Shown: piece after piece, positions 1 through 64,000 of the stretch
How positions within the stretch are numbered: position 1 is the first letter of the stretch
Layout: each line of letters starts with the position of its first letter
NCBI GenBank assembly: GCA_016182095.1
Contig: JACOXY010000014.1
Coordinates: 7,234 to 71,233, forward strand
DNA: 64,000 bases
Direction: 5' to 3'
From: Candidatus Liptonbacteria bacterium
GTDB taxonomy: Bacteria > Patescibacteriota > Minisyncoccia > UBA6257 > JACOXY01
Notes under the pieces: generated by a model
What the model saw: the letters and a program-made list of their open reading frames with translations, nothing else
What the model was told of the DNA's origin: nothing
Databases searched by the model: none
Made by a program: the position numbers and the translations under genes

Positions 1-164
1 AATTTAGCGTCCAAAATATTATTGGCATGAAAGGCCAATTGCGGATGATGCTCTATAGGGCCAGATTTGTAGTAATATATTTTTTTGCCTCGGGACATGA
101 TTCCAGTGTTATTTATATAATCATAAAGCTAAAGAAGGGCGCTTTCAATAAGACAACAGCGAGC

Positions 165-1253
165 TTATTGCTCGCTGTAATTTTCGTAGGTTTCCATTGA
201 GTATAGGAAATTTGGCAATATTTTGTTAAAGTAATCTTCCTGCAAAAACTGAAACAAATCTTCCGGCTCGTAAAATAACCTTGAGACAGTGTTGAATTTC
301 TTGATAAAGGGACTTGCTTCCGCGGGGTGGACCACAAAAACATCTTTGGTGCCCAAATAGGCCAGAAGCCGTTCGTCGGTAACTCCGGGAGACGCCAAAA
401 CTCTGGGAAAATAAACAATATTTTTGTCGCTCTGTGCCAACTGCCACTTCATATCTCGGCGCACTGTTTGTTCATGCTCTGCGGATTCAATAATAAATCC
501 TTTAATTTTCAGCTTTTCTTCTCCGGCCGCAGTGCCCATGTCAACAGTCAGGGGATTAAAAACGACAAAATATTTGTTTAGCTCATTAATAAATTTCAGA
601 ATCTTTATTTGATCCTCCTTGCTGCGCAAATGGGTAATAGGCATGGACACATAAACTTTTTCAACCTCCGGATAAAAAACCAGGTTAAAAAGCGTGGAGA
701 GCGGCTGTCCCGAAGTAATGACGTAATGCGGCTTTCTGAAAATCCTAGCCACCAGTTTCGTGTCATTTACTTCAACATTCTGCCACAAGAGAATGTCTTT
801 GGATGTCAGATTCTGATATTTCCACTGATCTCTCTTGCCAATGCGCCCAAAAATTTCCGTACTGCCATCAATAAAGGTTACATACATATCCGGCTTAAGA
901 TCGGGAAAGTAGGCGGGGTCAAAAGCAATATCATAACCGACATTGTAGTAGAAGTCGGCGTGAGCGTTTATAATCAGCACATCGTTTTCCGCAAGCTCTT
1001 TCTTTAAATTAGAACCCTCTGGCCCGATGATTAGATCGTAAGCGTCGGCTTTGAGAGCGGTTAGAAGGTCTTCGTGGGCGTTATTGACATTTTTCGGCGA
1101 AAGATAAACGCCTATCTTCTCGGCTCGCTCGAAAAGCATTTTACCCAAATTATAAAGCTTAACTTTCTTTTTGTGTTTTTTGGCAAATTGCACAAAGGAT
1201 CTAAGATATTCTGATCTCCCCGATCCCGATATGCCAGTCGCGAAAACCAGCAT
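165..1253 (-). CDS. hypothetical protein with an N-terminal P-loop-like motif (ATGISGSGRS) and a C-terminal Rossmann-like half that resembles nucleoside 2-deoxyribosyltransferase; possible nucleotide-salvage enzyme
   Basis: 362-aa ORF read for motifs only; lies next to tmk; no database search was possible. Confidence 0.5.
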   Translation of the reverse strand: MLVFATGISGSGRSEYLRSFVQFAKKHKKKVKLYNLGKMLFERAEKIGVYLSPKNVNNAHEDLLTALKADAYDLIIGPEGSNLKKELAENDVLIINAHADFYYNVGYDIAFDPAYFPDLKPDMYVTFIDGSTEIFGRIGKRDQWKYQNLTSKDILLWQNVEVNDTKLVARIFRKPHYVITSGQPLSTLFNLVFYPEVEKVYVSMPITHLRSKEDQIKILKFINELNKYFVVFNPLTVDMGTAAGEEKLKIKGFIIESAEHEQTVRRDMKWQLAQSDKNIVYFPRVLASPGVTDERLLAYLGTKDVFVVHPAEASPFIKKFNTVSRLFYEPEDLFQFLQEDYFNKILPNFLYSMETYENYSEQ

Positions 1254-1331
1254 TTATTTACCTCATTTATGTATTTTCTACTAAAACAATCGCATAAAAA
1301 AAATAAAAAAACAAGCGCGCTTTGTGGCGCG

Positions 1332-1652
1332 CTAATTAGAGTATTTTGAATTCAGATCTTGAAGCATTTCTCGCCATCTGTCATCCGTGCCGCCCACGAT
1401 TTCCGCAGTCTTAAGAGGATAGAAAAAAGTCATGATATAGGGGCCGTCATCCGTAAGCGTCAATCTGAATGCGGCGCCCACATCAAACCTGCGGCAAAAG
1501 TCCTTGATAAATTGCTTACTCTGCAGCACCTTATCAGAAGATTCCCATTCGGAATAAGGAATAAATGTGAGGAGGGTTCTGAATTTAGCGGTGAAATCGG
1601 CAAGTTCTTTAAAGGATTCGCCGAAGCGCCCGATTAGTTCTCCTTGCTTCAT
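1332..1652 (-). CDS. hypothetical protein (106 aa)
   Basis: clean ORF between tmk and the P-loop ORF on the same strand; no recognisable motif. Confidence 0.45.
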   Translation of the reverse strand: MKQGELIGRFGESFKELADFTAKFRTLLTFIPYSEWESSDKVLQSKQFIKDFCRRFDVGAAFRLTLTDDGPYIMTFFYPLKTAEIVGGTDDRWREMLQDLNSKYSN

Positions 1653-1694
1653 TGGACCTCCTCGCCCCCTGGCTTTCCTGAAACTATTGCTATT

Positions 1695-2381
1695 TTACCA
1701 CAAATTGAGTTTAAAGCAAATGGTATTAAAGACTTCATCTAAAGACTCGCTAGCATCAATTGCATAAAGCGTCCTGTAAAAATCCTTATTTTTCAGAAGC
1801 TTTTTGTAGGCCGCCCTAGTTTTTTTTATCTTGGACAGAGTTTCATAGATGTCTGTCTGTTTGCCGGATAATTTGAGCCGCTCGACCGCAGTTTGCGGGT
1901 CAAGGTCAAAGTATAAAATAATGTCCGGCCGCAAATAGACATCTTCCAAAATTTGCTTTTGGCGCTTTCGCAGGGTTTCTTCGGAAATATCCTTGGTGGC
2001 TCCGTAGGCAAAAGTGCTCATTTCATACCTGTCCTGCAATACTGTTGCGCCCCTGGCTATTTTAGGGATAACGGTATGAATAAGATTTTCGCGCCTGTCG
2101 GCCATATAAATTGACTGACGCTCCAGTTCGGTAAGTTCCTTGCCATCTTCAAGCTTTTCAATAACCCCGGGTATGAGCTTTCTGTTTTTGGCCTCCTTTA
2201 TAAGCTCGGGCGATATTTCACGTTTTTCTACAATCCTCCTTATGATTTTGCCGTAAGGGCTTGCCTTGGTCGGCTCATGGTTAAAAAAGGCCCGCCCTCC
2301 CTTGGAGTTAATCCTGTCTGCCAACATTTTCATCTGCGTAGTTTTTCCGGTACATGTTATGCCCTCGGCAACTATGAACAT
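1695..2381 (-). CDS. tmk: thymidylate (dTMP) kinase
   Basis: N-terminal EGITCTGKTTQ P-loop and a DRY motif, 228 aa, typical Tmk layout. Confidence 0.85.
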   Translation of the reverse strand: MFIVAEGITCTGKTTQMKMLADRINSKGGRAFFNHEPTKASPYGKIIRRIVEKREISPELIKEAKNRKLIPGVIEKLEDGKELTELERQSIYMADRRENLIHTVIPKIARGATVLQDRYEMSTFAYGATKDISEETLRKRQKQILEDVYLRPDIILYFDLDPQTAVERLKLSGKQTDIYETLSKIKKTRAAYKKLLKNKDFYRTLYAIDASESLDEVFNTICFKLNLW

Positions 2382-2431
2382 AAAAATATAGTACCATATT
2401 GGGTACTATATTTTATAATGCAAAGTTTATT

Positions 2432-2860
2432 TTATTGCCCCTCGATTGTTATTCCCATTGATCTCGCCGTGCCTTCAATGATTTTTTCTGCCGCTTCAAT
2501 ATCGTGAGCATTTAAATCAACCATTTTTTTCTCTGCAATTTCACGCACTTGCGCCTTCGTTACCTTTCCTACTTTCGTCTTCAGGGGGTCGGCGGAACCC
2601 TTATCCAGACCGGCCGCTTTTTTTAAAAGCGCTGAAGCTGGCGGAGTTTTAAGCTTAAAAGTAAAACTCCTGTCTTCATATATGGTAATAACCGCGGGCA
2701 CCACGTCCCCCGTCATTTCTTTTGTGGAATCGTTAAATTGCTTACAGAAGTCCTGTATGTTTATGCCATGGGGCCCGAGCGCCGTTCCCACGGGAGGGGC
2801 CGGGTTCGCTTTTCCGGCCTCTAATTGCAATTTTAAAGTTGTTTTGATTTTCTTGGCCAT
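2432..2860 (-). CDS. rplK: 50S ribosomal protein L11
   Basis: MAKKI...[24 protein letters not shown] is the canonical L11 N-terminus; 142 aa. Confidence 0.95.
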
Positions 2861-2987
2861 CCCTCACTCAAGAAGGGGTATTATTTTGCCTTCTTGTTAT
2901 TCTTAGTAATCCGTTACTAATCTTTTGGGTTATATTACCACCCCAGGGGGCATTAGGGCAAGAGCTTGCCCCTTCTTGAGTGAGGGA
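2860..2987. promoter_or_regulatory. family-1 long-range inverted repeat (TCCCTCACTCAAGAAGGGG, about 90 bp spacer, CCCCTTCTTGAGTGAGGGA) abutting the rplK start codon
   Basis: perfect 19-bp arms at 2860-2878 and 2969-2987; the proximal arm carries GAGTGAGGG directly before the ATG; the spacer (minus strand) holds TTGCCC-18-TAATAT, a plausible promoter. Confidence 0.5.
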
Positions 2988-3061
2988 TAAATCCAATCAT
3001 GCAAACAAATTTATGTATTTGGTTTACTTTTTGTAGTTCCGATATGAAGCGGAAACAAAAA

Positions 3062-3619
3062 CTATATTTTTTTCACCTGCAGTGAATCAATCTCCACCGC
3101 CGTATCTCTGCCGAAAATCGGCACCATAACCTTGACCTTGCCCTTCTCCTCATCTACTTCCGCAATCTTGCCATCATAATCCTTAAAGGGGCCGTCGGTA
3201 ATCTTTACCATCTCCCCCACGCGCAATTCAACGGTCATCTTGGGCTCACCTTCTCCCATCTGACCTAAAAGAAAATCAACTTCTTCCTTAGAAAGCGGGG
3301 TGGGCACGGTTGAGTCGGCGCCAACGAATCCAGTAACGCGCGGGGTATTTCGTACTATATACCATGATTCTTCGGTCAAAATCATGTCCACCAAAACATA
3401 TCCTGGATAAATTTTCTCCTCAATAGTCTGACGCTTGCCGTTTTTAATCCTTATCTTTTTTTCTTTTGGAACCAAGACATTGAAAATTTTGTCCCCGGCC
3501 TCAAGCGATTCTATTCTTTGCGTTAAGTAGCGAACGACGGCATCTTCGTATCCGGCGTAGGTGTGAATTGCGTACCAATGCCTATTTTTGGTTGTTTTTA
3601 CTTCTTGTTGGTCTTTCAT
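3062..3619 (-). CDS. nusG: transcription termination/antitermination factor NusG
   Basis: NGN and KOW regions (WYAIHTYAGYE... / ...GEMVKITDGPFKDYDGKI); conserved secE-nusG-rplK order. Confidence 0.9.
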   Translation of the reverse strand: MKDQQEVKTTKNRHWYAIHTYAGYEDAVVRYLTQRIESLEAGDKIFNVLVPKEKKIRIKNGKRQTIEEKIYPGYVLVDMILTEESWYIVRNTPRVTGFVGADSTVPTPLSKEEVDFLLGQMGEGEPKMTVELRVGEMVKITDGPFKDYDGKIAEVDEEKGKVKVMVPIFGRDTAVEIDSLQVKKI

Positions 3620-3767
3620 GGCACATAATGCGAAATTTGCAAATTTATTATGCCTATAGCCTGTCGGCTCGGCCGATTAAGGCGAATACCGCGAAAATTG
3701 ATTCTGAACTTTCGCACCATTCGCATACGGTTTTAGTTGTTTCGCATTATATATATAATTTTGAAAA

Positions 3768-4079
3768 CTATTGCATTGGCTCTGCCGGAGGAACTGTTGT
3801 TACGTCCACATCTCCGGTTGCGCCCACTCCCCCGACTTCAAAATTCGGTAAATTAGCTGATTCAAGCGGCGCGGCATTTGTTGGGTTATTGTCGCCCTGG
3901 ACTATCATTTTCACCCCTTCTAAAAACAAAAAATCAAATACACCCAGAAATGAGGCAAGGGCGACCGAAATAACAATAACAATGCCGGTTAAACGCATCG
4001 TCTCTTCTCTTGTGGGCCAATTAACGCGCATTAATTCCTTGCGGGATTCCTGCAGGAATAATTTGATTTTGTGAAACAT
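3768..4079 (-). CDS. secE: preprotein translocase subunit SecE, with a C-terminal extension
   Basis: LQESRKELMRVNWPTREETMRLTGIVIV followed by a TM helix is SecE-like; position upstream of nusG. Confidence 0.7.
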   Translation of the reverse strand: MFHKIKLFLQESRKELMRVNWPTREETMRLTGIVIVISVALASFLGVFDFLFLEGVKMIVQGDNNPTNAAPLESANLPNFEVGGVGATGDVDVTTVPPAEPMQ

Positions 4080-4161
4080 GCTAAATTTATTTTCCGCCTT
4101 AGGCGGATCAGCTTTGGCTGAAAATTGATTAATCGATAAAATTTAACTATAAATTCTTGCA

Positions 4162-4196
4162 CCCCGTTAGATGGCGGCTCCGCCTATCTAACGGGG
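4162..4196. terminator. about 16-bp intergenic hairpin (CCCCGTTAGATGGCGG/CCGCCTATCTAACGGGG) between the gyrB 3' end and secE
   Basis: near-perfect palindrome seen in the sequence; only a weak T-run, so terminator function is uncertain. Confidence 0.35.
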
Positions 4197-4386
4197 TAAG
4201 GTTTTGTAACTGCAATTTGTTCGCGTCTACGCTCCAAATTTTAGACAAAGCCCTTAAAAAAGAGCGGAGCGCCCTTATTTGTTACATGATACCAGAAAAT
4301 CCCAAAAAAGCAACTCCCCTTCCCCCGAAGACTGCCCAACTAAAGTCCTTGAACATAAGTTAATTATACCACATTAACATTAAAAT

Positions 4387-7300
4387 CTAAATATCTAAAT
4401 TTTTGACCCCAGCGGCGTGAGTTTGGATAAATTGTTTTCTGGGCTCAACTTCGTCGCCCATTAAAATATCAAAAAGTTTATCGGCGTCTTCGGCATCTTT
4501 TACGGTTACAACCAGCATTTTGCGGGTAGCGGGATTCATGGTGGTATCCCAAAGCTGATCCGGATTCATCTCGCCCAAACCTTTATATCGCTGAACATTA
4601 ACCGCAACTCGCCTATCCCCCGCCGCCTCTTCAGCGTCCGCTTTCTCCGCTTCTTTTAATTCATGCTTTCCGGCTCGCGCTTTGCCAAATTTCACGATGA
4701 TCGCTTCTTTTTCGTTTTCATTATATGCATACTGAACCTCTTTGCCTGATTGAATTCTAAAAAGCGGCGGCTGGGCTATGTAAAGATAGCCGCCATGAAT
4801 AACCTGCGGAAAATAACGATAGAAAAGGGTGAGTAGCAGGGTGCGAATGTGCGCCCCATCAACGTCGGCATCGGTCATAATAACAATCTTGTGGTAACGA
4901 ATTTTTTCTATATTAAAGTCCTGGGCGATGGCGGTCCCCAGAGCCATCACCAGCGCGCGGATTTCTTTATTGGCAAGCATTTTATCTATGCGCGATTTTT
5001 CTACATTCAAAATTTTCCCGCGCAAAGGAAGTATTGCCTGCGTGCGCCGATCGCGGCCCATTTTTCCGCTATTGTGCACAAACACGCCAGAAGCCAATGC
5101 GAAATTATGAGTTTTAGGAACTTCAAGGTCATAAACATCAACTTTTTCATTAAGCCAAAGGATTTCTTTAATTTTGTGGTTATGACGCTCTACTGCTTCA
5201 ACTAAATTTCTTGCGTCGCTTCCAAAAAATCTTTTAACAATAGTTTCGGCGCGTAGCAAGTTTTTGTCATTAGTTGCTTTTCTTAGATTCTCATACTCAC
5301 TAAAGTCAATTTCGCCTTTAGTTTCGTAGATACCGCGCAAAGCTTGCAGGGCTTTCTGCTTATAGGTTTCGTTATAAGCAAGTTTTCTCCTTAAACGAAA
5401 TTCGGGCGTCCATTGATCTTTGGTTTTGCCGCTGCGCCATTTTTTAAGCTTCTCATCATTCCATTGTATTTTAGCGAATTCGGAGTAAGCAAGACGTTTT
5501 TCTGGATGGTTTTCAAAATAAGCTCGCGTGCGATTCGCTTGATCGCGCCGATTTTTTTCTTCTGACCAATATTCTTTTTGCGCTCTGCTTAAAATGCTCG
5601 CGCTCTGTGCCCGATAGGCCGCATTATTGTGATAAAAATCCAAAAATTTATCAGTCATAAATTGCTTATAATCTTTGTCTTGCCACTGTTTTTGGGCACG
5701 CTCACTTAGCATCTTTCTCATTTGTGGAGTAGACATGCTGGCTCTAATTTTATTCCTGTATTCAGGTGTCTGCCTTATTAGACGAAGTTTTTCTAAAACT
5801 TGAGGGGATCGCAAAAAAATATCCGCCATTTTACGATGCAGGCCTAAATGATCTTCGCTTGAAAGTCGTGTAATATTTTCCGGGTTATTGTTTAGTTTAT
5901 TGAAATCTATATGGTGTCTGTGCGCGCCAATGCTTTTTTCGTAAATATTATTTTTCAGATTATAGTCGTCAGATAGCATGTGGGTAAAAATCCATTTCTG
6001 GTTCTGCGAATTAAAAACCATTTCGTATCCGTCAATTGTAATGCGACCGCCAATTTTGGATATTTTTTTGTATAACGGCATTAGCGAGTCTTGCGATAAA
6101 AGATCCCTAGCTTTTTTATAAGAACCATTAAGAAGCATGAATTCGTGGTCTGGCGTACAAATAATTTCCTCGCCATTATCAAGCACAACTTTAACAACTT
6201 CTGTATTCTTTTTAGTAATCCTAGGATAAACTATTTTCTGTATTGCAACTGCCCCATCTTTATCAATGGTGTAGCAATAGTTTTGTATGCCTTTTTTATC
6301 CTCATGGACCAAATCCTTAAAAGACAAATTGCGTCCATCAGCCAGTGAAACTTTTGTGTTGCCCGAAAAACATCCTCCGGCTGAATCGCCTTCCACTATA
6401 AACAATTCCGATTCGGCCGGGTCTCGCGATGAGCAATCGGCTAATTTCCCTGGCAAGGTTAAGCCCTCAAGAATTCCTTTTCGCAAAACGGTGTCTTTCG
6501 CGGCCTTAGCGGCTTTGCGAGCTTTAGCCGCAAGCAAACACTTTTCAACCATTCTCCGCGCGTCAGCCGGATGTTTCTCTAAAAATTCTTTCAAAGACTC
6601 GCTTACCACCGATTCAACAACCGTTCTCGCCTCCGGAGTCCCAAGGCGGGCTTTGGTTTGCCCTTCAAATTGCGGTTGGGAAAGTTTAACGGAAATGACC
6701 GCCACCAAACCTTCGCGCACGTCATCGCCCGTCAAATTGTCGTCTTTTTCCTTTAAGTAACCCTCGGTTCGCGCGTAAGAATTGATGGCGCGGCTCAAAG
6801 CCGATTTAAACCCGGTTGAGTGCATGCCGCCATCGGAAGTATAGATGTTGTTGGCAAAACTTAACTCTTTTGATTCAATATCCTCGGTATAAGTAAAAGC
6901 TACTTCTACTTCTATGTTATTTTCGCTTTTTTGGATGTAAAAAGGATCGTCCTGCAGAACTTTCGCGGCAGGAGTAAGGTGCCGCAAAAACGAAAGCAGT
7001 CCGCCGTCAAATTTAAGGGCGTAATATTTTGGCGCGTCAGTCCTTAAATCCCAAAAGTCAATTCTAACTCCCTTTGTTAAAAACGCCTGCTGGCGCAAGT
7101 GGTCCAAAATATACTTCCAATCAAATTTAATCTCTCCGCCACCGGTTGAAAAAATCTCCGGGTCTGGCTCAAAAATAACTTTAGTGCCAATTTGATCGCA
7201 TTTACCGACCCTCTTCACGACTTTCTTCGCCTTGCCTCGTTCATATTCTTGCTCATAAAGATAGCCATCCCGACAAACTTCGGCTTTAAGATAAATTGAG

Positions 7301-7716
7301 AGCGCGTTAACCACAGAAACCCCAACGCCATGCAAACCACCGGAAACTTTATAAGAATCACCGCCAAATTTGCCCCCGGCGTGAAGCGTGGTCATAACTG
7401 TTTCCAGGGCGGATTTTTTCGTCTGCTTATGAATATCAACCGGGATGCCGCGCCCATTATCGGTAACCGCCACCCTATTCCCCGGCAAAAGCTCAACTTT
7501 GATAGCAGTGGCATACCCAGCCATCGCCTCATCAATAGAATTATCAACCACTTCCCAAATCAGGTGGTGCAAGCCGGCGCTGTCGGTTGTGCCAATATAC
7601 ATCCCGGGGCGCTTTCTTACCGGCTCAAGACCCTCCAAAACATAGATGTCCTTTGCTTCATAGCTCGCGTGCTTTGACGCGTCTGGAGTTTTTTTAGTTT
7701 CTTTTACTTTTGCCAT
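4387..7716 (-). CDS. gyrB: DNA gyrase subunit B, interrupted by an in-frame intein
   Basis: 1109-aa ORF; GHKL ATPase motifs, TOPRIM EGDSAGG and a C-terminal GyrB tail; host protein is about 675 aa once the 434-aa intein is removed. Confidence 0.95.
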   Translation of the reverse strand: MAKVKETKKTPDASKHASYEAKDIYVLEGLEPVRKRPGMYIGTTDSAGLHHLIWEVVDNSIDEAMAGYATAIKVELLPGNRVAVTDNGRGIPVDIHKQTKKSALETVMTTLHAGGKFGGDSYKVSGGLHGVGVSVVNALSIYLKAEVCRDGYLYEQEYERGKAKKVVKRVGKCDQIGTKVIFEPDPEIFSTGGGEIKFDWKYILDHLRQQAFLTKGVRIDFWDLRTDAPKYYALKFDGGLLSFLRHLTPAAKVLQDDPFYIQKSENNIEVEVAFTYTEDIESKELSFANNIYTSDGGMHSTGFKSALSRAINSYARTEGYLKEKDDNLTGDDVREGLVAVISVKLSQPQFEGQTKARLGTPEARTVVESVVSESLKEFLEKHPADARRMVEKCLLAAKARKAAKAAKDTVLRKGILEGLTLPGKLADCSSRDPAESELFIVEGDSAGGCFSGNTKVSLADGRNLSFKDLVHEDKKGIQNYCYTIDKDGAVAIQKIVYPRITKKNTEVVKVVLDNGEEIICTPDHEFMLLNGSYKKARDLLSQDSLMPLYKKISKIGGRITIDGYEMVFNSQNQKWIFTHMLSDDYNLKNNIYEKSIGAHRHHIDFNKLNNNPENITRLSSEDHLGLHRKMADIFLRSPQVLEKLRLIRQTPEYRNKIRASMSTPQMRKMLSERAQKQWQDKDYKQFMTDKFLDFYHNNAAYRAQSASILSRAQKEYWSEEKNRRDQANRTRAYFENHPEKRLAYSEFAKIQWNDEKLKKWRSGKTKDQWTPEFRLRRKLAYNETYKQKALQALRGIYETKGEIDFSEYENLRKATNDKNLLRAETIVKRFFGSDARNLVEAVERHNHKIKEILWLNEKVDVYDLEVPKTHNFALASGVFVHNSGKMGRDRRTQAILPLRGKILNVEKSRIDKMLANKEIRALVMALGTAIAQDFNIEKIRYHKIVIMTDADVDGAHIRTLLLTLFYRYFPQVIHGGYLYIAQPPLFRIQSGKEVQYAYNENEKEAIIVKFGKARAGKHELKEAEKADAEEAAGDRRVAVNVQRYKGLGEMNPDQLWDTTMNPATRKMLVVTVKDAEDADKLFDILMGDEVEPRKQFIQTHAAGVKNLDI
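5071..6372 (-). other. intein (Hint splicing domain with an HNH endonuclease-like domain and a basic repeat-rich region) in gyrB, inserted immediately after EGDSAGG
   Basis: starts with Cys (CFSGNTKVSLADG...TPDHEF), ends ...VYDLEVPKTHNFALASGVFVHN followed by Ser+1; internal HRHHIDFNKLNNNPENITRLSSEDH is an HNH motif; residues 449-882 of the ORF. Confidence 0.8.
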
Positions 7717-7907
7717 TTTTAAATGAAGAGCGTAGCGATGAATCTACAAAAATGAGCACCCCGCTCTAATTTTGCTATCACCATATCTTAAAATTCAGTT
7801 GGAACTATTTATATGATATTTGGTGCGACCTGCGCGTGCCGAATAGGCACATCCCGCTAATGGGCGAAGCGGGTCGCCATGGCATATTCCGCAAAATTAG
7901 AGCGGGG
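7717..7907. promoter_or_regulatory. family-2 element upstream of gyrB: conserved leader (AAGAGCGTAGCGAT...GAGCACCCCGCTCTAATTTTGC) whose far partner GCAAAATTAGAGCGGGG lies about 115 bp away; the spacer carries GC-rich local hairpins
   Basis: 17-bp perfect inverted repeat at 7759-7775 and 7891-7907; the leader is shared with the parB and rpsR upstream regions. Confidence 0.45.
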
Positions 7908-8242
7908 TAGCCATCTCAACAAAATAATGCTCCCCCCAGGAGCTAGATTTTCTTAATATTTTATACTTACAGTTTAGCATAAAACGAGTCTAAAAACAAC
8001 AGAAATTGGACTTAAAAAGCAACGCTACCCCGCACTAAATTCCGCACATTATTTGCTCTAAACTGCTTTTATTATCGTCACGGAAACCGCCTCAACTCCG
8101 GGTAGTGAATTGAATGAGTTTCGGCTTTGGCAAGCGCTCTTTGTTCGCTAACATAGAGAATTAGCGCGGGGTTCTGTTGCTTGTAGCTTTTCGAACTGCG
8201 CGCTTCGCGCTTGTTCTTAAAGACAAGCAACGAAAAAGAGGG

Positions 8243-8704
8243 CTATTTGCCCTCTCCATAATACGTGAAAACCAAGTTCGCGAGCCTCACAATAGCTTCT
8301 TCAAAAGTGGGCGCGCCACAGCAAAGGCGATGATCAACGCTGGGCTGACCGTCAGGAAATATCTTTCTCATTTCTTCCGCTTGCCCGGGGTAAGCAGTAA
8401 ACTCCTTTTCATAGTCGTTGACCTTGATCAATGGCCCGCACTCCAGCCAAACACGAGTTTCGGTATTTTTCGCCTCATCGTCATCAACTTCTTTAGTCAA
8501 GGGATTTACCTTGACCGCATCCCAGTCAAGGTACACATTAAAAGCGCTTCCCAAAATTCCATCATCAAAAATCGGGTGCTCCTCCAAAAATCTGCACGAT
8601 TCGTAGAAATCGGTAAATCTTTCTTGCGGTTCACCAGAAATAAAATCTCCAAGCATTTCTCTCGGCGACTTGCCACCAGGAAGTTTTCCAAAGCCAACAG
8701 CCAT
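8243..8704 (-). CDS. hypothetical protein (153 aa)
   Basis: clean ORF, no recognised motif. Confidence 0.5.
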   Translation of the reverse strand: MAVGFGKLPGGKSPREMLGDFISGEPQERFTDFYESCRFLEEHPIFDDGILGSAFNVYLDWDAVKVNPLTKEVDDDEAKNTETRVWLECGPLIKVNDYEKEFTAYPGQAEEMRKIFPDGQPSVDHRLCCGAPTFEEAIVRLANLVFTYYGEGK

Positions 8705-8821
8705 TACAACCTACCTTTCTGTAAGAGTAGCTGATATTCTTATAGCAAAGTGAGTAAAAATTAGCAAATTTGACTTATGGGACTAATAGGACTTATAAGT
8801 CTTATAAGACCAATAAAACAT

Positions 8822-9370
8822 ATGTCTTATAAAGATTTAAAATCCTACCAGCAAGCGACAATAGTTTATGACTTTACTTTTGAATTCTGCAATCGTTACA
8901 TTGATAAAAGATCGCGCACTCACGATCAAATGGTGCAAGCCGCGCGCTCCGGGAAGCAAAACACAGTAGAAGGTTCCAGCGAAAAAACATCAGAAAAAAG
9001 CGAGCTGAAATTAATCGGGATAGCGCGTGGCTCATTGCAAAAACTTTTGGAAGATTATGAGGATTACTTAAGACAAAATGGGTTAAAACAATGGGGGAAA
9101 GACGGTCGGCGAGCAATTGAAATTAGAAATTTGTCTTATATGTTAAATAGGTCTTATTTGACCTATGAGTCTTATATTGGGAATCAAGAAGCCGCGGCTA
9201 ATGTAGCGATTTGCTTAATCCACCAGACAAACTATTTATTGGATCGCCAGATTAAAACATTAGAAAATGAATTTGTCTTGCGCGGCGGCTACAATGAAAA
9301 TCTCACAAGAAAACGCAACGAAGAGAAGAAAAGGGATATAATACAAAATTTTTGGAGAAAACAGCAATAA
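8822..9370 (+). CDS. four-helix-bundle protein (the family found in 23S rRNA intervening sequences) with a C-terminal suffix domain
   Basis: MSYKDLKSYQQA...MVQAARSGKQNTVEGSSEK...LKLIGIARGSLQKLLEDY matches the family signature; start placed at Met16 of the ORF; flanked by CTTATAAG/GTCTTAT palindromic repeats. Confidence 0.65.
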   Translation: MSYKDLKSYQQATIVYDFTFEFCNRYIDKRSRTHDQMVQAARSGKQNTVEGSSEKTSEKSELKLIGIARGSLQKLLEDYEDYLRQNGLKQWGKDGRRAIEIRNLSYMLNRSYLTYESYIGNQEAAANVAICLIHQTNYLLDRQIKTLENEFVLRGGYNENLTRKRNEEKKRDIIQNFWRKQQ

Positions 9371-9439
9371 AAAATACGGTTCGCAAACCGCATTTTATAA
9401 GTCCCATGGGGCCTATTGGACTAATAAGTCTTATAGGAC

Positions 9440-9811
9440 TTATCTTCCAAGTGTCGCCCTGATCTTTGCCACCACCTCATTCAAATTCAGCGTCGCTTTT
9501 ACCAAATAATACGCCGGTTCATATTTAATTACATCCGCCATCACCTTGTCATCAGGAATTTGATTGGTTAAAACCACTATCGGAACTTTTTTACCCAACG
9601 GATCAGCCCGAAGTTTTTCCATAACTTTAATGCCGCTCATCTTTGGCATTAGAAGGTCTAAAAGTATCATATCCGGCTTTTGGCTTAAGGCAGCAGTAAG
9701 GCCCTCTTCGCCATCTTTCGCCTCAAGGACTTCAAATCCTTCGTTTAATAATGTGTCCACTAACGCGGCGCGTAGCGGAGTTTCGTCTTCAACAATAAGA
9801 ATTTTTGCCAT
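9440..9811 (-). CDS. response regulator, receiver domain only (CheY-like)
   Basis: DETP...D(54)LLMP...K motif layout; 123 aa with no output domain. Confidence 0.85.
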   Translation of the reverse strand: MAKILIVEDETPLRAALVDTLLNEGFEVLEAKDGEEGLTAALSQKPDMILLDLLMPKMSGIKVMEKLRADPLGKKVPIVVLTNQIPDDKVMADVIKYEPAYYLVKATLNLNEVVAKIRATLGR

Positions 9812-9935
9812 CCCTCACTCAAGAAAGAGCATTATCCGCCCTCTCTTTTTTTAATTAATTTATCAACTTAATATTACTCGACTAAAAACATTTTATTCTA
9901 GAGACAGAAACCCAAACTCTTTCTTGAGTGAGGGA
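9811..9935. promoter_or_regulatory. family-1 long-range inverted repeat (TCCCTCACTCAAGAAAGAG, about 87 bp, CTCTTTCTTGAGTGAGGGA) between the histidine kinase stop and the response regulator start
   Basis: perfect 19-bp arms at 9811-9829 and 9917-9935; the proximal arm overlaps the regulator ATG and the distal arm abuts the kinase stop. Confidence 0.5.
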
Positions 9936-11198
9936 TTATAGCTCTGCTGTAGTTGCGATGACCTTTGTACCCGCTCTGGGCTTCATGCCCGTCAGTGGTA
10001 TTGTAACATAAAAAGCAGTGCCTCGCTCGTCCGTAGCTTCACGCGAAGGAGAGCCATGCCCACCCACAGACTCAAACCAAATTTTCCCGCCGGCCGCTTC
10101 CAGGGTTGCCTTAACAATATATAATCCCAAACCGTTGCCTTCAATCTCATTGCTTTTAACATTGTCTGCCCGAAACATTTTGGTAAAAATTTGCGATTTT
10201 TGATCTTCCGGTATTCCATAGCCGGTATCCGTTACTTTAATAAGCGCGTTCTCGCCATCCTTAATAATACTCAAGCTTATGCTGCCTCCCTCCGGGGTAT
10301 ACTTAATGGCATTTGATAATAAATTCTGAAAAACTATCCAGACTATTTTGGAATCGGCATTTATGGAAACCAGAGTTTCGTCATAGCGCTTTTCCAGTTT
10401 CAGTTTTTTCTCCATGAGCTTTCCTGCGAGCTCACCCAAAACGCCCTCGGCGATTCCCGCTAAACTCACTGGCTCCGGGTTAATTGAAAAAGTTCCCATT
10501 TCAACCCGTGAAACATTCAGTAGGGCGTTTACCAAATTTATGACTCTTTTTATGCTGTAGCCAATCTCATTTAAATACTGTATCTGCTTGTGGTTTAGCT
10601 CTCCCACTCTACCCGAAAGAAGCATCTGCGCGTACCAATTGATAACGGAAAGCGGGGTGTTCAACTGATGCGAAACCAAGGACACAAACTCACCGCGCAC
10701 CCTATCCGACTCCTTCCTTAGGGTAATATCCTGATGCAAGGAGCCATAAAACAATATCTCCCCGCCCTTGGACTTAATCGGAAAAACAGAAAGATTGGTT
10801 TCATATTCAGTGCCATCTTTGCGGCGATTAATAATTTCTTCCGTCGTCAAAGACTCGCCGTTCTTCAAGGAGTCCCACATTTTTTTATAGGCGAGTTGGG
10901 GAGTTTTGGAACTGCGCAGAAGGCGGGGGTTCTTGCCCTTGATATCAATCAAACTATAGCCGGTAACCCTTTCCCAGGTAGGATTTACATAAATAATATT
11001 GCCATCCAAATCAGTGATGAGAATTGCCTCCGTTGAGGCATCCACAATGGATTGAAAAATGTGCACCTCGCCGCTAACCGCCCTTGGGTCCGCTTTTAAC
11101 TCACTTAACTCCGCGGAGATTTTTTCTTTTTCGGCAAGCGCGCTCTCTAAGGCGGCTTTAAGTTTTTCTACTTCTTGGTTTGATGAAAATCCTAACAT
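9936..11198 (-). CDS. sensor histidine kinase with a PAS domain
   Basis: PAS region, H-box HQLNTPLSVI, N/G boxes (...NAIKYTPEGG...GTGLGL); upstream partner of the response regulator. Confidence 0.85.
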   Translation of the reverse strand: MLGFSSNQEVEKLKAALESALAEKEKISAELSELKADPRAVSGEVHIFQSIVDASTEAILITDLDGNIIYVNPTWERVTGYSLIDIKGKNPRLLRSSKTPQLAYKKMWDSLKNGESLTTEEIINRRKDGTEYETNLSVFPIKSKGGEILFYGSLHQDITLRKESDRVRGEFVSLVSHQLNTPLSVINWYAQMLLSGRVGELNHKQIQYLNEIGYSIKRVINLVNALLNVSRVEMGTFSINPEPVSLAGIAEGVLGELAGKLMEKKLKLEKRYDETLVSINADSKIVWIVFQNLLSNAIKYTPEGGSISLSIIKDGENALIKVTDTGYGIPEDQKSQIFTKMFRADNVKSNEIEGNGLGLYIVKATLEAAGGKIWFESVGGHGSPSREATDERGTAFYVTIPLTGMKPRAGTKVIATTAEL

Positions 11199-11234
11199 TT
11201 ATTAATTGTAACAAAAAAGAGGGTTTTAATCCTC

Positions 11235-11447
11235 TTTATTCTGGTCGCGGTTTGCAATTTTTGCACGGCCGGTAACCGCAGGCAATCGCATCATCCCAAT
11301 TATGGAAAAATACCCTGTTTTCTTTTTTCATTCTCATGCCAGACTTACAACTAAGTAGCCCAAAAATTTTTCCGGGTGCCCAGCCAGCGTATTTCCCTTT
11401 TTTCTGCTTAATATAAATCCATCGGGCGTTAAAATTCTATAAGCCAT
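11235..11447 (-). pseudogene. small Ada-like zinc-binding domain gene, split by a one-nucleotide frame shift at an A5T5 tract
   Basis: frame A starts ATG after an A10G9 tract (MAYRILTPDGFILSRKKGN...); frame B continues ...GKIFGLLSCKSGMRMKKENRVFFHNWDDAIACGYRPCKNCKP, matching the Ada N-terminal TGIFCRPSC...RENV.FF...AGFRPCKRC pattern; the first Cys is replaced. Confidence 0.4.
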
Positions 11448-11744
11448 CAAATCCCCCCCCCTTTTTTTTTCCTTACTTTATTTTTCAGCACAGCTTACGG
11501 GAAGCGCCCCCTGAAGCTTGCGCGCTTCTTTGCGCACCGATTCTTCAGTTGGGTTAGCAAGGCGGCGCAGCCACATATCATCTAAAATCTCTTCCGGACA
11601 ATCGGGGAATTCTTCTTTCATGATACGGGCTATCTCGTTTCTTTCCATTTTCTTCTCCACCTAAAAACGCTAAACCCAAAATATCACACCTAACCCAAAA
11701 ATACAATCATTTGTACTGGTTCATATGATATAGGCCACAATCAG

Positions 11745-12015
11745 AAACAGCCCTGCTTTTGTACGCAAACACGCGTCACATTTCCCAGCGAGAAATGCGC
11801 GCTTGCCCTCGGACTCGCTCGCCATGCCACTTTATCTAAGCAGAATGTCTCGGAGACAGATTTAGCTTGGTTTCCGCAGGAATAAATCTGCCGAGAGCCC
11901 AAGCCCCCGACTTTCCGCCGGAGAAAGGAGAGGGGCGGTTCTGCGTGATAAAGCGGCATGGCACCAGTGCCCGCTCGTCCTCCGCACAGTTTGCTTAACA
12001 AAAGCAGGGCTGTTT
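11745..12015 (-). ncRNA. candidate structured ncRNA (about 270 nt, GC-rich, closed by an 18-bp perfect terminal helix); class unresolved (RNase P-like GGAAAGUCGGGG motif noted)
   Basis: sharp local GC elevation with no credible ORF; AAACAGCCCTGCTTTTGT / ACAAAAGCAGGGCTGTTT terminal inverted repeat; several internal perfect hairpins. Confidence 0.4.
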
Positions 12016-12051
12016 TTTAGCTGGTCTCTATGTATCTGAACCCGGAAATAA

Positions 12052-12420
12052 TTAAGCAACCTCCCACGGAAATGCGACCCAATCGTTCTTTTTCTCTTTT
12101 AGCCAGATACTGGGAACAAACTGGCTTTGTTTGTGATAATAGAGCGTGGCAATAAAATAACCTTGATCGGCGAAGTTTTTCAGAGTTTTCCCGGTATCGG
12201 CGATGTCGTCAACTATTAAAGTAGATTTCCCGCCTGGTGTTGCGACAAGCGGCAGGTCCAGCGCATGAGAAAGAGAAACCGCGATGGGTAATCCACCGCG
12301 CGCCGGACCCCACACGCTGTCAAATTTTACTCCGCTCTTTTTTATGAGATTTGCCAATTTTTTCGCATCTTCTCCAAATTCCGACCAGGAGTATAGTTCT
12401 TTTTTATTATTTGTAGTCAT
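12052..12420 (-). CDS. purine/pyrimidine phosphoribosyltransferase (type I PRTase)
   Basis: PRPP-binding motif LIVDDIADTGKTL; 122 aa. Confidence 0.7.
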   Translation of the reverse strand: MTTNNKKELYSWSEFGEDAKKLANLIKKSGVKFDSVWGPARGGLPIAVSLSHALDLPLVATPGGKSTLIVDDIADTGKTLKNFADQGYFIATLYYHKQSQFVPSIWLKEKKNDWVAFPWEVA

Positions 12421-12885
12421 ACCAATTGGGAGCTTCAGTAGGGTCTGACCCTACTATTGCTGACGATAGTGTAACAACCTTCACATGTAGAAAAGTATAA
12501 ACTTTTTCCGCGTTGATTTCCAGGTAGTGAAAATACGAGCATTTCTTTCTATCAATGCCCACCTGATAATATCCCAGTTATATTTTATTAATGGCGTTAC
12601 CATATTTTTTCCTAAAACTTCACTCGCATTTCTACTACCTGGTTTCCAGCCAGTATTTCCCAATCATCTTATGTCGTATTTTCTTATATCCCTAATTCGC
12701 ACGAATTAGGGATATAATGATTATGAATATATTGTCGTGCAATTTTCTGGTTATTGATTGAGAGAGCGCGATAATTGTAACCGAAAAATTCTGGGGTTAT
12801 TTTCCTTGTCTGGGCTTTGACTTCGTGTTTTAAAGAGCTATAGTAATGGGTAGTTATCTGACAAAAAGCCAAAAAGAGAGTAAAT

Positions 12886-15108
12886 ATGAGCTTCGAGCGG
12901 CTTACCAGAGAACAGCATCTGCAGATATACCGTGAGATGTACCGCCCCCGTAAAGTTGATGAGGCGATCCGCAATGAGATATTGAGACCGGACGGAAACA
13001 TACCCCTCGCGCTCTTAAGCATCGGACAGGAAGCGGTGGCGGTTGGAGTGTCTTTTGATCTCGTATCCGGAAGAGACGCGCTCTTTTTCGGACACCGCGA
13101 CAAAGGGGCATTATTGCACATGGGTATCACCGCCCTGGAAGATATTTCTAACCACATGGGTAAAGCCAGTTCTCCTATGCGTGGCCGCGACAATAATATC
13201 CACTATGCATTCTGGGGAAAGAATGAAGAGGGTTGCGAGCGTTACGTTGGAAAATTCACCAGCCACATGGGTGCGGGATGGCCCACGGCCGCGGGCGTTG
13301 CCAAGGGCTGGCTCTATGACTACCTGGAACTTTCTCCGGAGGAGCAGGCAAAAACAGTTGTGCCCTTTGTGCTTTGCATGTGCGGAGACGGCGCTTCCCG
13401 TCAGGGAATCGTCCATGAAGTAATGAATACAGCGGCGCTCTACAATCTGCCGATGGGATTTGTATTTGTGAATAACGGTATTGCAACACAAACCCCGATT
13501 AACGAGCAGGTAGCGTCACCGCATCTCTACACATTAGGCAACGGATATCATATCGCGACTGATTTTGTCTCAAGCGGCAATAATGTCATTGATGTATATG
13601 ACGCAGCCGCTCCGCTCATTGCGCGAGCGCGGCGTTTAGCGGCCAAAAAAGAATTTTTAGAAGAAAACAGATTAGAACGGGCGCCATTCCTTCTGGAGTG
13701 CCGCACGTTCCGCATGACGGGACACAATGAAAAACAACTGGCAGATTGTGTAGATCTCTATGAATATGCTAAATGGCGCGCGCAAGATCCACTCACGATG
13801 TACCGAAGTATCCTTTTGAATTATCCGAGGGTGGAAGCGCTTCTCAACATTAAAAGCAGGGATCATATTGAGATTTTTAATTGTACAGAGAAGGAATTTA
13901 CCGTCGAAGAACTTGATCGCATCGAGCAGGAAGTGCGCGAAGAAGTAGAAGTGGCGTATCAGGCCGCGAAAGCGATGCCAGAGCCGCAACCCGATAAATC
14001 GCTCCTGCAAATCTATCCGTCCGAAATCGTTTTCCCCAAAACCCGCGCTGTCGAACCGTTCAATGCAAAGACCTTGCACGATCGGGTCGGCAAAGAAAAA
14101 CGATGGCTCAATGGAAATAGAGCAATGCGTAAAGTCGTGGTTGACCTCATGAAGGAATACCCCAAGATTCTGCTTTTTGGAGAAGATGTTGGCGGTCGCA
14201 AGATTGAAGGCGAACTGCGCGGCGGAGGCGTTTATAACATCTCCCATGACGCGCTCCTTGATCCCACAATCGGTCCCAAGCGGGTCTTTAACACCTCACT
14301 TGCGGAAAACTCTATCATCGGCCTCATGATCGGACTCTCGCTCACGGGAAAACTACCGTTTGCGGAAATACAATATCTGCCGTTTCTTTCGGTGGCATTA
14401 AGTGGTGCCATTGATTATCTGCCAAGTTGGTTCTGGACGGCCGGAGTTCCAATTCATGCTGTACTTCGTCTCCCGTGCGGAGGCGGACACCAGTCAGGAG
14501 AATTTCACAGTTCTATGCGCCTTGAGCCCGTTCTATATCACACGCCGGGACTGAAGTTGCTCACGCCTTCCACCCCGAATGATATCATGGGACTTATGAA
14601 GAGCGCCGCGAAAGACGACTCTCCTATTATGTTTTTTGAGAATCTCTGGGGATTCTCGGAAGTATACGGGGAAATAAGCGGCAACGAGGTCCCCATCGGA
14701 CCGGCGGCACTTAGGCAAGAAGGGAAAGATATTACGATAATCGCCTGGGGCGCAAAGACATGGTTTGACGCCGTGCTTCCGGCAGTGAAAAAACTGGAAG
14801 AAAACGGTCTAAGCGCTGAGCTCATTGACCTACGGACGCTCCGCCCGTTGGACATGGAACTTATGGTCGCTTCAGCCCGCAAGACACACCGCGTGCTCAT
14901 TGTCCACGAAGACATTTGCGACGGTGGCATCGGCCAGTCAATCGCCTATAAGATCAATCTCGAAGCATCCCAAGAAATGCTGTGCGCTCCCTTGGTTGTC
15001 GCTTCGGAATACTGCCCATCACCTCAACACAGAAATCTGGAAAATTGGTTTTTGCCCTCAACTGAAAAAGTGATGCGGGCGATAAATGATCGTATGGAGT
15101 GGAGATAG
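12886..15108 (+). CDS. 2-oxoacid (pyruvate/acetoin-type) dehydrogenase E1 component, fused alpha and beta subunits
   Basis: N-terminal half carries a TPP-binding E1-alpha signature (CMCGDGASRQG); C-terminal half is transketolase-like E1-beta; 740 aa. Confidence 0.85.
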   Translation: MSFERLTREQHLQIYREMYRPRKVDEAIRNEILRPDGNIPLALLSIGQEAVAVGVSFDLVSGRDALFFGHRDKGALLHMGITALEDISNHMGKASSPMRGRDNNIHYAFWGKNEEGCERYVGKFTSHMGAGWPTAAGVAKGWLYDYLELSPEEQAKTVVPFVLCMCGDGASRQGIVHEVMNTAALYNLPMGFVFVNNGIATQTPINEQVASPHLYTLGNGYHIATDFVSSGNNVIDVYDAAAPLIARARRLAAKKEFLEENRLERAPFLLECRTFRMTGHNEKQLADCVDLYEYAKWRAQDPLTMYRSILLNYPRVEALLNIKSRDHIEIFNCTEKEFTVEELDRIEQEVREEVEVAYQAAKAMPEPQPDKSLLQIYPSEIVFPKTRAVEPFNAKTLHDRVGKEKRWLNGNRAMRKVVVDLMKEYPKILLFGEDVGGRKIEGELRGGGVYNISHDALLDPTIGPKRVFNTSLAENSIIGLMIGLSLTGKLPFAEIQYLPFLSVALSGAIDYLPSWFWTAGVPIHAVLRLPCGGGHQSGEFHSSMRLEPVLYHTPGLKLLTPSTPNDIMGLMKSAAKDDSPIMFFENLWGFSEVYGEISGNEVPIGPAALRQEGKDITIIAWGAKTWFDAVLPAVKKLEENGLSAELIDLRTLRPLDMELMVASARKTHRVLIVHEDICDGGIGQSIAYKINLEASQEMLCAPLVVASEYCPSPQHRNLENWFLPSTEKVMRAINDRMEWR

Positions 15109-15112
15109 ACAG

Positions 15113-16606
15113 ATGAGAAAAGCGATAAAAGCCAAAACTGGTGGGTATGATATAAAACAGATCATCGTAACCTGGTTAAAAAAAGAGGGGGATATGATAA
15201 GCGCCAAAGAAATACTGGCTTCTTTTGAAACTGATAAGGCGCTGGTTGATCTGGAATCTCCCTGCGCGGGAAAATTGTTAGAAATCATACCGGGCAATGT
15301 TCCACGAGAACCTGACGACAAAAATGATGAGTACCTATTCGAAATTCCCGCTGATCTGCCAACGGGAAACTGGGATCCTATTCTCGGCTATATTGAAGAT
15401 GGAGTGGCTGATACGGATACAGCGCAAGCTTCCGTTCCGGTTGCAAAAAACGAGTCTCCGGTTCAAGAGCCGCAAAACTTAGAACCAGTTTCCGTGCCTC
15501 ACCCAAAACAGGAGGAGCCATACATTCCTCCACCAGTAACCGCAGAAAAGATTAGCCCGTCATTGGACTTCGTAAAAGCGGGGCCAATGGTCCGGAGATT
15601 AGCAAAAGAAAAAGACGTTGACCTTTCTCTCATTCCTCCGACCGGGCCGCATGGAACAGTTTCTGAAGCTGATCTCAATAAATACCTTGCGAATATTATT
15701 CCGTCGCCGGTTCAGAAACCGGAATCACCGCCGGCCGATACGAAAAAAACGGAAAAGAAGGAACCGAGCGCGGCACCCAGCGAAGAATTTGAAATAGTTC
15801 CGCTCACCCCTAAGCGTGTAGTAATCGGAAAGCACATGACACTTTCCGAGGAATGCATCCCCCATGCTCACACAAGTGTTTCTTTGGATATGAGGAAAGT
15901 TCTTAAAGCAACAAAAGTGTTCGCGGACTGGAATGGGCTTACCGATATAGTCAGCTCCCTGGATGTGCGAAAGGATCAAAAGACAAAATTGTCTATGCCC
16001 TGGGAAGAACGTACCGATGTGATCAGCGTTGAAAATAAAAAGATTTATCTCCGGCCGGAAATTATTGTGATAGAGGGAATTATCAGGGCACTGGAACTCA
16101 ATAAATGGAAAGTCTTGAATTCGTGCGTTGAATGCGAACATTTTGACTTTAAAGGAATTAAAAAATTCCTGGATATAAATCTGGGGATTGCCTACGCGAG
16201 TCACGATGGACTTGAGGTTCCTGTGCTGGAAAGAATGCAGGGCGTCGGTTATAAAACTATCGCCGAAAGAACGGCCGGTCTCTACCAGCGAATGCGGACC
16301 AACAAAGCAACTCTCAAAGAACGGATGGGACAAAACAAAACATTCACCTTTAATAACGTAGGGGCGCTGGGAGCAGATGATGGAGCATCAATCATCCCTC
16401 ACGGCACAAGCGCAATCTGTTCCTTGCATCGTGCAGACCTAAATCTCGATGGACATTCTCGCGGGTTTGCCAATCTGAATCTGGCGTTTGACCACCGCTT
16501 GTTCGACGGCAGAGAAGCGGTCGGATTTTTACTGGCGGTACTGGAGTTTGTTGAAGGAGTTGACATTGTCTCGCATATCATACACCAGTTTGATAAATTT
16601 CCGTAA
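15113..16606 (+). CDS. dihydrolipoamide acyltransferase (E2) with lipoyl, E3-binding and catalytic domains
   Basis: lipoyl motif ...SFETDKALVDLESP; peripheral-subunit-binding domain (GPMVRRLAKEKDVDLS...GPHGTV); catalytic DHRLFDGREA; start taken at the Met just after the E1 stop. Confidence 0.8.
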   Translation: MRKAIKAKTGGYDIKQIIVTWLKKEGDMISAKEILASFETDKALVDLESPCAGKLLEIIPGNVPREPDDKNDEYLFEIPADLPTGNWDPILGYIEDGVADTDTAQASVPVAKNESPVQEPQNLEPVSVPHPKQEEPYIPPPVTAEKISPSLDFVKAGPMVRRLAKEKDVDLSLIPPTGPHGTVSEADLNKYLANIIPSPVQKPESPPADTKKTEKKEPSAAPSEEFEIVPLTPKRVVIGKHMTLSEECIPHAHTSVSLDMRKVLKATKVFADWNGLTDIVSSLDVRKDQKTKLSMPWEERTDVISVENKKIYLRPEIIVIEGIIRALELNKWKVLNSCVECEHFDFKGIKKFLDINLGIAYASHDGLEVPVLERMQGVGYKTIAERTAGLYQRMRTNKATLKERMGQNKTFTFNNVGALGADDGASIIPHGTSAICSLHRADLNLDGHSRGFANLNLAFDHRLFDGREAVGFLLAVLEFVEGVDIVSHIIHQFDKFP

Positions 16607-16682
16607 GAAAAAGCCACCGCGCAATCAGCGGTGGCATTTTATTTTTCAAAAAATTCTGAGGTCATTTGCGCAATATTCATCA

Positions 16683-17357
16683 TTAGGGAAGATACTGCGG
16701 GGCCAGTTCAATTAAGTTCTGAATGTAAAAATCTACGCAAGCATTGCCGCCTTCTCTCGCCGCCGAAGTGAGCTCGTATTCCCGGATGCCGCAGGGATAA
16801 ACCAATCTTAAAATCCAATCTTCCGGAGAAACATTAATGTTCATGCCAAAAGAAGTAACCTTCCTGCTAACACCCACTCCCATTGACGCTATTTTTCGAG
16901 GCGAAGAATCTCCCATGACCCAAAGGCCGCGATACTTGGTTTTCTCTTTTTGGTCAGTCCGCAATTCATCGGGCAATTTGTCTGCATAAATGCGGGCCCT
17001 GGTCAAAGTTCTTTTAGCAAGAGACTGCGCAGACCTAAAGAAGCGAGAGGCACAGGATAAATCTTTAAGCTTAAATATAAAATAACATCCTAAAATTCCC
17101 GGCCCATGTACCGCAAGCGACCCTCCGCGGCTGGTCTTAACAATCGGGATGCCGTTCTGTGTGAGCCAATATGGCGAATAATATCTAAGATGCGCGAGCT
17201 GTAAGCCACTGCTTCGCGCTCCCAAAGAAATCGTAGTGGGGTGCTCGGCAAAAATAATAGTATCGGCAATTTCATCAAGCTTCCTTTTATCCACTAACCC
17301 ATTTTGAATTTCTAAAAACTCCCTAAAATCCAGAAACCCCAGATTTTTAAAATCCAA
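16683..17357 (-). CDS. lipB: lipoyl(octanoyl) transferase
   Basis: FAEHPTTISLG, RGGSLAVHGPG and PCGIREYELTS match LipB conserved blocks. Confidence 0.8.
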   Translation of the reverse strand: MDFKNLGFLDFREFLEIQNGLVDKRKLDEIADTIIFAEHPTTISLGARSSGLQLAHLRYYSPYWLTQNGIPIVKTSRGGSLAVHGPGILGCYFIFKLKDLSCASRFFRSAQSLAKRTLTRARIYADKLPDELRTDQKEKTKYRGLWVMGDSSPRKIASMGVGVSRKVTSFGMNINVSPEDWILRLVYPCGIREYELTSAAREGGNACVDFYIQNLIELAPQYLP

Positions 17358-17425
17358 GGTTTGCTCCCATAGATTAAACTACCAATACTCTACGCTATGG
17401 AAAAATTAAAAACAAACGTCTTTAC

Positions 17426-17734
17426 ATGGCATATTTTAGACAATGGAAAGGACTGGGCAAAAATTGTAATATCCGTAAATACAAATATAAAAATGCCGTG
17501 ATTTACAAAGCTCGGAAAACTCTTGGGCTACCACGACACGCGCCATACGACAAAATTCTTGTGTCAGCGGCAGGAGATACGCTTCCAGAAGAACTTTTAA
17601 ACCAGTTGAGAGGGGGCGGGGTTATGGTAATCCCAATAAATAATTCAATACAAAAAATCAAAAGAGTCGCGCAAGGAAAATATAAAATAAAAACATTATG
17701 TGGATTTGCCTTCGTGCCGCTTATAAAGCCATAG
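17426..17734 (+). pseudogene. pcm: protein-L-isoaspartate O-methyltransferase, C-terminal portion only (truncated)
   Basis: PYDKILVSAAGDTLPEELLNQLRGGGVMVIPI...FAFVPL matches the PIMT C-terminus; the N-terminal SAM-binding half is absent. Confidence 0.5.
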
Positions 17735-17764
17735 CGTGGGTCTGTTTAATTACTGCACTATTTC

Positions 17765-18388
17765 CTAATCCTTTAAGTACTTTTCTCTACTGTATGCTTC
17801 CAGGAAAATTGGGGAGATTGGAATGCCGTTTTGCTTAAAGTACAATCCCATATCAACCTCACTCTCTGGCCCTACATCAAATTCCTCCATTGTCTTCCTC
17901 ACCATATTTTTGTCTGTTAATGGTTTTCCTGTTATTTCTTGCAACGCGTGAAGCCATTCCTCTAAATATATAACGGCGATTTGTTCTTGAAGTTCTATTG
18001 GCAGAACGCGCTCTTGTTGCGGAACAGAGTCTGCAAAAATAATCATAGATAGGTTGATGCGGCCGCCTTGGGAGCTAGAGTTTGCTGAAATCTGAAAAGC
18101 ATAATCCCCAATCTTATCTAATGGCACTTTTTTTGCCAGCAAAAAGCTACGGGCGGGAGTTATCTCCCATCCAACTTTTTCTGCTTCAGCCGAATTCATA
18201 AAGTGTGTAATTGCTTCGGTATATTTACCTTCTTTTATTAGCGCTTCGCCATTATGTATGTACTCCTTAAACGCACCGATTAATTCGGCGCTTAATTCAG
18301 GTCTACCGCGTTCATGATCCGAAGCTTCTCCTTGGGGCATTTTTGGATTTTCCTGACTATTTTTCATTATGATAAATTGGTCATCCAA
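17765..18388 (-). CDS. hypothetical protein (207 aa)
   Basis: clean ORF; no motif recognised. Confidence 0.5.
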   Translation of the reverse strand: MDDQFIIMKNSQENPKMPQGEASDHERGRPELSAELIGAFKEYIHNGEALIKEGKYTEAITHFMNSAEAEKVGWEITPARSFLLAKKVPLDKIGDYAFQISANSSSQGGRINLSMIIFADSVPQQERVLPIELQEQIAVIYLEEWLHALQEITGKPLTDKNMVRKTMEEFDVGPESEVDMGLYFKQNGIPISPIFLEAYSREKYLKD

Positions 18389-18450
18389 TACTAAATATTC
18401 CTAGAAGAATCTGTTTGAAGATGCCTATCCTGTGATTGCCGAAGGATTCA

Positions 18451-18783
18451 TTACTCCAAATCTTTTCTCGCAGCATACGCAAAATGAGAAAGATATTGAT
18501 CTACCGATTCCAATGAACTGCCGTATTCCTTACCACCCGTTATGGCGTCACAAAATATTTCTCGCGCTCTGGCAATCTCTCTTTTTCTAGCCCCAAGCCA
18601 GCGGGGGTCTTCTAGGGTTAAATCATAGAGTTCAAGCGCGCGCTCTATGGCGTGCTTAAATTGCTCATCGTCTTTCCCCCGCCACCGCAGGGCTCTATAC
18701 ACCTCACTGCCAATATTCCCAAATTGTTCGGCCAGTGTGAGCCCACGCCACTTTCCATCTGCAAGCTCTTTGTGATGCGTCAT
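18451..18783 (-). CDS. hypothetical protein (110 aa), overlaps the upstream ORF by 4 nt
   Basis: ATGA start/stop overlap with ORF 18780-19139 suggests a two-gene operon, possibly a toxin-antitoxin-like pair. Confidence 0.45.
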   Translation of the reverse strand: MTHHKELADGKWRGLTLAEQFGNIGSEVYRALRWRGKDDEQFKHAIERALELYDLTLEDPRWLGARKREIARAREIFCDAITGGKEYGSSLESVDQYLSHFAYAARKDLE

Positions 18784-19139
18784 ATCTTAATTAAACCATT
18801 AACAACGGCTGCAACTTTACTTCTCGCCTCCTCGCTCTCAATTTTTCTGGAACGGTTGCCGTGCGCTGGTTTTATGTTGACCATAGAATCAAATTCTAGC
18901 CATTCTTCCGTCGGTTTCCCTGGATAGATATTCAAACCCCAGGTATCCTTACGCTTGGATCCTTCACGCTCCATAAGCAAAGACTCTGCTTCCGCGTGTA
19001 GCTCCGCGCCGATTGCCATGATTTTCTGCTCTACATCAACTACAATCTTTGCCATATCGCCAAATGTAGACTCCGCGAAACGCAGTAGCTCATCTTTCCC
19101 AATGGGTTCTTTTATGATTTTAATGTCTGGGCTGTACAT
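18780..19139 (-). CDS. hypothetical protein (119 aa)
   Basis: clean ORF translationally coupled to 18451-18783. Confidence 0.45.
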   Translation of the reverse strand: MYSPDIKIIKEPIGKDELLRFAESTFGDMAKIVVDVEQKIMAIGAELHAEAESLLMEREGSKRKDTWGLNIYPGKPTEEWLEFDSMVNIKPAHGNRSRKIESEEARSKVAAVVNGLIKI

Positions 19140-19173
19140 AAATTATTTTAACACGAAACTCCTCTTAGACTGA

Positions 19174-19335
19174 CCGTTTTCTTGCGGTGAGGGTTGGCGG
19201 AACTTTGAACCGATAGTATCCTGCAAAACCGTTAATTTCGCTCGTATAGATAAAATTATGCGTGAATTACGTATAATTTACAAGGAGAATCCGGTCTATT
19301 TTGATGTTCCGGCTTTTGTACAGAAGATCTACTAA
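19174..19335 (+). pseudogene. gene fragment A (C-terminal about 53 codons, ...NFEP...DKIMRELRIIYKENPVYFDVPAFVQKIY*), paralogous to fragment B
   Basis: in-frame stop directly upstream, no start codon; about 60% nucleotide identity with 20573-20740 and a conserved peptide pattern. Confidence 0.4.
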
Positions 19336-19458
19336 ATGATGCTACTTTTCTTTGGCGGCAAATTCTCGCTCTTTGAATTTAGAAAAAGAAAAGACGCCGC
19401 GCACTCTTCACAAATTTCGTGAAGTGGGTGCGCGGCGCGGTGATGACAATCTGTCTTC

Positions 19459-20328
19459 CTACACCGATTCGTAAGTATACGACAGATTGTGTTGCTGTAG
19501 GGTGTGAAGTACCGCCTCGATGGCAACCCCTTCTCGGTGTTCGTGGTCGAAACCGAATGACCAACGGATAGCCAACGAGACGAACTGGACGGCGCGGTCG
19601 AGAGCAGTGGGGAAACTTTCTCCCCTCATCATGCTCCCGAGAAAAACGCTGGTGAACGTATCTCCCGTGCCAGGGTACGATACGGGCACCTTCTCGTTCT
19701 TCACTCGCCAGAAGCGATTGCTCTGTGCGTCGAGACCGATGACCGAGGATTGTCCGGTTTCTCGGACTGGAACGCTCGTCACCACGATGTAGTTCGGACC
19801 CTTGGTCGAGAGTTCCCTCATCCATCGCTTGATCTCGTCGAGACTGACTTCCTCGCGGTAGGCTTCACCGACGAGAAGCGCTAGTTCCGTCAGGTTCGGA
19901 GTGACCACGTTTGCTTTCGCCACGAGCCTCCCCATTCCTTCGACCATCTCCGGCCCCATGGTCTGGTAGAGCTGGCCATCATCTGCGAGCACCGGATCCA
20001 CGACGACAAGCTGCCCCTCGCCACGGAAGTCGTCGATGAATCTAGAGACGATATCGACCTGTCGGGGTGAGCCGAGAAAGCCACTGTAGATCGCCTCGAA
20101 TCTTGCCCCGACTGTTTTCCAGTGTGCGACAATTCTTTCCATCTCATCAGTCAGATCCAGAAAACTGAATCCTATGAATCCGCCCGTGTGAGTGGAAAGA
20201 ATCGCAGTTGGTAAAGGACAGACCTGGATCCCCATTGAGGAAAGCGTCGGGATCACGATCGTGAGCGACGCCTTTCCGAATCCGGAGAGATCGTGGATTG
20301 CTGCCACTCTTCGAATCATGTTCTGCAT
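19459..20328 (-). CDS. pyridoxal/pyridoxine/pyridoxamine kinase (PdxK/PdxY, ribokinase superfamily), horizontally acquired
   Basis: IHDLSGFGKASL, DPVLADDG, VVTPNLTELALL and GTGDTF motifs; GC content much higher than the flanks. Confidence 0.8.
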   Translation of the reverse strand: MQNMIRRVAAIHDLSGFGKASLTIVIPTLSSMGIQVCPLPTAILSTHTGGFIGFSFLDLTDEMERIVAHWKTVGARFEAIYSGFLGSPRQVDIVSRFIDDFRGEGQLVVVDPVLADDGQLYQTMGPEMVEGMGRLVAKANVVTPNLTELALLVGEAYREEVSLDEIKRWMRELSTKGPNYIVVTSVPVRETGQSSVIGLDAQSNRFWRVKNEKVPVSYPGTGDTFTSVFLGSMMRGESFPTALDRAVQFVSLAIRWSFGFDHEHREGVAIEAVLHTLQQHNLSYTYESV

Positions 20329-20572
20329 CGTTTCCTCCCTTCTTTTTTGTACAAAAGCTATATACTACGCTAACAAAATTCTGGGAAATTATCAATAGCA
20401 TAACAAACAAAAAAACAGCGTTACTTAGCTGCTTCAAAAAAATTGATGAAAAAATTTCTTTTGCCATTCATTGACAAATCCTTTTCCTTTTCGCCAAAAA
20501 TCCCATACAAATTAGCCGCCGAGCGAGCTACTCCGTGCGTCCGCACGGACGCTCTAGGAAGCGAGGCGGGCA

Positions 20573-20740
20573 ACACGCATTTGCAATTTCCTTTCTGGCG
20601 GTGACGATGTCCACAACTTTGAACCGAAAATGTGGCTCAAATTCAGAAGCGTTGATAAGATTGTACGGGATTTAAGGCGAATCTACAAAGAAAATCCTGG
20701 CTTATTTGATATTCCTACTTTTGCTGAAAAACAATATTAG
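20573..20740 (+). pseudogene. gene fragment B (...CNFLSGGDDVHNFEPKMWLKFRSVDKIVRDLRRIYKENPGLFDIPTFAEKQY*), paralogous to fragment A
   Basis: the same conserved peptide pattern as fragment A, on the far side of the pdxK island; no start codon. Confidence 0.4.
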
Positions 20741-20894
20741 CCACTCGTCCTACTTCTTTGTCGGAGAGCTTTGAACCCTCAAGACGCGTAGATGCTCCGG
20801 CAGAAGCTATGAGAGTAGCGCGTCGAAGTTCGGCCAGACGTTCTGTCGAAATACCAGAATGCTTTTTATTATGCTTAATTTTGTTCATGTCCAT
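20715..20894 (-). pseudogene. 59-codon N-terminal fragment resembling Fic-family proteins (STRLEGSKLSDKEV); truncated
   Basis: short ORF overlapping the Nudix 3' end and convergent with fragment B; too short to be a functional Fic protein. Confidence 0.3.
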
Positions 20895-21402
20895 AAAAGA
20901 TTCTGACTAGAATTGGTAAATCTCCTTTCGTTTTCTCCCCTTGAGCGATCTTTTCAAATAAGGCTTTAGGTGAGAGCCAGAAATATTCGGTAAAGTCGTC
21001 TTTGTTGTAATCAGGTGCTTCGTCCATTTTTATCTCGTAGACCTTCATAAAGGCGGAGACGCCATCTTTTTGAGGAGTCAGATGGCCGAGTAAACGCACT
21101 TGGGCTTTATCAGTATCAATGTTTAGTTCCTCTTGTGTTTCTCGTTTAAGAGTCTGCTCGTAAGTTTCGCCATTTTCCACATGGCCACCCATACTCATAT
21201 CCAAACAAAGCGGAAAAATTCTTTTATTTGCTGCTCGCCTTGGTATCCAAATTTCACCCTTAGAATTTACGACAAACGCATTCACTACCCGAAAATTGGA
21301 AAGATGTTCAGCATATACTTCTGACCGTTTTTTCTTGCCAATGACCTGATCGTTCTCATCAACCAAGTCGAGATACTCGTCTGTTGTTGGGGTTGTGTTC
21401 AT
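20875..21402 (-). CDS. NUDIX hydrolase
   Basis: Nudix box GGHVENGETYEQTLKRETQEELNI. Confidence 0.8.
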   Translation of the reverse strand: MNTTPTTDEYLDLVDENDQVIGKKKRSEVYAEHLSNFRVVNAFVVNSKGEIWIPRRAANKRIFPLCLDMSMGGHVENGETYEQTLKRETQEELNIDTDKAQVRLLGHLTPQKDGVSAFMKVYEIKMDEAPDYNKDDFTEYFWLSPKALFEKIAQGEKTKGDLPILVRIFYGHEQN

Positions 21403-21672
21403 AAAGTTCGAATCCCTTCAGGGTTCTTACATTTTATCACTTTTTGGTTTTAAAATGTACTGCAAAATAAGAGAATTTTTACTGCTACTTTTCAAAACTA
21501 CTGGCGGCCCGAGCCAGAGATTATTATAACCGTATTTTCGGATAGAGAATATATGACGAATCTCTATTCTAAGTTTTGTATTTTAACAGGACTAATCAGG
21601 CAAGAAGCTCTAAGAGCACTTATCTAAATAATATACTGCTCCTATAAATCCTCAAAAGGGCGGAGATAGAAA

Positions 21673-22119
21673 TTAGCGAACTATATTTTGGTAATAATTG
21701 TTTTCTGTGGCGTCTTGCTCTTGGATTTGGCCCTCATATTCTCCATTACAGTAAGGACTACTTGCCCACTCTGATAAACGGCAATCAATTTTAGTTGTAT
21801 TTTTAGAGCCATAATTACCTTGATTTTCCAGTAAACCACCGAAGAATATCCATAATACAAACAGTCCCAACAAAATTCCAAAAGCTAATTTCACCCACTC
21901 TTTTGTCTCTGTTAGATTCTCTTTCGTTTGATTTGAACCTCCTTTCATGTTTTCTAAAGTATTTTTTAGAGCCAATTTTATCAATTCCTTTTCTTCTGTG
22001 CTGACTTCATTATTTCTAACTCTCTTTTCTTGTTCCATGCACTCCCTACAATTCACAGAAAAGCCAAGATATTGATTGGTTCCACATTTGGGGCATTTTT
22101 TCTCCGGAATTTCTTTCAT
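21673..22119 (-). CDS. hypothetical zinc-ribbon (CPKCG...CREC) membrane-anchored protein
   Basis: CxxC...CxxC followed by a TM helix. Confidence 0.5.
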   Translation of the reverse strand: MKEIPEKKCPKCGTNQYLGFSVNCRECMEQEKRVRNNEVSTEEKELIKLALKNTLENMKGGSNQTKENLTETKEWVKLAFGILLGLFVLWIFFGGLLENQGNYGSKNTTKIDCRLSEWASSPYCNGEYEGQIQEQDATENNYYQNIVR

Positions 22120-22125
22120 GGTAGT

Positions 22126-22851
22126 TTACCTCTTATAATCTGCGTGCCAGCTGACATTTTTAATTATAACGGTTTCCAAGTCAAAATTAATTTTTGTCTC
22201 AGTGTGTTGGTCTAATCCATACGATTCATTAATACAGTTAAATTGTACTGTAGCGACCATGCCCTCATCGTCGGTCTCTTTTTCTGAGTTTTTAAAACTA
22301 TTCCACTCTCTTTTTAATTCTTCTAATGCGCTTGGATAAATACTTTCACATTTTAAATCAGGATTTACAGAATCGGCAACGAGTATTGGCTTTTCAATTT
22401 TCTTGTTATTGATTGTTGTTATTGCTGGTCTAAACGCTATTCCCTTTCCAATATTTTTTAATTTTAGTTCTTTTTTACTCTTCTCACCCACAAAGCAAAA
22501 TATAAGATTTGGGAGGTATGAGAGACGGTTGGCCGCATGAATTTCTAAATGAACTCTTCTTATTTCACCAACGCAGAAGAATAAAACGCCAACGATTCCA
22601 AAAAATCCAGAAATTATCCAGTATTGCCATCCATGCCAAGAAAAAAGTAAAAAGTAAATAGTCGCCATGCCCGAAAGGGCACCAAGAAGATAAAATTTTC
22701 CAGATAGATCCTCTTTAAAAAGGTATGCATCAATATTCTTGTAACGGTTTAAATATTTTTTAATTTTGTGCCGCGTCAAAATTGCCAAAACAATAAGTGT
22801 TAGCAGAAGTACCCAGATTAAGAAATCTATATTTAAAATAAGCTTATTCAT
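22126..22851 (-). CDS. hypothetical integral membrane protein (241 aa)
   Basis: multiple hydrophobic helices in the N-terminal half. Confidence 0.5.
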   Translation of the reverse strand: MNKLILNIDFLIWVLLLTLIVLAILTRHKIKKYLNRYKNIDAYLFKEDLSGKFYLLGALSGMATIYFLLFSWHGWQYWIISGFFGIVGVLFFCVGEIRRVHLEIHAANRLSYLPNLIFCFVGEKSKKELKLKNIGKGIAFRPAITTINNKKIEKPILVADSVNPDLKCESIYPSALEELKREWNSFKNSEKETDDEGMVATVQFNCINESYGLDQHTETKINFDLETVIIKNVSWHADYKR

Positions 22852-22870
22852 GCAGTTGCTCTTCCATGTT

Positions 22871-23086
22871 TCAACTAAAAATCCATCCCATAAAATACGC
22901 CCAAATAATTGCGGCTACAAGCAAAACAGCCCACCTATAAATTTTGGAAAATACTGCCTTTATAAACTTTCGCACAAAAGAAATAATCCAAATTATTGGC
23001 TCTATAATAAAGCGAAAAACAATGTTTAGTATAATATCCGAGAAGTCCATTGCCATAAATTTACCCCACAAGCACAAGAGTTGCAA
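22871..23086 (-). CDS. small hypothetical membrane protein (71 aa)
   Basis: two hydrophobic helices; very AT-rich; uncertain. Confidence 0.3.
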   Translation of the reverse strand: MQLLCLWGKFMAMDFSDIILNIVFRFIIEPIIWIISFVRKFIKAVFSKIYRWAVLLVAAIIWAYFMGWIFS

Positions 23087-23101
23087 TTAGTTATCCACAG
23101 A

Positions 23102-23163
23102 CTTTCGGTTTGCTTTCGGGTCTATTTGCTATAATTATAATATACCGAAAGTAAACCGAAAAT
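23102..23163. promoter_or_regulatory. candidate operator: 17-bp inverted repeat TTTCGGTTTGCTTTCGG, 26 bp, CCGAAAGTAAACCGAAA, bracketing a TATAAT -10 box 4 nt upstream of the LexA-methyltransferase gene
   Basis: one mismatch between the arms; each arm holds two CTTTCGG/CCGAAAG heptads; TATAATTATAATATA lies in the spacer. Confidence 0.5.
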
Positions 23164-23166
23164 AGA

Positions 23167-24501
23167 ATGATTACACAAAAGAAAAAAGAAATATTAGATT
23201 TCGTAAAAAGTTATTCTAAAAAGAGAGGGTATTCTCCTACCATTCCTGAAATCGCAACAAAAATTGGACGGGCTTTTGGAACCATTCACGAACATCTTCG
23301 GGGGCTAGAGGAAGATGGCTTTATCCAACTTAACAAAAATCAACGCCGAGGAATAGCGATTCTTGAGTCAACCCCGATGATTAAAATTCCACTACTTGGC
23401 ACCATAGCCGCCGGCTCACCTTTAACACTCTTTGATGTGCCACAAGAAACAATCGCTGTTCCAAAAAGCAAGGTTCACTCATCTTCGGAAGTATATGCGC
23501 TTCGTGTTGTTGGGAACAGCATGATTGATGAAAATATAAATGATGGAGATATTGTTTTAGTGCACCACCAAAAAACTGCAGAAAACGGGCAGAAGGTTGT
23601 CGCGCTTATTGACAACCACGAAGCAACGCTAAAGAAATTCTACAAGGAGAGGGGGCAAATCCGCTTACAGCCAGCAAACAAAAATATGGAGCCGCTTATT
23701 TTTAGAAATGGCCGAGATGTTTCTATACAGGGAGTAATCATTGATGTTATAAGAGAAGAAACACCGGCATCTATTTCTTTGCCAGAAGTAAAAACAGAAA
23801 TTAAACAATATAAAAAACTGCCACTTAATCAAATTATTCACGGAGATGCCGTGGAGGGGTTAAAGAAACTACCAGACGACTCTATTGATTTAGTAGTCAC
23901 CGATCCCCCATATGGAATCAGTAGAGAGCTTAATTGCAAAGGTCAAAGATTGGGAACAACGGCAAAACTGAATTTTAATTTTGGTGAGTGGGATACCTTT
24001 AATAAAGATTGGTTTGAGATTGCGTTGAAAAAAACTAGAGGCTGGATGATGACCTTTTGTGCAAAAAAAGACGTAGGCTTTTTTATTGATGGTTTAGAAA
24101 AAAATGGATTTATTGCAATTGACGTGTTGGTTTGGCAGAAACCCGACCCCATTCCTCTAAACGCGAAATCCAGATTTCTTAATGCATGGGAGGCGGTAGT
24201 GATAGGCAAAAAGCCAGGCGCCATTTGGAATAGCAAATATGAACACAACATCATTAAAGTTCAGGCCCCCAAAGGGAAGAGCAGGATTCATCCCACACAG
24301 AAACCTGTTGAACTTATAAAAAAATTAATCAATTTAACCACCAAAGAGGGTGATGTTGTATTAGACCCGTTTATGGGTAGTGGAACAACAGCCGTAGCCT
24401 GTTTAGAAACGAAAAGAAACTACGTTGGTTTTGAAATATCAGAGGAGTATAGGAACCAATCCCTAAAAAGAATAAAAGCACTGCCAAAAGAGTTATTTTA
24501 A
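23167..24501 (+). CDS. fusion protein: complete LexA-type repressor (HTH plus S24 self-cleaving peptidase) joined to a beta-class N6-adenine/N4-cytosine DNA methyltransferase
   Basis: residues 1-198 align with LexA (cleavage site TIAAG|SP, Ser in VVGNSM, Lys in ATLKKF); residues about 205-444 carry DPPY (DLVVTDPPYGI) followed by FMGSGTTAVA. Confidence 0.8.
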   Translation: MITQKKKEILDFVKSYSKKRGYSPTIPEIATKIGRAFGTIHEHLRGLEEDGFIQLNKNQRRGIAILESTPMIKIPLLGTIAAGSPLTLFDVPQETIAVPKSKVHSSSEVYALRVVGNSMIDENINDGDIVLVHHQKTAENGQKVVALIDNHEATLKKFYKERGQIRLQPANKNMEPLIFRNGRDVSIQGVIIDVIREETPASISLPEVKTEIKQYKKLPLNQIIHGDAVEGLKKLPDDSIDLVVTDPPYGISRELNCKGQRLGTTAKLNFNFGEWDTFNKDWFEIALKKTRGWMMTFCAKKDVGFFIDGLEKNGFIAIDVLVWQKPDPIPLNAKSRFLNAWEAVVIGKKPGAIWNSKYEHNIIKVQAPKGKSRIHPTQKPVELIKKLINLTTKEGDVVLDPFMGSGTTAVACLETKRNYVGFEISEEYRNQSLKRIKALPKELF

Positions 24502-25475
24502 TTCTCTGGATACACAAGCATTGCTTTAATGCTGCGCAAATCCTTTAAATTAAGAGAGGTTTGTTTCCGACGAATCTCTTTTTTTAGCGACAAGAATCTT
24601 CTCCTTTTTTCGCGTAACTTTTTTCTGAGAAGTTTAACTACTTTCTTGGCATCAGCACTGTATATTTTTTTGACTAGGAATTCATTTTTATCAACACTGG
24701 CAAGTATTATGCTTTTATCTACAAGGTACTTATTCAAAACTTCGTTTGAAATATCTTGGAAGCTCCACGTGAATCCCTTTGCAACTTTATATTCGTACAT
24801 GTTGCCATGATTATCTTCCGCATCATGCTTCGCTTGTTCCGACTGAACTTTATGGTTTAGTTTCAGCGCTACTAAAACCTCCCAAAATTTATTACTTGTA
24901 AGAATTCCTTTTGTTCCGGTTGCTGTTTCAATTTTGCTAGCAATTTTAATAATGCGCGTAATCCAAGATAAGTAATGCCCATTATAATTTTTGATAGTTT
25001 GTCTCGTGAGATTCAGGTTATTTTCAATTTGCCTGGAGCTCACGTTGATCATTTTCCTGCTATTTCTTATTTTTTTAGTTGCTTGTGCTAGATAATCTGA
25101 CATGACTTGCCCGGGCACTTCGTAATACCAATCAAATTTCGGGAAAGAAACATTAACGTCTTGTATGTGCGCGAAAATAACAGCTTCGGCGTTACTAAGT
25201 TTAGTTATGGTGGTATTGGAAAAGTCGTTAAAAGTCCATGAATGATTAGAGCTACTCTCTTTGTAGTGCTTATATTCAAACTCACCCCCTGCTGAATTTT
25301 TGGCATCACGTGAGCCAGAGTGGCCGGGAATAAGAGTGTGGTCTAGAGCGTCTGCAATAAGCACCTCAAATATTTTACTGTTCGTAATAATATCGGTAAC
25401 ACCAAAAGTTTTATAAAAATCAAACTGGATCTGCTTTAACTGCTCAATAAAATCATTTATACTATTAGTATTCAT
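24498..25475 (-). CDS. putative single-chain restriction endonuclease with two tandem PD-(D/E)XK-like domains (internal duplication) and a basic C-terminal tail
   Basis: repeated blocks KIFEVLIADALDH...RDAKNSAGGEFEYK and KFWEVLVALKLNH...HDAEDNHGNMYEYK; start may be Met1 (25493) or Met7 (25475); wedged between two methyltransferase genes. Confidence 0.55.
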   Translation of the reverse strand: MNTNSINDFIEQLKQIQFDFYKTFGVTDIITNSKIFEVLIADALDHTLIPGHSGSRDAKNSAGGEFEYKHYKESSSNHSWTFNDFSNTTITKLSNAEAVIFAHIQDVNVSFPKFDWYYEVPGQVMSDYLAQATKKIRNSRKMINVSSRQIENNLNLTRQTIKNYNGHYLSWITRIIKIASKIETATGTKGILTSNKFWEVLVALKLNHKVQSEQAKHDAEDNHGNMYEYKVAKGFTWSFQDISNEVLNKYLVDKSIILASVDKNEFLVKKIYSADAKKVVKLLRKKLREKRRRFLSLKKEIRRKQTSLNLKDLRSIKAMLVYPEN

Positions 25476-25477
25476 CG

Positions 25478-26317
25478 ATGAAAAGAATAACACTAAAAAG
25501 AAAATTTAGCACTGCGGCAGAAAGCTCCTTGATCTTCGGGGACGCTTTAAATATTTTGCGATCTATTCCAAGTCACTCCATTGACCACTGCATAACTGAC
25601 CCCCCGTATAATATTTCCGGATACGACTATAAAAAAAAGATTGGATGGCTCCAATCAAATAGCGCCTGGGTAGAGGAGAAAAACTTTTCAAAGATTGATG
25701 CTCGGTGGGATAAGTTTTCTGATAACGATTATCTAGCTTTTACCAAAAGCTGGATCTCTGAAGTAGCCAGAGTTCTCAAGCCAAATGGGAACATTATAAT
25801 TTTTGGTTCGTATCACAATATTTATCAAATCGGCTCTATTCTACAGGATATTGATCGTAAGCTAATTAACTCTGTTGTATGGTATAAACGAAACGCATTT
25901 CCAAATGTAACACAAAGGATGCTTTGTGAGAGCACAGAGCATATAATTTGGGCTGTAAATGAAACCAAAAAAAATGCCAAGAACTGGACATTTAATTATA
26001 AAGCACTTAAAGAACTAAACGGCGGAGTACAAATGAGAAATATGTGGGATATACCATCAACTCCGGTTTCCGAAAAAAGGCACGGCAAGCATCCTTCTCA
26101 AAAACCGATTGAACTCATAAGCCGCCTTGTTCTTGGCGGGACCAACAAGAAAGATATTATCATTGATCCATTTATGGGTAGCGGCACTCTTCCGGTTGTG
26201 GCGCTAGTAAACGAAAGAGGATTTGTAGGAATTGACAACGATAAACAATACTGCAACCTGGCGCTAAAAAGAGTAGTGGATACTAGAAATCATCCAAAAC
26301 AAAACAAGGTTACTTAG
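25478..26317 (+). CDS. DNA methyltransferase (beta-class N6A/N4C)
   Basis: DHCITDPPYNI (motif IV) near the N-terminus and FMGSGTLPVVAL (motif I) near the C-terminus. Confidence 0.85.
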   Translation: MKRITLKRKFSTAAESSLIFGDALNILRSIPSHSIDHCITDPPYNISGYDYKKKIGWLQSNSAWVEEKNFSKIDARWDKFSDNDYLAFTKSWISEVARVLKPNGNIIIFGSYHNIYQIGSILQDIDRKLINSVVWYKRNAFPNVTQRMLCESTEHIIWAVNETKKNAKNWTFNYKALKELNGGVQMRNMWDIPSTPVSEKRHGKHPSQKPIELISRLVLGGTNKKDIIIDPFMGSGTLPVVALVNERGFVGIDNDKQYCNLALKRVVDTRNHPKQNKVT

Positions 26318-26635
26318 AATTTTGAGCAAAAAAGCAATAATCGGTTCGAACTCGCCGCCAAATTCATAAAATCCATAAAACAAGCCGAAATTATCGCTTT
26401 GCAAGAAAATCCCGAGCAGAGTCGGGATTTTCTAAAAAAGATTGGTTCGAACTTCCGTTTGAGCGGGCGGGAATTGTTTTGCGACTTCAAAAATCCCTTT
26501 CAAATCCTATGCGAGCGGCGCGTCTCGCGCCGCGAGCTTGCCTCTTCAAATTTGCATTTTCCCAATTGGCGTCGCGTAATAAATCAAAGATTTACACGCG
26601 ACAGCAATGTAAAATTTGCAAAGCAAATTTGTACG

Positions 26636-26726
26636 TGGCGGAGGCGGAAGGATTCGAACCTTCGATACCCTTGCGGGTATAACAGTTTTCAAGACTGTTT
26701 GTTTCAACCACTCACACACGCCTCCA
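26636..26726 (-). tRNA. tRNA-Ser (anticodon UGA), long variable arm, CCA encoded
   Basis: GGAGGCG acceptor, anticodon loop CUUGAAA, variable arm AUACCCGCAAGGGUAUC, T-loop UUCGAAU, ends CGCCUCC-G-CCA. Confidence 0.85.
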
Positions 26727-26885
26727 GAAACTACAAAGCTTTATACAGTTTTTCTACCTCATAGTCAATCTTTCCTGGATTTATTTTTTCTTTTATTATC
26801 ATGCATGTATCTTATCACTAAAATATTAAATTGGGTAACTTTCTGGGTGCGTGATTTTTTCCTATTTTTGCCGTAAGATAAGCAC

Positions 26886-27272
26886 ATGGAGATCCAAAAG
26901 AAAAAGACAAAACTAAATCGCGGTATGTTCAAGCGCGCCATTTTCATCTTTGCGGGACTTTTGCTTTCAGCCTTTATACTAAATGCGATTATGTTAACTG
27001 CTGGATATAAAACCGGCTTTTTTCATCGTTGGGCAGAAGAACAATATTTTGGGAGAGTCACAGAAATCAGCGAGAATGGTTTTCTAATTGTAGACGAAAA
27101 AAATAATGAAAAGCCGGTTTTAATTAAAAAAGACACGCGGATTAGAATGGGGAGAGAATTCGCCACCAAGGAAGACCTGCTTGTAAATAATTATGTGATT
27201 GTAGTTGGGTCGCAAAATAATCAGGGACAAGTTGAAGCTAGAGTTATCCGCATTTTTAACGATAGCCGATAA
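26886..27272 (+). CDS. hypothetical membrane-anchored protein (128 aa)
   Basis: N-terminal TM helix; clean ORF. Confidence 0.45.
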   Translation: MEIQKKKTKLNRGMFKRAIFIFAGLLLSAFILNAIMLTAGYKTGFFHRWAEEQYFGRVTEISENGFLIVDEKNNEKPVLIKKDTRIRMGREFATKEDLLVNNYVIVVGSQNNQGQVEARVIRIFNDSR

Positions 27273-27276
27273 AACA

Positions 27277-27867
27277 GTGAATTGGAAAAGTAAAAAAGCC
27301 TTGAGATATCTGCCGGGACTAATACTGCCATTGCTTTTTGTCGGTTTTACCGTATATTTTTTTGTCTTCTCAACCCCAGAACGCATAATTGAGATGGTCG
27401 GGGTAAACAACGCCTACATGCTCATCTTTGTGCTTGCTTTTTTGGGCGGCCTTACGACATTCAGCGGACTTCCATATCACTTGCTACTCATTACATTAGC
27501 CACCGGTGGCTTGAAGCCATCTCTGCTCGGAATATCGGCGGCTGCCGGCGTTATGCTTGGAGATTCCACGTCTTATTATGTTGGCTATCATGGCGGCGCT
27601 ATCGCTCCACAAGGCATACAAAAATTTTTTAAGCAGGCCTATTTTTTTAGCTCTCGGCACCAGATAATGCTGCCGCTCTTTTGTTTGGCATATGGTTCAT
27701 TAGTGCCGTTTTCCAACGACTTTATCACTATTTCTGCCGGTATAGCACGATACCCTTTTTGGCGAGTGATGATACCGCTTGGAATAGGTAATTTGATCTT
27801 TAATATTTCATTAGCATATTTTTCACCGAATGCTTACAATTTTTTATTCAATACAATTTTTAACTAA
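27277..27867 (+). CDS. DedA/VTT-family membrane protein
   Basis: GLPYHLLLITLATGG and GDSTSYYVGY motifs; start uncertain (a GTG at 27277 is proposed to avoid overlapping the upstream ORF). Confidence 0.6.
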   Translation: MNWKSKKALRYLPGLILPLLFVGFTVYFFVFSTPERIIEMVGVNNAYMLIFVLAFLGGLTTFSGLPYHLLLITLATGGLKPSLLGISAAAGVMLGDSTSYYVGYHGGAIAPQGIQKFFKQAYFFSSRHQIMLPLFCLAYGSLVPFSNDFITISAGIARYPFWRVMIPLGIGNLIFNISLAYFSPNAYNFLFNTIFN

Positions 27868-28045
27868 TTTTTAATTTATAATTTTTGGTTTATAATAGAA
27901 TTATGCCCAGTAATACAACTTACAGTATACTTGGCAAATTGTAACAAATCATTAGTAATGAACTTGAATAAATATTTATCAACTGATAAAGCTAGTTGAT
28001 TTTTATTTTTTAATAAAAATCACGCTGTAAGTTGATATACTAGGT

Positions 28046-28816
28046 ATGGCGCCTATAGAAAAGGAGGGTTATTGGACTCCATTAGAAAAACAGGTTAGAG
28101 ACTATATATTCCTGCCAATTACTTGGCCATTTAAGTTTATTCCGCATGCGGCCAACATTTTGACGATGATCGGATTCGGCATACTTTTTTATGCCATTTA
28201 CGATTTCTATATATATGAAAGCTATTCCCGCCAGATTTGGCTTTTAACCGCCGCCTGGCTCACGGATTTATTTGATGGACCGATAGCCAGAAACAACAAT
28301 GATGTAACCGCCTTCGGCACAGCCGCCGACCATATCCGCGACTACTTCATAAGTTTCTGGATGCTCACCCTCGCCTTCTTTATAACGGCAGATTCTCCGC
28401 AGTTTTGGCCGGTTTACTGGATTCTTGTTTTTACGATCTTGGGGCTTTTGGGCGTCATAGCGGGCACGTTGCTCTTCCAGAAAGAAAAACGCGGCGAGCG
28501 GCCATGGGGCGGATATCTGGATTTTTTCCGGGAATTTTTATTGAAAGATCTGGTCACGTCGGTAACGGCAAGAATACACACGGTAATCATGGCAATCGGC
28601 GGAGTTTTCTATATCGCGGGTGCCGCCTTGGGAGATGTTTACGCGAAAACAGGGGTGGTTATATTGATAATACAGCTTTTTGTTTTGGGCTTTTATAACC
28701 ACGAAATCCATGAGGCGCGCTACGAAGACAGGGCGCATAAAATAAGAAATATTCTCCAGGAAAAAATCCGCGAGTTGGAAGAAAAACTTAAAAAACACGT
28801 AAAAGTTGACGGCTAA
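28046..28816 (+). CDS. CDP-alcohol phosphatidyltransferase family protein with a C-terminal extension
   Basis: D(x2)DG(x2)AR...G(x3)D(x3)D motif: DLFDGPIARNNNDVTAFGTAADHIRD. Confidence 0.7.
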   Translation: MAPIEKEGYWTPLEKQVRDYIFLPITWPFKFIPHAANILTMIGFGILFYAIYDFYIYESYSRQIWLLTAAWLTDLFDGPIARNNNDVTAFGTAADHIRDYFISFWMLTLAFFITADSPQFWPVYWILVFTILGLLGVIAGTLLFQKEKRGERPWGGYLDFFREFLLKDLVTSVTARIHTVIMAIGGVFYIAGAALGDVYAKTGVVILIIQLFVLGFYNHEIHEARYEDRAHKIRNILQEKIRELEEKLKKHVKVDG

Positions 28817-28834
28817 AATAAGATTCCGCGCGCT

Positions 28835-29782
28835 CTATATCTTCACTCTTTCTATCGGTATTGGCGGATATCTTTCAGGATCAATAGTTCTTGAAAAACA
28901 AACCCGGCCTGCGTCATGAGACCAGTTTTCACTATAGCCGTAGGGATTATAGACGGGCTGTGCAATGGCAGCGTCTTTTAGATCGCTCCCAACGTTAAAA
29001 ACAGCGCAAAGCTCAAACGAATAATTGCCGGTTTTTACGTATTCATAAATGTTTCCGGTTTGAGGATCTTTCGGCGGGACAAATCCAGAAATATCATCAC
29101 GCAAAGCATCCAGAGAGTCGGGCAGAGCTCTTTTAGTTTGCCAATAATTCACTAACTGCGATTGCAAAATCTGGAGATCGTTTACGCGCCTATCGTCAAA
29201 TTTTTGCAGGCGCGCCGATTGCGGAGAGCCGGCAATATAAAATCCCGTTACCACAAAAGCTAAAACTACTAAAATCACCGCGGAGATAAAAACCCTCATC
29301 GTGGGATCTTTGATTGCCATCGTTTCTTTTTTAAGGTTCCAGTTATAATAAACGAAAACTGCGACAGCTATCGCGAAAACCGTTAGAACTTTAAGAATAA
29401 ACCTCACGGTAATTTCTCCGTTTAAGAATGTGTAGATTAAAGAAACCAAATCCCCCACTATCACGAGAGCAGCCAGAGATAGTGTAAAGTAAATGAGCCA
29501 CTTCCTAACCTTTAGCTCGCGCTTTTGGGGATTCTCCACCACATCTTTTTGCGTGCGGTAAGAGAGCCAGGCATAAACCGGAAAAACAACCACCAAAATA
29601 GATAGCGGCCATTTCAAGCTGTCTTTCGCGTAGCGGCCGTACTCATAAGCCAGCGGATCGGGAAAGTAAATATTAATTAACTGAAAAATCAGCGACCCCA
29701 ATGCCACAACGGTTACGTATAGGCCCATTATTGAAAGAAGGTGAAAAAACACGTCTTTCGGCCCAGTTTTTGAATGATTCAT
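28835..29782 (-). CDS. hypothetical polytopic membrane protein (315 aa)
   Basis: about six hydrophobic helices plus a C-terminal soluble domain. Confidence 0.55.
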   Translation of the reverse strand: MNHSKTGPKDVFFHLLSIMGLYVTVVALGSLIFQLINIYFPDPLAYEYGRYAKDSLKWPLSILVVVFPVYAWLSYRTQKDVVENPQKRELKVRKWLIYFTLSLAALVIVGDLVSLIYTFLNGEITVRFILKVLTVFAIAVAVFVYYNWNLKKETMAIKDPTMRVFISAVILVVLAFVVTGFYIAGSPQSARLQKFDDRRVNDLQILQSQLVNYWQTKRALPDSLDALRDDISGFVPPKDPQTGNIYEYVKTGNYSFELCAVFNVGSDLKDAAIAQPVYNPYGYSENWSHDAGRVCFSRTIDPERYPPIPIERVKI

Positions 29783-30090
29783 CCCGTTAGAGATAGGAGG
29801 CGCAACGCCTCCGTAATTTGTTTGCGACTATTTGAAATCAGGTTATTTGAAATATTTTTGCATCCCATTAAATATAGTTTGGTTATTTCTAACGGGATTC
29901 ATAATAAAATTATCATAGCATTAATTATGCGGCTTCCGCAACATATCTGGAGCTAGCGCATCATAAAACCAAAAGAAAAATAACAAGAGCGGCAAGGGAT
30001 AAAATCAGCCAGCCAAGGGTTATGAGCAGTAAATAAACCGCTTGTTTTCAAATGTGGTCAATTTTGGAAAAAGTGCGAACCCACTACGAG

Positions 30091-30203
30091 CAGAACCCTG
30101 ACAAAACCTAACCGCTCGGGCGGCGCGGAATTCCCCCCTTGAACCCCCCTTCCGCGCCGCCCTCGCGGGAAGTTCGTTTTTGCCCGCTTCGCGGGCACGC
30201 CGC
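30091..30203. repeat. left arm of an about 113-bp near-perfect inverted repeat bounding the R-M/ImmA island
   Basis: differs from the reverse complement of 33153-33265 at about 3 positions; GC-rich with internal palindromes. Confidence 0.85.
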
Positions 30204-30601
30204 TATTTCTTCGGGAAAAGATACTCAACCGCCACTCTCAACATCAAGTAAATCTGTGTTATTGTAGCAGTCACCAACAAACGGAAACTCCATTCTTCAA
30301 GAACAAATCCAAGCCATCCTGTTGCTTGAAGAAAAGCAAACGCGAAAATTATAAACGATTCGATACCGAGAAACCAGAGCAAGACCTTAAGCGTCAATTT
30401 CTTCAACTTAATATCTTGCTCAAGATCTACATTCTTTAGTTTTTCTCTCTTTGCTAATTCCTCTTTAATTCTAACCGGCTTTTGTTCAGAATACGAAAAT
30501 TCACTAGACGACTTTAATAGTTCCGCAACAGATTCAAAAGAAAGTGCTGGAGTTTCTTGCACTTCGGGCTCGTTTTTTGTCTTTTCTTTTTTATCAGTCA
30601 T
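30203..30601 (-). CDS. hypothetical small membrane protein (132 aa; charged N-terminus, 2 TM)
   Basis: last gene of the island operon; overlaps the end of the left inverted repeat. Confidence 0.45.
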   Translation of the reverse strand: MTDKKEKTKNEPEVQETPALSFESVAELLKSSSEFSYSEQKPVRIKEELAKREKLKNVDLEQDIKLKKLTLKVLLWFLGIESFIIFAFAFLQATGWLGFVLEEWSFRLLVTATITQIYLMLRVAVEYLFPKK

Positions 30602-30605
30602 ATCG

Positions 30606-31133
30606 TTAGTTAACGAGCCCCAACCTGCTCAACCTGATACTCATTGCCTCGACCGAAACATTGAAGACTTCTGCACAATCTTCGACATCTCTTAATTTTT
30701 CCCACGCTTTCTTAACGAGCTCCGCTGGCATAATTAAAGACGCCGCAAAGTTATTTGCTTCGGTTTCTAGTTTTGTTGAAGTGGCTTCATCTCTCCGATA
30801 AAGCATTCCCGCTCTATCGAGAACATTCTCTTCGTCAACGAAAAACTCTTTCTTTATTTCCTCTTGATGCAAAAAATAGTGTCCAAGTTCGTGAGCAATG
30901 GTAAAGTATTGTCTGGTAGGCGATTTTGTATTGTTAATGAGAATAGAAAAATTATTTTCTTCCTGGAAAAATCCAATAACCCCCGATACTTTATCGGGCA
31001 ACTTGCCTGTCCGGAATATTTTCAAATCACTTTTATCCTTCTGAATATTTTCATAGGGAAAAGGCGAAAGCCCCTCGGGGTTATACTTTTTTGAAATTTC
31101 TTCAGCGTAATTACAAATTTCCTGTATAGTCAT
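30606..31133 (-). CDS. ImmA/IrrE-family metallo-endopeptidase (COG2856, DUF955)
   Basis: YFTIAHELGHYFLH HEXXH motif and ETEANNFAASLIMP block. Confidence 0.8.
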   Translation of the reverse strand: MTIQEICNYAEEISKKYNPEGLSPFPYENIQKDKSDLKIFRTGKLPDKVSGVIGFFQEENNFSILINNTKSPTRQYFTIAHELGHYFLHQEEIKKEFFVDEENVLDRAGMLYRRDEATSTKLETEANNFAASLIMPAELVKKAWEKLRDVEDCAEVFNVSVEAMSIRLSRLGLVN

Positions 31134-31140
31134 ATTGTTG

Positions 31141-31857
31141 CTATTTGATTTTACGCTTTATTATTTCGACCAAGTTCTCTGGTTTGACTAGAAATGTCTT
31201 GAACTCATCAAAATTTTTATCAGTAATACCAATTTGAAACTCGATACCTCCTCGGTGCTGATGGCTTCTCATGGGGTGTTTTTTGACTTCTTTATCTGAA
31301 AGAACCCAATAATAAATTTTGTCTATCCACACACCAACGAAAACAAAAACATCTACAATATCCAGTTTAAGCTGTTGAAAATTCATCCAATATGGCTCAT
31401 CGGACTCAAAACTTAATGCTTTGGTTTCTAATCCGCCTCTAATTTTTGTGTTGATTGCTCGTGATGCTTTTACTTCAATCTTGATTATTTTACTTCCGTT
31501 TTCAAGATAGAGATCGTAGTCGCCGGAATACTTTTTATCAATCTGTTTTGATGGTTTCTTAAACCCTGAATCCACATCTATCAAATGCTGTTGCGCCCAA
31601 ATTTCACCAAAAACACGAGGTGAAATGTTGTAAAGATTTAGATATGGGTTCGCATTAACATACGCATCTCTTAATGCCTCATATTCTTTGAAAGTGATGA
31701 CTTTCTTATCAAGCAAATACATTAAACGATACTCGTACTCATTAAAGGGATAAATAGATTTTAGCCCGCTCAAATGGGCCAAAAGAATTTTTCGATCTTC
31801 TTGCGGTAATTCTTTGACCCACGCTTCAAGTTTTTTATCTAAATTTTTCTTATCCAT
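31141..31857 (-). CDS. putative type II restriction endonuclease (PD-(D/E)XK)
   Basis: GDYDLYLENGSKIIKIEVKAS is a D...EVK catalytic core; directly downstream of the methyltransferase. Confidence 0.55.
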   Translation of the reverse strand: MDKKNLDKKLEAWVKELPQEDRKILLAHLSGLKSIYPFNEYEYRLMYLLDKKVITFKEYEALRDAYVNANPYLNLYNISPRVFGEIWAQQHLIDVDSGFKKPSKQIDKKYSGDYDLYLENGSKIIKIEVKASRAINTKIRGGLETKALSFESDEPYWMNFQQLKLDIVDVFVFVGVWIDKIYYWVLSDKEVKKHPMRSHQHRGGIEFQIGITDKNFDEFKTFLVKPENLVEIIKRKIK

Positions 31858-31860
31858 AGA

Positions 31861-32805
31861 TTAAACTAAATCAAGAAGCGTTGGCGCGCCCAACAATTCT
31901 TCATCTTTTACTAAAATTTGGCCGTCTTTTAGAACTTTTAGCCGCCCCCACCCCATCTCGCCTGTGCGCCGGTGGTGAAGTAAACGTGCAGCCATAATCT
32001 TACAATAATTCGGATTTATATCCATTGTGTAGCATTTTCTTTTGCTCAACTCTGCCTGCAATAAGGTTGAACCGGAATGACCAAAAAAATCTACAACAAG
32101 ATCGTCAGTTTTGCTACTGGCCTCGATTATCCGTTTCGCGGATTTTAGAGGTTTCTGTGCAAAACACCCCTCAATATTCTCATGCATCAAATAAAAAACT
32201 TGTTGAATGTCATGCCAAACATTACCCGCGCGAATTGTTAGCGATTTACTCCTTTCAAAATTTTCAGTCATTTTTCCGTTCACTTTTTTGTAATATCCTT
32301 TTGTCTTTTTAGGTATATCTGTATATTCAGCCTGGACATCAAAAGCTGGCTCTCCCTTTATGTAGTAAAGCAGTTCTTGACGAATAGCCATCCAGTTTTT
32401 TTGTGTTCCATACCCTCTTTGATTTCTCATGGTAATAAAGCTCCGAATCTTCACCGGCTTATTCCTCATCATAAGAATAAAATCGGGCAATGGTTGTAAA
32501 CCACTCCTAACATCTGCCCCAAGCCAAACATAAAATGAAGAATTGTTATGAAGTATGTCTAGTGTATTATCAACCCACTTTTCGCTCCAATTCATATATT
32601 GATCTAGTGGCAAATTTCCGAATTCGTCGTTGATGTCCACATTGTAAGGCGGGTCTTGCACCGCTAACACGGCTTTTTCTTTTTCCATCAATTTTTCAAC
32701 ATCTTCTTTTTTGGAAACATCAAGACAACCAACGCGATGACCGCTAACTGGGTCTTCCCAAATCATTCCGTATTCAAAATTTGGCAAGCTGTTAGTTTTT
32801 GCCAT
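31861..32805 (-). CDS. DNA methyltransferase (beta-class N6A/N4C)
   Basis: VQDPPYNVDIN (motif IV) and FFGHSGSTLLQAE (motif I); start uncertain (the ORF extends to 32841 and overlaps the HTH gene). Confidence 0.8.
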   Translation of the reverse strand: MAKTNSLPNFEYGMIWEDPVSGHRVGCLDVSKKEDVEKLMEKEKAVLAVQDPPYNVDINDEFGNLPLDQYMNWSEKWVDNTLDILHNNSSFYVWLGADVRSGLQPLPDFILMMRNKPVKIRSFITMRNQRGYGTQKNWMAIRQELLYYIKGEPAFDVQAEYTDIPKKTKGYYKKVNGKMTENFERSKSLTIRAGNVWHDIQQVFYLMHENIEGCFAQKPLKSAKRIIEASSKTDDLVVDFFGHSGSTLLQAELSKRKCYTMDINPNYCKIMAARLLHHRRTGEMGWGRLKVLKDGQILVKDEELLGAPTLLDLV

Positions 32806-33013
32806 TGTTGAAAAATTCTTTTGGGCTAATTTCGAGTGCATGGGCTAATTTTTGGATATTTTTTAAGGCCGGATTTCTTATTCCTCGCTCAATGCCACTT
32901 ATGTAGGTTCGATGTAGTCCAGTAATTTTTGATAATTGACCTTGCGAAATTGCTCGTTTTTCTCTCAATTCTCGCAACCGCTTGCCAAATTTTGATAATT
33001 CTTGATTCTTCAT
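32792..33013 (-). CDS. XRE-family HTH transcriptional regulator (controller-protein position of the R-M operon)
   Basis: LRELREKRAISQGQLSKITGLHRTYISGIERG is a classic XRE helix-turn-helix; 73 aa. Confidence 0.8.
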   Translation of the reverse strand: MKNQELSKFGKRLRELREKRAISQGQLSKITGLHRTYISGIERGIRNPALKNIQKLAHALEISPKEFFNNGKN

Positions 33014-33152
33014 ACATAAACACGATATCCACTTGAAATCATTTTATCATTGTGAATAAGATAAGTATATAGTAGAATATAAGTCACTAGGGAGTATAAT
33101 GATGTTGCGCGCGCACTGGGAGGGTGGGGCAAGCGCAACTCCAACTTTTCTA

Positions 33153-33265
33153 GCGGCGCGCCCGCGAAGCGGGCAAAAACGAACTTCCCGCGAGGGCGGC
33201 GCGGAAGGGGGGTTTAAGGGGGGAATTCCGCGCCGCCCGAGCGGTTAGGTTTCGTCAGGGTTCTG
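33153..33265. repeat. right arm of the about 113-bp inverted repeat bounding the R-M/ImmA island
   Basis: reverse complement of 30091-30203 with about 3 mismatches. Confidence 0.85.
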
Positions 33266-33278
33266 ACTTTTTCAAATG

Positions 33279-33349
33279 TGGACCTAGCGAGAATCGAACT
33301 CGCGCCTTCTGCATGCCATGCAGATATTCTACCACTGAATTATAGGCCC
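33279..33349 (-). tRNA. tRNA-Ala (anticodon GGC), with the G3:U70 identity pair
   Basis: GGGCCUA acceptor pairing UAGGUCC with G3-U70; anticodon loop AUGGCAU; T-loop UUCGAUU; CCA not encoded. Confidence 0.85.
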
Positions 33350-33419
33350 GCTTGAACTTTATAACATTTTCATTGTAATCTTGCAACAAAAATGTTATAA
33401 AGTTAATCTTAAATAAGGG

Positions 33420-33494
33420 GCCCTCGTAGTTCAATGGACAGAACAATTCCGTCCTAAGGAAAAAATGGGAGTTCGATTCTCTCCGAGGGCACCA
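33420..33494 (+). tRNA. tRNA-Arg (anticodon CCU), CCA encoded
   Basis: GCCCUCG acceptor, D-stem GUUC/GAAC, anticodon loop GUCCUAA, T-arm GGGAG-UUCGAUU-CUCUC, 3' CGAGGGC-A-CCA. Confidence 0.85.
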
Positions 33495-33543
33495 CGTAGG
33501 AAATTGACTGAAACTAACGCGCCGCACTCGTCCCGAATAAAGC

Positions 33544-33632
33544 GGTGGGGTGGCTGAGCCCGGTTGAAGGCGCCACACTCGAAATGTGGTATGCTCGAAA
33601 GGGCATCGTGAGTTCAAATCTCACCCCCACCG
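33544..33632 (+). tRNA. tRNA-Ser (anticodon CGA), long variable arm
   Basis: GGUGGGG acceptor, anticodon stem CCACA/UGUGG with loop CUCGAAA, variable hairpin UAUGCUCGAAAGGGCAUC, T-arm GUGAG-UUCAAAU-CUCAC, 3' CCCCACC-G. Confidence 0.85.
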
Positions 33633-33652
33633 CTTTGCGCGGGATAAAAAAT

Positions 33653-33701
33653 GCGGTTGGGGAGAAATCCCCTCGGAGGTTCTAATCCTCCACCCTCCGC
33701 A
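33653..33701 (+). other. tRNA-like minihelix (acceptor-like stem plus T-arm GGAGG-UUCUAAU-CCUCC) lacking D and anticodon arms; likely a diverged partial duplicate of a tRNA 3' end
   Basis: GCGGUUGGGGAGAAAUCCCCUCGGAGGUUCUAAUCCUCCACCCUCCGCA has the same architecture as the tRNA-Ser 3' end, about 20 nt after the tRNA. Confidence 0.3.
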
Positions 33702-33806
33702 AATGTTTTTTGCTATATTTTTTGGTACCGCAAGATAGAAAAAATAACAATTGAGAAAAATTTGGCGGGAATTAGTTATAAGTGATATAATGAACATATA
33801 AGTATT

Positions 33807-34196
33807 ATGAATTGGAATCCCACAATTTATCTTCTCTGGCTGACCATTAAATACTTAATCGTTGCTTCCGCGATTGCCTACGGCTTTTTGTGGCTGATAT
33901 TCAGATTTTACGTGAAAGAATATGAAATGGATGCTAAAAGCCAAATAATGATTTCTTTCAAAACCTTCGGAACTTTCATATTGATAAACTTCGTTTTTCT
34001 TCTTTGGCTACCGCCGATATCTACGAGCATATTGCCTCCGTTTTTCCTAAGCATTGGAGCGTCTTTATTTGTAGCGCACAGGCTTCTTATTAAGGCAGGA
34101 ATGGAAAAGAAAGAAACTTGGCGTGTTGCCATGCCATGGTTTGCTGCCATGTTAGCTTTCTCGCTGATTTTTATGTCTGTCGAGGGGATTATTTAA
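33807..34196 (+). CDS. hypothetical 4-TM membrane protein
   Basis: hydrophobic helices; first of six same-strand lineage-specific ORFs. Confidence 0.5.
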   Translation: MNWNPTIYLLWLTIKYLIVASAIAYGFLWLIFRFYVKEYEMDAKSQIMISFKTFGTFILINFVFLLWLPPISTSILPPFFLSIGASLFVAHRLLIKAGMEKKETWRVAMPWFAAMLAFSLIFMSVEGII

Positions 34197-34220
34197 AACA
34201 AACAAATTAAAATAAAAAAT

Positions 34221-34751
34221 ATGGGAATAATACCGAGAAGAAAAATGCCATCCGGCACAAAAGTTAAGCGGCTGACTCTTTATCCCAGAGAGAAGTATTC
34301 GTTCGAGAAACCTGAAGAGGCCCCAGAGACATTCGAAAAACCGCCAGAAAAACCAAGGGGGGAATGGCGATGGGTCCCCACAAGAGAAAAGCCAGAAATG
34401 AAAGCTCCGGAGAAATTGCCATATTTTAGGGACCTCCCGCCAAAATACGAGGAACCGACGCCTCCGCCGCCCGCTCCTAAAGAAGGCATGAGCGACGCTA
34501 AATTGTTTGCCGTCTGGGCATTCATTATCGCCATAGCTATAATTATTGCGTCTATAATCGGCAGTACCGATGAGAACTGGGACTGGGGTGGCGGAGGAGG
34601 CGGAGGCGGGCTGAACTGCCCGGCTACATGTGATAGCACTGTCGGGGTTACCGTAGACGAGCGCTGCCCTTGCCCATCTCCTTGTTTTCGTTCTTTCAAA
34701 TCAACAAACCCTCCGGGAGTAAGCGGAAATTATAAACAATGTTATAGATAA
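34221..34751 (+). CDS. hypothetical protein with an EKP/Pro-rich repeat N-terminus, one TM helix, a Gly8 tract and a 6-Cys C-terminal module
   Basis: FEKPEEAPETFEKPPEKP...PPPPAP; TM LFAVWAFIIAIAIIIASIIG; GGGGGGGG; CPATCDSTVGVTVDERCPCPSPC. Confidence 0.5.
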   Translation: MGIIPRRKMPSGTKVKRLTLYPREKYSFEKPEEAPETFEKPPEKPRGEWRWVPTREKPEMKAPEKLPYFRDLPPKYEEPTPPPPAPKEGMSDAKLFAVWAFIIAIAIIIASIIGSTDENWDWGGGGGGGGLNCPATCDSTVGVTVDERCPCPSPCFRSFKSTNPPGVSGNYKQCYR

Positions 34752-34758
34752 TTAAAAA

Positions 34759-35292
34759 ATGAGAAAAACACTTACCATAATTATTATTTCCATCATTCTC
34801 GTCTTGGCGGGATATCTGACTTACCGATACTTCTTTTATACTTGTTGCGCCCTGCCGCCTAAATCCATACCAACCGCCTCAAGTGATTTGAGATTAAACG
34901 ACCCCGGCCTGTTGTATGCCAAGCGGGCCTTTATCGGTCTTTGCCGTACAAAATCCGGCGACGGAGGCAGCTGCCATTACAATACTTATTTATATGCCTC
35001 CGGGAAACTGACCATGGAATCGGGGGAGCTCGCCATAACACCCGACGGCGAAAAATCTACCGCTTATCCGGCTGTTGAAAAACAACTGGATAAAGTACTG
35101 ATGGACAGGATAATAAAGCAGATCAGAGATTCAGGAGTCATGACCAAGCCGTGCGACGCGGAATTGGTAATGGATTACTTCGTCAATTATTTTTTATTTC
35201 TGGACGGCATAAAAAAAGAAGCTAAGTTCCCCGGCTGTGAAGCGGAATTCAATGCAATAGATAAATTAATTGATACGGCCGCGGATAAATAA
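34759..35292 (+). CDS. hypothetical secreted/anchored protein (177 aa) with conserved cysteines
   Basis: N-terminal signal-anchor helix. Confidence 0.5.
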   Translation: MRKTLTIIIISIILVLAGYLTYRYFFYTCCALPPKSIPTASSDLRLNDPGLLYAKRAFIGLCRTKSGDGGSCHYNTYLYASGKLTMESGELAITPDGEKSTAYPAVEKQLDKVLMDRIIKQIRDSGVMTKPCDAELVMDYFVNYFLFLDGIKKEAKFPGCEAEFNAIDKLIDTAADK

Positions 35293-35438
35293 CTATGAAA
35301 AGATTTTATCTCATTTTAAAAATTCTACTCATTCTAGCGATTTTAATCGCATTGGCCTATTTAGTAACTCCCACGGACAGCGAAATTATTTTAAAAAGGC
35401 CATGGCTTCAATAAATAATAAAGGGCTTTTTATTTACA

Positions 35439-36131
35439 ATGGAAAATGCGGGAGAAAATAAAGAAAAAATCAGTGAGTTGGCGCACAGGTGGGAGACGCG
35501 GCTTCAGGAAAAGCTTGATGAGGCATTAAGCGACCCAAGCGTCGACAAGAAAAAAATTGAAGACACATTGTGGGAATATGGAATTTTGGAGCGGATAGAT
35601 CCGCGAGACAGTGAAGAGCGTGAGGCGAGAAAAGAAAATAGCAGTGACCTATGGGACGGGGGGCGAGATAACCCCGAGCTATACTGGCGCTTGCTTTATT
35701 CGCTTGGCTTAATTCACGAGTCTATTAAAAGAAATTATTCGCTTGTCGGCGGATTGGCTGTGGGCGCGTTAACGGGCATTGTGTATTTACACGCGAAAGC
35801 TCAAGAGAGAATATATAAAGAATTTTTCCCTGGTTCTAAAAACGCGTATGTTGATCTTAATAATGATTTAATTGAGAAAGCAAAAGATGAGTTGCATAAG
35901 CGCGGCGTGGCCAACCCGCAGCTTATTTCCTGGGGCTCCGAGGGCGTTTGGAAAGGAATCCCCGTTACTGTAGAAAGATATGCCAGCGATGGCACCGTAG
36001 TATTTCATGCCAATAACATATCCGACCATATGAAAATTTATGATCTTAGCGATCGGGGTAGTGTACTGCCAAGCAGTGTAAATCCCGAAGATTTTACCTT
36101 ACCCCTTAAGCGTCCTAAACAGAAAAAATAG
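35439..36131 (+). CDS. hypothetical protein (230 aa)
   Basis: clean ORF. Confidence 0.5.
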   Translation: MENAGENKEKISELAHRWETRLQEKLDEALSDPSVDKKKIEDTLWEYGILERIDPRDSEEREARKENSSDLWDGGRDNPELYWRLLYSLGLIHESIKRNYSLVGGLAVGALTGIVYLHAKAQERIYKEFFPGSKNAYVDLNNDLIEKAKDELHKRGVANPQLISWGSEGVWKGIPVTVERYASDGTVVFHANNISDHMKIYDLSDRGSVLPSSVNPEDFTLPLKRPKQKK

Positions 36132-36149
36132 AAATATTTCTCATTTATC

Positions 36150-36581
36150 ATGGAAAACAAAAGCGAGGAATGGAAAGGTGGCGGGAAAGAGGAGTGGCCA
36201 GAGGAGCTTGAGCATTTTTTCAAATATAGCAAGATATTGCCAGAAGATGTACCAAGAGAACTTCTTGAGTTTCCTTCTGATTTAATTATAGAAACAATGC
36301 ATAATCTCTTTAATTTATCGCGCGAGCAAAGCGCGGATGAACTGCGAAACTACATGGCTTACATAGTAGAAAAAGAGCAGTCACTTACGGCTTCAGGCAA
36401 AAACGCGGAAAACGATTTTGATGCTTACAAACTCCGGCAGACAAAAAAGCTTTATGAATATATGCTTGCCTTTGTAGAAAAGTATGGCTGGGAAAAAAGT
36501 TTCGGGCTGGTAAGAAATCTTGAGGAAATCAATCCGAAACACTTACTGCTTAAAGAATTTTACGATAAACAGAAAAAATGA
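36150..36581 (+). CDS. hypothetical protein (143 aa)
   Basis: clean ORF. Confidence 0.5.
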   Translation: MENKSEEWKGGGKEEWPEELEHFFKYSKILPEDVPRELLEFPSDLIIETMHNLFNLSREQSADELRNYMAYIVEKEQSLTASGKNAENDFDAYKLRQTKKLYEYMLAFVEKYGWEKSFGLVRNLEEINPKHLLLKEFYDKQKK

Positions 36582-36666
36582 AAAGTCCTTTTACTACTTG
36601 ACACAAATAATAGCCCTTGCTACCCTTCTAGTAGATTTATTCCCAACTTTTTAGGAGACGGAAGAG

Positions 36667-37365
36667 ATGAGAAATGTTCAAAGCGGAAAAACGATCCCGG
36701 CATTTCCGAATTCATTCCCATACAACGAGCTTTTGCTTAGCGGCAAGCTTTCGGCAAAAACACGCACATGGCGCTGGGGACACACAGGATTGACGCTACT
36801 CTACACATCAACAAGCACCGCTCGCGAAGTCGCTTCGGCGCATGGCCTTAATCCAAAAGGTACTCCTCGTGGCGTTCTTGTCGGCGTAGGAGAGCTCGTG
36901 CCAGTTCGAAAGCTTACTTATGCGGAAGCAAAGCGGATTGAAAGAGAGTTCGACAACAATACTGGAACAGTCAGTATCGGCGCCGGAGCTTGGCGATACA
37001 AGTTCAAAAACCTCAAGCGTTTCAAGAAACCCGTTCCATTCAAGCCACCGCAGGGAGCCGTCAGACTTTTCAACGTTCCAGTTACGGTTGTTGCAAGAGC
37101 TCTTAAAGAGGTTGGAGTTTCTACTTCAAATTTAGGGGGTCCCCAATATAGGAAGTTACCAATAGTCACAAAAACATGGAGGAAAACCGACCCGCCCAAA
37201 AAACAAGGAAAGGTCGTAAAGTTGCGCTATAGGGACTCTTTTGGCGGGGTTCGTCAGGGCAACTTTTACTGGGATAATACCGAACAAACATGGATTGAGT
37301 GTGATGACCCGGAAGGAATTGCCTTATATGAAGACGATGGATATATAGTGTTGGGCTGGCAATAG
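36667..37365 (+). CDS. hypothetical protein (232 aa), basic
   Basis: clean ORF. Confidence 0.5.
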   Translation: MRNVQSGKTIPAFPNSFPYNELLLSGKLSAKTRTWRWGHTGLTLLYTSTSTAREVASAHGLNPKGTPRGVLVGVGELVPVRKLTYAEAKRIEREFDNNTGTVSIGAGAWRYKFKNLKRFKKPVPFKPPQGAVRLFNVPVTVVARALKEVGVSTSNLGGPQYRKLPIVTKTWRKTDPPKKQGKVVKLRYRDSFGGVRQGNFYWDNTEQTWIECDDPEGIALYEDDGYIVLGWQ

Positions 37366-37438
37366 TAATTTCACATTAATAGCGGCTAATAGTATCGGGC
37401 CGCTTTTTGATTTTTTTATAATTTGCTATACTAATCTC

Positions 37439-38536
37439 ATGCTAAAAGACAACTCCCCTGTTATAAAAATAGTTAAAAAAACCCTGCCGGCGGTAATTTC
37501 AATTATTATTTCCAAAGATGCCAAAGAGGTTCAAAAAGAGTTGGATCAGAATTTGTCGCAGGTGCCGATCATGAATCCCGACCAGACAAAAATACCGAAA
37601 GAAGCCATAGACGCAAACGGCATGGTAAAAATTGGAGGCGGATCCGGTTTTGTTGTAAATGAGAATGGCACTATTTTAACCAATAAGCACGTCATAGCCG
37701 ACCCCAAGGCGGAATACGCAATCTTTACATCTAACGGAGAAAAATATGAGGCCGAGGTACTGGCGCGCGATCCGATAAACGACGTTGCAATTTTAAAAAT
37801 TAAGCCACAAAAACCTCTGCCAGTACTCTTGCTCGGCGATTCAACCAGGGTGGAACTTGGGCAATCCGTGCTCGCATTTGGAAACGCCTTGGGAATATTC
37901 AGGAATACGGTGTCATCAGGTATAGTTTCGGGCCTTTCCCGCTCTATAGCCGCGCAGGCCGACCCAACGGCCCCGCCGCAAGAAATGAGAGGCCTAATAC
38001 AGACAGACGCCGCAATTAACCCGGGAAACTCCGGCGGGCCGCTAGTTGATATTTTCGGGAAAGCAATCGGCATCAACGCGGCGCTTTTATTCGGCGCGCA
38101 AAATATCGGGTTCGCGATCCCCATAAATCACGCGAAGCGAGATCTGGAGGATTTGTGGCATTACGGCCATATCAAAAGGCCACTCTTGGGCATAAGTTAT
38201 GTGACGGTTGATGAAAATCTAAAAGCAAAAATGAATTTACCGGTTGATTACGGGGCGCTCGTGACCGGAGAAATGCATGAGCATAAAAATATTCTGGAAC
38301 ATGACCCAACACACCGCGCCTGCGCGAGAAGCGGCATAGTAATGGATAGCCCCGCCCACAAAGCCGGCATCAGAGAGAAGGATATAATATTGGAATGCAA
38401 CGGCGAGAAACTCGGGGTGGAAAAAACAATCCAGGATTTTCTTGAGGACCTTAAAGTTGGAGACACTTTGGCGCTCAAAGTTATGCGGGGAAATAAAGAA
38501 TTCAACGCCAAGGTACTTTTAGCAGAAAGAAAATGA
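37439..38536 (+). CDS. htrA: HtrA/DegP-family serine protease with a C-terminal PDZ domain
   Basis: trypsin-like catalytic block DAAINPGNSGGPLVD; PDZ-like C-terminus. Confidence 0.85.
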   Translation: MLKDNSPVIKIVKKTLPAVISIIISKDAKEVQKELDQNLSQVPIMNPDQTKIPKEAIDANGMVKIGGGSGFVVNENGTILTNKHVIADPKAEYAIFTSNGEKYEAEVLARDPINDVAILKIKPQKPLPVLLLGDSTRVELGQSVLAFGNALGIFRNTVSSGIVSGLSRSIAAQADPTAPPQEMRGLIQTDAAINPGNSGGPLVDIFGKAIGINAALLFGAQNIGFAIPINHAKRDLEDLWHYGHIKRPLLGISYVTVDENLKAKMNLPVDYGALVTGEMHEHKNILEHDPTHRACARSGIVMDSPAHKAGIREKDIILECNGEKLGVEKTIQDFLEDLKVGDTLALKVMRGNKEFNAKVLLAERK

Positions 38537-38609
38537 TTTATATAACTCAATACTGAATCCGTATCCTATATCTGTCCGATTGGACAAATCGGATTAAGAC
38601 GAAAAAGAA

Positions 38610-38637
38610 AAGGGCGCCAACAATGGGCGCTTTTTCT
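38610..38637 (+). terminator. rho-independent terminator after htrA (GGGCGCC-AACAAT-GGGCGC followed by TTTTTCT)
   Basis: GC stem plus T-run 70 nt after the htrA stop. Confidence 0.5.
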
Positions 38638-38753
38638 GACCCTACCCACACACCAAATTCCGAATACTATCCCTCGTGGCTTGATTATTTTGCCGCGGAA
38701 GGGTTCCGCACTTCGTAACAAAAATGCTCCGACCTTTGTCGGAGCGGAGCGCT

Positions 38754-38987
38754 TCACTTGCCATCGTCGAAAAATCGTCTAAGGTTGGCGGTATTACGCT
38801 TAAGAGAGTAAAGCGCTCCTCGAATCTTTTCCGGTCCTTTGCGAAGAATTTCACCGCCAAAGCCACTTTTTGCTAAATCCCTTTCGTATTTAGAAAGTTC
38901 CTCCAAACACATGTTAATTCCGTTATCTAATTCATTTATTTCCTGCAGAGCTTCGCACACCAACTCGCCGACCTTTTTGCTATTCAT
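38754..38987 (-). CDS. small hypothetical protein (77 aa) inside the inverted-repeat-bounded element
   Basis: ORF only; no motif. Confidence 0.3.
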   Translation of the reverse strand: MNSKKVGELVCEALQEINELDNGINMCLEELSKYERDLAKSGFGGEILRKGPEKIRGALYSLKRNTANLRRFFDDGK

Positions 38988-39185
38988 TATCCTCTCGGCA
39001 CCATTGAAAACAAGCTAAAAAGAACATATCATGAAATTGCGTAAAGCACAACTTCTAACGAATTACAGGCGGTGTGCGAAAGTACAAATAAAACACAGAG
39101 ATTACAGTTCGTATTTTAGTCTTAATCCGATTTGTCCAATCGGATAGATGTAGGATAGTAAATTCGTAATTCATCATAGAAATTC

Positions 39186-40880
39186 ATGACAGTAAAAGAA
39201 TCAATCAAAAAAAATCCAGATGGAATTATAGCCAGAGCTTACGCTTTCGCGGAGAAATCGCATAAAGGCCAAAGCCGCAAAAACGGAGAAGCCTACTTTA
39301 ACCACGCGCTTGCGGCTGCCAATAATGTCGCGTCTTGGAACCTTGACGACGAGAGCGTGGCGGCGGCTCTTTTACACGACGTAGTGGAAGACACCGACGT
39401 AACACTGGAAAAACTTAAAAGGGAGTTCGGCGAAGAAATCGCCTTTCTTGTGGATGGCGTGACAAAAATCGGCAAAATTAGATATCGGGGCATTGAAAAC
39501 CAGGTTGAAAATCTGCGTAAAATGCTTCTGGCATTAAGCGAGGACATCAGAGTAATAATCATAAAACTCGGAGATAGACTGCATAACATGAAAACTTTAT
39601 CTTCCGTGCCGCGCGAGAAGCAAAGAAGAATCGCCCTGGAAACAATGGAGATATACTCGCCCATCGCCTATCGGCTTGGGATGCAGCACTTGTCCGGAGA
39701 ACTGGAAGATCTGGCGTTCCCATATATATATCCGCAAGAATATACCTGGTTAAAAAAAGAAGTTAAAGACGCCTATGAAAAAAGAGCTAAATACCTGGAA
39801 AGAGTAAAGAAAGCTCTTCTCCAGGAATTACAAAAAAATAAATTGCATCCGTTATTTATAGATTTTCGCGCCAAGCGATACGCCAGTCTCTACAAAAAAC
39901 TTCTGCGCTACGACATGGATATAAACAAAATCTACGACCTGGTAGCGTTAAGGGTAATTATGGAAAATGTTTCCGAGTGCTATGCCGCACTGGGGATAGT
40001 TCACAACCTGTGGCCACCTGTTCCGGGAAGGATTAAGGATTACATAGCCATGCCCAAACCCAACGGATACCGAAGTCTGCACACCACCATTATTTGCCTT
40101 GATGAAGTTATAACCGAAATTCAGATTAAAACCAAAGAAATGCACGAGGAGGCGGAGAATGGAATTGCCGCTCATTGGCTCTATGAACAGACCAAAGGAA
40201 CCGGAAAAAATATGCAAAAAAGGTCAATTTCTCCCGATAAGAAAGAATTACAATGGGTAGAGCAGTTAAGAAATTGGCAAAAAGAATTTTCTAATCCCGA
40301 AGAATTTTTGGATTCCCTGAAGATTGATTTCTTTAGAGACAGAATATTCGTCATTACGCCGCGCGGAGAAGTTCGCGACCTGCCAGTTGGAGCAACTCCG
40401 ATTGATTTTGCCTATCAAATACATAGCGATGTCGGCAATTCCTGTTCCGGAGCTAAGGTGAACGGCAAAATCGTGACGCTTGACCATCAACTGCAATCGG
40501 GTAATGTAGTTGAGATTATAACTCAAAAAAATAAAAAACCGTCCTCGTCATGGTTAAATTTTGTAAAAACAGCCGGCGCCAGAAATAAGATCAAATCGGC
40601 GCTTAAGGGAAGCGACTCGCTTGCCGCGCCCACCAAATTAGCCAGAATAGAATTCAAGATTACAGCTGAAGATAAATTGGGATTATTGAAGGACGTAACA
40701 ACAATAATATCCAGAGCGCACGTTAATATAGTTTCGGTAAACACCGGTGGACAGGGCGCCTCCAAGTTCCATGTATTAAAAATACTCTGTGACGGCATAA
40801 ATAAAGACAAGGCGGAAAAACTCGCGATAAAATTAAAGAGCGTAAAAGAAATTAAAGAACTAAGCTACAAGTTTATTTGA
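39186..40880 (+). CDS. rel: bifunctional (p)ppGpp synthetase/hydrolase (RelA/SpoT homolog), short form
   Basis: HD hydrolase motif (HDVVEDT), synthetase domain, TGS and ACT-like C-terminus; 564 aa. Confidence 0.9.
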   Translation: MTVKESIKKNPDGIIARAYAFAEKSHKGQSRKNGEAYFNHALAAANNVASWNLDDESVAAALLHDVVEDTDVTLEKLKREFGEEIAFLVDGVTKIGKIRYRGIENQVENLRKMLLALSEDIRVIIIKLGDRLHNMKTLSSVPREKQRRIALETMEIYSPIAYRLGMQHLSGELEDLAFPYIYPQEYTWLKKEVKDAYEKRAKYLERVKKALLQELQKNKLHPLFIDFRAKRYASLYKKLLRYDMDINKIYDLVALRVIMENVSECYAALGIVHNLWPPVPGRIKDYIAMPKPNGYRSLHTTIICLDEVITEIQIKTKEMHEEAENGIAAHWLYEQTKGTGKNMQKRSISPDKKELQWVEQLRNWQKEFSNPEEFLDSLKIDFFRDRIFVITPRGEVRDLPVGATPIDFAYQIHSDVGNSCSGAKVNGKIVTLDHQLQSGNVVEIITQKNKKPSSSWLNFVKTAGARNKIKSALKGSDSLAAPTKLARIEFKITAEDKLGLLKDVTTIISRAHVNIVSVNTGGQGASKFHVLKILCDGINKDKAEKLAIKLKSVKEIKELSYKFI

Positions 40881-40890
40881 TCAGCATACT

Positions 40891-42015
40891 CTAAATTACA
40901 AAATCGTCTGAATAGCCCTCATCCATGTCATCGCCGCCTTCAGCGCCATTTTTTGCAAGTTTAAGCGCTATTCCCTTTAACTCCTCGGGAGAATAAAAGT
41001 CAATCATAATTTTGCCGCTTCCCCCGCTCTTTTTTATAGTAACCGGAGCGCCGAAAAACAGTTCTAATTGCTCTTTCAAATCAATGATTTCTGGGTCTTC
41101 ATAATCATCCATTTCATAAGGTGCGCTACCCGCTTCTTCCTTCATTTTAGCTACTTGTTTGATCTTATTCCGCAGTTCACGGACGCTTAAATTACTTTTC
41201 AAAATCTCGTCAAACAGTTTTTCTTGGTCACGGGGACTTGAAACCATAAGCAACATTCTTCCCTGACTCTCGTTAAGTTTGCCTTGCGTTAAAGCTTCCT
41301 GGACAACCGTGGGCAAACTTAGAAGCCGCATGGTATTAGCGATGCTTTCTCTGCTTTTGCCAAGCCGCGTGGCTATTTCCCTCTGTGTAAGCCGAAATTC
41401 ATCCTGGAGACGGGAAAATGCTCGAGCCGCCTCAATTGGATTTAAATCCTCGCGCTGGAGGTTCTCAATAATGGCCATCTCCAATTGTTCTTTTGGTGGT
41501 GATGGCTTCCTTATTATTACCGGCACCCTTTCTAAGCCGGCAATTTCGGCGGCGCGTAATCTTCGTTCACCGGCAATAAGCTGATAAGAAACATCTTGGC
41601 CAGACTCTGTTTCGTGCTCAACTTTAGAGACCAAAAGCGGCTGGAGAACCCCGAACTCCGCGATGGAGCGGGCTAGGTCATGAAGGGCTTCCGGATCAAA
41701 ATTCCGGCGCGGCTGTTCAGGATTGGGAGTAATTTTTGCTGTCTCAATGTGAAAAACAGGGCTTACCTCTAAATCCCTGGCCTTGCCGATAGATTTTCCC
41801 ATGCCTGACTCGTAAGCCGGCTTCATATGGCCACCCACAAAAGGATCGCGGCTAGGAATCTCCGGAGGGGTGAGGCGCGTATTTTCTTGCTGTAAATTCA
41901 TGGATGCAAAATCAGTTGAATTATTTAAATTCATTTCTTGAGGCGCCCGCCCCTCATTCTTCAGATTGTCTGGAGAGTGGGGGGGTATTAATGATTCAAG
42001 ACCGCGACCGAGCAT
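40891..42015 (-). CDS. parB: chromosome partitioning protein ParB with a Pro-rich N-terminal region
   Basis: ParB box ...GLERVPVIIRK...IIENLQREDLNPIEAARAF...; start taken at Met15 (MLGRGLESL); the upstream in-frame TTG extension overlaps the family-2 leader. Confidence 0.85.
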   Translation of the reverse strand: MLGRGLESLIPPHSPDNLKNEGRAPQEMNLNNSTDFASMNLQQENTRLTPPEIPSRDPFVGGHMKPAYESGMGKSIGKARDLEVSPVFHIETAKITPNPEQPRRNFDPEALHDLARSIAEFGVLQPLLVSKVEHETESGQDVSYQLIAGERRLRAAEIAGLERVPVIIRKPSPPKEQLEMAIIENLQREDLNPIEAARAFSRLQDEFRLTQREIATRLGKSRESIANTMRLLSLPTVVQEALTQGKLNESQGRMLLMVSSPRDQEKLFDEILKSNLSVRELRNKIKQVAKMKEEAGSAPYEMDDYEDPEIIDLKEQLELFFGAPVTIKKSGGSGKIMIDFYSPEELKGIALKLAKNGAEGGDDMDEGYSDDFVI

Positions 42016-42158
42016 GCCATTTTTACCCAAGAGCGAAGCGATTGGCCGTAAAACCAAGCACCCCGCCCTCTAAGCAATTGATTAATAAAAAATATTTGAT
42101 TTAAATTTTAAACTAAATCCCGCAACACCTCAACAGTCTATGCGCATAGAGGGCGGGG
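42016..42158. promoter_or_regulatory. family-2 element between parA and parB: conserved leader (CCCAAGAGCGAAGCGATTGG...AAAACCAAGCACCCCGCCCTCTAAGCA), its far partner TAGAGGGCGGGG, and an about 75-bp AT-rich spacer
   Basis: 12-bp perfect inverted repeat at 42061-42072 and 42147-42158; the leader is about 85% identical to the rpsR upstream region. Confidence 0.45.
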
Positions 42159-42178
42159 TTAATTTGTTCGGCCAAGCC

Positions 42179-42982
42179 TCACAAATTAAAGTTCCCAAAT
42201 TGGGGCGACATTTGGAATTGATCTTCCTGTCTTATAATTTCTTTCGCGAGCTTGTTATAGGCATAGGCGCCTACTGAATTTGGAGCGTGTAATATAACCG
42301 GCTTTGCGAAACTTGGGGCTTCCGCCAAAGCTATGGACTTGGGTATTTCGGTATTGTAAACGTGATGCGGGAAATGCCTCCTTAGCTCCCTGCCAACCTC
42401 CCTGGATAATCGTTCGCGCTTATCATACATCGTAAGCACCGCTCCTGCAACCATGAGCGGATGGCGCAGATTGTCCCTTACTAAATTTATGGTGTGTAAA
42501 AGCTGGCCCAGTCCTTCCAGACTATAATACTCAGCCTGCACCGGGATCAAGACCTCGTCAGCCGCTATAAGACCATTTACGGTAAGCAGACTTAAAGACG
42601 GCGGCAAGTCTATTAAAATATAGTCGTAATTGTGTCTTATGCCAGTAATAAATTTTCGCAAACAGTGTTCTCTCTCCGGCATCTCAACTAATTCAATAAG
42701 AGCGCCTGCAAGATGAGGCCCAGCTGGGACATACGACAAGCCATAAAGCGCGGAGTTCTTGATTAGAGCGTGCGGTTCGCTAATGCCAAAAATACCATGA
42801 TAAATGGTGTGCTCCTCTCCCATCACATTGTGCCCTAATGCAGAACTCGCATTCCCCTGCGGATCAAAATCAATGACTAATGTGGAACGCCCGTGAGACG
42901 CAAGATAGCCGCCCAAATTTACGGCACTAGTGGTTTTTCCAACTCCCCCCTTAGCGTTACAAATTGCTATAACTCTGGCCAT
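42179..42982 (-). CDS. parA: chromosome partitioning ATPase ParA/Soj
   Basis: deviant Walker A KGGVGKTT; 267 aa. Confidence 0.9.
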   Translation of the reverse strand: MARVIAICNAKGGVGKTTSAVNLGGYLASHGRSTLVIDFDPQGNASSALGHNVMGEEHTIYHGIFGISEPHALIKNSALYGLSYVPAGPHLAGALIELVEMPEREHCLRKFITGIRHNYDYILIDLPPSLSLLTVNGLIAADEVLIPVQAEYYSLEGLGQLLHTINLVRDNLRHPLMVAGAVLTMYDKRERLSREVGRELRRHFPHHVYNTEIPKSIALAEAPSFAKPVILHAPNSVGAYAYNKLAKEIIRQEDQFQMSPQFGNFNL

Positions 42983-43270
42983 CCCTCACTCTTCAAGCAT
43001 TGATTCTCTCAACCGACGCTTGAGAGAGTAGAAACCTTTAGCAAAACGCTTAAGTTGCTTCTCGCGATTAAGCGCATCTGTTTTAGACCTATAACTTTCA
43101 AAATATATTAATGTCATTGGAAGCAGATGTTTAGTAGATTGAACCAGCCTTTTACTATGTTTTACTAATCTTTCTCTAAGATTTGGCGCAAAGCCTATAT
43201 AGAAACTTTTATCCTTCTTTGATTGTAATACATAAACATAAAACATAGTATATGCTTGAAGAGTGAGGGA
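42982..43270. promoter_or_regulatory. family-1 long-range inverted repeat (TCCCTCACTCTTCAAGCAT ... ATGCTTGAAGAGTGAGGGA) whose 250-bp loop contains a GIY-YIG gene; the proximal arm abuts the parA ATG
   Basis: perfect 19-bp arms at 42982-43000 and 43252-43270. Confidence 0.5.
42986..43246 (-). CDS. small GIY-YIG nuclease-superfamily protein
   Basis: MFYVYVLQSKKDKSFYIGFAPNLRERLVKH matches the GIY-YIG core; start taken at Met13 so the distal repeat arm lies in its leader. Confidence 0.7.
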   Translation of the reverse strand: MFYVYVLQSKKDKSFYIGFAPNLRERLVKHSKRLVQSTKHLLPMTLIYFESYRSKTDALNREKQLKRFAKGFYSLKRRLRESMLEE

Positions 43271-43319
43271 CGATATCTTCACTTTAACTTAAAATCGTGG
43301 TAATATCAATGAGAAAAAT

Positions 43320-43405
43320 GCTTGGGTGGCGAAACGGCAACCGCGATGGACTCAAAATCCATTGATCGCAAGATCTTGAGGGTTCGATTCCCTCCCCAAG
43401 CACCA
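43320..43405 (+). tRNA. tRNA-Leu (anticodon CAA), long variable arm, CCA encoded
   Basis: GCUUGGG acceptor, anticodon loop CUCAAAA, variable hairpin, T-arm GAGGG-UUCGAUU-CCCUC, 3' CCCAAGC-A-CCA. Confidence 0.85.
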
Positions 43406-43611
43406 CAAAGGAAATTGCAAACTATTAAAGAAAAATTTTAATCATTTGATTTAAGAGTGAAAAATGGCCTGAAATAGGGCTATTTTGTTATTTTCGCACA
43501 AACCTTGACTTTTCATACTAAATATGCTAAACTATCAGCAGTCGTGGAATTGTAAATCCATGTCTCATTCGTGAGGGAATCACGATAACCAGTATCTTGA
43601 GGAGGTTAATC

Positions 43612-44007
43612 ATGCAGGAACTCGGAACGGGTGTTCTGAACTGGGACATCGACGAGCGGTGTTCCGATCGCTACGGACAGGTTTTTCTTCTTTCCTCGCC
43701 TGACAGTGAGGAACGAGTCAAGCTCGTCCAAGTGAAGGGTGGCGTGCGCGGGCGGCTTATGGCCATCGTCAAGGAGACGAGGCAGTCCCGCCACATCGGC
43801 GACCTTTTCCACGGTGTGTTTCCCAAGACCCCGAAAGTGGGCCAGAAGATCACGCTGGGCGAAGGAACGCTGTTCTTCCGAAACTACAACGCGGTCGGTG
43901 TTCAGCCGGACGACGGTCGAGACACACTGTGGCTCGACATCAACGGGCTCTACAAAGCCCATGAGCAGACCGTCACTCTCTACTTCGAGGAGCTTCCGGC
44001 CAACTGA
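43612..44007 (+). CDS. hypothetical protein (132 aa) encoded by a GC-rich foreign segment
   Basis: strong GAGGAGG Shine-Dalgarno 7 nt before the ATG at 43612 and sharp GC elevation, both atypical for this genome; lies between tRNA-Leu and its partial 3' duplicate. Confidence 0.55.
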   Translation: MQELGTGVLNWDIDERCSDRYGQVFLLSSPDSEERVKLVQVKGGVRGRLMAIVKETRQSRHIGDLFHGVFPKTPKVGQKITLGEGTLFFRNYNAVGVQPDDGRDTLWLDINGLYKAHEQTVTLYFEELPAN

Positions 44008-44308
44008 CGGGCGACCACAATGTCGCCTTGTCACAACGCGCCATGTCTTTGGACATCTGGCGCGTTTTACTTTTTAATAATTTGAAAGAACAAAGAATTT
44101 GCCGCTAAACCCCGCACCAGAATAAATTCGGTACGGGGCAGGGGAAAAACTTGCTTGTCCGCCGTAGCTCAAAGAGCGTAGGCGGAAAATTGTCATCCGC
44201 CCCGCCGTGGCGGGGCGAAATGCGTTCGAACTAATTCAAGTATTCTGCACCACATAGACTCGTCAAGGCGAAGTCGGGCGCGACAAAATCCTGTGGCCGC
44301 AAGGTCGT

Positions 44309-44333
44309 GAGGGTTCAAGTCCCTCCCCGCCCA
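44309..44333 (+). other. partial duplicate of the tRNA-Leu 3' end (T-arm GAGGG-UUCAAGU-CCCUC plus acceptor strand CCCGCCC-A); likely an attachment-site scar
   Basis: GAGGGUUCAAGUCCCUCCCCGCCCA versus the tRNA-Leu 3' end GAGGGUUCGAUUCCCUCCCCAAGCA; no matching 5' acceptor strand or anticodon arm upstream. Confidence 0.4.
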
Positions 44334-44404
44334 CAAAATATAAGTTAGAGCTACCGGTTGTTGCTCTTGTTTTATTTTAATCTTCTATTATATTTTAAAT
44401 AGCA

Positions 44405-44719
44405 TTGGGATTGGAGACATTAGTGCTCATCGCGAAAATTCTTTTCGGGCTTTTGGCACTCGCGCTTATCGTTGGTGTTCTCTGCGCCTTTAGATTGATA
44501 TCGGTCAATCAATCGCCAAGGACTCTAAAAATACTGGCGCGCGCTTACTTTCATGCGACGCTTGTGGGCATGCTACTCCATATATTTAATCCTTTAAGCG
44601 GGGATTTTGGAACTGTGACAATTGTATTTACGGGATGCTCGCTTGTGCTTTCCACATTTTTTGCTCTTAAGCATACAGTCTTGGAATACCGCGCTAACAA
44701 TAAAAAGAACGGCTCATAA
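44405..44719 (+). CDS. hypothetical small membrane protein (104 aa)
   Basis: hydrophobic ORF. Confidence 0.4.
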   Translation: MGLETLVLIAKILFGLLALALIVGVLCAFRLISVNQSPRTLKILARAYFHATLVGMLLHIFNPLSGDFGTVTIVFTGCSLVLSTFFALKHTVLEYRANNKKNGS

Positions 44720-44730
44720 GCCGTCATTTT

Positions 44731-45246
44731 TTATTTAGTTCCTAGAGAAAGAGCAGTTATGGCAGTATCTTTGAAACTGCGGCCTGTATAAATTAGCTTT
44801 TCTTTTTTAATAGTACCAAGAAAACCCGTGACGGCCGATGGGTAAGTCGGATCAGTTACTCTGCACCACTCTATTCCCCCATTGTCTTGCCACTCGGACA
44901 TAACATTGCCCAATCCATAAACATCGCCGCCTTTCCAATACATAACTTCTGGAAATTCCATGTGCTTGATGTGCCCGATAAGAAAGTAGCGCAAGAATGC
45001 CAGGTAGCGATATTGAGACAGCTTATTAAGAAGTGTTTTAGTAAACCGATTCGTAAGTATAACTCCCGTAGAGTATGCCGCGAAGATTAAAGATAGGGCT
45101 TGCAAATAAGGATTGCTAAAAAACGCGCTTGTCGGCGCAGAAATCATCCCGTAAGCACCGGTAATAAAATAAGCAATTAAGCCAAAAGTAAGAAAAACCA
45201 AAACTCCGATTTTAACATTCCCCCAAACATGGCGCGCCAAACCCAC
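44731..45246 (-). CDS. hypothetical membrane protein (171 aa)
   Basis: hydrophobic N-terminal half. Confidence 0.5.
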   Translation of the reverse strand: MGLARHVWGNVKIGVLVFLTFGLIAYFITGAYGMISAPTSAFFSNPYLQALSLIFAAYSTGVILTNRFTKTLLNKLSQYRYLAFLRYFLIGHIKHMEFPEVMYWKGGDVYGLGNVMSEWQDNGGIEWCRVTDPTYPSAVTGFLGTIKKEKLIYTGRSFKDTAITALSLGTK

Positions 45247-45282
45247 TTCACAACTCCAGAATATATAAATAAGCTACTTAAA

Positions 45283-45849
45283 TTATACCGCATTTCCCCT
45301 GCCAACGCCCTCGCCCAAAGGAATCTCTTTGGCCTTGGGTTGATTAAGCAATTTAAGCGATAGATAAGCGCTAAAAAACGCGGAGGCCACTCCTCCAGCT
45401 ATATCAAGCGGCCAATGAACACCGACAAAAATCCTGCCCAAGGCAACAAAAAATGCCGCCCCGAAAAGCCAATAGCCAACTTTTTTGTTGAATAAATAGA
45501 CCGCGAAAGCCAGGGTAAAGTAAAAAATAACATGTCCGGACGGGAAAGACCCAGAATTCTCATGAGCAATAAGCGGCTCAAAATTTAAAGCGAGAAAGGG
45601 GCGCGGGCTTGCATAAACATATCTAAAAGTAGCAAGTATTACTCCGGAGATAACAAGCGCCAAAAGGAGAAAAGTAAAAAAAGAAAGTTTTTGCTTTGTT
45701 GACTTGTTTTTAAATCCGAAAACGGCAACCGACACAAGTATCGCGTAGCCCAAGTACTTCGCAAAAAAAATGCCCATCCAATCCAGCGGCCAGTAAAGTC
45801 CGGCAAATTGGTGAATGAGATTGAAGAGATAGAGATTCATATAGTCCAC
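45283..45849 (-). CDS. PAP2-family membrane phosphatase (undecaprenyl-diphosphatase-like)
   Basis: PSGH motif (SFPSGHVIFYF) and the SRPF-like region (YASPRPFL). Confidence 0.75.
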   Translation of the reverse strand: MDYMNLYLFNLIHQFAGLYWPLDWMGIFFAKYLGYAILVSVAVFGFKNKSTKQKLSFFTFLLLALVISGVILATFRYVYASPRPFLALNFEPLIAHENSGSFPSGHVIFYFTLAFAVYLFNKKVGYWLFGAAFFVALGRIFVGVHWPLDIAGGVASAFFSAYLSLKLLNQPKAKEIPLGEGVGRGNAV

Positions 45850-45938
45850 GAATTTACGAATTTAGCGAATATACTAATCTTGGCAAACGCCACAAAGTGC
45901 TCAATTCATATATTAGCAAAATTCGTAAATTCGTGGAG

Positions 45939-46151
45939 TTATCTACGGACAAACGGGAGCAATCCAAGAAATCTCGCCCGTTTAATCGCCTCCGCGAGTC
46001 TCCTTTGGTGCTTTGCGCAAGTTCCTGTATGCATGGGATCAATGATTTTCGCCTGGCCCGAAGTAAACTTCCTCAAAAAATCAGAGTCCTTATAATCTAT
46101 TTCCTGCAAGTTTTGCGAACAAAAGTAACATTGAAAGTAACATTGGCGCAT
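45939..46151 (-). CDS. rpsR: 30S ribosomal protein S18
   Basis: CYFCSQNLQEIDYKDSDFLRKFTSGQAKIIDPMHTGTCAKHQRRLAEAIKRARFLGLLPF; start at MRQCYF; the upstream in-frame extension is part of the family-2 leader. Confidence 0.85.
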   Translation of the reverse strand: MRQCYFQCYFCSQNLQEIDYKDSDFLRKFTSGQAKIIDPMHTGTCAKHQRRLAEAIKRARFLGLLPFVRR

Positions 46152-46295
46152 GCCGTTTTTGCCCAAGAGCAAAGCGATTGGATGCAAAACCGAGCACCCC
46201 GCTCTCTAAGCATATAAATAATGGTTAAAATTTAATTTATAATTTGATTATTTTTAGACACGAAACCTTATAATTCCAGCACATAGAGAGCGGGG
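46152..46295. promoter_or_regulatory. family-2 element upstream of rpsR: conserved leader (CCCAAGAGCAAAGCGATTGG...AAAACCGAGCACCCCGCTCTCTAAGCA), its far partner TAGAGAGCGGGG, and an AT-rich spacer
   Basis: 12-bp perfect inverted repeat at 46197-46208 and 46284-46295; about 65 bp shared with the parB upstream region. Confidence 0.45.
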
Positions 46296-46306
46296 CTTCC
46301 TTTCAT

Positions 46307-46765
46307 TCAGAAAGGAAGGTCTTCCGCTTTTATATCATTCCCCTCATCTATATCAATGGTCGGCAAATCTGCGGCTGCGTCCTCTTTGCCGCCTGCCGCA
46401 CCCACCCCCTGTTTCCCGCCTTGAGCACCGGCGTTCGCGGCCCTCGGTCCAAATTGAATTCTTTCGGCCACTATCTCCGTTGTTTTCATGTTTTGTCCCT
46501 CTTTATTCTGCCAGCTTCTGGTTTGAAGTCGGCCCTCAACCATAGCAAGCGCGCCCTTGGTCAAAAATTGGCTCACAGTTTCAGCTTGCCTCCCCCAGAC
46601 AACAACATTGTGGAATTCAACGCTTTCCTGCCTAGCCCCAGCTTTATCGGTCCAGGTTCTGTTGGTAGCCAACCCAAAACTGGCAACCGATTGGCCGCTG
46701 GGAATACTCCTTAATTCCGGATCGCGAGTTAAGCGGCCTATTAAAAATACTTTATTGAGATTCAT
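46307..46765 (-). CDS. ssb: single-stranded DNA-binding protein
   Basis: MNLNKVFLIGRLTRDPELR...; OB fold; acidic C-terminal tail DIDEGNDIKAEDLPF. Confidence 0.9.
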   Translation of the reverse strand: MNLNKVFLIGRLTRDPELRSIPSGQSVASFGLATNRTWTDKAGARQESVEFHNVVVWGRQAETVSQFLTKGALAMVEGRLQTRSWQNKEGQNMKTTEIVAERIQFGPRAANAGAQGGKQGVGAAGGKEDAAADLPTIDIDEGNDIKAEDLPF

Positions 46766-46872
46766 GACAAGATAAAACGAATGTTACTAATATTGTAACG
46801 AATGATACGAATGGAACAAAAACACCTTATTCGTTGCATTCGTTCTAAAATTCGTATCATTCGAATTATACA

Positions 46873-47313
46873 TTATTTAAGTATTTCTTCAAGCTTCTTC
46901 TCCAATAGTTCGTTGCTTATGGCCTCGCCACTTTCTCTGCGAGGCTCTTTTCTTTCGGTAGTTATTTCTCTCTTCGGCCTTTCGGTTCTTGGCTTAAGAT
47001 CTCTCGGGCCTCGCATCCCCCTATCAACTCTCTGTTTAATGGGAGGGGTTATTATCAAGAATCTTAAGACGCCATTTAAAACCTCAAGTTCGCGGTTAAT
47101 GGCGCTCACTTTATCAGGAGCCATTTCAAACACAAGGTATGTAAAAACTCCGGCTGTTTGTTTTTTAATCTGATAAGCGAGCTTAAATCTCGCAAGAGCG
47201 TTCTCGTGAAGCGCCGAAGCTCCATTATTTTTTAGCAAATTTAAAACTTCCGGGTAAATCTCCTCCGTTTGAAGCATTAAACTTAGTTCGTATTGTTTCT
47301 CGCTTTCTGACAT
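46873..47313 (-). CDS. rpsF: 30S ribosomal protein S6 with a basic C-terminal extension
   Basis: MSESEKQYELSLMLQTE...; rpsF-ssb-rpsR order. Confidence 0.85.
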   Translation of the reverse strand: MSESEKQYELSLMLQTEEIYPEVLNLLKNNGASALHENALARFKLAYQIKKQTAGVFTYLVFEMAPDKVSAINRELEVLNGVLRFLIITPPIKQRVDRGMRGPRDLKPRTERPKREITTERKEPRRESGEAISNELLEKKLEEILK

Positions 47314-47472
47314 TGATTAAGATAATATAGCAAAGTAAAAATAAATGCAAGATTTGCTGAAAAGCCATTATTTTATGGAGTTTTTTCTGGGACACATTGC
47401 TTTATTATTTAAAGTGTGGTATAATAAAAACACATCGAAGGTAGCACCGCTCGGAAGAGAAAGGGGAGCGAC

Positions 47473-47676
47473 ATGGAAAATGGTAAGAGGAACGGATCCA
47501 TATTATTCGGCGTAATGCTGGGTATGCTGTGCGCGGAAGTAGCTTCGGCGGCTCCACAGCCGTGGGCGGCAGCCGGCGCCGTTTTCACTGTCTTGTGCAT
47601 TATGATAGCTGTGGACAGTATGATCCTGAATGCCCGCGACCATATCTGCGACAAGATAGAGAAGATGAGAAAGTAG
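47473..47676 (+). CDS. small hypothetical membrane protein (67 aa)
   Basis: GAAAGGGGAG Shine-Dalgarno 7 nt upstream; followed by a strong terminator; two hydrophobic helices. Confidence 0.4.
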   Translation: MENGKRNGSILFGVMLGMLCAEVASAAPQPWAAAGAVFTVLCIMIAVDSMILNARDHICDKIEKMRK

Positions 47677-47688
47677 GCGAGCCAGAAA

Positions 47689-47722
47689 GGGGCACTCAAC
47701 CGAGTGCCCTCATATTTTTCTT
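47689..47722 (+). terminator. rho-independent terminator (GGGGCACTC-AACC-GAGTGCCC followed by TCATATTTTTCTTT)
   Basis: 9-bp GC stem plus T-run between the small ORF and the rpoC 3' end. Confidence 0.55.
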
Positions 47723-47734
47723 TCCAGCATCCTT

Positions 47735-50700
47735 TTACGCGGAAACCGAGGCTTCGCCTTCTTCATCCTCTGTCACAAGCAGATCTTCTTCGGTTACATT
47801 CAACCCCGTTCCAGCAGGTATCAACCGGCCGATAATGACGTTTTCTTTCAATCCTCTTAACTTATCAACCTTGCCCTCCGAAGAAGCCGCGACTAGCACT
47901 CTCGCTGTTTCCATAAACGAGGCGGCCGAAAGGAAGCTTTCGGTTGAAAGAGCTACTTTAGAAACACCCATTAAGAGCTGTTTCGCGCGCGCCGGCGTCT
48001 TCCCTAACCGCTTCATGGCGCGGTTAACTTCCAAAAACTTGGATTTTTCAAGAACATCTCCGAGTATAAATTCAGTGTCTCCAGAATCCACAACCCTTAC
48101 CCTTGAGAAGAGCTGGCGAATTATAACTTCAATGTGCTTGTTGTTGATTGAAACACCTTCGGAAACATAGATTCTTTGAACCTCGCTTATAATATACCTT
48201 TCAACCGCGCTTCTGTCTTTGTAGGCATAAAGTTCCTGTAAATCCACGTGACCTTCCGAGAGCTGATCGCCTTTCTTAACTGAATCTCCGGCCTTAACAT
48301 AAACTTCCGCCAAGCGGCTAACCTGATATTCAACTGCCCTGCCCTTTTTCCCCGCAAGTTTTACCTTTATAGTCTTCACCATCCCCTTCTCTTCCACGTC
48401 TAAAATTTCTCCATCATCTTCGGCAAGTAGCGCCTTGCCCTTGGGAATCCTTAACTCAAAAAGCTCCTCAACCCTAGGCAATCCGCTTGTGATATCGGCT
48501 CCGGCAACGCCGCCAGTATGGAAAGTCCTCATAGTGAGCTGAGTACCGGGCTCGCCTATTGACTGGGCGGCCACGACGCCAACACTTTCTCCGATTTTTA
48601 TGGGGTGATTGGATCCGAGATCAAGCCCATAACACTTGGCGCATATACCATACAAAGTTTTGCAAGTTATGGGCGATCTTACTTTAACGGACGCGAGATC
48701 GGATTCTTGAATATCCACGCTTGAGGCGTGATCAATAATTTCTCCGGCTTTTACCGCGGTTTTGCCCCTGCCGCCGTGAACCTTAATATCCTCCAGGGCA
48801 ACACGCGAGAATACTCTTCCAGCAAACGCGTGCCCGAATAGCTCTCCATCTTCCCTGAAAATTGAAACTCCTTCCTTAGTTTTGCAATCTTCCTCTTTAA
48901 TAATTAAATCCTGTGAAACGTCAACGAGCCGCCTTGTCAAATAGCCAGCTTGCGCCGTTTTAAGAGCGGTATCGGTTGTCCCCTTCCTTGCTCCGTGAGT
49001 TGAAATAAAGTACTCCAAAACACTTAAGCCCTCTTTAAGGGAAGACTTGATGGGCAGTTCAATAATCTCGCCCTTTGGATTTGCCATCAATCCCCTCATA
49101 CCCATCATCTGGCTGGGCTGGGCCCATGAACCGCGAGATCCGGAATCAATAATGGAATAAATCGGGTTTTCGACTTTAAGTTCAAGGGGCACGAGTTTCG
49201 CGACCTCCTTCCCGGTTCTCATCCAAACATCAATAACCCTGGCTTTGCGCTCGGCTTCGGTCAGGAATCCTTCGCTGTACTGCTCTTTTATCATTTCCAC
49301 CTCTTGCTCCGCTTTTTTAATCAATTCATATTTAGCCACGGGGATAATCATATCCGCCGCCGACCAAGTAATACCCGATTTGGTGGCAAATTCAAAACCA
49401 ATATCTTTAAGCTTATCAATTAAAAGCCGACCCTCTTCAATGCCATAGCGATTTACAACATTGCCAACCAATTTAGAAAGACTGTTTTTATTCTGGGTTT
49501 CGTTAATAAACTCATATGCTTCCGGCAACACGCTGTTGAATATGAGCCTTCCGCAGGTGCTAATTATTGTGCCATGCATATTTTTCGGATCTTTGACTGT
49601 AATCGGCTCGTTTATCATGATCGCGCCCGATTCATACGCGGCCAGGGCCTCAATCTCGCCACTCATGGCTTTTTTTGGTTCACCCTGAAGCAGGGACGTC
49701 AAATAATAAATGCCGAGCACAATATCTTTATCCGGTTTCGCAATCGGATCGCCGGTAGCCGGCTTCAAGATATTGCGGCTAGCGAGCATTAGTTCTTCCG
49801 CTTCCTTTTGAGCGTATTTTGAAAGCGGCAGGTGAACCGCCATCTGGTCGCCGTCAAAGTCAGCGTTAAAAGCCGTGCAAACCAAAGCGGGAACTTGGAT
49901 GGCCAGGCCCTCAATAAGAATCGGCTTAAAAGCCTGGATGCTTAAGCGATGCAAAGTAGGCGCCCTGTTTAAAAGCACCGTTTTGTTGGCAATTACCTCT
50001 TCTAAAATCGCCCAAACTTCCGGTGGGGCCTGTTCTATCAAACGATTTGCGTTTTTAATAGTGTAAACGAAACCATCCCGGATAAGACGGCTTATCACGA
50101 ACGGCTTGAAAAGTTCCAGGGCCATTTTTTTCGGCAAGCCGCATTCGTCAATTTTAAGCCGCGGACCGATAACGATAACCGATCTCCCGGAATAATCAAC
50201 GCGCTTGCCAAGCAGATTCTGCCTAAAGCGGCCCTGTTTGCCCTTCAGATAATCGGCGATTGATCGAAGCGGCCTCTTTTGCGCGGAGAGTTGTTGAGAT
50301 CCTATTCTCGAAGAATTATCAATGAGCGCGTCCACCGCCTCCTGTAACATTCTCTTTTCATTCACAACAATCACTTCGGGGGCCTTCAACTCCAGAAGCT
50401 TCTTCAGCCGATTATTTCTGTTTATAACACGCCGGTACAAATCATTGAGGTCAGAGGTGGCGTATCTACCTCCGTCTAAGGGCACCATTGGGCGAAGATC
50501 GGGCGGAATAACCGGCAAGGTTTTCAAAACCATCCATTCGGGGCGAATATTATTTTTATGCATTGAGCGCATGAGCTTTAGCCGCCTCATCGCCTTTCTT
50601 TTTTGCGTCGCTTCCTTGATTTCATCCACTTCCTTTTCAATTCGAATATACTCTTTCTTTAAATCAAGATTTTCAAGAATTTGACGCACCGCTTCGGCTC

Positions 50701-51310
50701 CAGAACTGGCTTTAAAAACATCGGCAAACTTTTTGGCCAGGGTGTAGTATTCGCTTTCAGAAATAATTCTGCCTACGTGGATATTTTCGAGCGCCTCTCT
50801 GGTTTTTTCGGCGGCGGCCTTGAGCTGGCTTGCCTCTTTTTTGGTATCCAGAACTTTTTGCCTTACCTGAAGTTCGCGATCAATTTCCTCCAAAACCCGC
50901 TTTTTATTTTCCTCGTTAACTGCGGTGATAATGAAAGCCGAGTAGTAAATAACCTTCTCCAGCTTCTGTGGAGACACGTTAAGAGCCAGACCAAGCCGCG
51001 AGGGAACGCTTCGTAAAAACCAGATGTGACAAACCGGCGCGGCTAAGGTTATGTGTCCCATTCTTTCCCGCCTTACTATTGCTCTCGTGACCTCCACTCC
51101 GCATTTGTCGCAAATAACCCCCTTATACCTAACCCGCTTGTACTTTCCGCAATAGCACTCCCAATCTTTGATCGGGCCGAATATCCTTTCGGAAAAAAGC
51201 CCGTCTTTTTCAGGACGCTGGGTACGATAATTGATAGTCTCCGGCTTTATGACTTCTCCATATGACCAGCTAAGTACTTCTTCCGGCGAAGCTAGTTTTA
51301 GTTTTAGTTT
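47735..51310 (-). CDS. rpoC: DNA-directed RNA polymerase subunit beta-prime; the 5' end is unresolved (see 51311-51349)
   Basis: the conserved N-terminus (LASPEEVLSWSYGEVIKPETINYRT...CYCGKYKRVRYKGVICDKCGVEV) is in frame upstream of the ORF-track start (GTG 51097) back to the TAA at 51311; no canonical start codon in that interval. Confidence 0.9.
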   Translation of the reverse strand, partial: KLKLKLASPEEVLSWSYGEVIKPETINYRTQRPEKDGLFSERIFGPIKDWECYCGKYKRVRYKGVICDKCGVEVTRAIVRRERMGHITLAAPVCHIWFLRSVPSRLGLALNVSPQKLEKVIYYSAFIITAVNEENKKRVLEEIDRELQVRQKVLDTKKEASQLKAAAEKTREALENIHVGRIISESEYYTLAKKFADVFKASSGAEAVRQILENLDLKKEYIRIEKEVDEIKEATQKRKAMRRLKLMRSMHKNNIRPEWMVLKTLPVIPPDLRPMVPLDGGRYATSDLNDLYRRVINRNNRLKKLLELKAPEVIVVNEKRMLQEAVDALIDNSSRIGSQQLSAQKRPLRSIADYLKGKQGRFRQNLLGKRVDYSGRSVIVIGPRLKIDECGLPKKMALELFKPFVISRLIRDGFVYTIKNANRLIEQAPPEVWAILEEVIANKTVLLNRAPTLHRLSIQAFKPILIEGLAIQVPALVCTAFNADFDGDQMAVHLPLSKYAQKEAEELMLASRNILKPATGDPIAKPDKDIVLGIYYLTSLLQGEPKKAMSGEIEALAAYESGAIMINEPITVKDPKNMHGTIISTCGRLIFNSVLPEAYEFINETQNKNSLSKLVGNVVNRYGIEEGRLLIDKLKDIGFEFATKSGITWSAADMIIPVAKYELIKKAEQEVEMIKEQYSEGFLTEAERKARVIDVWMRTGKEVAKLVPLELKVENPIYSIIDSGSRGSWAQPSQMMGMRGLMANPKGEIIELPIKSSLKEGLSVLEYFISTHGARKGTTDTALKTAQAGYLTRRLVDVSQDLIIKEEDCKTKEGVSIFREDGELFGHAFAGRVFSRVALEDIKVHGGRGKTAVKAGEIIDHASSVDIQESDLASVKVRSPITCKTLYGICAKCYGLDLGSNHPIKIGESVGVVAAQSIGEPGTQLTMRTFHTGGVAGADITSGLPRVEELFELRIPKGKALLAEDDGEILDVEEKGMVKTIKVKLAGKKGRAVEYQVSRLAEVYVKAGDSVKKGDQLSEGHVDLQELYAYKDRSAVERYIISEVQRIYVSEGVSINNKHIEVIIRQLFSRVRVVDSGDTEFILGDVLEKSKFLEVNRAMKRLGKTPARAKQLLMGVSKVALSTESFLSAASFMETARVLVAASSEGKVDKLRGLKENVIIGRLIPAGTGLNVTEEDLLVTEDEEGEASVSA

Positions 51311-51349
51311 TTACTATACCCCATACCCTATGCCCCATACCCTTTTCAT
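51311..51349 (-). other. anomalous rpoC 5' end: ATG overlapping the rpoB stop (TAATG), 11 codons of G-rich repeats (GGGTATG GGGCATA GGGTATG GGGTA, G-quadruplex-like), then in-frame TAG TAA, then (AAAACT)x3 leading into conserved beta-prime sequence
   Basis: read directly from the minus strand; an alternative +1-frame ATG (51338-51336) would join the rpoC frame with a single-base shift inside the (AAAACT)3 repeat. Confidence 0.6.
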
Positions 51350-54300
51350 TATTTCTGTCTATCTTGTTTTATCGCCTGACCTTGATCGTCCAATAACTCC
51401 ACGCCCAATCCCAGCGCCTTTAACTCATTGGTTAAAACACTAAAGGTCGCGGGGACATTAGGCGCTTTTATCGGCTCATCCCGTATAATTGATTCAAAAG
51501 CCGATGAACGACCCGCAATGTCGTCTGATTTAATGGTCAGCATTTCCTGAAGCGTGTAAGCCGCGCCGTAACCTTCAAGAGCCCAGACTTCCATCTCTCC
51601 AAATCTCTGGCCACCGAACTGCGCCTTGCCTCCCAATGGCTGCTGTGTAACCAGTGAATATGGGCCGATTGATCTCATGTGAATCTTGTCCTCCACCAAG
51701 TGGTTAAGTTTCATGATATAGATATAACCAACCATAACCTCCTTATCAAAAGACCTGCCGACTCTGCCGTCATAAAGCTTTACCTTGCCGCTTTCGGGAA
51801 GATTAGCGGCCCGCAGTTCCGCCCTTATTTCTTCTTCGGAGGCCCCGGATAAAGCCGGGGTTACCGCCCGGAAACCATTCACGTGGGCCGCCCAACCTAA
51901 ATGGGTTTCCAAAATCTGCCCGATATTCATGCGAGACGTAACGCCCAAAGGATTTAGTATAATGTCAACCGTGGTGCCATCCTCAAGATATGGCATATCT
52001 TCCACCGGCCGAATTTGCGAGATAACGCCCTTGTTGCCATGGCGGCCGGCGAGTTTGTCGCCAGCTCTCACATTTCGTAATTGCGCTATCTCAACCTGGA
52101 TTCTTTTTATAACCCCGGGCTCAAGCCTATCTCCTCTCTCGCGTGAAAAAATTTTAACACCCACAATACGTCCGTATTTCCCATGCGGCAAGGTTAATGA
52201 GGTATCCTTGACATCACGAGCTTTTTCACCGAATATGGCCCGCAATAATCTTTCCTCCGACGTAAGTTCGGTCTCTCCCTTGGGAGATATTTTCCCCACG
52301 AGAATATCCCCCGATCTCACCTCGGCGCCGACCCTCACAATCCCCTCCTCGTCAAGATTTTTTAGCTTTTCCTCTGAAACATTTGAAATGTCGGGGGTAA
52401 TTATCTCCGGACCAAGTTTGGTGTCGCGAACATCGCAGTAAAAATCTTCTATGTAGATTGAAGAAAATCTATCCCCCTGAACTACGCGCTCCGAAAGAAT
52501 AATGGCATCTTCAAAATTGGCGCCCTCCCAAGAAGCAAAAGCAACCAAAAGATTTTGGCCCAAACCCAAAACGCCGTTTACCGTGCCGGGGCCGTCAACC
52601 AGAGTTTCCCCCTTCTTAACGACACTCCCTTTAGTAAGCAATAATCTCTGCGAAATAGAGGTGCCTTGATTGGATCGCTTAAAATTAAGCAGTTCGTAGG
52701 TTTTGGTGCCTAATTTTTTATACTTTAGAGTAAGTCCCGTTGCGTCAGCTTTAACGATTTCGCCATTATCTTCGGCCTTAATAAGGTAGCCCGAATCATG
52801 GGCGGCTTTTTCCTCAACGCCAGTGCCCACATAGGGAACTTGCGGCTTAACGGCAATTACTGCCTGTCTCTGCATGTTTGAGCCCATTAGGGCGCGGTTT
52901 GCGTCATCATGCCTTAAAAATGGGATTAAAGATGTTGAGACGCTAATAAATTGCTCCGGAGAAATATCCATAAAATCAACCTCTTCCTTTGGGCACGTGC
53001 CCGGCGCGCCCTTAATTCTTGCCTCAATGGAATCCTCAACAATTTTCTTGCCATCCAATTTAATACCGCCATGGGCAATTTTATATTTTTCCTCTTCCAG
53101 GGCATCCAGCCAAACCACTTCGTTCGTCACTACGCCGTTCTTTACTTTTACATACGGGGTTTCCAAAAAACCATAGGGGCTAATTCTGGCATATCCGGCT
53201 ATATAATTTATGAGCCCGATATTGGCACCCTCCGGGGTTTGAATCGGACAGATGCGGCCGTAATGCGATGTGTGGACATCGCGCACTTCAAATCCGGCTC
53301 TTTCGCGAGTCAGCCCGCCGGGGCCCATCGCGGAAAGACGCCTCTTATGCTCAATCTCAGACAAGGGATTTACCTGATCCATGAACTGTGAAAGCTGGGA
53401 TGACGCAAAAAACTCCTTAACTGTGGCCATTAGAGGCCTCACATTCAAAAGAGCGCCTGGGGCGAAACTTTCTTCCGCGATAGTGGACATTCTGTCCTGC
53501 ACAACCCTACGAAGGCGCGCGAAGCCAACCCTCATCTTGTTTTGCAAGAGTTCGCCAACGGCGCGAACGCGCCTGTTGCCAAGGTGGTCTATGTCATCCG
53601 GTTCCGCCATTGGATCATTATTAAGACGGATAAGTTCTTTAACTATCAAGACCAAATCATCAAATCTCAAAAGCCGCGAGTCAGATTTAATCTGTAATCT
53701 CTGATTCATTTTAAATCTTCCAACCATTGAAAGGTCATAGCGGTCAAACCTCTTAAACATGGCGTCAATTAAAGATTTGGCGTTTTCCGGCGTAGCCAAG
53801 TCGCCGGGCCTTAAACGTTTGTAGATTTCCAGATAAGATTCGTCAAAATTTTTGGCCGCGTCTTTTTTCAAGGTTGCCTGAAGATGTTTTATCGGCCCAA
53901 CATCAATATCTTTGAAAAGTTCGGTAAACGCGCTTCCCTCTTCATATTTTTTGCCTTCCATGGAAGCGAAGGCGCGAAGCAAATCTGTTATGGGAACTTT
54001 GCGACGGCGATCAATTTTAACCCCAATAAGCCCGTCCGGATCAGTTTCCAATTCAAGCCAAGCTCCCCGGTTAGGAATTACTTTAGCGCCAAAAAGCTTT
54101 TTGCCTCTGTAAACAACGGCCGTAAAATAAACTCCGGGAGATCTTATGAGCTGTGAGATAACAACTCTCTCAACCCCATTTATAATAAAAGTCCCCCTCG
54201 CGGTCATGAGGGGCACATCTCCGATGTAAACATCTTGGGTCTTATCTTTTTTGCTTTTCAGATTCACTAAGCGCAAGGTGGCCCTAAGTGCCGCTTCAAA

Positions 54301-54534
54301 AGTCAATCCTTTCTCAATTGACTGGACTTCATTATATTTTGGTTCATCAAAGCGGAATTCGTCAAAATGGAGTTCGTACTCTTTGCCGGTATAATCCTTA
54401 ATCGGAGACACCTCTCCAAACAGCTCTTTCAAGCCATCACCCAAAAACCAGCGATATGACTGTGTTTGAATTTCTGACAAATCTGGCTGGGGCGTTAGAG
54501 CTCCTACACCATGAGAAAAGTATTTTATAGTCAT
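51349..54534 (-). CDS. rpoB: DNA-directed RNA polymerase subunit beta
   Basis: 1061 aa with conserved beta-subunit blocks throughout. Confidence 0.95.
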   Translation of the reverse strand: MTIKYFSHGVGALTPQPDLSEIQTQSYRWFLGDGLKELFGEVSPIKDYTGKEYELHFDEFRFDEPKYNEVQSIEKGLTFEAALRATLRLVNLKSKKDKTQDVYIGDVPLMTARGTFIINGVERVVISQLIRSPGVYFTAVVYRGKKLFGAKVIPNRGAWLELETDPDGLIGVKIDRRRKVPITDLLRAFASMEGKKYEEGSAFTELFKDIDVGPIKHLQATLKKDAAKNFDESYLEIYKRLRPGDLATPENAKSLIDAMFKRFDRYDLSMVGRFKMNQRLQIKSDSRLLRFDDLVLIVKELIRLNNDPMAEPDDIDHLGNRRVRAVGELLQNKMRVGFARLRRVVQDRMSTIAEESFAPGALLNVRPLMATVKEFFASSQLSQFMDQVNPLSEIEHKRRLSAMGPGGLTRERAGFEVRDVHTSHYGRICPIQTPEGANIGLINYIAGYARISPYGFLETPYVKVKNGVVTNEVVWLDALEEEKYKIAHGGIKLDGKKIVEDSIEARIKGAPGTCPKEEVDFMDISPEQFISVSTSLIPFLRHDDANRALMGSNMQRQAVIAVKPQVPYVGTGVEEKAAHDSGYLIKAEDNGEIVKADATGLTLKYKKLGTKTYELLNFKRSNQGTSISQRLLLTKGSVVKKGETLVDGPGTVNGVLGLGQNLLVAFASWEGANFEDAIILSERVVQGDRFSSIYIEDFYCDVRDTKLGPEIITPDISNVSEEKLKNLDEEGIVRVGAEVRSGDILVGKISPKGETELTSEERLLRAIFGEKARDVKDTSLTLPHGKYGRIVGVKIFSRERGDRLEPGVIKRIQVEIAQLRNVRAGDKLAGRHGNKGVISQIRPVEDMPYLEDGTTVDIILNPLGVTSRMNIGQILETHLGWAAHVNGFRAVTPALSGASEEEIRAELRAANLPESGKVKLYDGRVGRSFDKEVMVGYIYIMKLNHLVEDKIHMRSIGPYSLVTQQPLGGKAQFGGQRFGEMEVWALEGYGAAYTLQEMLTIKSDDIAGRSSAFESIIRDEPIKAPNVPATFSVLTNELKALGLGVELLDDQGQAIKQDRQK

Positions 54535-54705
54535 ATCTTCTTTGAGTTTATGATCCTAAAGACTCATAATTCACAATGCCAATATAAATTATTGGTATTG
54601 TTATCCCTACTTCTAAAAAACGCGAACAAAAACACGCCGCAACTCGTGCTTTTTAATAAATTATCCTGTAATTATTTATTTAACACAAATTCTCTTTAAA
54701 TGCAA

Positions 54706-54830
54706 GCCCAGTAACACTACTTCAGTGTTACCCGACATATAAGCAAACTAATTGTCATAAAACAATGTCAAAATGCCAAACTAATAATTTATGCTTCGGA
54801 AATAAATTATGCTGAAGTAGTGTTACTGGG
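54706..54830. repeat. 20-bp perfect inverted repeat (GCCCAGTAACACTACTTCAG / CTGAAGTAGTGTTACTGGGC) separated by an about 85-bp AT-rich spacer, 170-300 bp upstream of rpoB; the left arm also folds locally
   Basis: seen in the sequence; same promoter-flanking inverted-repeat architecture as other loci in this window. Confidence 0.6.
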
Positions 54831-54859
54831 CAAGTCTTTGTAATATAATGCTTTCGCAC

Positions 54860-55796
54860 TTACCTTAAATACAATGCCCTGTTTAAACTGTGCTCCTCCA
54901 GATCCTTGCTGAAAATGGTTTTCCCGGTTTTCGGGTCGGAAAGATAAAACCAATAAGAACTTTGCTGCGGATTAATAGCAGCTCTTATCGCTTCAAGACC
55001 GGGGTTTGCGATGGGCGTAGGCGGCAAGCCTTTATTGATATAAGTATTATATGGTGAGTCTATTTTTAAGTCAAGTGGGGTAATCGGGTGGCATGGCATG
55101 GGCACAACATAACATATTGTAGCATCTACCTGCAATGGCCAGCCGGATTTGATTCTTTTTTGGAGTATCCCGGAAACAATGCGCCTCTCTTTAAAATCGG
55201 TAAGTTCTTTTTCCAATAGTGAAGCTAAAATAATGGTTTTGTAGGCATTGGAATTCTTTGTGTCGGAAATAAGATTATTTTTTGCCCCCAAGCCCAAGAG
55301 GCCGCTTACTTTTTCGTCAAAATTATCCAAAAATTTTTGAACCACGTCCTTGGGCTCGGAATCTATATGAAATTTATAGGTATCCGGGAAAAGAAAGCCC
55401 TCCAAATCTTCCCGATATTCCGTGAGTTCGTTCGGCGAGATAACCCCGCTATCCGATAAGATTTTGTCTATTTCTTTGAGCGTGGCCCCTTCGGGAACGA
55501 GAACCTCCACCTCATCAACGCCTCCTTTTACTAAAACGCGAACCAGCCCATAGGCGGAATAACTGGCTCTTAATTTATAAAGTCCCGGTTTCTTTTTGAA
55601 GAACATCGGCTATGTCGCTTACCCCAAAACCGCGTTTTATTAAAACAGTCTTTTCTTCAATACTACCTATATCTGCCGGCATCATTCCGTAAATTAAATA
55701 TATAAAAAAAACCGCGAACACCGACGCGCCCCAAATTATGTAGGAGGATTTTTTTCGCTCATTCAAAATGTCGCTTGTTGTTTTTGTTGAAATCAT
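54860..55796 (-). pseudogene. mltG: endolytic murein transglycosylase MltG/YceG, split into two frames (frameshift near 55575-55606)
   Basis: N-terminal TM plus start of the YceG domain in ORF 55575-55796; the remainder (LQVDATICYV, YNTYINKGLPPTPIANPG) in ORF 54860-55606; the overlap lies in an A-rich tract (AAAAAGAAA). Confidence 0.65.
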
Positions 55797-55971
55797 TTTA
55801 TAGACCTTTTGTACAATTCCTTTTCTACTGCAATTTCCATATTTTGGCTACGGCTTTGTAAAAATTTCTTGAAATATATTCTGTATATTCCTTCAAAATT
55901 TTTACTTCGCCTCGCTCAAGATCTGAAAATTTCGTTACGAAAAGAATTGTACAAAAGGTCTTTCTATATTA

Positions 55972-57060
55972 TCAAGAAATGCGTCCGGCTATGCCATATG
56001 CGAGCCCCAAAAGAAAAAAACTGGTTATTAAATTAGAACCGCCGTAGCTGAAAAAAGTGAGGGGCACGCCTATAACCGGCAAGAGTCCGATTGTTGAGCC
56101 GATATTAATAGCAAAGTGAAGACCGAAGACCGTGGCGGTCCCTAGTGAGACAAATTTGCTGAAATTATCTTCGGTTCTTAGGCCAATTTTTAGGATTATA
56201 AGAATTAAATACACAAAAATCAACATAAAAACAAGCGCGGCCGCGAGCCCCCATTCCTCAATAAAGGCGGCAAAAATAAAATCGGAGTATGATTCGGGCA
56301 AAAATCCCAGCTGAACTTGGGTGCCCTGGCCGTATCCCTTGCCAAAAAATCCAGCCGAGCCAATGGCGATTTTAGATTGGATAACGCTGAAATTTACCCC
56401 CAGGGGGTCAAGCTCGGGGTTAAAAAGCCCCATTATCCTATTTTTCTGGTAATCGGCTAAAAAATTATTCCAGGCGAGGAATCCAAAAAATGCGGCAATG
56501 AGTATAAAAAGGGCGAGGTGTTTTATCTTAAGGCCAGAGATCAGAAGAAAGCCAAGCCAGATTGAAGCCAGAATTATAGCTGAACCAAGATCGGGCTCCA
56601 AAATAACAAGCCCCGCCGGAATAATCATTAAAACTGCCGAGAGCAAAATAGTTCTCACACTCGCTATCTTCGCGTGATACTTGGAGAAAAAATAGGCAAG
56701 GATAATTATCAAACCAGCTTTGGCGAATTCCGATGTTTGAAATTGAAGGGGGCCGAGCACAAGCCACGCTCGACTGCCGCGAATTGTAGGAGCAAAAAAA
56801 TAAGTAGCTATTAAAAGCGCGACTGAAATGCAATAAATACCATATACAAACCATGGATAAGCCGCGTACGGACGCGTATCAAAATAATGAAAAAAAACAA
56901 TAACTCCAATACCCAAAATAATCCAAGCAACTTGTCCCATGAAAAAATTACCGGGAACGCTTGAAAGCGTCACAAGACTCAAAAAAAGAAGCAGAAGGGC
57001 CGGTATTAAAAGAGAGCGCTGGAGAGAAGTCACAGAAATAAATAAAAAATCAAAATGCAA
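55972..57060 (-). CDS. SEDS-family peptidoglycan glycosyltransferase (RodA/FtsW)
   Basis: 10-TM topology and conserved ...GYGQGTQVQLGFLPESYSDFIFAAFIEEWG... block. Confidence 0.85.
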   Translation of the reverse strand: MHFDFLFISVTSLQRSLLIPALLLLFLSLVTLSSVPGNFFMGQVAWIILGIGVIVFFHYFDTRPYAAYPWFVYGIYCISVALLIATYFFAPTIRGSRAWLVLGPLQFQTSEFAKAGLIIILAYFFSKYHAKIASVRTILLSAVLMIIPAGLVILEPDLGSAIILASIWLGFLLISGLKIKHLALFILIAAFFGFLAWNNFLADYQKNRIMGLFNPELDPLGVNFSVIQSKIAIGSAGFFGKGYGQGTQVQLGFLPESYSDFIFAAFIEEWGLAAALVFMLIFVYLILIILKIGLRTEDNFSKFVSLGTATVFGLHFAINIGSTIGLLPVIGVPLTFFSYGGSNLITSFFLLGLAYGIAGRIS

Positions 57061-57151
57061 AAATCAAAATTGATGAAGCTTGAAAAATTACTTTGCAATT
57101 TTTCAAGCAACCGGAATTTTTATTTTTGATATCTAATTTTTGATATTGCTT

Positions 57152-57916
57152 TTACTGTCTTACTGCCTCATAAAACAGCCGCGTCTTAGTTAAATCAACA
57201 TTCGGCGCGGCCGAGATCGGATATTCTATCTGAAAAAATCTTTCTTCAAACGCTTTGACGTCGCGGACTTGGGTCTTGGATACTCCCAGAAGCGTGCCGT
57301 TTATGCTATAAAACAAGGCTCCGATATCAACCTGCGTAAAAAGCAGTGTTTCCTCGTTTTTTATATTTCCACGGATAAAAATTTCACCGCTTTTTACATC
57401 ACTATTTACTTGTCTGAAAGTAAAGTTTGGTTTCCTGAATTTATTAACTGACTCCCAGACTGGATCCCCTAATGTGATTTTAGGCGAACCAATCACCACG
57501 CTCCCAGCGCCATCCAACTGCTTAACAATATATTTTTCCTTGTCACCGGGATAAATAAAAGTTTCGTCTTTAAAAGTTTTGATGATATTTCCGCTTGCGC
57601 CATAAACGTCAAGCTGGTAAGGCAGTTTTAGCGCGCCAAAGCGAGTATTTGGGTTTTCAAGTTTCACCAAAATAACGGGGTCCTGCGCCAAAAAAGAAGT
57701 CCGAAGAACAACCTCAATCGGCTTTAGGCTTTTTATTTCACAAGACATGCAAGAAGCGCCACCGCAGTCCACTCCCGCCTCATCTTGATTTTGCTTTCCG
57801 TCAAAGCAGGTCGGCTCCGGTTTCAAAATAAAATAGGGAGCATAAATTATCGCAAAAAAGAAAGTGGTGTAAAAAATGCCATAAAGAAATTGTTTGCCGA
57901 TGCGCCTTGGTTCCAT
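57152..57916 (-). CDS. hypothetical membrane-anchored protein (254 aa) with a Cys-rich segment
   Basis: N-terminal TM helix; CFDG...VDCGGASCMSCE. Confidence 0.5.
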   Translation of the reverse strand: MEPRRIGKQFLYGIFYTTFFFAIIYAPYFILKPEPTCFDGKQNQDEAGVDCGGASCMSCEIKSLKPIEVVLRTSFLAQDPVILVKLENPNTRFGALKLPYQLDVYGASGNIIKTFKDETFIYPGDKEKYIVKQLDGAGSVVIGSPKITLGDPVWESVNKFRKPNFTFRQVNSDVKSGEIFIRGNIKNEETLLFTQVDIGALFYSINGTLLGVSKTQVRDVKAFEERFFQIEYPISAAPNVDLTKTRLFYEAVRQ

Positions 57917-57955
57917 AAATTCATCATATAAAATCTTTTTTCTCTCGCGCTCTCC

Positions 57956-58091
57956 GCAATATATAAATTATCCTTGCTTCTCCTAAAAAATGAATAAGAA
58001 AATGCCGAACTCAACCTGGTTTTGCTAAAGCAAAACTGCGGGATTCAAACAGCGGCATTTTCTTATTTTTTACTCGAAGCTTCGGTAATTT
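57956..58091. repeat. left arm of an about 135-bp near-perfect inverted repeat; each arm is a nested palindrome resembling a bidirectional terminator
   Basis: reverse complement of 59503-59638 with about 2 mismatches; inner 15-bp stem AATAAGAAAATGCCG/CGGCATTTTCTTATT with flanking A- and T-runs. Confidence 0.85.
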
Positions 58092-59502
58092 ATATATCTT
58101 GCTACGCGATGCTTATTCAAAAAGATTTTATGCTCTTACATATATTAAGATAATAGCAGAAAAAATAAAATAGAAAAAGCCCCGCCAACTTGTGACGAGG
58201 CGGCCCCGCGCAGTTTATCAATGCCCGGGGTGGTGGCTGGGGGTGCCGTAGCACCTAGGGCCTGCCACCTCGGTCAGAGACTGGATCCTTGAAGCGCGTC
58301 CCCTTGTGGGGCCGCCTTCAAGTTGTGAGCCACTGGCTCACAAACAAGCGCGATCCAATCTCCTGGAAAATTTTAAGAACTCGCGGAGGGAGATGTCGGC
58401 CTATCCCGTGGCTCGGTTGCCGGCTGGTCGGGCCAGGCAGAACGGCAGCTTGCGCTGCGGCCTTGTTTCCGTCGTTGCCCAGCGCCCATTCCCCGACAGT
58501 TTACCGGACATCTCCTCCCGCGAAATCTGGGCTCGCAGCTTCGCACAATTGACAACTGACACTTAACAATTGACTTGTGCAGACAAGCGCAAATTTCGTG
58601 GGATAAGTTTATTTTATTTCCTGAGCCTGTCGAAGGAATACAATACTGTAGTGCTTCGACTACGCTCAGCAACTAAATTTTCACCCCCCCAAGTAAATGT
58701 TTTTCACTATCTGCCTTTCCTGAAATATCTTACTTGAATGAAACGATTGACTGAAAAACACTTACTTGGTACATTACAGCTACGCCCAGAACTTCGTCGG
58801 GCCCGCGCGCACGACATACGGTGCGTTAGCCGGCCACCTCTGGACGTAGGACTTGCGGCGACCTCGAGATCACCGCGCACCAATGAAAAGAACTTGCGAA
58901 GCTCGGAAGAACAACTTCCGTCGTCTTACGGTTCGGAAACCCCGAACGCTGCAGCGGTAACAGCTCCCACGGCCAGCGCCAAGCACCAGCATCCGAGCTC
59001 CCGGCGAATATTGGAGGTGTGCTGCCCGGACCAGCACACCCCCGCTGCTTTAGCCAATCTCCAGGAAGTGTCTCGGGCCTCCCAAGATTGGATTTCAACA
59101 TTATAGCATACTATCCAGAATAATGCAAGTAGTCAAAAAAACAGCGTGAAATAAGGGTTTTATAAGCAAGTGAGAAGCCCAACTTTGTGACATCCGATGT
59201 CCAGAAACAAAAGACATTAATATTCGGGACATCGGAAGTCAATGCAAAGTCCAACTTTGCGACATCCGATATCTAAAGATGTGGCTGCGGAAAGAAGCCC
59301 AACTTTGTGACTTCCGATGTCCAGAAACAAAAAACTTCAACCCTTCGACTTCGCTCAGGGCAGGCATTTAGGACTTCGGATGTAAGGGGTTATCCTACTA
59401 TATACTGCCCCACTTGGCGCCAAAAAGCCACACGAGGGGTAAGACCTAATATTTGGAAAATGGCGCAACATTTTTTTATGAGCATCACACAGCAATATCT
59501 AT
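58092..59502. other. about 1.4-kb GC-rich non-coding structured element of unknown class, bounded by the 135-bp inverted repeats
   Basis: no ORF longer than 122 codons despite high GC; overlapping short ORFs in all frames; many perfect local and long-range helices; three about 42-bp direct repeats at 59174-59335. Confidence 0.4.
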
Positions 59503-59638
59503 AAATTATCGAAGCTTCGAGTAAAAAATAAGAAAATGCCGCTGTCTGAATCCCGCAGTTTTGCTTTAGCAAAACCAGGTTGAGTTCGGCATTTTCTTAT
59601 TCATTTTTTAGGAGAAGCAAGGATAATTTATATATTGC
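59503..59638. repeat. right arm of the about 135-bp inverted repeat
   Basis: see the left arm. Confidence 0.85.
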
Positions 59639-59669
59639 AGGGGGCGCGAAGAAAAAAACGTTGTGCCAT

Positions 59670-61550
59670 TTATTCAACAGCCAACCCTAACGCCTTTTTT
59701 CTCCTCTCTTCATTCTCGTCCAAAACCCTTTTCCTTATACGCACATTTTTAGGAGTCACCTCCACCAACTCATCATCCCCGATGTATTCCAGCGCAGCTT
59801 CCAGATCCATGGTCCTTGGAGTATTAAAGTGTTCATCCAACCCTTGATTTTTTGAACGCATGTTGGAGAGTTCTTTTTCCTTGCAAACATTTAATCTGAT
59901 GTCTTCCTCGCGCGCATTCTCTCCCACTACCTGGCCCTTGTACACCTCCACTCCGGGACCAAAAAATAAAACTCCCCTGTCTTGAACATTTAGTAGTCCG
60001 TACATTTTAGTAACGCCCGTTTCATGCGCTACGAGTGAACCGCGCTCTTTATCTTTCCAATCTTTATAATCCTCCGCAAACTTATCAAAAAGAGAGTTCA
60101 TAATTCCCATGCCTTTGGTATCGGTTAAAAATTCACTTCTGTATCCGAAAAGCCCCCTCGTAGGAATAAAAAATTCTAAGAAAGTAGTGCCTAAAACAGA
60201 TTTGCTTTGCAAATCTGTTCGGCCGGACAATCCTTCAGATTGTCTTAGGCCATCCACTTTCATATTCTGCATAATTCCATGCCTTCCGCCTAATTTTTGA
60301 ATTACAACCCCGGAATAAATCTCCGGAACTTCTATAAAAACTTTTTCATATGGAGCCATAAGCTTTCCGTCAATTTCTTTTAAAATCACCTGCGGTCGCG
60401 AAACTTGAAACTCATATCCTTCCCTGCGCAACCGCTCAATTAAGATCGCGAGATGCAACTCGCCCCTCCCGGACACTATCCAACCACCTACACCATTTGC
60501 CTCATCTAACACCTGTAAAGCCATATCGGTTTCAAGCTCCCGAAATAATCGCTCGCGAATTTGGCGTGAAGTTGTAAACTGCCCCTCTCTCCCCGCAAAA
60601 GGAGAATCGTTGGCACTGAAGGTCATTTTTACCGTCGGCTCCTCTATATCCAAGAGCGGCAAAGCCACGGGATTATTTGCGTCCGCTATGGTTTCGCCAA
60701 TATTTATATCCGGGATTCCAGAAATTGCCACAATATCTCCAGCTAAAATTTCCTTCGCATCCACGCGGCCCAAACCTTCAAAAGTCATGACTGATGTAGG
60801 ACGGTATTTTTTTACTTCGCCACTTCTATTTATATGAGCCACCTCAACTCCGGCTTTGAGAATGCCATTATAAATTTTCCCGGTCGCGATTCTACCTTTA
60901 AAACTATCTCCCGATACGGTTGTAACCAAAATTTGAAGCGGTTTATTAACATCTCCTGTTGGCGCCGGCACGTGGGTTAAGATTGTTTCAAATAGTGGCG
61001 TCACATCTTGCATTTTAGAAACATCCGCTTCCAAGCCAGCCAAGCCCTGCTTTCCTACCGTATAAATAACTGGGAAATCCAAGAGCTCGCTGGGCGCGCC
61101 GAGCTCAACAAACAAATCAAATGTTTTATCAAGCGCAAATGGCGGCCGGGCATCCGGTTTATCAATTTTATTTATCACCACGATGATTTTAAGATTCATC
61201 GCGAGGGCTTTTTTCAAAACAAATCTGGTCTGCGGCATGGGACCCTCTTTGGCATCAACCAAAAGGAGAGCGGCATCCGCCATGTTTAAAACACGCTCCA
61301 CCTCTCCTCCGAAATCAGCGTGGCCCGGCGTATCAATTATGTTAATTTTTACACCACTCCATACCACGCTCGCGTTTTTACTAAAAATCGTAATACCACG
61401 CTCGCGTTCAAGTTCGTTGGAGTCCATGATAAGCCCCGCCGCTTCGGTTTCTTTTCCAATTTTAGTTTTTGATTGCCTTAAGAGCGCATCAACCAGTGTA
61501 GTTTTCCCATGGTCAACGTGCGCTATGATAGCGATGTTTCTGATGTTCAT
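59670..61550 (-). CDS. typA: translational GTPase TypA/BipA
   Basis: MNIRNIAIIAHVDHGKTTL..., G-domain motifs (DTPGHADF, NKID); EF-G-like domains; start at the conserved Met (the ORF-track N-terminal extension is leader). Confidence 0.9.
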   Translation of the reverse strand: MNIRNIAIIAHVDHGKTTLVDALLRQSKTKIGKETEAAGLIMDSNELERERGITIFSKNASVVWSGVKINIIDTPGHADFGGEVERVLNMADAALLLVDAKEGPMPQTRFVLKKALAMNLKIIVVINKIDKPDARPPFALDKTFDLFVELGAPSELLDFPVIYTVGKQGLAGLEADVSKMQDVTPLFETILTHVPAPTGDVNKPLQILVTTVSGDSFKGRIATGKIYNGILKAGVEVAHINRSGEVKKYRPTSVMTFEGLGRVDAKEILAGDIVAISGIPDINIGETIADANNPVALPLLDIEEPTVKMTFSANDSPFAGREGQFTTSRQIRERLFRELETDMALQVLDEANGVGGWIVSGRGELHLAILIERLRREGYEFQVSRPQVILKEIDGKLMAPYEKVFIEVPEIYSGVVIQKLGGRHGIMQNMKVDGLRQSEGLSGRTDLQSKSVLGTTFLEFFIPTRGLFGYRSEFLTDTKGMGIMNSLFDKFAEDYKDWKDKERGSLVAHETGVTKMYGLLNVQDRGVLFFGPGVEVYKGQVVGENAREEDIRLNVCKEKELSNMRSKNQGLDEHFNTPRTMDLEAALEYIGDDELVEVTPKNVRIRKRVLDENEERRKKALGLAVE

Positions 61551-61744
61551 AATTAAAACTATTTCCTGAACTTGTCGAAGGAATACAATATTGTAACCCT
61601 TCGATAAACTCGGGGTATAAAGTTTCTTCGCTCTGCTTAGCATTACCAACGCGAGCGAATGCGGATAATTCTATCACACTTAAAAGAGCTTGACAAGTAA
61701 TATATGACGTGTTAAACTTGGCACAGCAAGAAAGGAGGGTTCAG

Positions 61745-61984
61745 ATGGTTGAACTTATTTACCGCAAAAATAAGGAAGAAGAGACTATGCTGAAAAGTGA
61801 AGCATGGAAGATACAGGTGCGGCAGAATGAAATAATAATGCTAATTGATCTGACTATGACTAACTCACTACTTGCACTGCACGCAACCACAGCAGAGGAG
61901 CGGGAGGATAACATTGCAAGCATTAGAAAACTCCACACGGAGTTCACAGAGAATCAGAGAAAACTTCTCGCCCTTTCTGGCTGA
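61745..61984 (+). CDS. small hypothetical protein (about 79 aa)
   Basis: AAGGAGGG Shine-Dalgarno 7 nt upstream of the ATG at 61745. Confidence 0.45.
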   Translation: MVELIYRKNKEEETMLKSEAWKIQVRQNEIIMLIDLTMTNSLLALHATTAEEREDNIASIRKLHTEFTENQRKLLALSG

Positions 61985-62057
61985 TCCGGCCAAAAAAAAG
62001 AAGCGTTAAGTTCCCCAAGGCAACCCCGCAAAGGTTGCCTTTTTAGGGAGTGTGAGT

Positions 62058-63302
62058 CTAATGGGCAATTTTCACAACCCGAACTTTCTGAATCTGGTGG
62101 CCAGACACTTCTTCCACTTGAAATTTAAGCCCATTTAACTCAAAAGCTTCGCCAAGTTCCGGGGCGTGATTAAGTTTTTCCGTAAGAAATCCGTGTAATG
62201 TTTTCTTGGACTTGATCTCGGTATTGAAAAAATGGTTAATAGAGGCGATTTTTGTCTGGCCATGAGCAATAATCTCATCTTTGCTCACGCGCTTGATAAT
62301 CTCGGGCACAATATCTTTTTCGTCAATAATTTCTCCGACCAATTCCTCCAATACGTCTTCAAGGCCAACCACGCCCACAATATTGCCATACTCACTAACT
62401 ACAACCGCTAAATGCAAACGCTTCTCCTGAAAATCGTGTATGAGATCATCCGCAAGCCGGGTATCGGGAACAAAGAATGCCTCTTTGGCGTAACTCAAAA
62501 CTTTTTTATCAAACTCATCGCTCGCGAGGGCGCGCAAAAGATCTCTCTGGTGGACGATGCCCACGATATTATCTTTATTTCCCTGATACACTGGGAGGCG
62601 CGAATGCTTGGCGTTTTTAATAAATTCAGCGGCATCTTTTATGGTAACCCCGCCGTCCAAAAAAGTAACAAAGGGCCGCGGAGTCATCATGTCTCCGGCG
62701 GTAATGTCATTCAATTTAAATACGCGCTCAATCATGGCGGCTTCGCCGGCCCGGATCACGCCCTCTTTCACGCCCGCCTGGGTTAAGAGCGCGATTTCTT
62801 CTTCGGAGGTCGTAAATGGCGAGGCACCGCTCGTAAACGGCTTTGAAATAATTTCTAAAATTACGACCAGTGGAGAAATAAGAATAGTAAGCCAAGAAAG
62901 TGGAACCGCGGCTAACGGAAAAATAACAGGGCTCCAGCGCTCACCGATATTTTTAGGAAGAATCTCGGCAAGAGTAATCATAAAAAATGTCAGTATCGCC
63001 GAAAAAATCCCGATGCCTAAATCAGAAAAAAGCTCCGCGGCAAGCGTTCCCATGAAAATACTCCCCACAGTACTTATAGTCGAAGAAAGCACCACAAGCG
63101 TCGCGATGGTTTTTAACGGCTTTTCGCGCAATTCCAATGCCTTTCGCACCCCAAATTTACCTTGCGCAACATAGACACGCGCCTTAGAAATGGGGTAAGA
63201 AAATAGCGCCGCCTCAATCAAAGAAAGCGTCCCGCCTATTGTTATTAATCCTAAAGCCAAAATGACTAAAGCTGCCATACCCGGTATATCAACTTTCAGC
63301 AT
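62058..63302 (-). CDS. CNNM/CorC-HlyC family transporter (DUF21 TM domain, tandem CBS, CorC_HlyC C-terminal domain)
   Basis: four N-terminal TM helices, CBS pair, C-terminal transporter-associated domain. Confidence 0.8.
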   Translation of the reverse strand: MLKVDIPGMAALVILALGLITIGGTLSLIEAALFSYPISKARVYVAQGKFGVRKALELREKPLKTIATLVVLSSTISTVGSIFMGTLAAELFSDLGIGIFSAILTFFMITLAEILPKNIGERWSPVIFPLAAVPLSWLTILISPLVVILEIISKPFTSGASPFTTSEEEIALLTQAGVKEGVIRAGEAAMIERVFKLNDITAGDMMTPRPFVTFLDGGVTIKDAAEFIKNAKHSRLPVYQGNKDNIVGIVHQRDLLRALASDEFDKKVLSYAKEAFFVPDTRLADDLIHDFQEKRLHLAVVVSEYGNIVGVVGLEDVLEELVGEIIDEKDIVPEIIKRVSKDEIIAHGQTKIASINHFFNTEIKSKKTLHGFLTEKLNHAPELGEAFELNGLKFQVEEVSGHQIQKVRVVKIAH

Positions 63303-64000
63303 GATTTATTTTTGCAAAATAAATCATTAAATCTGGTGGTTGATAATATTTATGATAATTTAATTTATTTTAAACTTTTTCGCATTTTGCCAAAAAACTG
63401 AAAGTTGTATTACTGGGCATAGTTTTAGCATACGGAAATTATGGGAAAATAACAAAGCTACGCACCAGAACAAGTTCGGTGCGTTACTTCACTTCGTTTA
63501 GCTTTCTCTCACAAATTAAAAAAGTTTGTTCTACTTTATCAAGTTCTTCGGAACTGAAGGCGCTACGGTGCCGGCCCCTAACCCACTGCGGTTGGGGGTT
63601 TTTTATTTTAAACAAAAATCCGCCTCTCGGCGAAATTTTTCTGCTCTTCTTTGTGCTGGCGTACCCTACTTTCCCAGTGATAGTATCATCAGGCTTAGAC
63701 GCTTTCACTTCTCTGTTCGGAATGGGAAGAGGTGGTGCACATCCAAGTAAAACACCAGCACAAAAAAGACCAGATTAAATTTTAATATAGAAATTAGCAG
63801 ATATATGCCTTCCTTAGGAAGGGCACAGTCAGCATTGGGATGGTCGGCACCCATTAGTACCCTTTGGCTCGGCACTCTCTACACAAATATCGCGAAACAT
63901 TGGAAGCTCAAAATTATGCCGGAGCTCGCGGCGCGACGACGAAAGTGTACTCGAAGAGTACATTGAGGAGGAGCAACAAAGAGATCATCTAATTTTGAGT

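Follow-up and report, generated by a model that had tools for sequence, protein, structure and literature searches.

In dnaX-type -1 frameshifting, the ribosome slips on A AAA AAG between an upstream Shine-Dalgarno (SD)-like element and a downstream hairpin, and an SD-like run at a spacing of about 12 nt stimulates the shift. The prfB-type +1 frameshift takes place at CUU UGA C, with an SD sequence 3 nt upstream. Adjacent operon genes are coupled by stop and start codons that overlap (TAATG, ATGA), and RNA G-quadruplexes are found in bacterial translation-initiation regions. Homopolymer indels split genes in MAGs as artefacts. On Illumina, HiFi and ONT alike, G-quadruplex (G4) motifs, direct repeats and homopolymers raise the rate of indel errors; deletions in particular are more frequent at the motifs and repeats, with a strong link to homopolymers (PMC10519405).

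The rpoB-rpoC junction of a Candidatus Liptonbacteria genome, which lies in the 64,000-nt stretch of DNA analysed here (the window), has something of each of these. As in dnaX, there is an A-run that encodes lysine, a zero-frame stop follows the site directly, and a G-run that resembles an SD lies 12 nt upstream, although it may equally serve initiation. As in prfB, the P-site tRNA could re-pair perfectly in +1 (AAA A), and the upstream sequence is G-rich. The rpoB stop overlaps an ATG by one base, as in coupled genes, and a canonical G4 motif (four G3+ runs with loops N1-7) on the mRNA strand spans both candidate AUGs, with a predicted energy of about -10 kcal/mol. As in the MAG artefacts, the break falls in a homopolymer, here with direct repeats and a G4 motif beside it; adding or removing one base restores the full-length gene, and the relatives are intact. 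We conclude that the break at the start of rpoC very probably arose because the A-run was recorded one base wrong, or through a small misassembly to the same effect, in a gene with an ordinary ATG start. The "start-less" rpoC is most likely not a real feature, and its first codons stand one base out of frame.

The features of the junction, all on the minus strand, are as follows.

51349-54534, minus strand: rpoB (beta subunit), 1061 codons in the list of open reading frames (ORFs), stop TAA at 51351-51349; six of six Pfam Rpb2 domains are full, and relatives have 1060-1068 aa.
51314-51349, minus strand: mini-ORF of the first ATG, 11 codons (MKRVWGIGYGV) and then TAG at 51316-51314; it is in the rpoC frame, and its ATG overlaps the rpoB stop.
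51336-51338, minus strand: second ATG, +1 frame; an A4 run would bring it into the rpoC frame, with the product MGHRVWGIVKLKLKLASPEE.
51322-51324, minus strand: third ATG, rpoB frame; an A6 run would bring it into the rpoC frame, with the product MGYSKKLKLKLASPEE; a GGGG run stands 8 nt upstream.
51316-51343, minus strand: 14-nt tandem duplication, AGGGTATGGGGCAT / AGGGTATGGGGTAT (TRF period 14, 2.1 copies, 93% match).
51311-51313, minus strand: second in-frame stop, TAA, directly 5' of the conserved beta-prime sequence.
51308-51312, minus strand: A5 homopolymer, the sole place where a one-base change joins an upstream ATG to the conserved frame.
51293-51311, minus strand: hexamer repeat (AAAACT)x3.2, coding KLKLKL in the rpoC frame (TRF period 6, 100% match).
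47735-51310, minus strand: reading frame of rpoC (beta-prime), which runs from the double stop to the rpoC stop and is intact in other respects, with Pfam Rpb1 domains 1-5 present.
51095-51097, minus strand: GTG, the first canonical start in the rpoC frame; its use would remove the N-terminal 71 residues, including the CxC...CxxC zinc motif.

The last A of the rpoB stop doubles as the first base of ATG 51349-51347. From there the frame reads ATG AAA AGG GTA TGG GGC ATA GGG TAT GGG GTA TAG TAA, with the stops at 51316-51314 and 51313-51311, and continues as (AAA CTA)x3 GCT TCG CCG, or KLKLKLASPEE. The translation is thus MKRVWGIGYGV, two stops and then KLKLKLASPEEVLSWSYGEV. The 1192-codon beta-prime reading frame lies in this frame, and its residue 2 is aligned with profile position 7 of Pfam RNA_pol_Rpb1_1. 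However, the overlapping ATG differs from that of a coupled gene pair, since it opens an 11-codon ORF closed by TAG-TAA and is not the rpoC start as recorded. The ATG at 51338 reads MGHRVWGIVKTKTKTSFAGRST up to a stop. The initial annotation had described the TAATG overlap, the double stop, the (AAA CTA)x3 repeat and the conserved N-terminus, and we found all of these base for base on the minus strand; ATG 51338 also lies in the +1 frame, as it had said. It was right, too, that no ATG, GTG or TTG separates the double stop from the conserved region. The first such codon is the GTG at 51097, correctly positioned there but described as 70 codons inside the conserved sequence; it is codon 72, downstream of the zinc motif CYCGKY...CDKCG. 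Near-cognate start codons are absent between TAA 51311 and ATA 51250, and this ATA is already within GEVIKPE in the conserved core. The description of the genome as AT-rich did not hold, because the GC content is 38-47.5% per 4 kb of the window and 46.9% locally.

We compared the junction with those of related genomes. Over the first 400 aa, beta-prime is 79% identical to P0001 from an uncultured bacterium, the top protein-search match, and 68-72% identical to proteins of Colwellbacteria, Liptonbacteria and Wolfebacteria (Parcubacteria/Patescibacteria). The gene order ftsW, yceG, rpoB, rpoC, rpsF, ssb, rpsR, PAP2 is that of the nearest relatives. We fetched 85 related loci and scored the 76 with a recognisable ASP...ETINYR motif. 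All 76 have an in-frame start 9-30 codons upstream, before any stop (ATG, with GTG in one), and about 118 related beta-prime proteins have ordinary in-frame starts. The initial annotation had named ordinary rpoC starts in relatives, beforehand, as the finding that would speak against an exotic mechanism, and this is what the loci and the proteins have. With 0 of 76 related loci lacking an in-frame start, the absence of one here is more than chance. In the nearest relative (79% identity), rpoC begins with a plain ATG. The three closest rpoB-rpoC junctions have spacers of 184, 6 and 90 nt, and none of the three contains G-rich repeats or in-frame stops past the start codon. We also looked for a second copy from the same species. 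No exact match to the rpoB product was on record, a degenerate DNA pattern for ASPEEVLSWSYGEVIKP had 0 matches in metagenome contigs, and a scan of genome contigs gave only relatives at no more than 60% identity.

The relatives also locate the break. The residues at positions -5, -3 and -1 before the A of ASP are I, L or V in 114 to 117 of the 116 to 118 relatives scored per position, and here they are the leucines encoded by CTA 51307, CTA 51301 and CTA 51295. Because TAG-TAA shuts the rpoC frame upstream to 51311, and because the frame must hold by CTA 51307, only the A5 run at 51312-51308 is left as a place for the shift. The initial annotation had proposed a one-base shift and was correct in this, although its placement inside (AAAACT)3 was loose. 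The three CTA codons stand in series as part of (AAAACT)3 (51293-51307, minus strand), and CTA is the rarest Leu codon here, at 7%.

Two one-base changes mend the gene. With A6 in place of A5, ATG 51324 comes into frame and the product begins MGYSKKLKLKLASPEE; with A4, ATG 51338 comes into frame and the product begins MGHRVWGIVKLKLKLASPEE. Both products have lengths inside the family range. The initial annotation had seen that ATG 51338 could be brought into frame, and it can with A4, but it overlooked ATG 51324, which is an equally simple and slightly better repair. In the A6 version, the distance from Met to the A of ASP is 11 residues, the same as in the nearest relatives P0001 (MNDFNSIRLKIASPED), P0002 and P0003, and the spacing is 10 or 11 in 36 of 118 relatives. 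When scored against a profile of the relatives' N termini, ATG 51324 gains +3.5 bits and ATG 51338 scores -2.0 bits. The GGGG run is 8 nt upstream of ATG 51324, whereas the G-runs are just 1 nt from ATG 51338. Because of this Met-to-ASP spacing, the GGGG position and the better profile score, we prefer ATG 51324 as the probable true start. The preference is mild, because position -8 is F, L or I in 113 of 116 relatives, and ATG 51338 supplies Ile there while the A6 version has Ser; the A4 version fits more poorly elsewhere. The SD argument for ATG 51324 is also weakened, because only about half of Parcubacteria retain a recognisable anti-SD (PMC9297842). Several genes of the window have GGAGG-like sites at normal spacing.

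Other repairs were considered and set aside. A change in the copy number of the 7- or 14-nt repeat does not restore the frame, since TAG-TAA lies downstream of the repeats and the out-of-frame continuation of the last ATG is unchanged. A fusion of rpoB and rpoC does not apply here, because the rpoB frame holds TAA, TGA, TAG and further stops. In P0015 and P0023, the rpoB C terminus is in frame with the rpoC N terminus (...ALGLNIEPIYESPHDHKDDFKALKISIASPED), which suggests that rpoB-rpoC fusions may exist in some Parcubacteria.

We propose that rpoB and rpoC of this Parcubacteria-type (Patescibacteria) genome would meet at an ordinary junction with tight spacing, and that the A homopolymer at 51312-51308 would have been recorded one base wrong, through a sequencing or consensus indel or a small misassembly. 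The likely setting of the error is a single stretch that holds the G4 motif, two tandem repeats and the homopolymer. In this scenario, the true run is most likely A6, and rpoC would start at ATG 51324, 24 nt past the rpoB stop and 8 nt past the GGGG SD-like run. A true run of A4, with the start at ATG 51338, is somewhat less likely. The initial annotation had listed a homopolymer sequencing error among its options, and this is the one that the evidence favours. The extra or missing base is thus most likely an artefact and not biology, as judged from the sequence.

The G-runs that the initial annotation had called striking are indeed four, at 51342-51340, 51336-51333, 51328-51326 and 51322-51319 on the minus strand. 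However, they are one 14-nt tandem duplication, AGGGTATGGGG[C/T]AT twice at 51343-51316, with one ATG per copy; it can also be read as four RGGGYAT heptamers. The G4 motif GGGTATGGGGCATAGGGTATGGGG (51342-51319, minus strand) has four runs of at least 3 G with loops of 1-7 nt, and it is the sole canonical motif of this kind in the window. In a Markov-1 random sequence, 0.62 such motifs are expected per 64 kb and the probability of at least one is 0.46, so the one observed is not above chance. The A-run lies 6 nt from the motif and is the beginning of the hexamer repeat. A G4 prediction for the RNA had been named as a check. ViennaRNA with its G4 term gave a three-layer quadruplex over both AUGs (51338 and 51324) as the predicted minimum-energy fold, at -9.8 kcal/mol versus -2.6 kcal/mol without the term, and without the term the fold of the junction is no better than that of shuffled sequence (z = -0.58). 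From this single sequence, one might conjecture that such a quadruplex could make rpoC initiation depend on ribosomes arriving from rpoB. The motif differs from the quadruplexes of bacterial initiation regions in that it is one 14-nt duplication that is absent from the three closest junctions, does not exceed chance and is known here from prediction. The heptamer GGGTATG occurs in 10 copies in the window versus 3.45 expected. It was rejected as a general start-site motif, because just one other copy sits at a start.

We then asked how reliable the assembly is around rpoB. Essentially all ORFs of at least 90 aa were scanned against Pfam. About 60 ORFs of the window have full-length matches, and no other break was seen in the roughly 2250 codons of rpoB and rpoC. 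Because the rest of the window looks clean, the assembly is not generally indel-ridden, and the case differs from the MAG artefacts in that the window has very few other broken genes. However, yceG/mltG (54860-55847, minus strand), the next gene upstream of rpoB, falls into two ORFs in different frames, of which the N-terminal one (73 aa) holds the membrane anchor and the other (248 aa) the catalytic part. The frame switch is possible only in about 33 nt that include CAAAAAG, and about 21 codons are missing compared with relatives. In all, about 62-64 nt are deleted and the frame is changed, which a simple homopolymer miscall does not explain. The split gene is either a pseudogene or a local assembly fault. 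At 17378-17734 (plus strand), only the C-terminal half of PCMT (protein-L-isoaspartate O-methyltransferase) is present, matching profile positions 116-206 of 210; this ORF abuts the lipoate ligase gene on the opposite strand and looks like a gene remnant. The assembly around rpoB is good, not perfect.

Could the recorded sequence be correct, with the sole beta-prime made by ribosomal frameshifting in A5 within the first 6-10 codons? We consider this very unlikely. The frames are exactly one base apart at the lysine A-run, and there are two candidate routes. From AUG 51324, a -1 shift would use U AAA AAC followed directly by the zero-frame stop UAA. The AGGG run at 51329-51326 is 12 nt and GGGG is 5 nt upstream of this heptamer, although the same G-runs are also likely to be the ribosome-binding site for initiation. 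From AUG 51338, tRNA-Lys could move +1 from AAA to the overlapping AAA at GUA AAA ACU, re-pairing on AAA A. The SD-like G-runs or the RNA quadruplex predicted to be stable over both AUGs might assist the shift or tune the amount of beta-prime relative to beta. In addition, rpoC is essential, yet the remainder of the gene is intact. However, most of the defining features of the programmed frameshift suggested in the initial annotation fail. Unlike the dnaX site, U AAA AAC is imperfect, because its first position is U and not A, so that the P-site codon would re-pair on UAA with a first-position mismatch. No hairpin or pseudoknot follows, as the 98 nt from the A-run fold at -15.6 kcal/mol, the level of shuffled sequence (z = -0.03). 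The site also lies 5 codons past the start, and the shift would be needed not for an alternative product but for the sole one, beta-prime, whose output would have to match that of beta. Unlike the prfB site, the +1 route has neither a stop nor a rare codon in the A site (ACT makes up 24% of the Thr codons in the window), and its SD spacing is 7 nt, not 3. Neither site is conserved: 0 of 76 related loci need a shift, and nothing alike occurs in the nearest relative at 79% identity. Transcriptional slippage was discarded because A5 is far too short for it. Rfam gave no match at the junction, at the gathering threshold or at E values up to 5, a promoter and terminator scan of the junction gave none, and our literature search found no frameshift-dependent rpoC.

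A DNA that is real but defective or chimeric is a likelier alternative than frameshifting, although still an improbable one. Candidates are a haplotype that is minor or dead, a product of single-cell amplification, and a larger misassembly in which strain variants were merged at the 14- and 6-nt repeats; any of these would imply more than one base of difference from the functional allele. One C/T difference separates the two 14-mers, which is what strain alleles would show; the deletion in the neighbouring yceG goes beyond a homopolymer miscall; and the PCMT fragment shows gene decay in this genome. On the other hand, a single base in the A-run suffices for a normal gene, changes in repeat copy number cannot restore the frame, and the rest of rpoC shows no decay. 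The least probable reading, which we regard as extremely unlikely, is that beta-prime is made without a canonical start or through the stops, by reinitiation after the TAATG mini-ORF, by read-through or reassignment of TAG and TAA, or by ribosome hopping. In favour of this reading, overlaps such as TAATG are classic in coupled genes, and ATG 51349 shares the rpoC frame. However, the termination-reinitiation at a non-canonical codon that had been suggested finds no near-cognate codon between the stops and the conserved sequence, and two consecutive stops of different kinds block the frame. TAA and TAG together end 43 of 52 ORFs of the window (TAA 29, TAG 14, TGA 9), the conserved genes of the window are full length under table 11, and no suppressor tRNA is among the five tRNAs in the window. 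Pyrrolysine and selenocysteine were dismissed on the same grounds, the block being a TAG-TAA pair and stop usage being standard elsewhere. Hopping from GUA 51319 has a sole matching landing codon, GUA 51314-51312, which leads to the wrong frame.

Breaks of this kind occur in other assemblies of the group. In a relative at 69% identity, L085 (positions 6501-10108, on the same contig as L083), rpoC is likewise cut into two overlapping ORFs, called as 541 and 667 aa with a 22-nt overlap. The first of these is out of the conserved frame by QDIVLGCYFLT, and because of this we read the split as a frameshift in that MAG. Beta-prime calls of 400-620 aa on long contigs, which may be errors or true splits, were seen in several other relatives (P0008, P0022, P0042, P0105 and P0116). 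Breaks like that of L085 show that such artefacts are common in the group.

The main value of the finding is as a quality flag and annotation warning. At face value, gene callers would start rpoC at GTG 51097, with loss of the zinc-binding N terminus, or would call an essential marker a pseudogene. Either miscall distorts annotation, completeness estimates and marker-gene phylogeny of an uncultured lineage. If the sequence were correct, this would be the first RNA polymerase core subunit with recoding-dependent synthesis, but the evidence points the other way.

Elsewhere, the window has many intergenic segments, 100-290 nt long, that are closed by perfect inverted repeats of 11-22 bp and have fold z-scores of -2.9 to -6.8. 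These are more interesting than the rpoC start. Their positions in the window, and that of one more in L081, are as follows.

2859-2988: inverted-repeat segment.
9810-9936: inverted-repeat segment.
42982-43270: inverted-repeat segment.
42058 to about 42160: inverted-repeat segment.
46194 to about 46297: inverted-repeat segment.
29774-29905: inverted-repeat segment.
7758-7908: inverted-repeat segment.
54706-54831: inverted-repeat segment.
27903-28047: inverted-repeat segment.
63277-63420: inverted-repeat segment.
11745-12015: inverted-repeat segment.
3888-4000 of L081: inverted-repeat segment.

In the segments ahead of rplK, parA, the response-regulator gene and the DUF5671 gene, the 3' arm takes in the AT of the gene's ATG. 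For parB the arm stops immediately before the TTG start, and for rpsR it stops 6 nt short of the TTG start. The stems fall into at least four sequence families (CCCTCACTC.., CCCCGCYCTCTA.., CCCGTTAGARAT.. and CCCAGTAAYAC..), and the interiors are not conserved between copies. One stem family is also present in the nearest relative, where it closes off the spacer between rpoB and rpoC, 1 nt ahead of the rpoC ATG. The segments have no Rfam match; MITE-like elements and RNase III-type processing stems are both possible identities for them. A 100-aa GIY-YIG nuclease ORF (42989-43288, minus strand) sits just upstream of parA, within the inverted-repeat element whose arms are 42982-43000 and 43252-43270. 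This suggests that the short elements may derive from a mobile GIY-YIG cassette.

Several other genes of the window are unusual. The gyrB gene (4390-7743, minus strand, 1118 aa) carries an intein between the gyrase B and Toprim domains (Pfam Intein_splicing, residues 466-891). A single 448-aa ORF at 23155-24501 (plus strand) combines a complete LexA (TIGR00498 positions 3-201 of 203) with an N6/N4 DNA methyltransferase (residues 226-444). Either the fusion is natural, if unusual, or the loss of a stop has merged two genes. Two 212-nt inverted repeats (57936-58147 and 59447-59658) that are 87% complementary surround a 1.3-kb segment, which could be invertible or mobile; two small ORFs within it have no family match. 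In the CNNM/CorC transporter gene (63276-63302, minus strand), the open frame matches Pfam from its residue 15 onwards, and the start is probably ATG 63278, right after the hairpin arm, and not the first ATG at 63302.

Follow-up and report, generated by a model that had tools for sequence, protein, structure and literature searches.

Bacteria have few large structured RNAs that fall outside the known families, and unexpected biology has come from several of those already known. To our knowledge, families of the OLE, GOLLD, ROOL, raiA and HEARO type have a fixed architecture. The rRNA (rrn) operons carry one copy of boxA in the leader and one in the spacer, and rrn antitermination is known mainly as acting against Rho. 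The boxA consensus published for gamma-proteobacteria is GYTCTTTAANA (PMC5725501), and boxA shields long untranslated RNAs from Rho (PMC7665894).

The locus described here comes from a member of the Candidate Phyla Radiation, a group in which RNAs have hardly been explored. We analysed a 64,000-nt stretch of DNA from a Candidatus Liptonbacteria bacterium (the window), in which an earlier note, made by eye, had flagged positions 57956–59638 as a candidate novel large structured RNA or a foreign non-coding cargo element between inverted repeats. The first of these suggestions is supported: one strand carries a promoter and a terminator, the region folds, syntenic homologues exist, their helices covary, and no Rfam family matches. 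We conclude that the feature is probably a vertically inherited gene on the minus strand that encodes a large, structured non-coding RNA from a family so far undescribed, with a Nus-factor and insulator mechanism as part of this reading. Judged by the sequences recovered, the family appears narrow so far, with six lineages, all of them Liptonbacteria-like Parcubacteria.

Composition and coding capacity of the locus

The genes around the region are rpoB, yceG, rodA, typA and a CNNM-family gene, and the window ends 240 nt past the 5S gene, with 23S lying just outside it, beyond position 64000. The GC content had been described as far above background over 1.4 kb. This is true of two blocks, 58180–58560 (62.2%) and 58780–59095 (61.1%), the only GC-rich ones, but not of the flagged span as a whole (57956–59638), which has 47.4% GC versus 43.3% for the window. 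The arms have 34–35% GC, the middle and the upstream spacer 37–44%; the interior between the arms is a mosaic with no uniform 1.4-kb GC-rich body.

No ORF exceeds 122 codons, as had been reported; the longest (122 aa) occupies 58738–59106 on the plus strand. Two spurious ORFs had no match in Pfam. When the 5' domain of the RNA was compared with that of a homologue, L022, mismatches were distributed evenly by phase with no 3-periodicity, and the indels measured 23, 1, 4 and 1 nt. A protein-coding gene or pseudogene was rejected because no ORF is longer than 122 aa, Pfam gave no match, codon periodicity was absent and the indels shift the frame. Within the spurious ORFs, the conserved stretches are merely 5–6 codons long. 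TRF detected no tandem array in 57800–59800, the sole trace being a 14-nt unit repeated 1.9 times inside the left arm. A type III toxin–antitoxin (ToxI) locus and a CRISPR/TIGR-like array were rejected since regular short head-to-tail repeats are absent.

The RNA, its transcription signals and its conserved core

The non-coding RNA is assigned to 58170–59094 on the minus strand (approximately 920 nt, 55.5% GC). As a 926-nt minus-strand RNA, it has a minimum free energy of −413.7 kcal/mol versus −338.7 ± 9 kcal/mol for shuffled sequences (z = −8.3). The right arm (−76.2 kcal/mol, z = −9.0) and the left arm (z = −4.1) also fold better than their shuffles, which bears out the description of the region as highly structured. 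An extended −10 promoter was identified at 59100–59128 on the minus strand, with TTGCAT (59128–59123), a 17-nt spacing and TGC-TATAAT (59108–59100), and the RNA is predicted to start near 59094. The homologous RNAs have the promoter motif TGCTATAATG in identical form at their head, and their promoters score 12/12 plus TG (L017, 2114–2143; L021, 6305–6334; L022, 3533–3561). The window promoter is missing from the scan list because its −35 box has merely three of six matches. A terminator scan located an intrinsic terminator at 58170–58201 (minus strand), with a 9-bp stem containing six G–C pairs followed by UUUUUCUAUU. The homologous RNAs also end in comparable sites made of a hairpin and a U-run.

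The GC-rich 5' domain (58785–59094, minus strand), recognized by its match to L022, is the second GC block. Its segment 58785–58998 is a multi-helix junction common to the window and L022, and 58999–59094 is a 5' extension present in this genome only. The domain is 72% identical to L022 (3617–3921) over 309 nt, and the consensus fold of these two sequences contains 86 pairs, eight of them with compensatory changes. The conserved core follows at 58689–58769 (minus strand; inverted pair I6, alignment A5) and consists of an AU-rich 18-bp stem with a 45-nt loop. Of the five lineages that include its 3' strand, AAAAACAUUUACUUGG, four are identical and L022 differs by a single change; the core has 96% identity to L017–L020. 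A covariance model of the core found exactly one copy per RNA, at 96–121 bits, and no match in L023, L024, L005, L002 or L003. A small peptide or a tmRNA-like tag in the core loop was rejected: the loop has no start codon and no tRNA-like domain, and there are two informative substitutions only. Nine unrelated chance matches were returned by a metagenome pattern search with AAAAACATTTACTTGGGGG, the G-run of which is not conserved (L017 has GGAGAG); a better search pattern for the RNA is AAGTGTTTTT N(40–62) AAACATTTACTTGG.

The REP-like hairpin inside the RNA (58613–58677, minus strand) was found by self-blast, with a second copy at 61560–61621, upstream of typA. The L004 contig starts in the same REP at the same place. 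The 3' domain (58202–58373, minus strand) was defined from folds and comprises UUCCAGGAGAU, three GC-rich hairpins and a CCGAGGUGGC...GCCACC hairpin; its motifs recur in L017 (CUUUCCAGGAGAU, CCCGAGGUGCC) and L021 (AUCCGAGGGUGGCC). The window copy is a mid-sized version of the family, enlarged by GC-rich helices and the REP hairpin.

A two-hairpin module and a boxA-like motif

Most of the first GC block is a two-hairpin module (58380–58602, minus strand), which we defined from an alignment of ten modules (A3), using trimmed anchored segments as loop lengths vary. Helix A pairs 58590–58602 with 58512–58525, and helix B pairs 58504–58522 with 58381–58398. Helix B is the long-range helix quoted in the earlier note, and it proved to be real (inverted pair I4, 58376–58397 with 58507–58528). 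In the alignment, 82.7% of cells pair versus 35–53% in slid controls. Twelve pairs in the module helices show compensatory changes and none of 500 shuffles reached the observed score, with statistics that rest on paralogous, non-independent copies. Covariation thereby supports the two-hairpin module. The module helices contain 29 G·U versus 12 A·C combinations, and this excess favours the minus strand as the RNA strand.

The module consensus reads YCGARRYUUG...CARAYYUCG, then CGGGAGGAG...CUCCUCCCG, then the boxA-like GYUCUUU. The modules are diverged, with sizes of 135–225 nt, and an RNA contains 0–5 full-size copies. In nearly all modules, the central CGCGGG can pair with either an upstream CCCNCG or a downstream CCCGCG. 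This dual pairing could be the sign of a switch rather than of a static scaffold; because the contested positions never vary, covariation favours neither alternative.

The boxA-like GUUCUUA (58374–58380, minus strand) lies directly 3' of helix B, and a second copy, GUUCUUU (58887–58893, minus strand), lies 3' of the closing helix of the 5' domain. The pattern G[CU]UCUU[UA] occurs in the six RNAs 12 times in sense and once in antisense orientation, compared with 1.45 ± 1.1 in shuffles. Each motif begins 0–4 nt after the 3' strand of a helix; the mean unpaired probability is approximately 0.14 for the 10 nt upstream and 0.47 for the motif, with a background of 0.35. The match to the boxA consensus is limited to the 7-nt core. 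The 3' half (AANA) is not conserved, and the sequence 3' of GYUCUU varies (UCA, AAA, CCA, UAC, GAU, UCC, UAA, CGACAA). L007 has GUUCUUUCGACAAUUU after a hairpin that lacks a U-run, and we take this sequence to resemble the E. coli rrn boxA, UGCUCUUUAACAAUUU.

Homologues, synteny and the downstream operon

Homologous RNAs were found in five lineages besides that of the window (L017, L022, L021, L004 and L007; two of the six are partial), drawn from assemblies of several samples (ENA, NCBI, Logan). The relatives with the RNA are groundwater Candidatus Liptonbacteria-like organisms with TypA 79–85% identical, and their RNAs range from about 0.35 to 2.1 kb. These RNAs lie downstream of typA, usually just before the 254-aa/rodA/yceG/rpoBC genes. 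The order in L017/L018 is typA, an RNA of approximately 350 nt, a 249-aa gene, rodA, yceG and rpoBC, and the L017 RNA has a fold z of −5.9. L021 has an RNA of approximately 2.1 kb with five modules; L022 has one of approximately 1.15 kb with three modules, not followed by the 254-aa/rodA/yceG/rpoBC operon; L004 and L007 have partial copies directly upstream of a 254-aa homologue. No copy was found in L005, L006, L023 or L024; in L023 and L024, whose TypA is 78–79% identical, none adjoins typA. In more distant relatives, this downstream cluster of genes comes immediately behind 23S–5S rRNA. A genome-contig search with the 254-aa protein gave two distant Saccharibacteria loci only (37–39% identity), and 23S–5S rRNA precedes the 254-aa homologue at both; an exact look-up of the protein itself matched a 934-bp contig only. 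From its synteny, the RNA appears to be chromosomal and vertically inherited.

This arrangement makes it possible, though doubtful in our view, that the RNA is a cis-acting leader or attenuator of the 254-aa/rodA/yceG/rpoBC operon, in which alternative pairing or binding of a factor would control read-through at the terminator. In the window, L017/L018, L004 and L007, and probably also in L021 plus L006, the RNA lies directly upstream of the 254-aa homologue and points the same way. The gap between terminator and start codon is just about 20–30 nt in L017 and L004, the last hairpin of L007 has no U-run and passes straight into the ORF, and the two possible partners of CGCGGG in nearly all modules would suit such a device. 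In L017, there is no convincing separate promoter for the downstream gene, a result compatible with a stand-alone RNA and a cis-acting leader alike. However, the L022 RNA has no such operon behind it. In addition, RNA and gene lie anywhere between about 20 and more than 450 nt apart, a second 200-nt hairpin intervenes in the window, and the 6-fold length range and varying module count are unlike a defined aptamer with an expression platform. An RNA gene in its own right is the reading that we prefer.

Repeats in and beside the RNA gene

REP-like hairpins are located in or beside the region at 58613–58677, 61560–61621 and 59341–59365, and a further foldback occurs in the window at 55800–55961. 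The spacer between the right arm and the RNA promoter (59137–59446, no strand assigned; repeat families D1 and I5/I7, motif search) contains ACTTTGYGACWTCCGATGTCC in three direct and two inverted copies (59173–59340, 59223–59241, 59361–59379) and the REP-like CTTCGACTTCGCTCAGGGCAGG. Its one match in relatives is weak (67%, in L022, downstream of the L022 RNA), and its place as part of the RNA gene is uncertain.

One might see in the whole region a pile-up of selfish palindromic DNA (REP- or MITE-like) in a permissive intergenic stretch, with no RNA function. The REP-like hairpins would fit this, the arms and the foldback at 55800–55961 show that such elements exist in this genome, and the number of modules differs between close relatives. 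We nevertheless consider it improbable. In the 64-kb window and the flanks of the loci, module and core were found only inside the RNA transcription unit, and the promoter and terminator are conserved. The strand-specific excess of G·U over A·C is not predicted by DNA palindromes, and the core is near-invariant across lineages whose neighbouring 254-aa protein is merely 44% identical to that of the window.

The foldback arms

The earlier note had described 135-bp inverted repeats. This describes the near-perfect core of the arms (57956–58085 versus 59509–59638; 130 nt, 129/130 identical), but the full arms reach 212 nt (57936–58147 and 59447–59658), with 87% complementarity in the repeat search and 89% over 214 nt in blastn; identity is approximately 70% on either side of the core. 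The right foldback arm (R; 59447–59669, minus strand), drawn from repeat I1, palindromes I2/I9 and the arm–arm alignment, begins directly 3' of the typA stop codon and forms a hairpin of approximately 210 nt. The left foldback arm (L; 57929–58147, minus strand), drawn from the repeat search and the arm alignment, forms a hairpin of approximately 200 nt that separates the RNA terminator from the 254-aa gene, which starts at 57916. Each arm is a nested palindrome, as had been noticed (internal palindromes I2, I3, I8 and I9), and the end palindrome CGAAGCTTCG is present in both, at 58075–58084 and 59510–59519. The arms also look like terminators on both strands, with an A-run, a GC-containing stem and a U-run in each direction.

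A motif search found no arms at any homologous locus of the relatives, and there are no further copies in the window, giving two in total. In the window, no target-site duplication is discernible at the arms; palindromy and absence in relatives were both seen. The RNA element does not end in the arms. These represent a separate foldback unit of approximately 200 nt, specific to this genome and present in two diverged copies, whose most likely role is to insulate the RNA gene on both sides in the manner of bidirectional terminators. The contrast between the arm core (99%) and its flanks (approximately 70%) suggests gene conversion or selection on the hairpin, not recent transposition.

The arms bear on whether the region is foreign cargo or an invertible segment bounded by the 212-nt repeats, which would make it an RNA-bearing inverton or composite mobile element. 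In favour stand the long inverted repeats on both sides, with a core identical at 129 of 130 positions, the local departure of GC from background, and the outward-facing promoter-like hexamers of the arms. Synteny largely refutes this account, which we hold to be very improbable: the RNA lies at the same locus, in the same orientation, in relatives without arms. No recombinase or transposase was found within about 6 kb, among rpoB, yceG, rodA, typA and the CNNM-family gene. Nothing similar turned up in phage and plasmid collections (blastn), and viral-contig pattern searches (core, arm, module) were empty. The suggestion of a foreign non-coding cargo element is not supported by these results. 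Finally, misassembly (an inverted chimera) or decay of a protein gene is scarcely credible as an explanation. Inverted repeats do break short-read assemblies, and Logan contig L001 stops within the left arm, at the beginning of the repeated core. However, this independent contig confirms the left junction (57917–57985) at 100%, the arms share only 87–89% identity overall, short of the full identity expected of an artefactual duplication, and several different samples supplied the assemblies with homologous RNAs. The frame-shifting indels, the lack of codon periodicity and the lack of a Pfam match count against a degraded gene.

A proposed model for the RNA gene

The structure at the RNA level, its strand, the synteny, the changing number of modules and the lack of arms in relatives are established by the sequence comparisons. 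The family plan runs from a strong sigma-70 promoter (extended −10) through a GC-rich multi-helix 5' domain and an AU-rich hairpin with a 45-nt loop to 0–5 full-size two-hairpin modules with GYUCUUU, and then to an intrinsic terminator. We infer strong expression of the RNA from a transcription unit of its own. The core hairpin and its loop are likely the contact site of a partner protein or RNA. Our best guess, by analogy, is that this long untranslated RNA is kept full-length by Nus-factor (boxA) antitermination. The hairpin-plus-GYUCUUU units would act like boxB/boxA of rRNA operons and load NusB/S10 on RNA polymerase, and this loading would keep the long untranslated transcript from being cut off by Rho. 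Some of the modified polymerase may continue into the 254-aa/rodA/yceG/rpoBC cluster. Counter to the Nus reading, the RNA ends in a strong intrinsic terminator, which is here followed by the left arm.

A bolder version, which we regard as unlikely, is that the RNA represents a new class, a modular large RNA serving as a surrogate rRNA-operon unit. Its hairpin-plus-boxA modules would duplicate, would load or titrate NusB/S10, and would couple expression of the downstream cell-wall and RNA-polymerase genes (rodA, yceG/mltG and rpoBC) to the state of the transcription and translation machinery.

The evolution of this RNA is unusual, since its length goes from about 0.35 to 2.1 kb in close relatives via gain and loss of a covarying two-hairpin module. 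By analogy with boxA, it offers a candidate link to Nus-factor antitermination beside the RNA polymerase genes. Even without the Nus link, the core hairpin and the module form a defined target for covariance-model searches and structure work.

Comparison with known systems

Rfam 15, whose families include RNase P, tmRNA, SRP, 6S, group I and II introns, OLE, GOLLD, ROOL, HEARO and the riboswitches, gave no relevant match for window positions 55000–62000 (E ≤ 1), and none for the compact L017 RNA (E ≤ 10) or the 2.1-kb L021 RNA (E ≤ 5); these scans returned only chance matches of the miRNA/snoRNA type, far below threshold. With three versions of the RNA, the outcome agrees with the earlier inspection by eye, which had assigned no family. 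ARAGORN found no tRNA or tmRNA in the region, and inspection by eye revealed neither an RNase P P4 motif nor a tmRNA T-arm or CCA end, nor an SRP domain IV motif. A 6S RNA seems unlikely on sequence evidence: there was no covariance-model match, and the predicted fold has many branches where 6S is one rod with a bubble at its centre. No description of such an RNA was found in the literature.

The arms, as AT-rich units of approximately 200 nt that form one long hairpin, resemble foldback/MITE-like repeats and bidirectional intrinsic terminators. The likeness to foldback/MITE-like repeats concerns the arms only and extends to the orthologous sites without arms in relatives; unlike such repeats, the arms occur in two copies in 64 kb with no definable target-site duplication.

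The RNA itself resembles OLE, GOLLD, ROOL, raiA and HEARO as a long GC-rich multi-helix RNA in an AT-richer genome, with its own transcription unit and a narrow phylogenetic range. It differs from them in that its length varies 6-fold among close relatives via gain and loss of a repeated module, in that it has no sequence or structure match in Rfam 15, and in that its sequence conservation is concentrated in one AU-rich hairpin. It shares with the sponge RNAs CsrB/RsmZ a variable count of similar stem-loop units, each with a short conserved motif. However, its units measure 135–225 nt with two hairpins instead of being short GGA hairpins, and the conserved GGGAGGAG is base-paired, not presented in a loop. 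Compared with rrn boxA, the motif occurs up to four times per RNA, and no rRNA or CRISPR array follows. A stable hairpin with GYUCUUU no more than a few nucleotides behind it recalls rrn boxB–boxA and the boxA before CRISPR arrays and suhB, and, as in the rrn context, the motifs stand in a long, untranslated transcript that is predicted to be strongly promoted.

A predicted RNA gene between typA and a membrane-protein gene

The flagged region lies between typA (59670–61550) and a gene for a 254-aa membrane-anchored protein without a Pfam family (57152–57916), both on the minus strand. An earlier note had described its GC content as far above background. This held for two blocks (58180–58560, 62.2%; 58780–59095, 61.1%), but the interior was not uniform: the central part (58561–58779) had 37%, the spacer (59096–59446) 44%, the flanking arms 34–35% and the whole span 47.4%, against 43.3% for the window. 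The longest ORF was at most 122 aa, as the note had stated.

The region is predicted to hold a minus-strand RNA gene. We read a promoter from the sequence at 59128–59100 (TTGCAT, 17 nt, TGC-TATAAT), and a terminator scan placed an intrinsic terminator at 58201–58179, followed by a U-run. The 926-nt promoter-to-terminator stretch had an MFE of −413.7 kcal/mol, compared with −338.7 ± 9 for shuffles (z = −8.3); the two GC blocks folded alone gave z = −4.9 and −3.0. The Rfam comparison suggested earlier was run, and Rfam 15 gave nothing relevant for the region even at E ≤ 1. ARAGORN had no match there, and phage and plasmid records showed no similarity to it.

Two repeat types were also observed. 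Copies of a REP-like hairpin (GCTGAGCGTAGTCGAAG...CTTCGACAGGCTCAGG) lie within the RNA (58613–58677), at the same place in the RNA of a related locus (L004), and just upstream of the typA start (61560–61621), where the repeat artificially lengthens the N-terminal end of the typA ORF. In the stretch upstream of the promoter (59173–59379), ACTTTGYGACWTCCGATGTCC is present in three direct and two inverted copies with an iteron- or operator-like layout; the related locus L022 has one similar hairpin (4879–4953), on the downstream side of its RNA.

The RNA in relatives and the inverted-repeat arms

Close relatives were reached through homologues of the 254-aa protein and of TypA. In four assemblies (L017–L020; TypA 85% to the window), a promoter scoring 12/12 with TG overlapped the typA stop codon and preceded an RNA of ~350 nt that ended in a terminator hairpin and U-run. 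The gap between typA and the 249-aa homologue of the 254-aa gene was ~400 nt in L017/L018, and rodA, yceG, rpoB and rpoC came next in L017. Promoters of 12/12 were likewise found in L022 (TypA 79%; RNA ~1.15 kb) and L021 (TypA 80%; RNA ~2.1 kb), and over 309 nt the L022 5' domain shared 72% identity with the second GC block of the window. The L021 contig end shared 18 nt with the start of L006, from the same sample, which opens just upstream of the 249-aa gene. The 3' part of the RNA was located directly ahead of the 254-aa homologue in L004 (protein 72%), and upstream of it in L007 (44%) with a 77-aa ORF in between. L023 and L024 (TypA 78–79%) had no RNA copy adjoining typA.

In the window, the RNA is bracketed by two arms, the left (57936–58147) between its terminator and the 254-aa gene, and the right (59447–59658) starting directly past the typA stop codon. 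The 135-bp inverted repeats noted earlier are real and correspond to a core identical at 129 of 130 positions (57956–58085 and 59509–59638), but the arms extend to 212 nt, with 87–89% overall identity and ~70% either side of the core. Each arm folded as one long ~200-nt hairpin (z = −9.0, right; −4.1, left); the distal stems differed between arms and were paired in both. On both strands an A-run precedes and a U-run follows a GC-containing stem, in keeping with the bidirectional-terminator look described before. The best reading of these folds is that the arms are two copies of a foldback unit and would insulate in a terminator-like way, gene conversion or selection having kept the core uniform.

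Nothing resembling the arms was found in L017–L020, L022, L021, L004 or L007. Since the RNA stands at the same place in these relatives without arms, it appears to be vertically inherited at the typA/254-aa locus, which counts against the foreign non-coding cargo proposed earlier. A misassembly is opposed by the 11–13% divergence of the arms and by an independent Logan contig, which confirmed the left junction and broke at the start of the repeated core.

A Candidatus Liptonbacteria MAG has an annotated protein identical to the 254-aa product, for which only 13 homologues were found among 5.8 billion proteins. This product carries a hydrophobic N-terminal segment and a Cys-rich CxDGxQNQxExGxDCGGxC motif. 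Its gene is followed on the same strand by rodA, yceG and a 1061-aa ORF (51349–54534), which we take to be rpoB because rpoB occupies the corresponding place in related loci. More distantly related loci have the 254-aa/rodA/yceG/rpoBC cluster immediately after 23S–5S rRNA (L002 1–958, L003 1–3279, L005 1–90). In the window, a CNNM-family gene, typA and the RNA stand between the 5S gene (63653–63760) and the cluster. In L003, a LAGLIDADG-type ORF (AGFLDGDGS motif; 2266–2703) separates the 5S gene (3170) from the 23S rRNA match, which ends at 2170. The rodA–yceG intergenic region of the window contains a ~160-nt foldback hairpin (55800–55961), the origin of the weak miRNA-precursor-like Rfam matches. 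The hairpin is conserved in L022 (5402–5563, 80% identity) and L007 (2735–2853, 76%, just past rodA) and may represent another conserved hairpin RNA, or a terminator, within the gene cluster.

A core hairpin and a two-hairpin module

The core hairpin (58769–58689, minus strand) consists of a 45-nt loop closed by an AU-rich stem of 18 bp. It was 96% identical between the window and L017 and could still be recognised in both L021 and L007; among five lineages covering its 3' strand, AAAAACAUUUACUUGG, four were identical and L022 had one change. A covariance model of the hairpin found exactly one copy per RNA (96–121 bits) and none outside the RNAs in the searched loci. This near-invariant hairpin and its loop are an obvious candidate for a binding site.

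A second element, the two-hairpin module, consists of YCGARRYUUG-loop-CARAYYUCG directly abutting CGGGAGGAG-loop-CUCCUCCCG. There was one copy in the window (58602–58380), which includes the helix quoted in the earlier note, at least one in the partial L004 RNA, three in L022 and five in L021; L017 had only a minimal form. In an anchored alignment of ten modules, 82.7% of cells were paired, compared with 35–53% when partners were slid. Compensatory changes affected 12 of 26 pairs, and none of 500 shuffles reached the observed covariation; with paralogous copies and six lineages available, these statistics support the structure, short of a full phylogenetic test. The 29 G.U pairs exceeded the 12 A.C mismatches, indicating that the RNA strand is the promoter strand. 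The central CGCGGG could pair with either C-rich strand, upstream or downstream, neither being favoured because the contested positions are invariant. Between the window and L022, helices of the shared 5'-domain junction were kept through eight compensatory changes; substitutions lacked codon periodicity, and indels measured 23, 1, 4 and 1 nt.

Two copies of GTCAATTGT, 13 nt apart, sit in the loop of the first module hairpin in the window (58535–58566, minus strand). In L021, the five modules belong to a 2.1-kb version of the RNA (6305–8445), whose blocks at ~7205–7465 and ~7975–8290 look like a segmental duplication.

The earlier observation was partly confirmed. Of its two interpretations, a novel large structured RNA is supported by the fold statistics, the same-locus homologues, the compensatory changes and the lack of an Rfam match; foreign cargo is not supported. 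Rfam and literature searches found no description of it. We rate it as a putative new RNA family with a Nus-factor hypothesis.

A boxA-like motif and possible antitermination

The second hairpin of the module and the closing helix of the 5' domain are each followed directly, on their 3' side, by G[CU]UCUU[UA]. Across six RNAs this motif occurred 12 times in sense and once in antisense (shuffles, 1.45 ± 1.1), every time after a strongly paired segment. L007 has a hairpin without a U-run, then GUUCUUUCGACAAUUU, which resembles UGCUCUUUAACAAUUU of the E. coli rrn operons. By sequence likeness, the motif corresponds to the core of boxA, at which NusB/S10 load in rRNA operons and for which a gamma-proteobacterial consensus, GYTCTTTAANA, has been published (PMC5725501). 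In rRNA and in CRISPR arrays, boxA-dependent antitermination is known to shield long untranslated RNAs against Rho (PMC7665894). From this protection, together with the position, counts and boxA likeness of GYUCUUU, we infer an antitermination role, which rests on a short motif and its context. By analogy with rRNA operons and CRISPR arrays, the hairpin-plus-GYUCUUU units would hold polymerase on a long untranslated RNA, perhaps letting part of it through into the downstream cluster.
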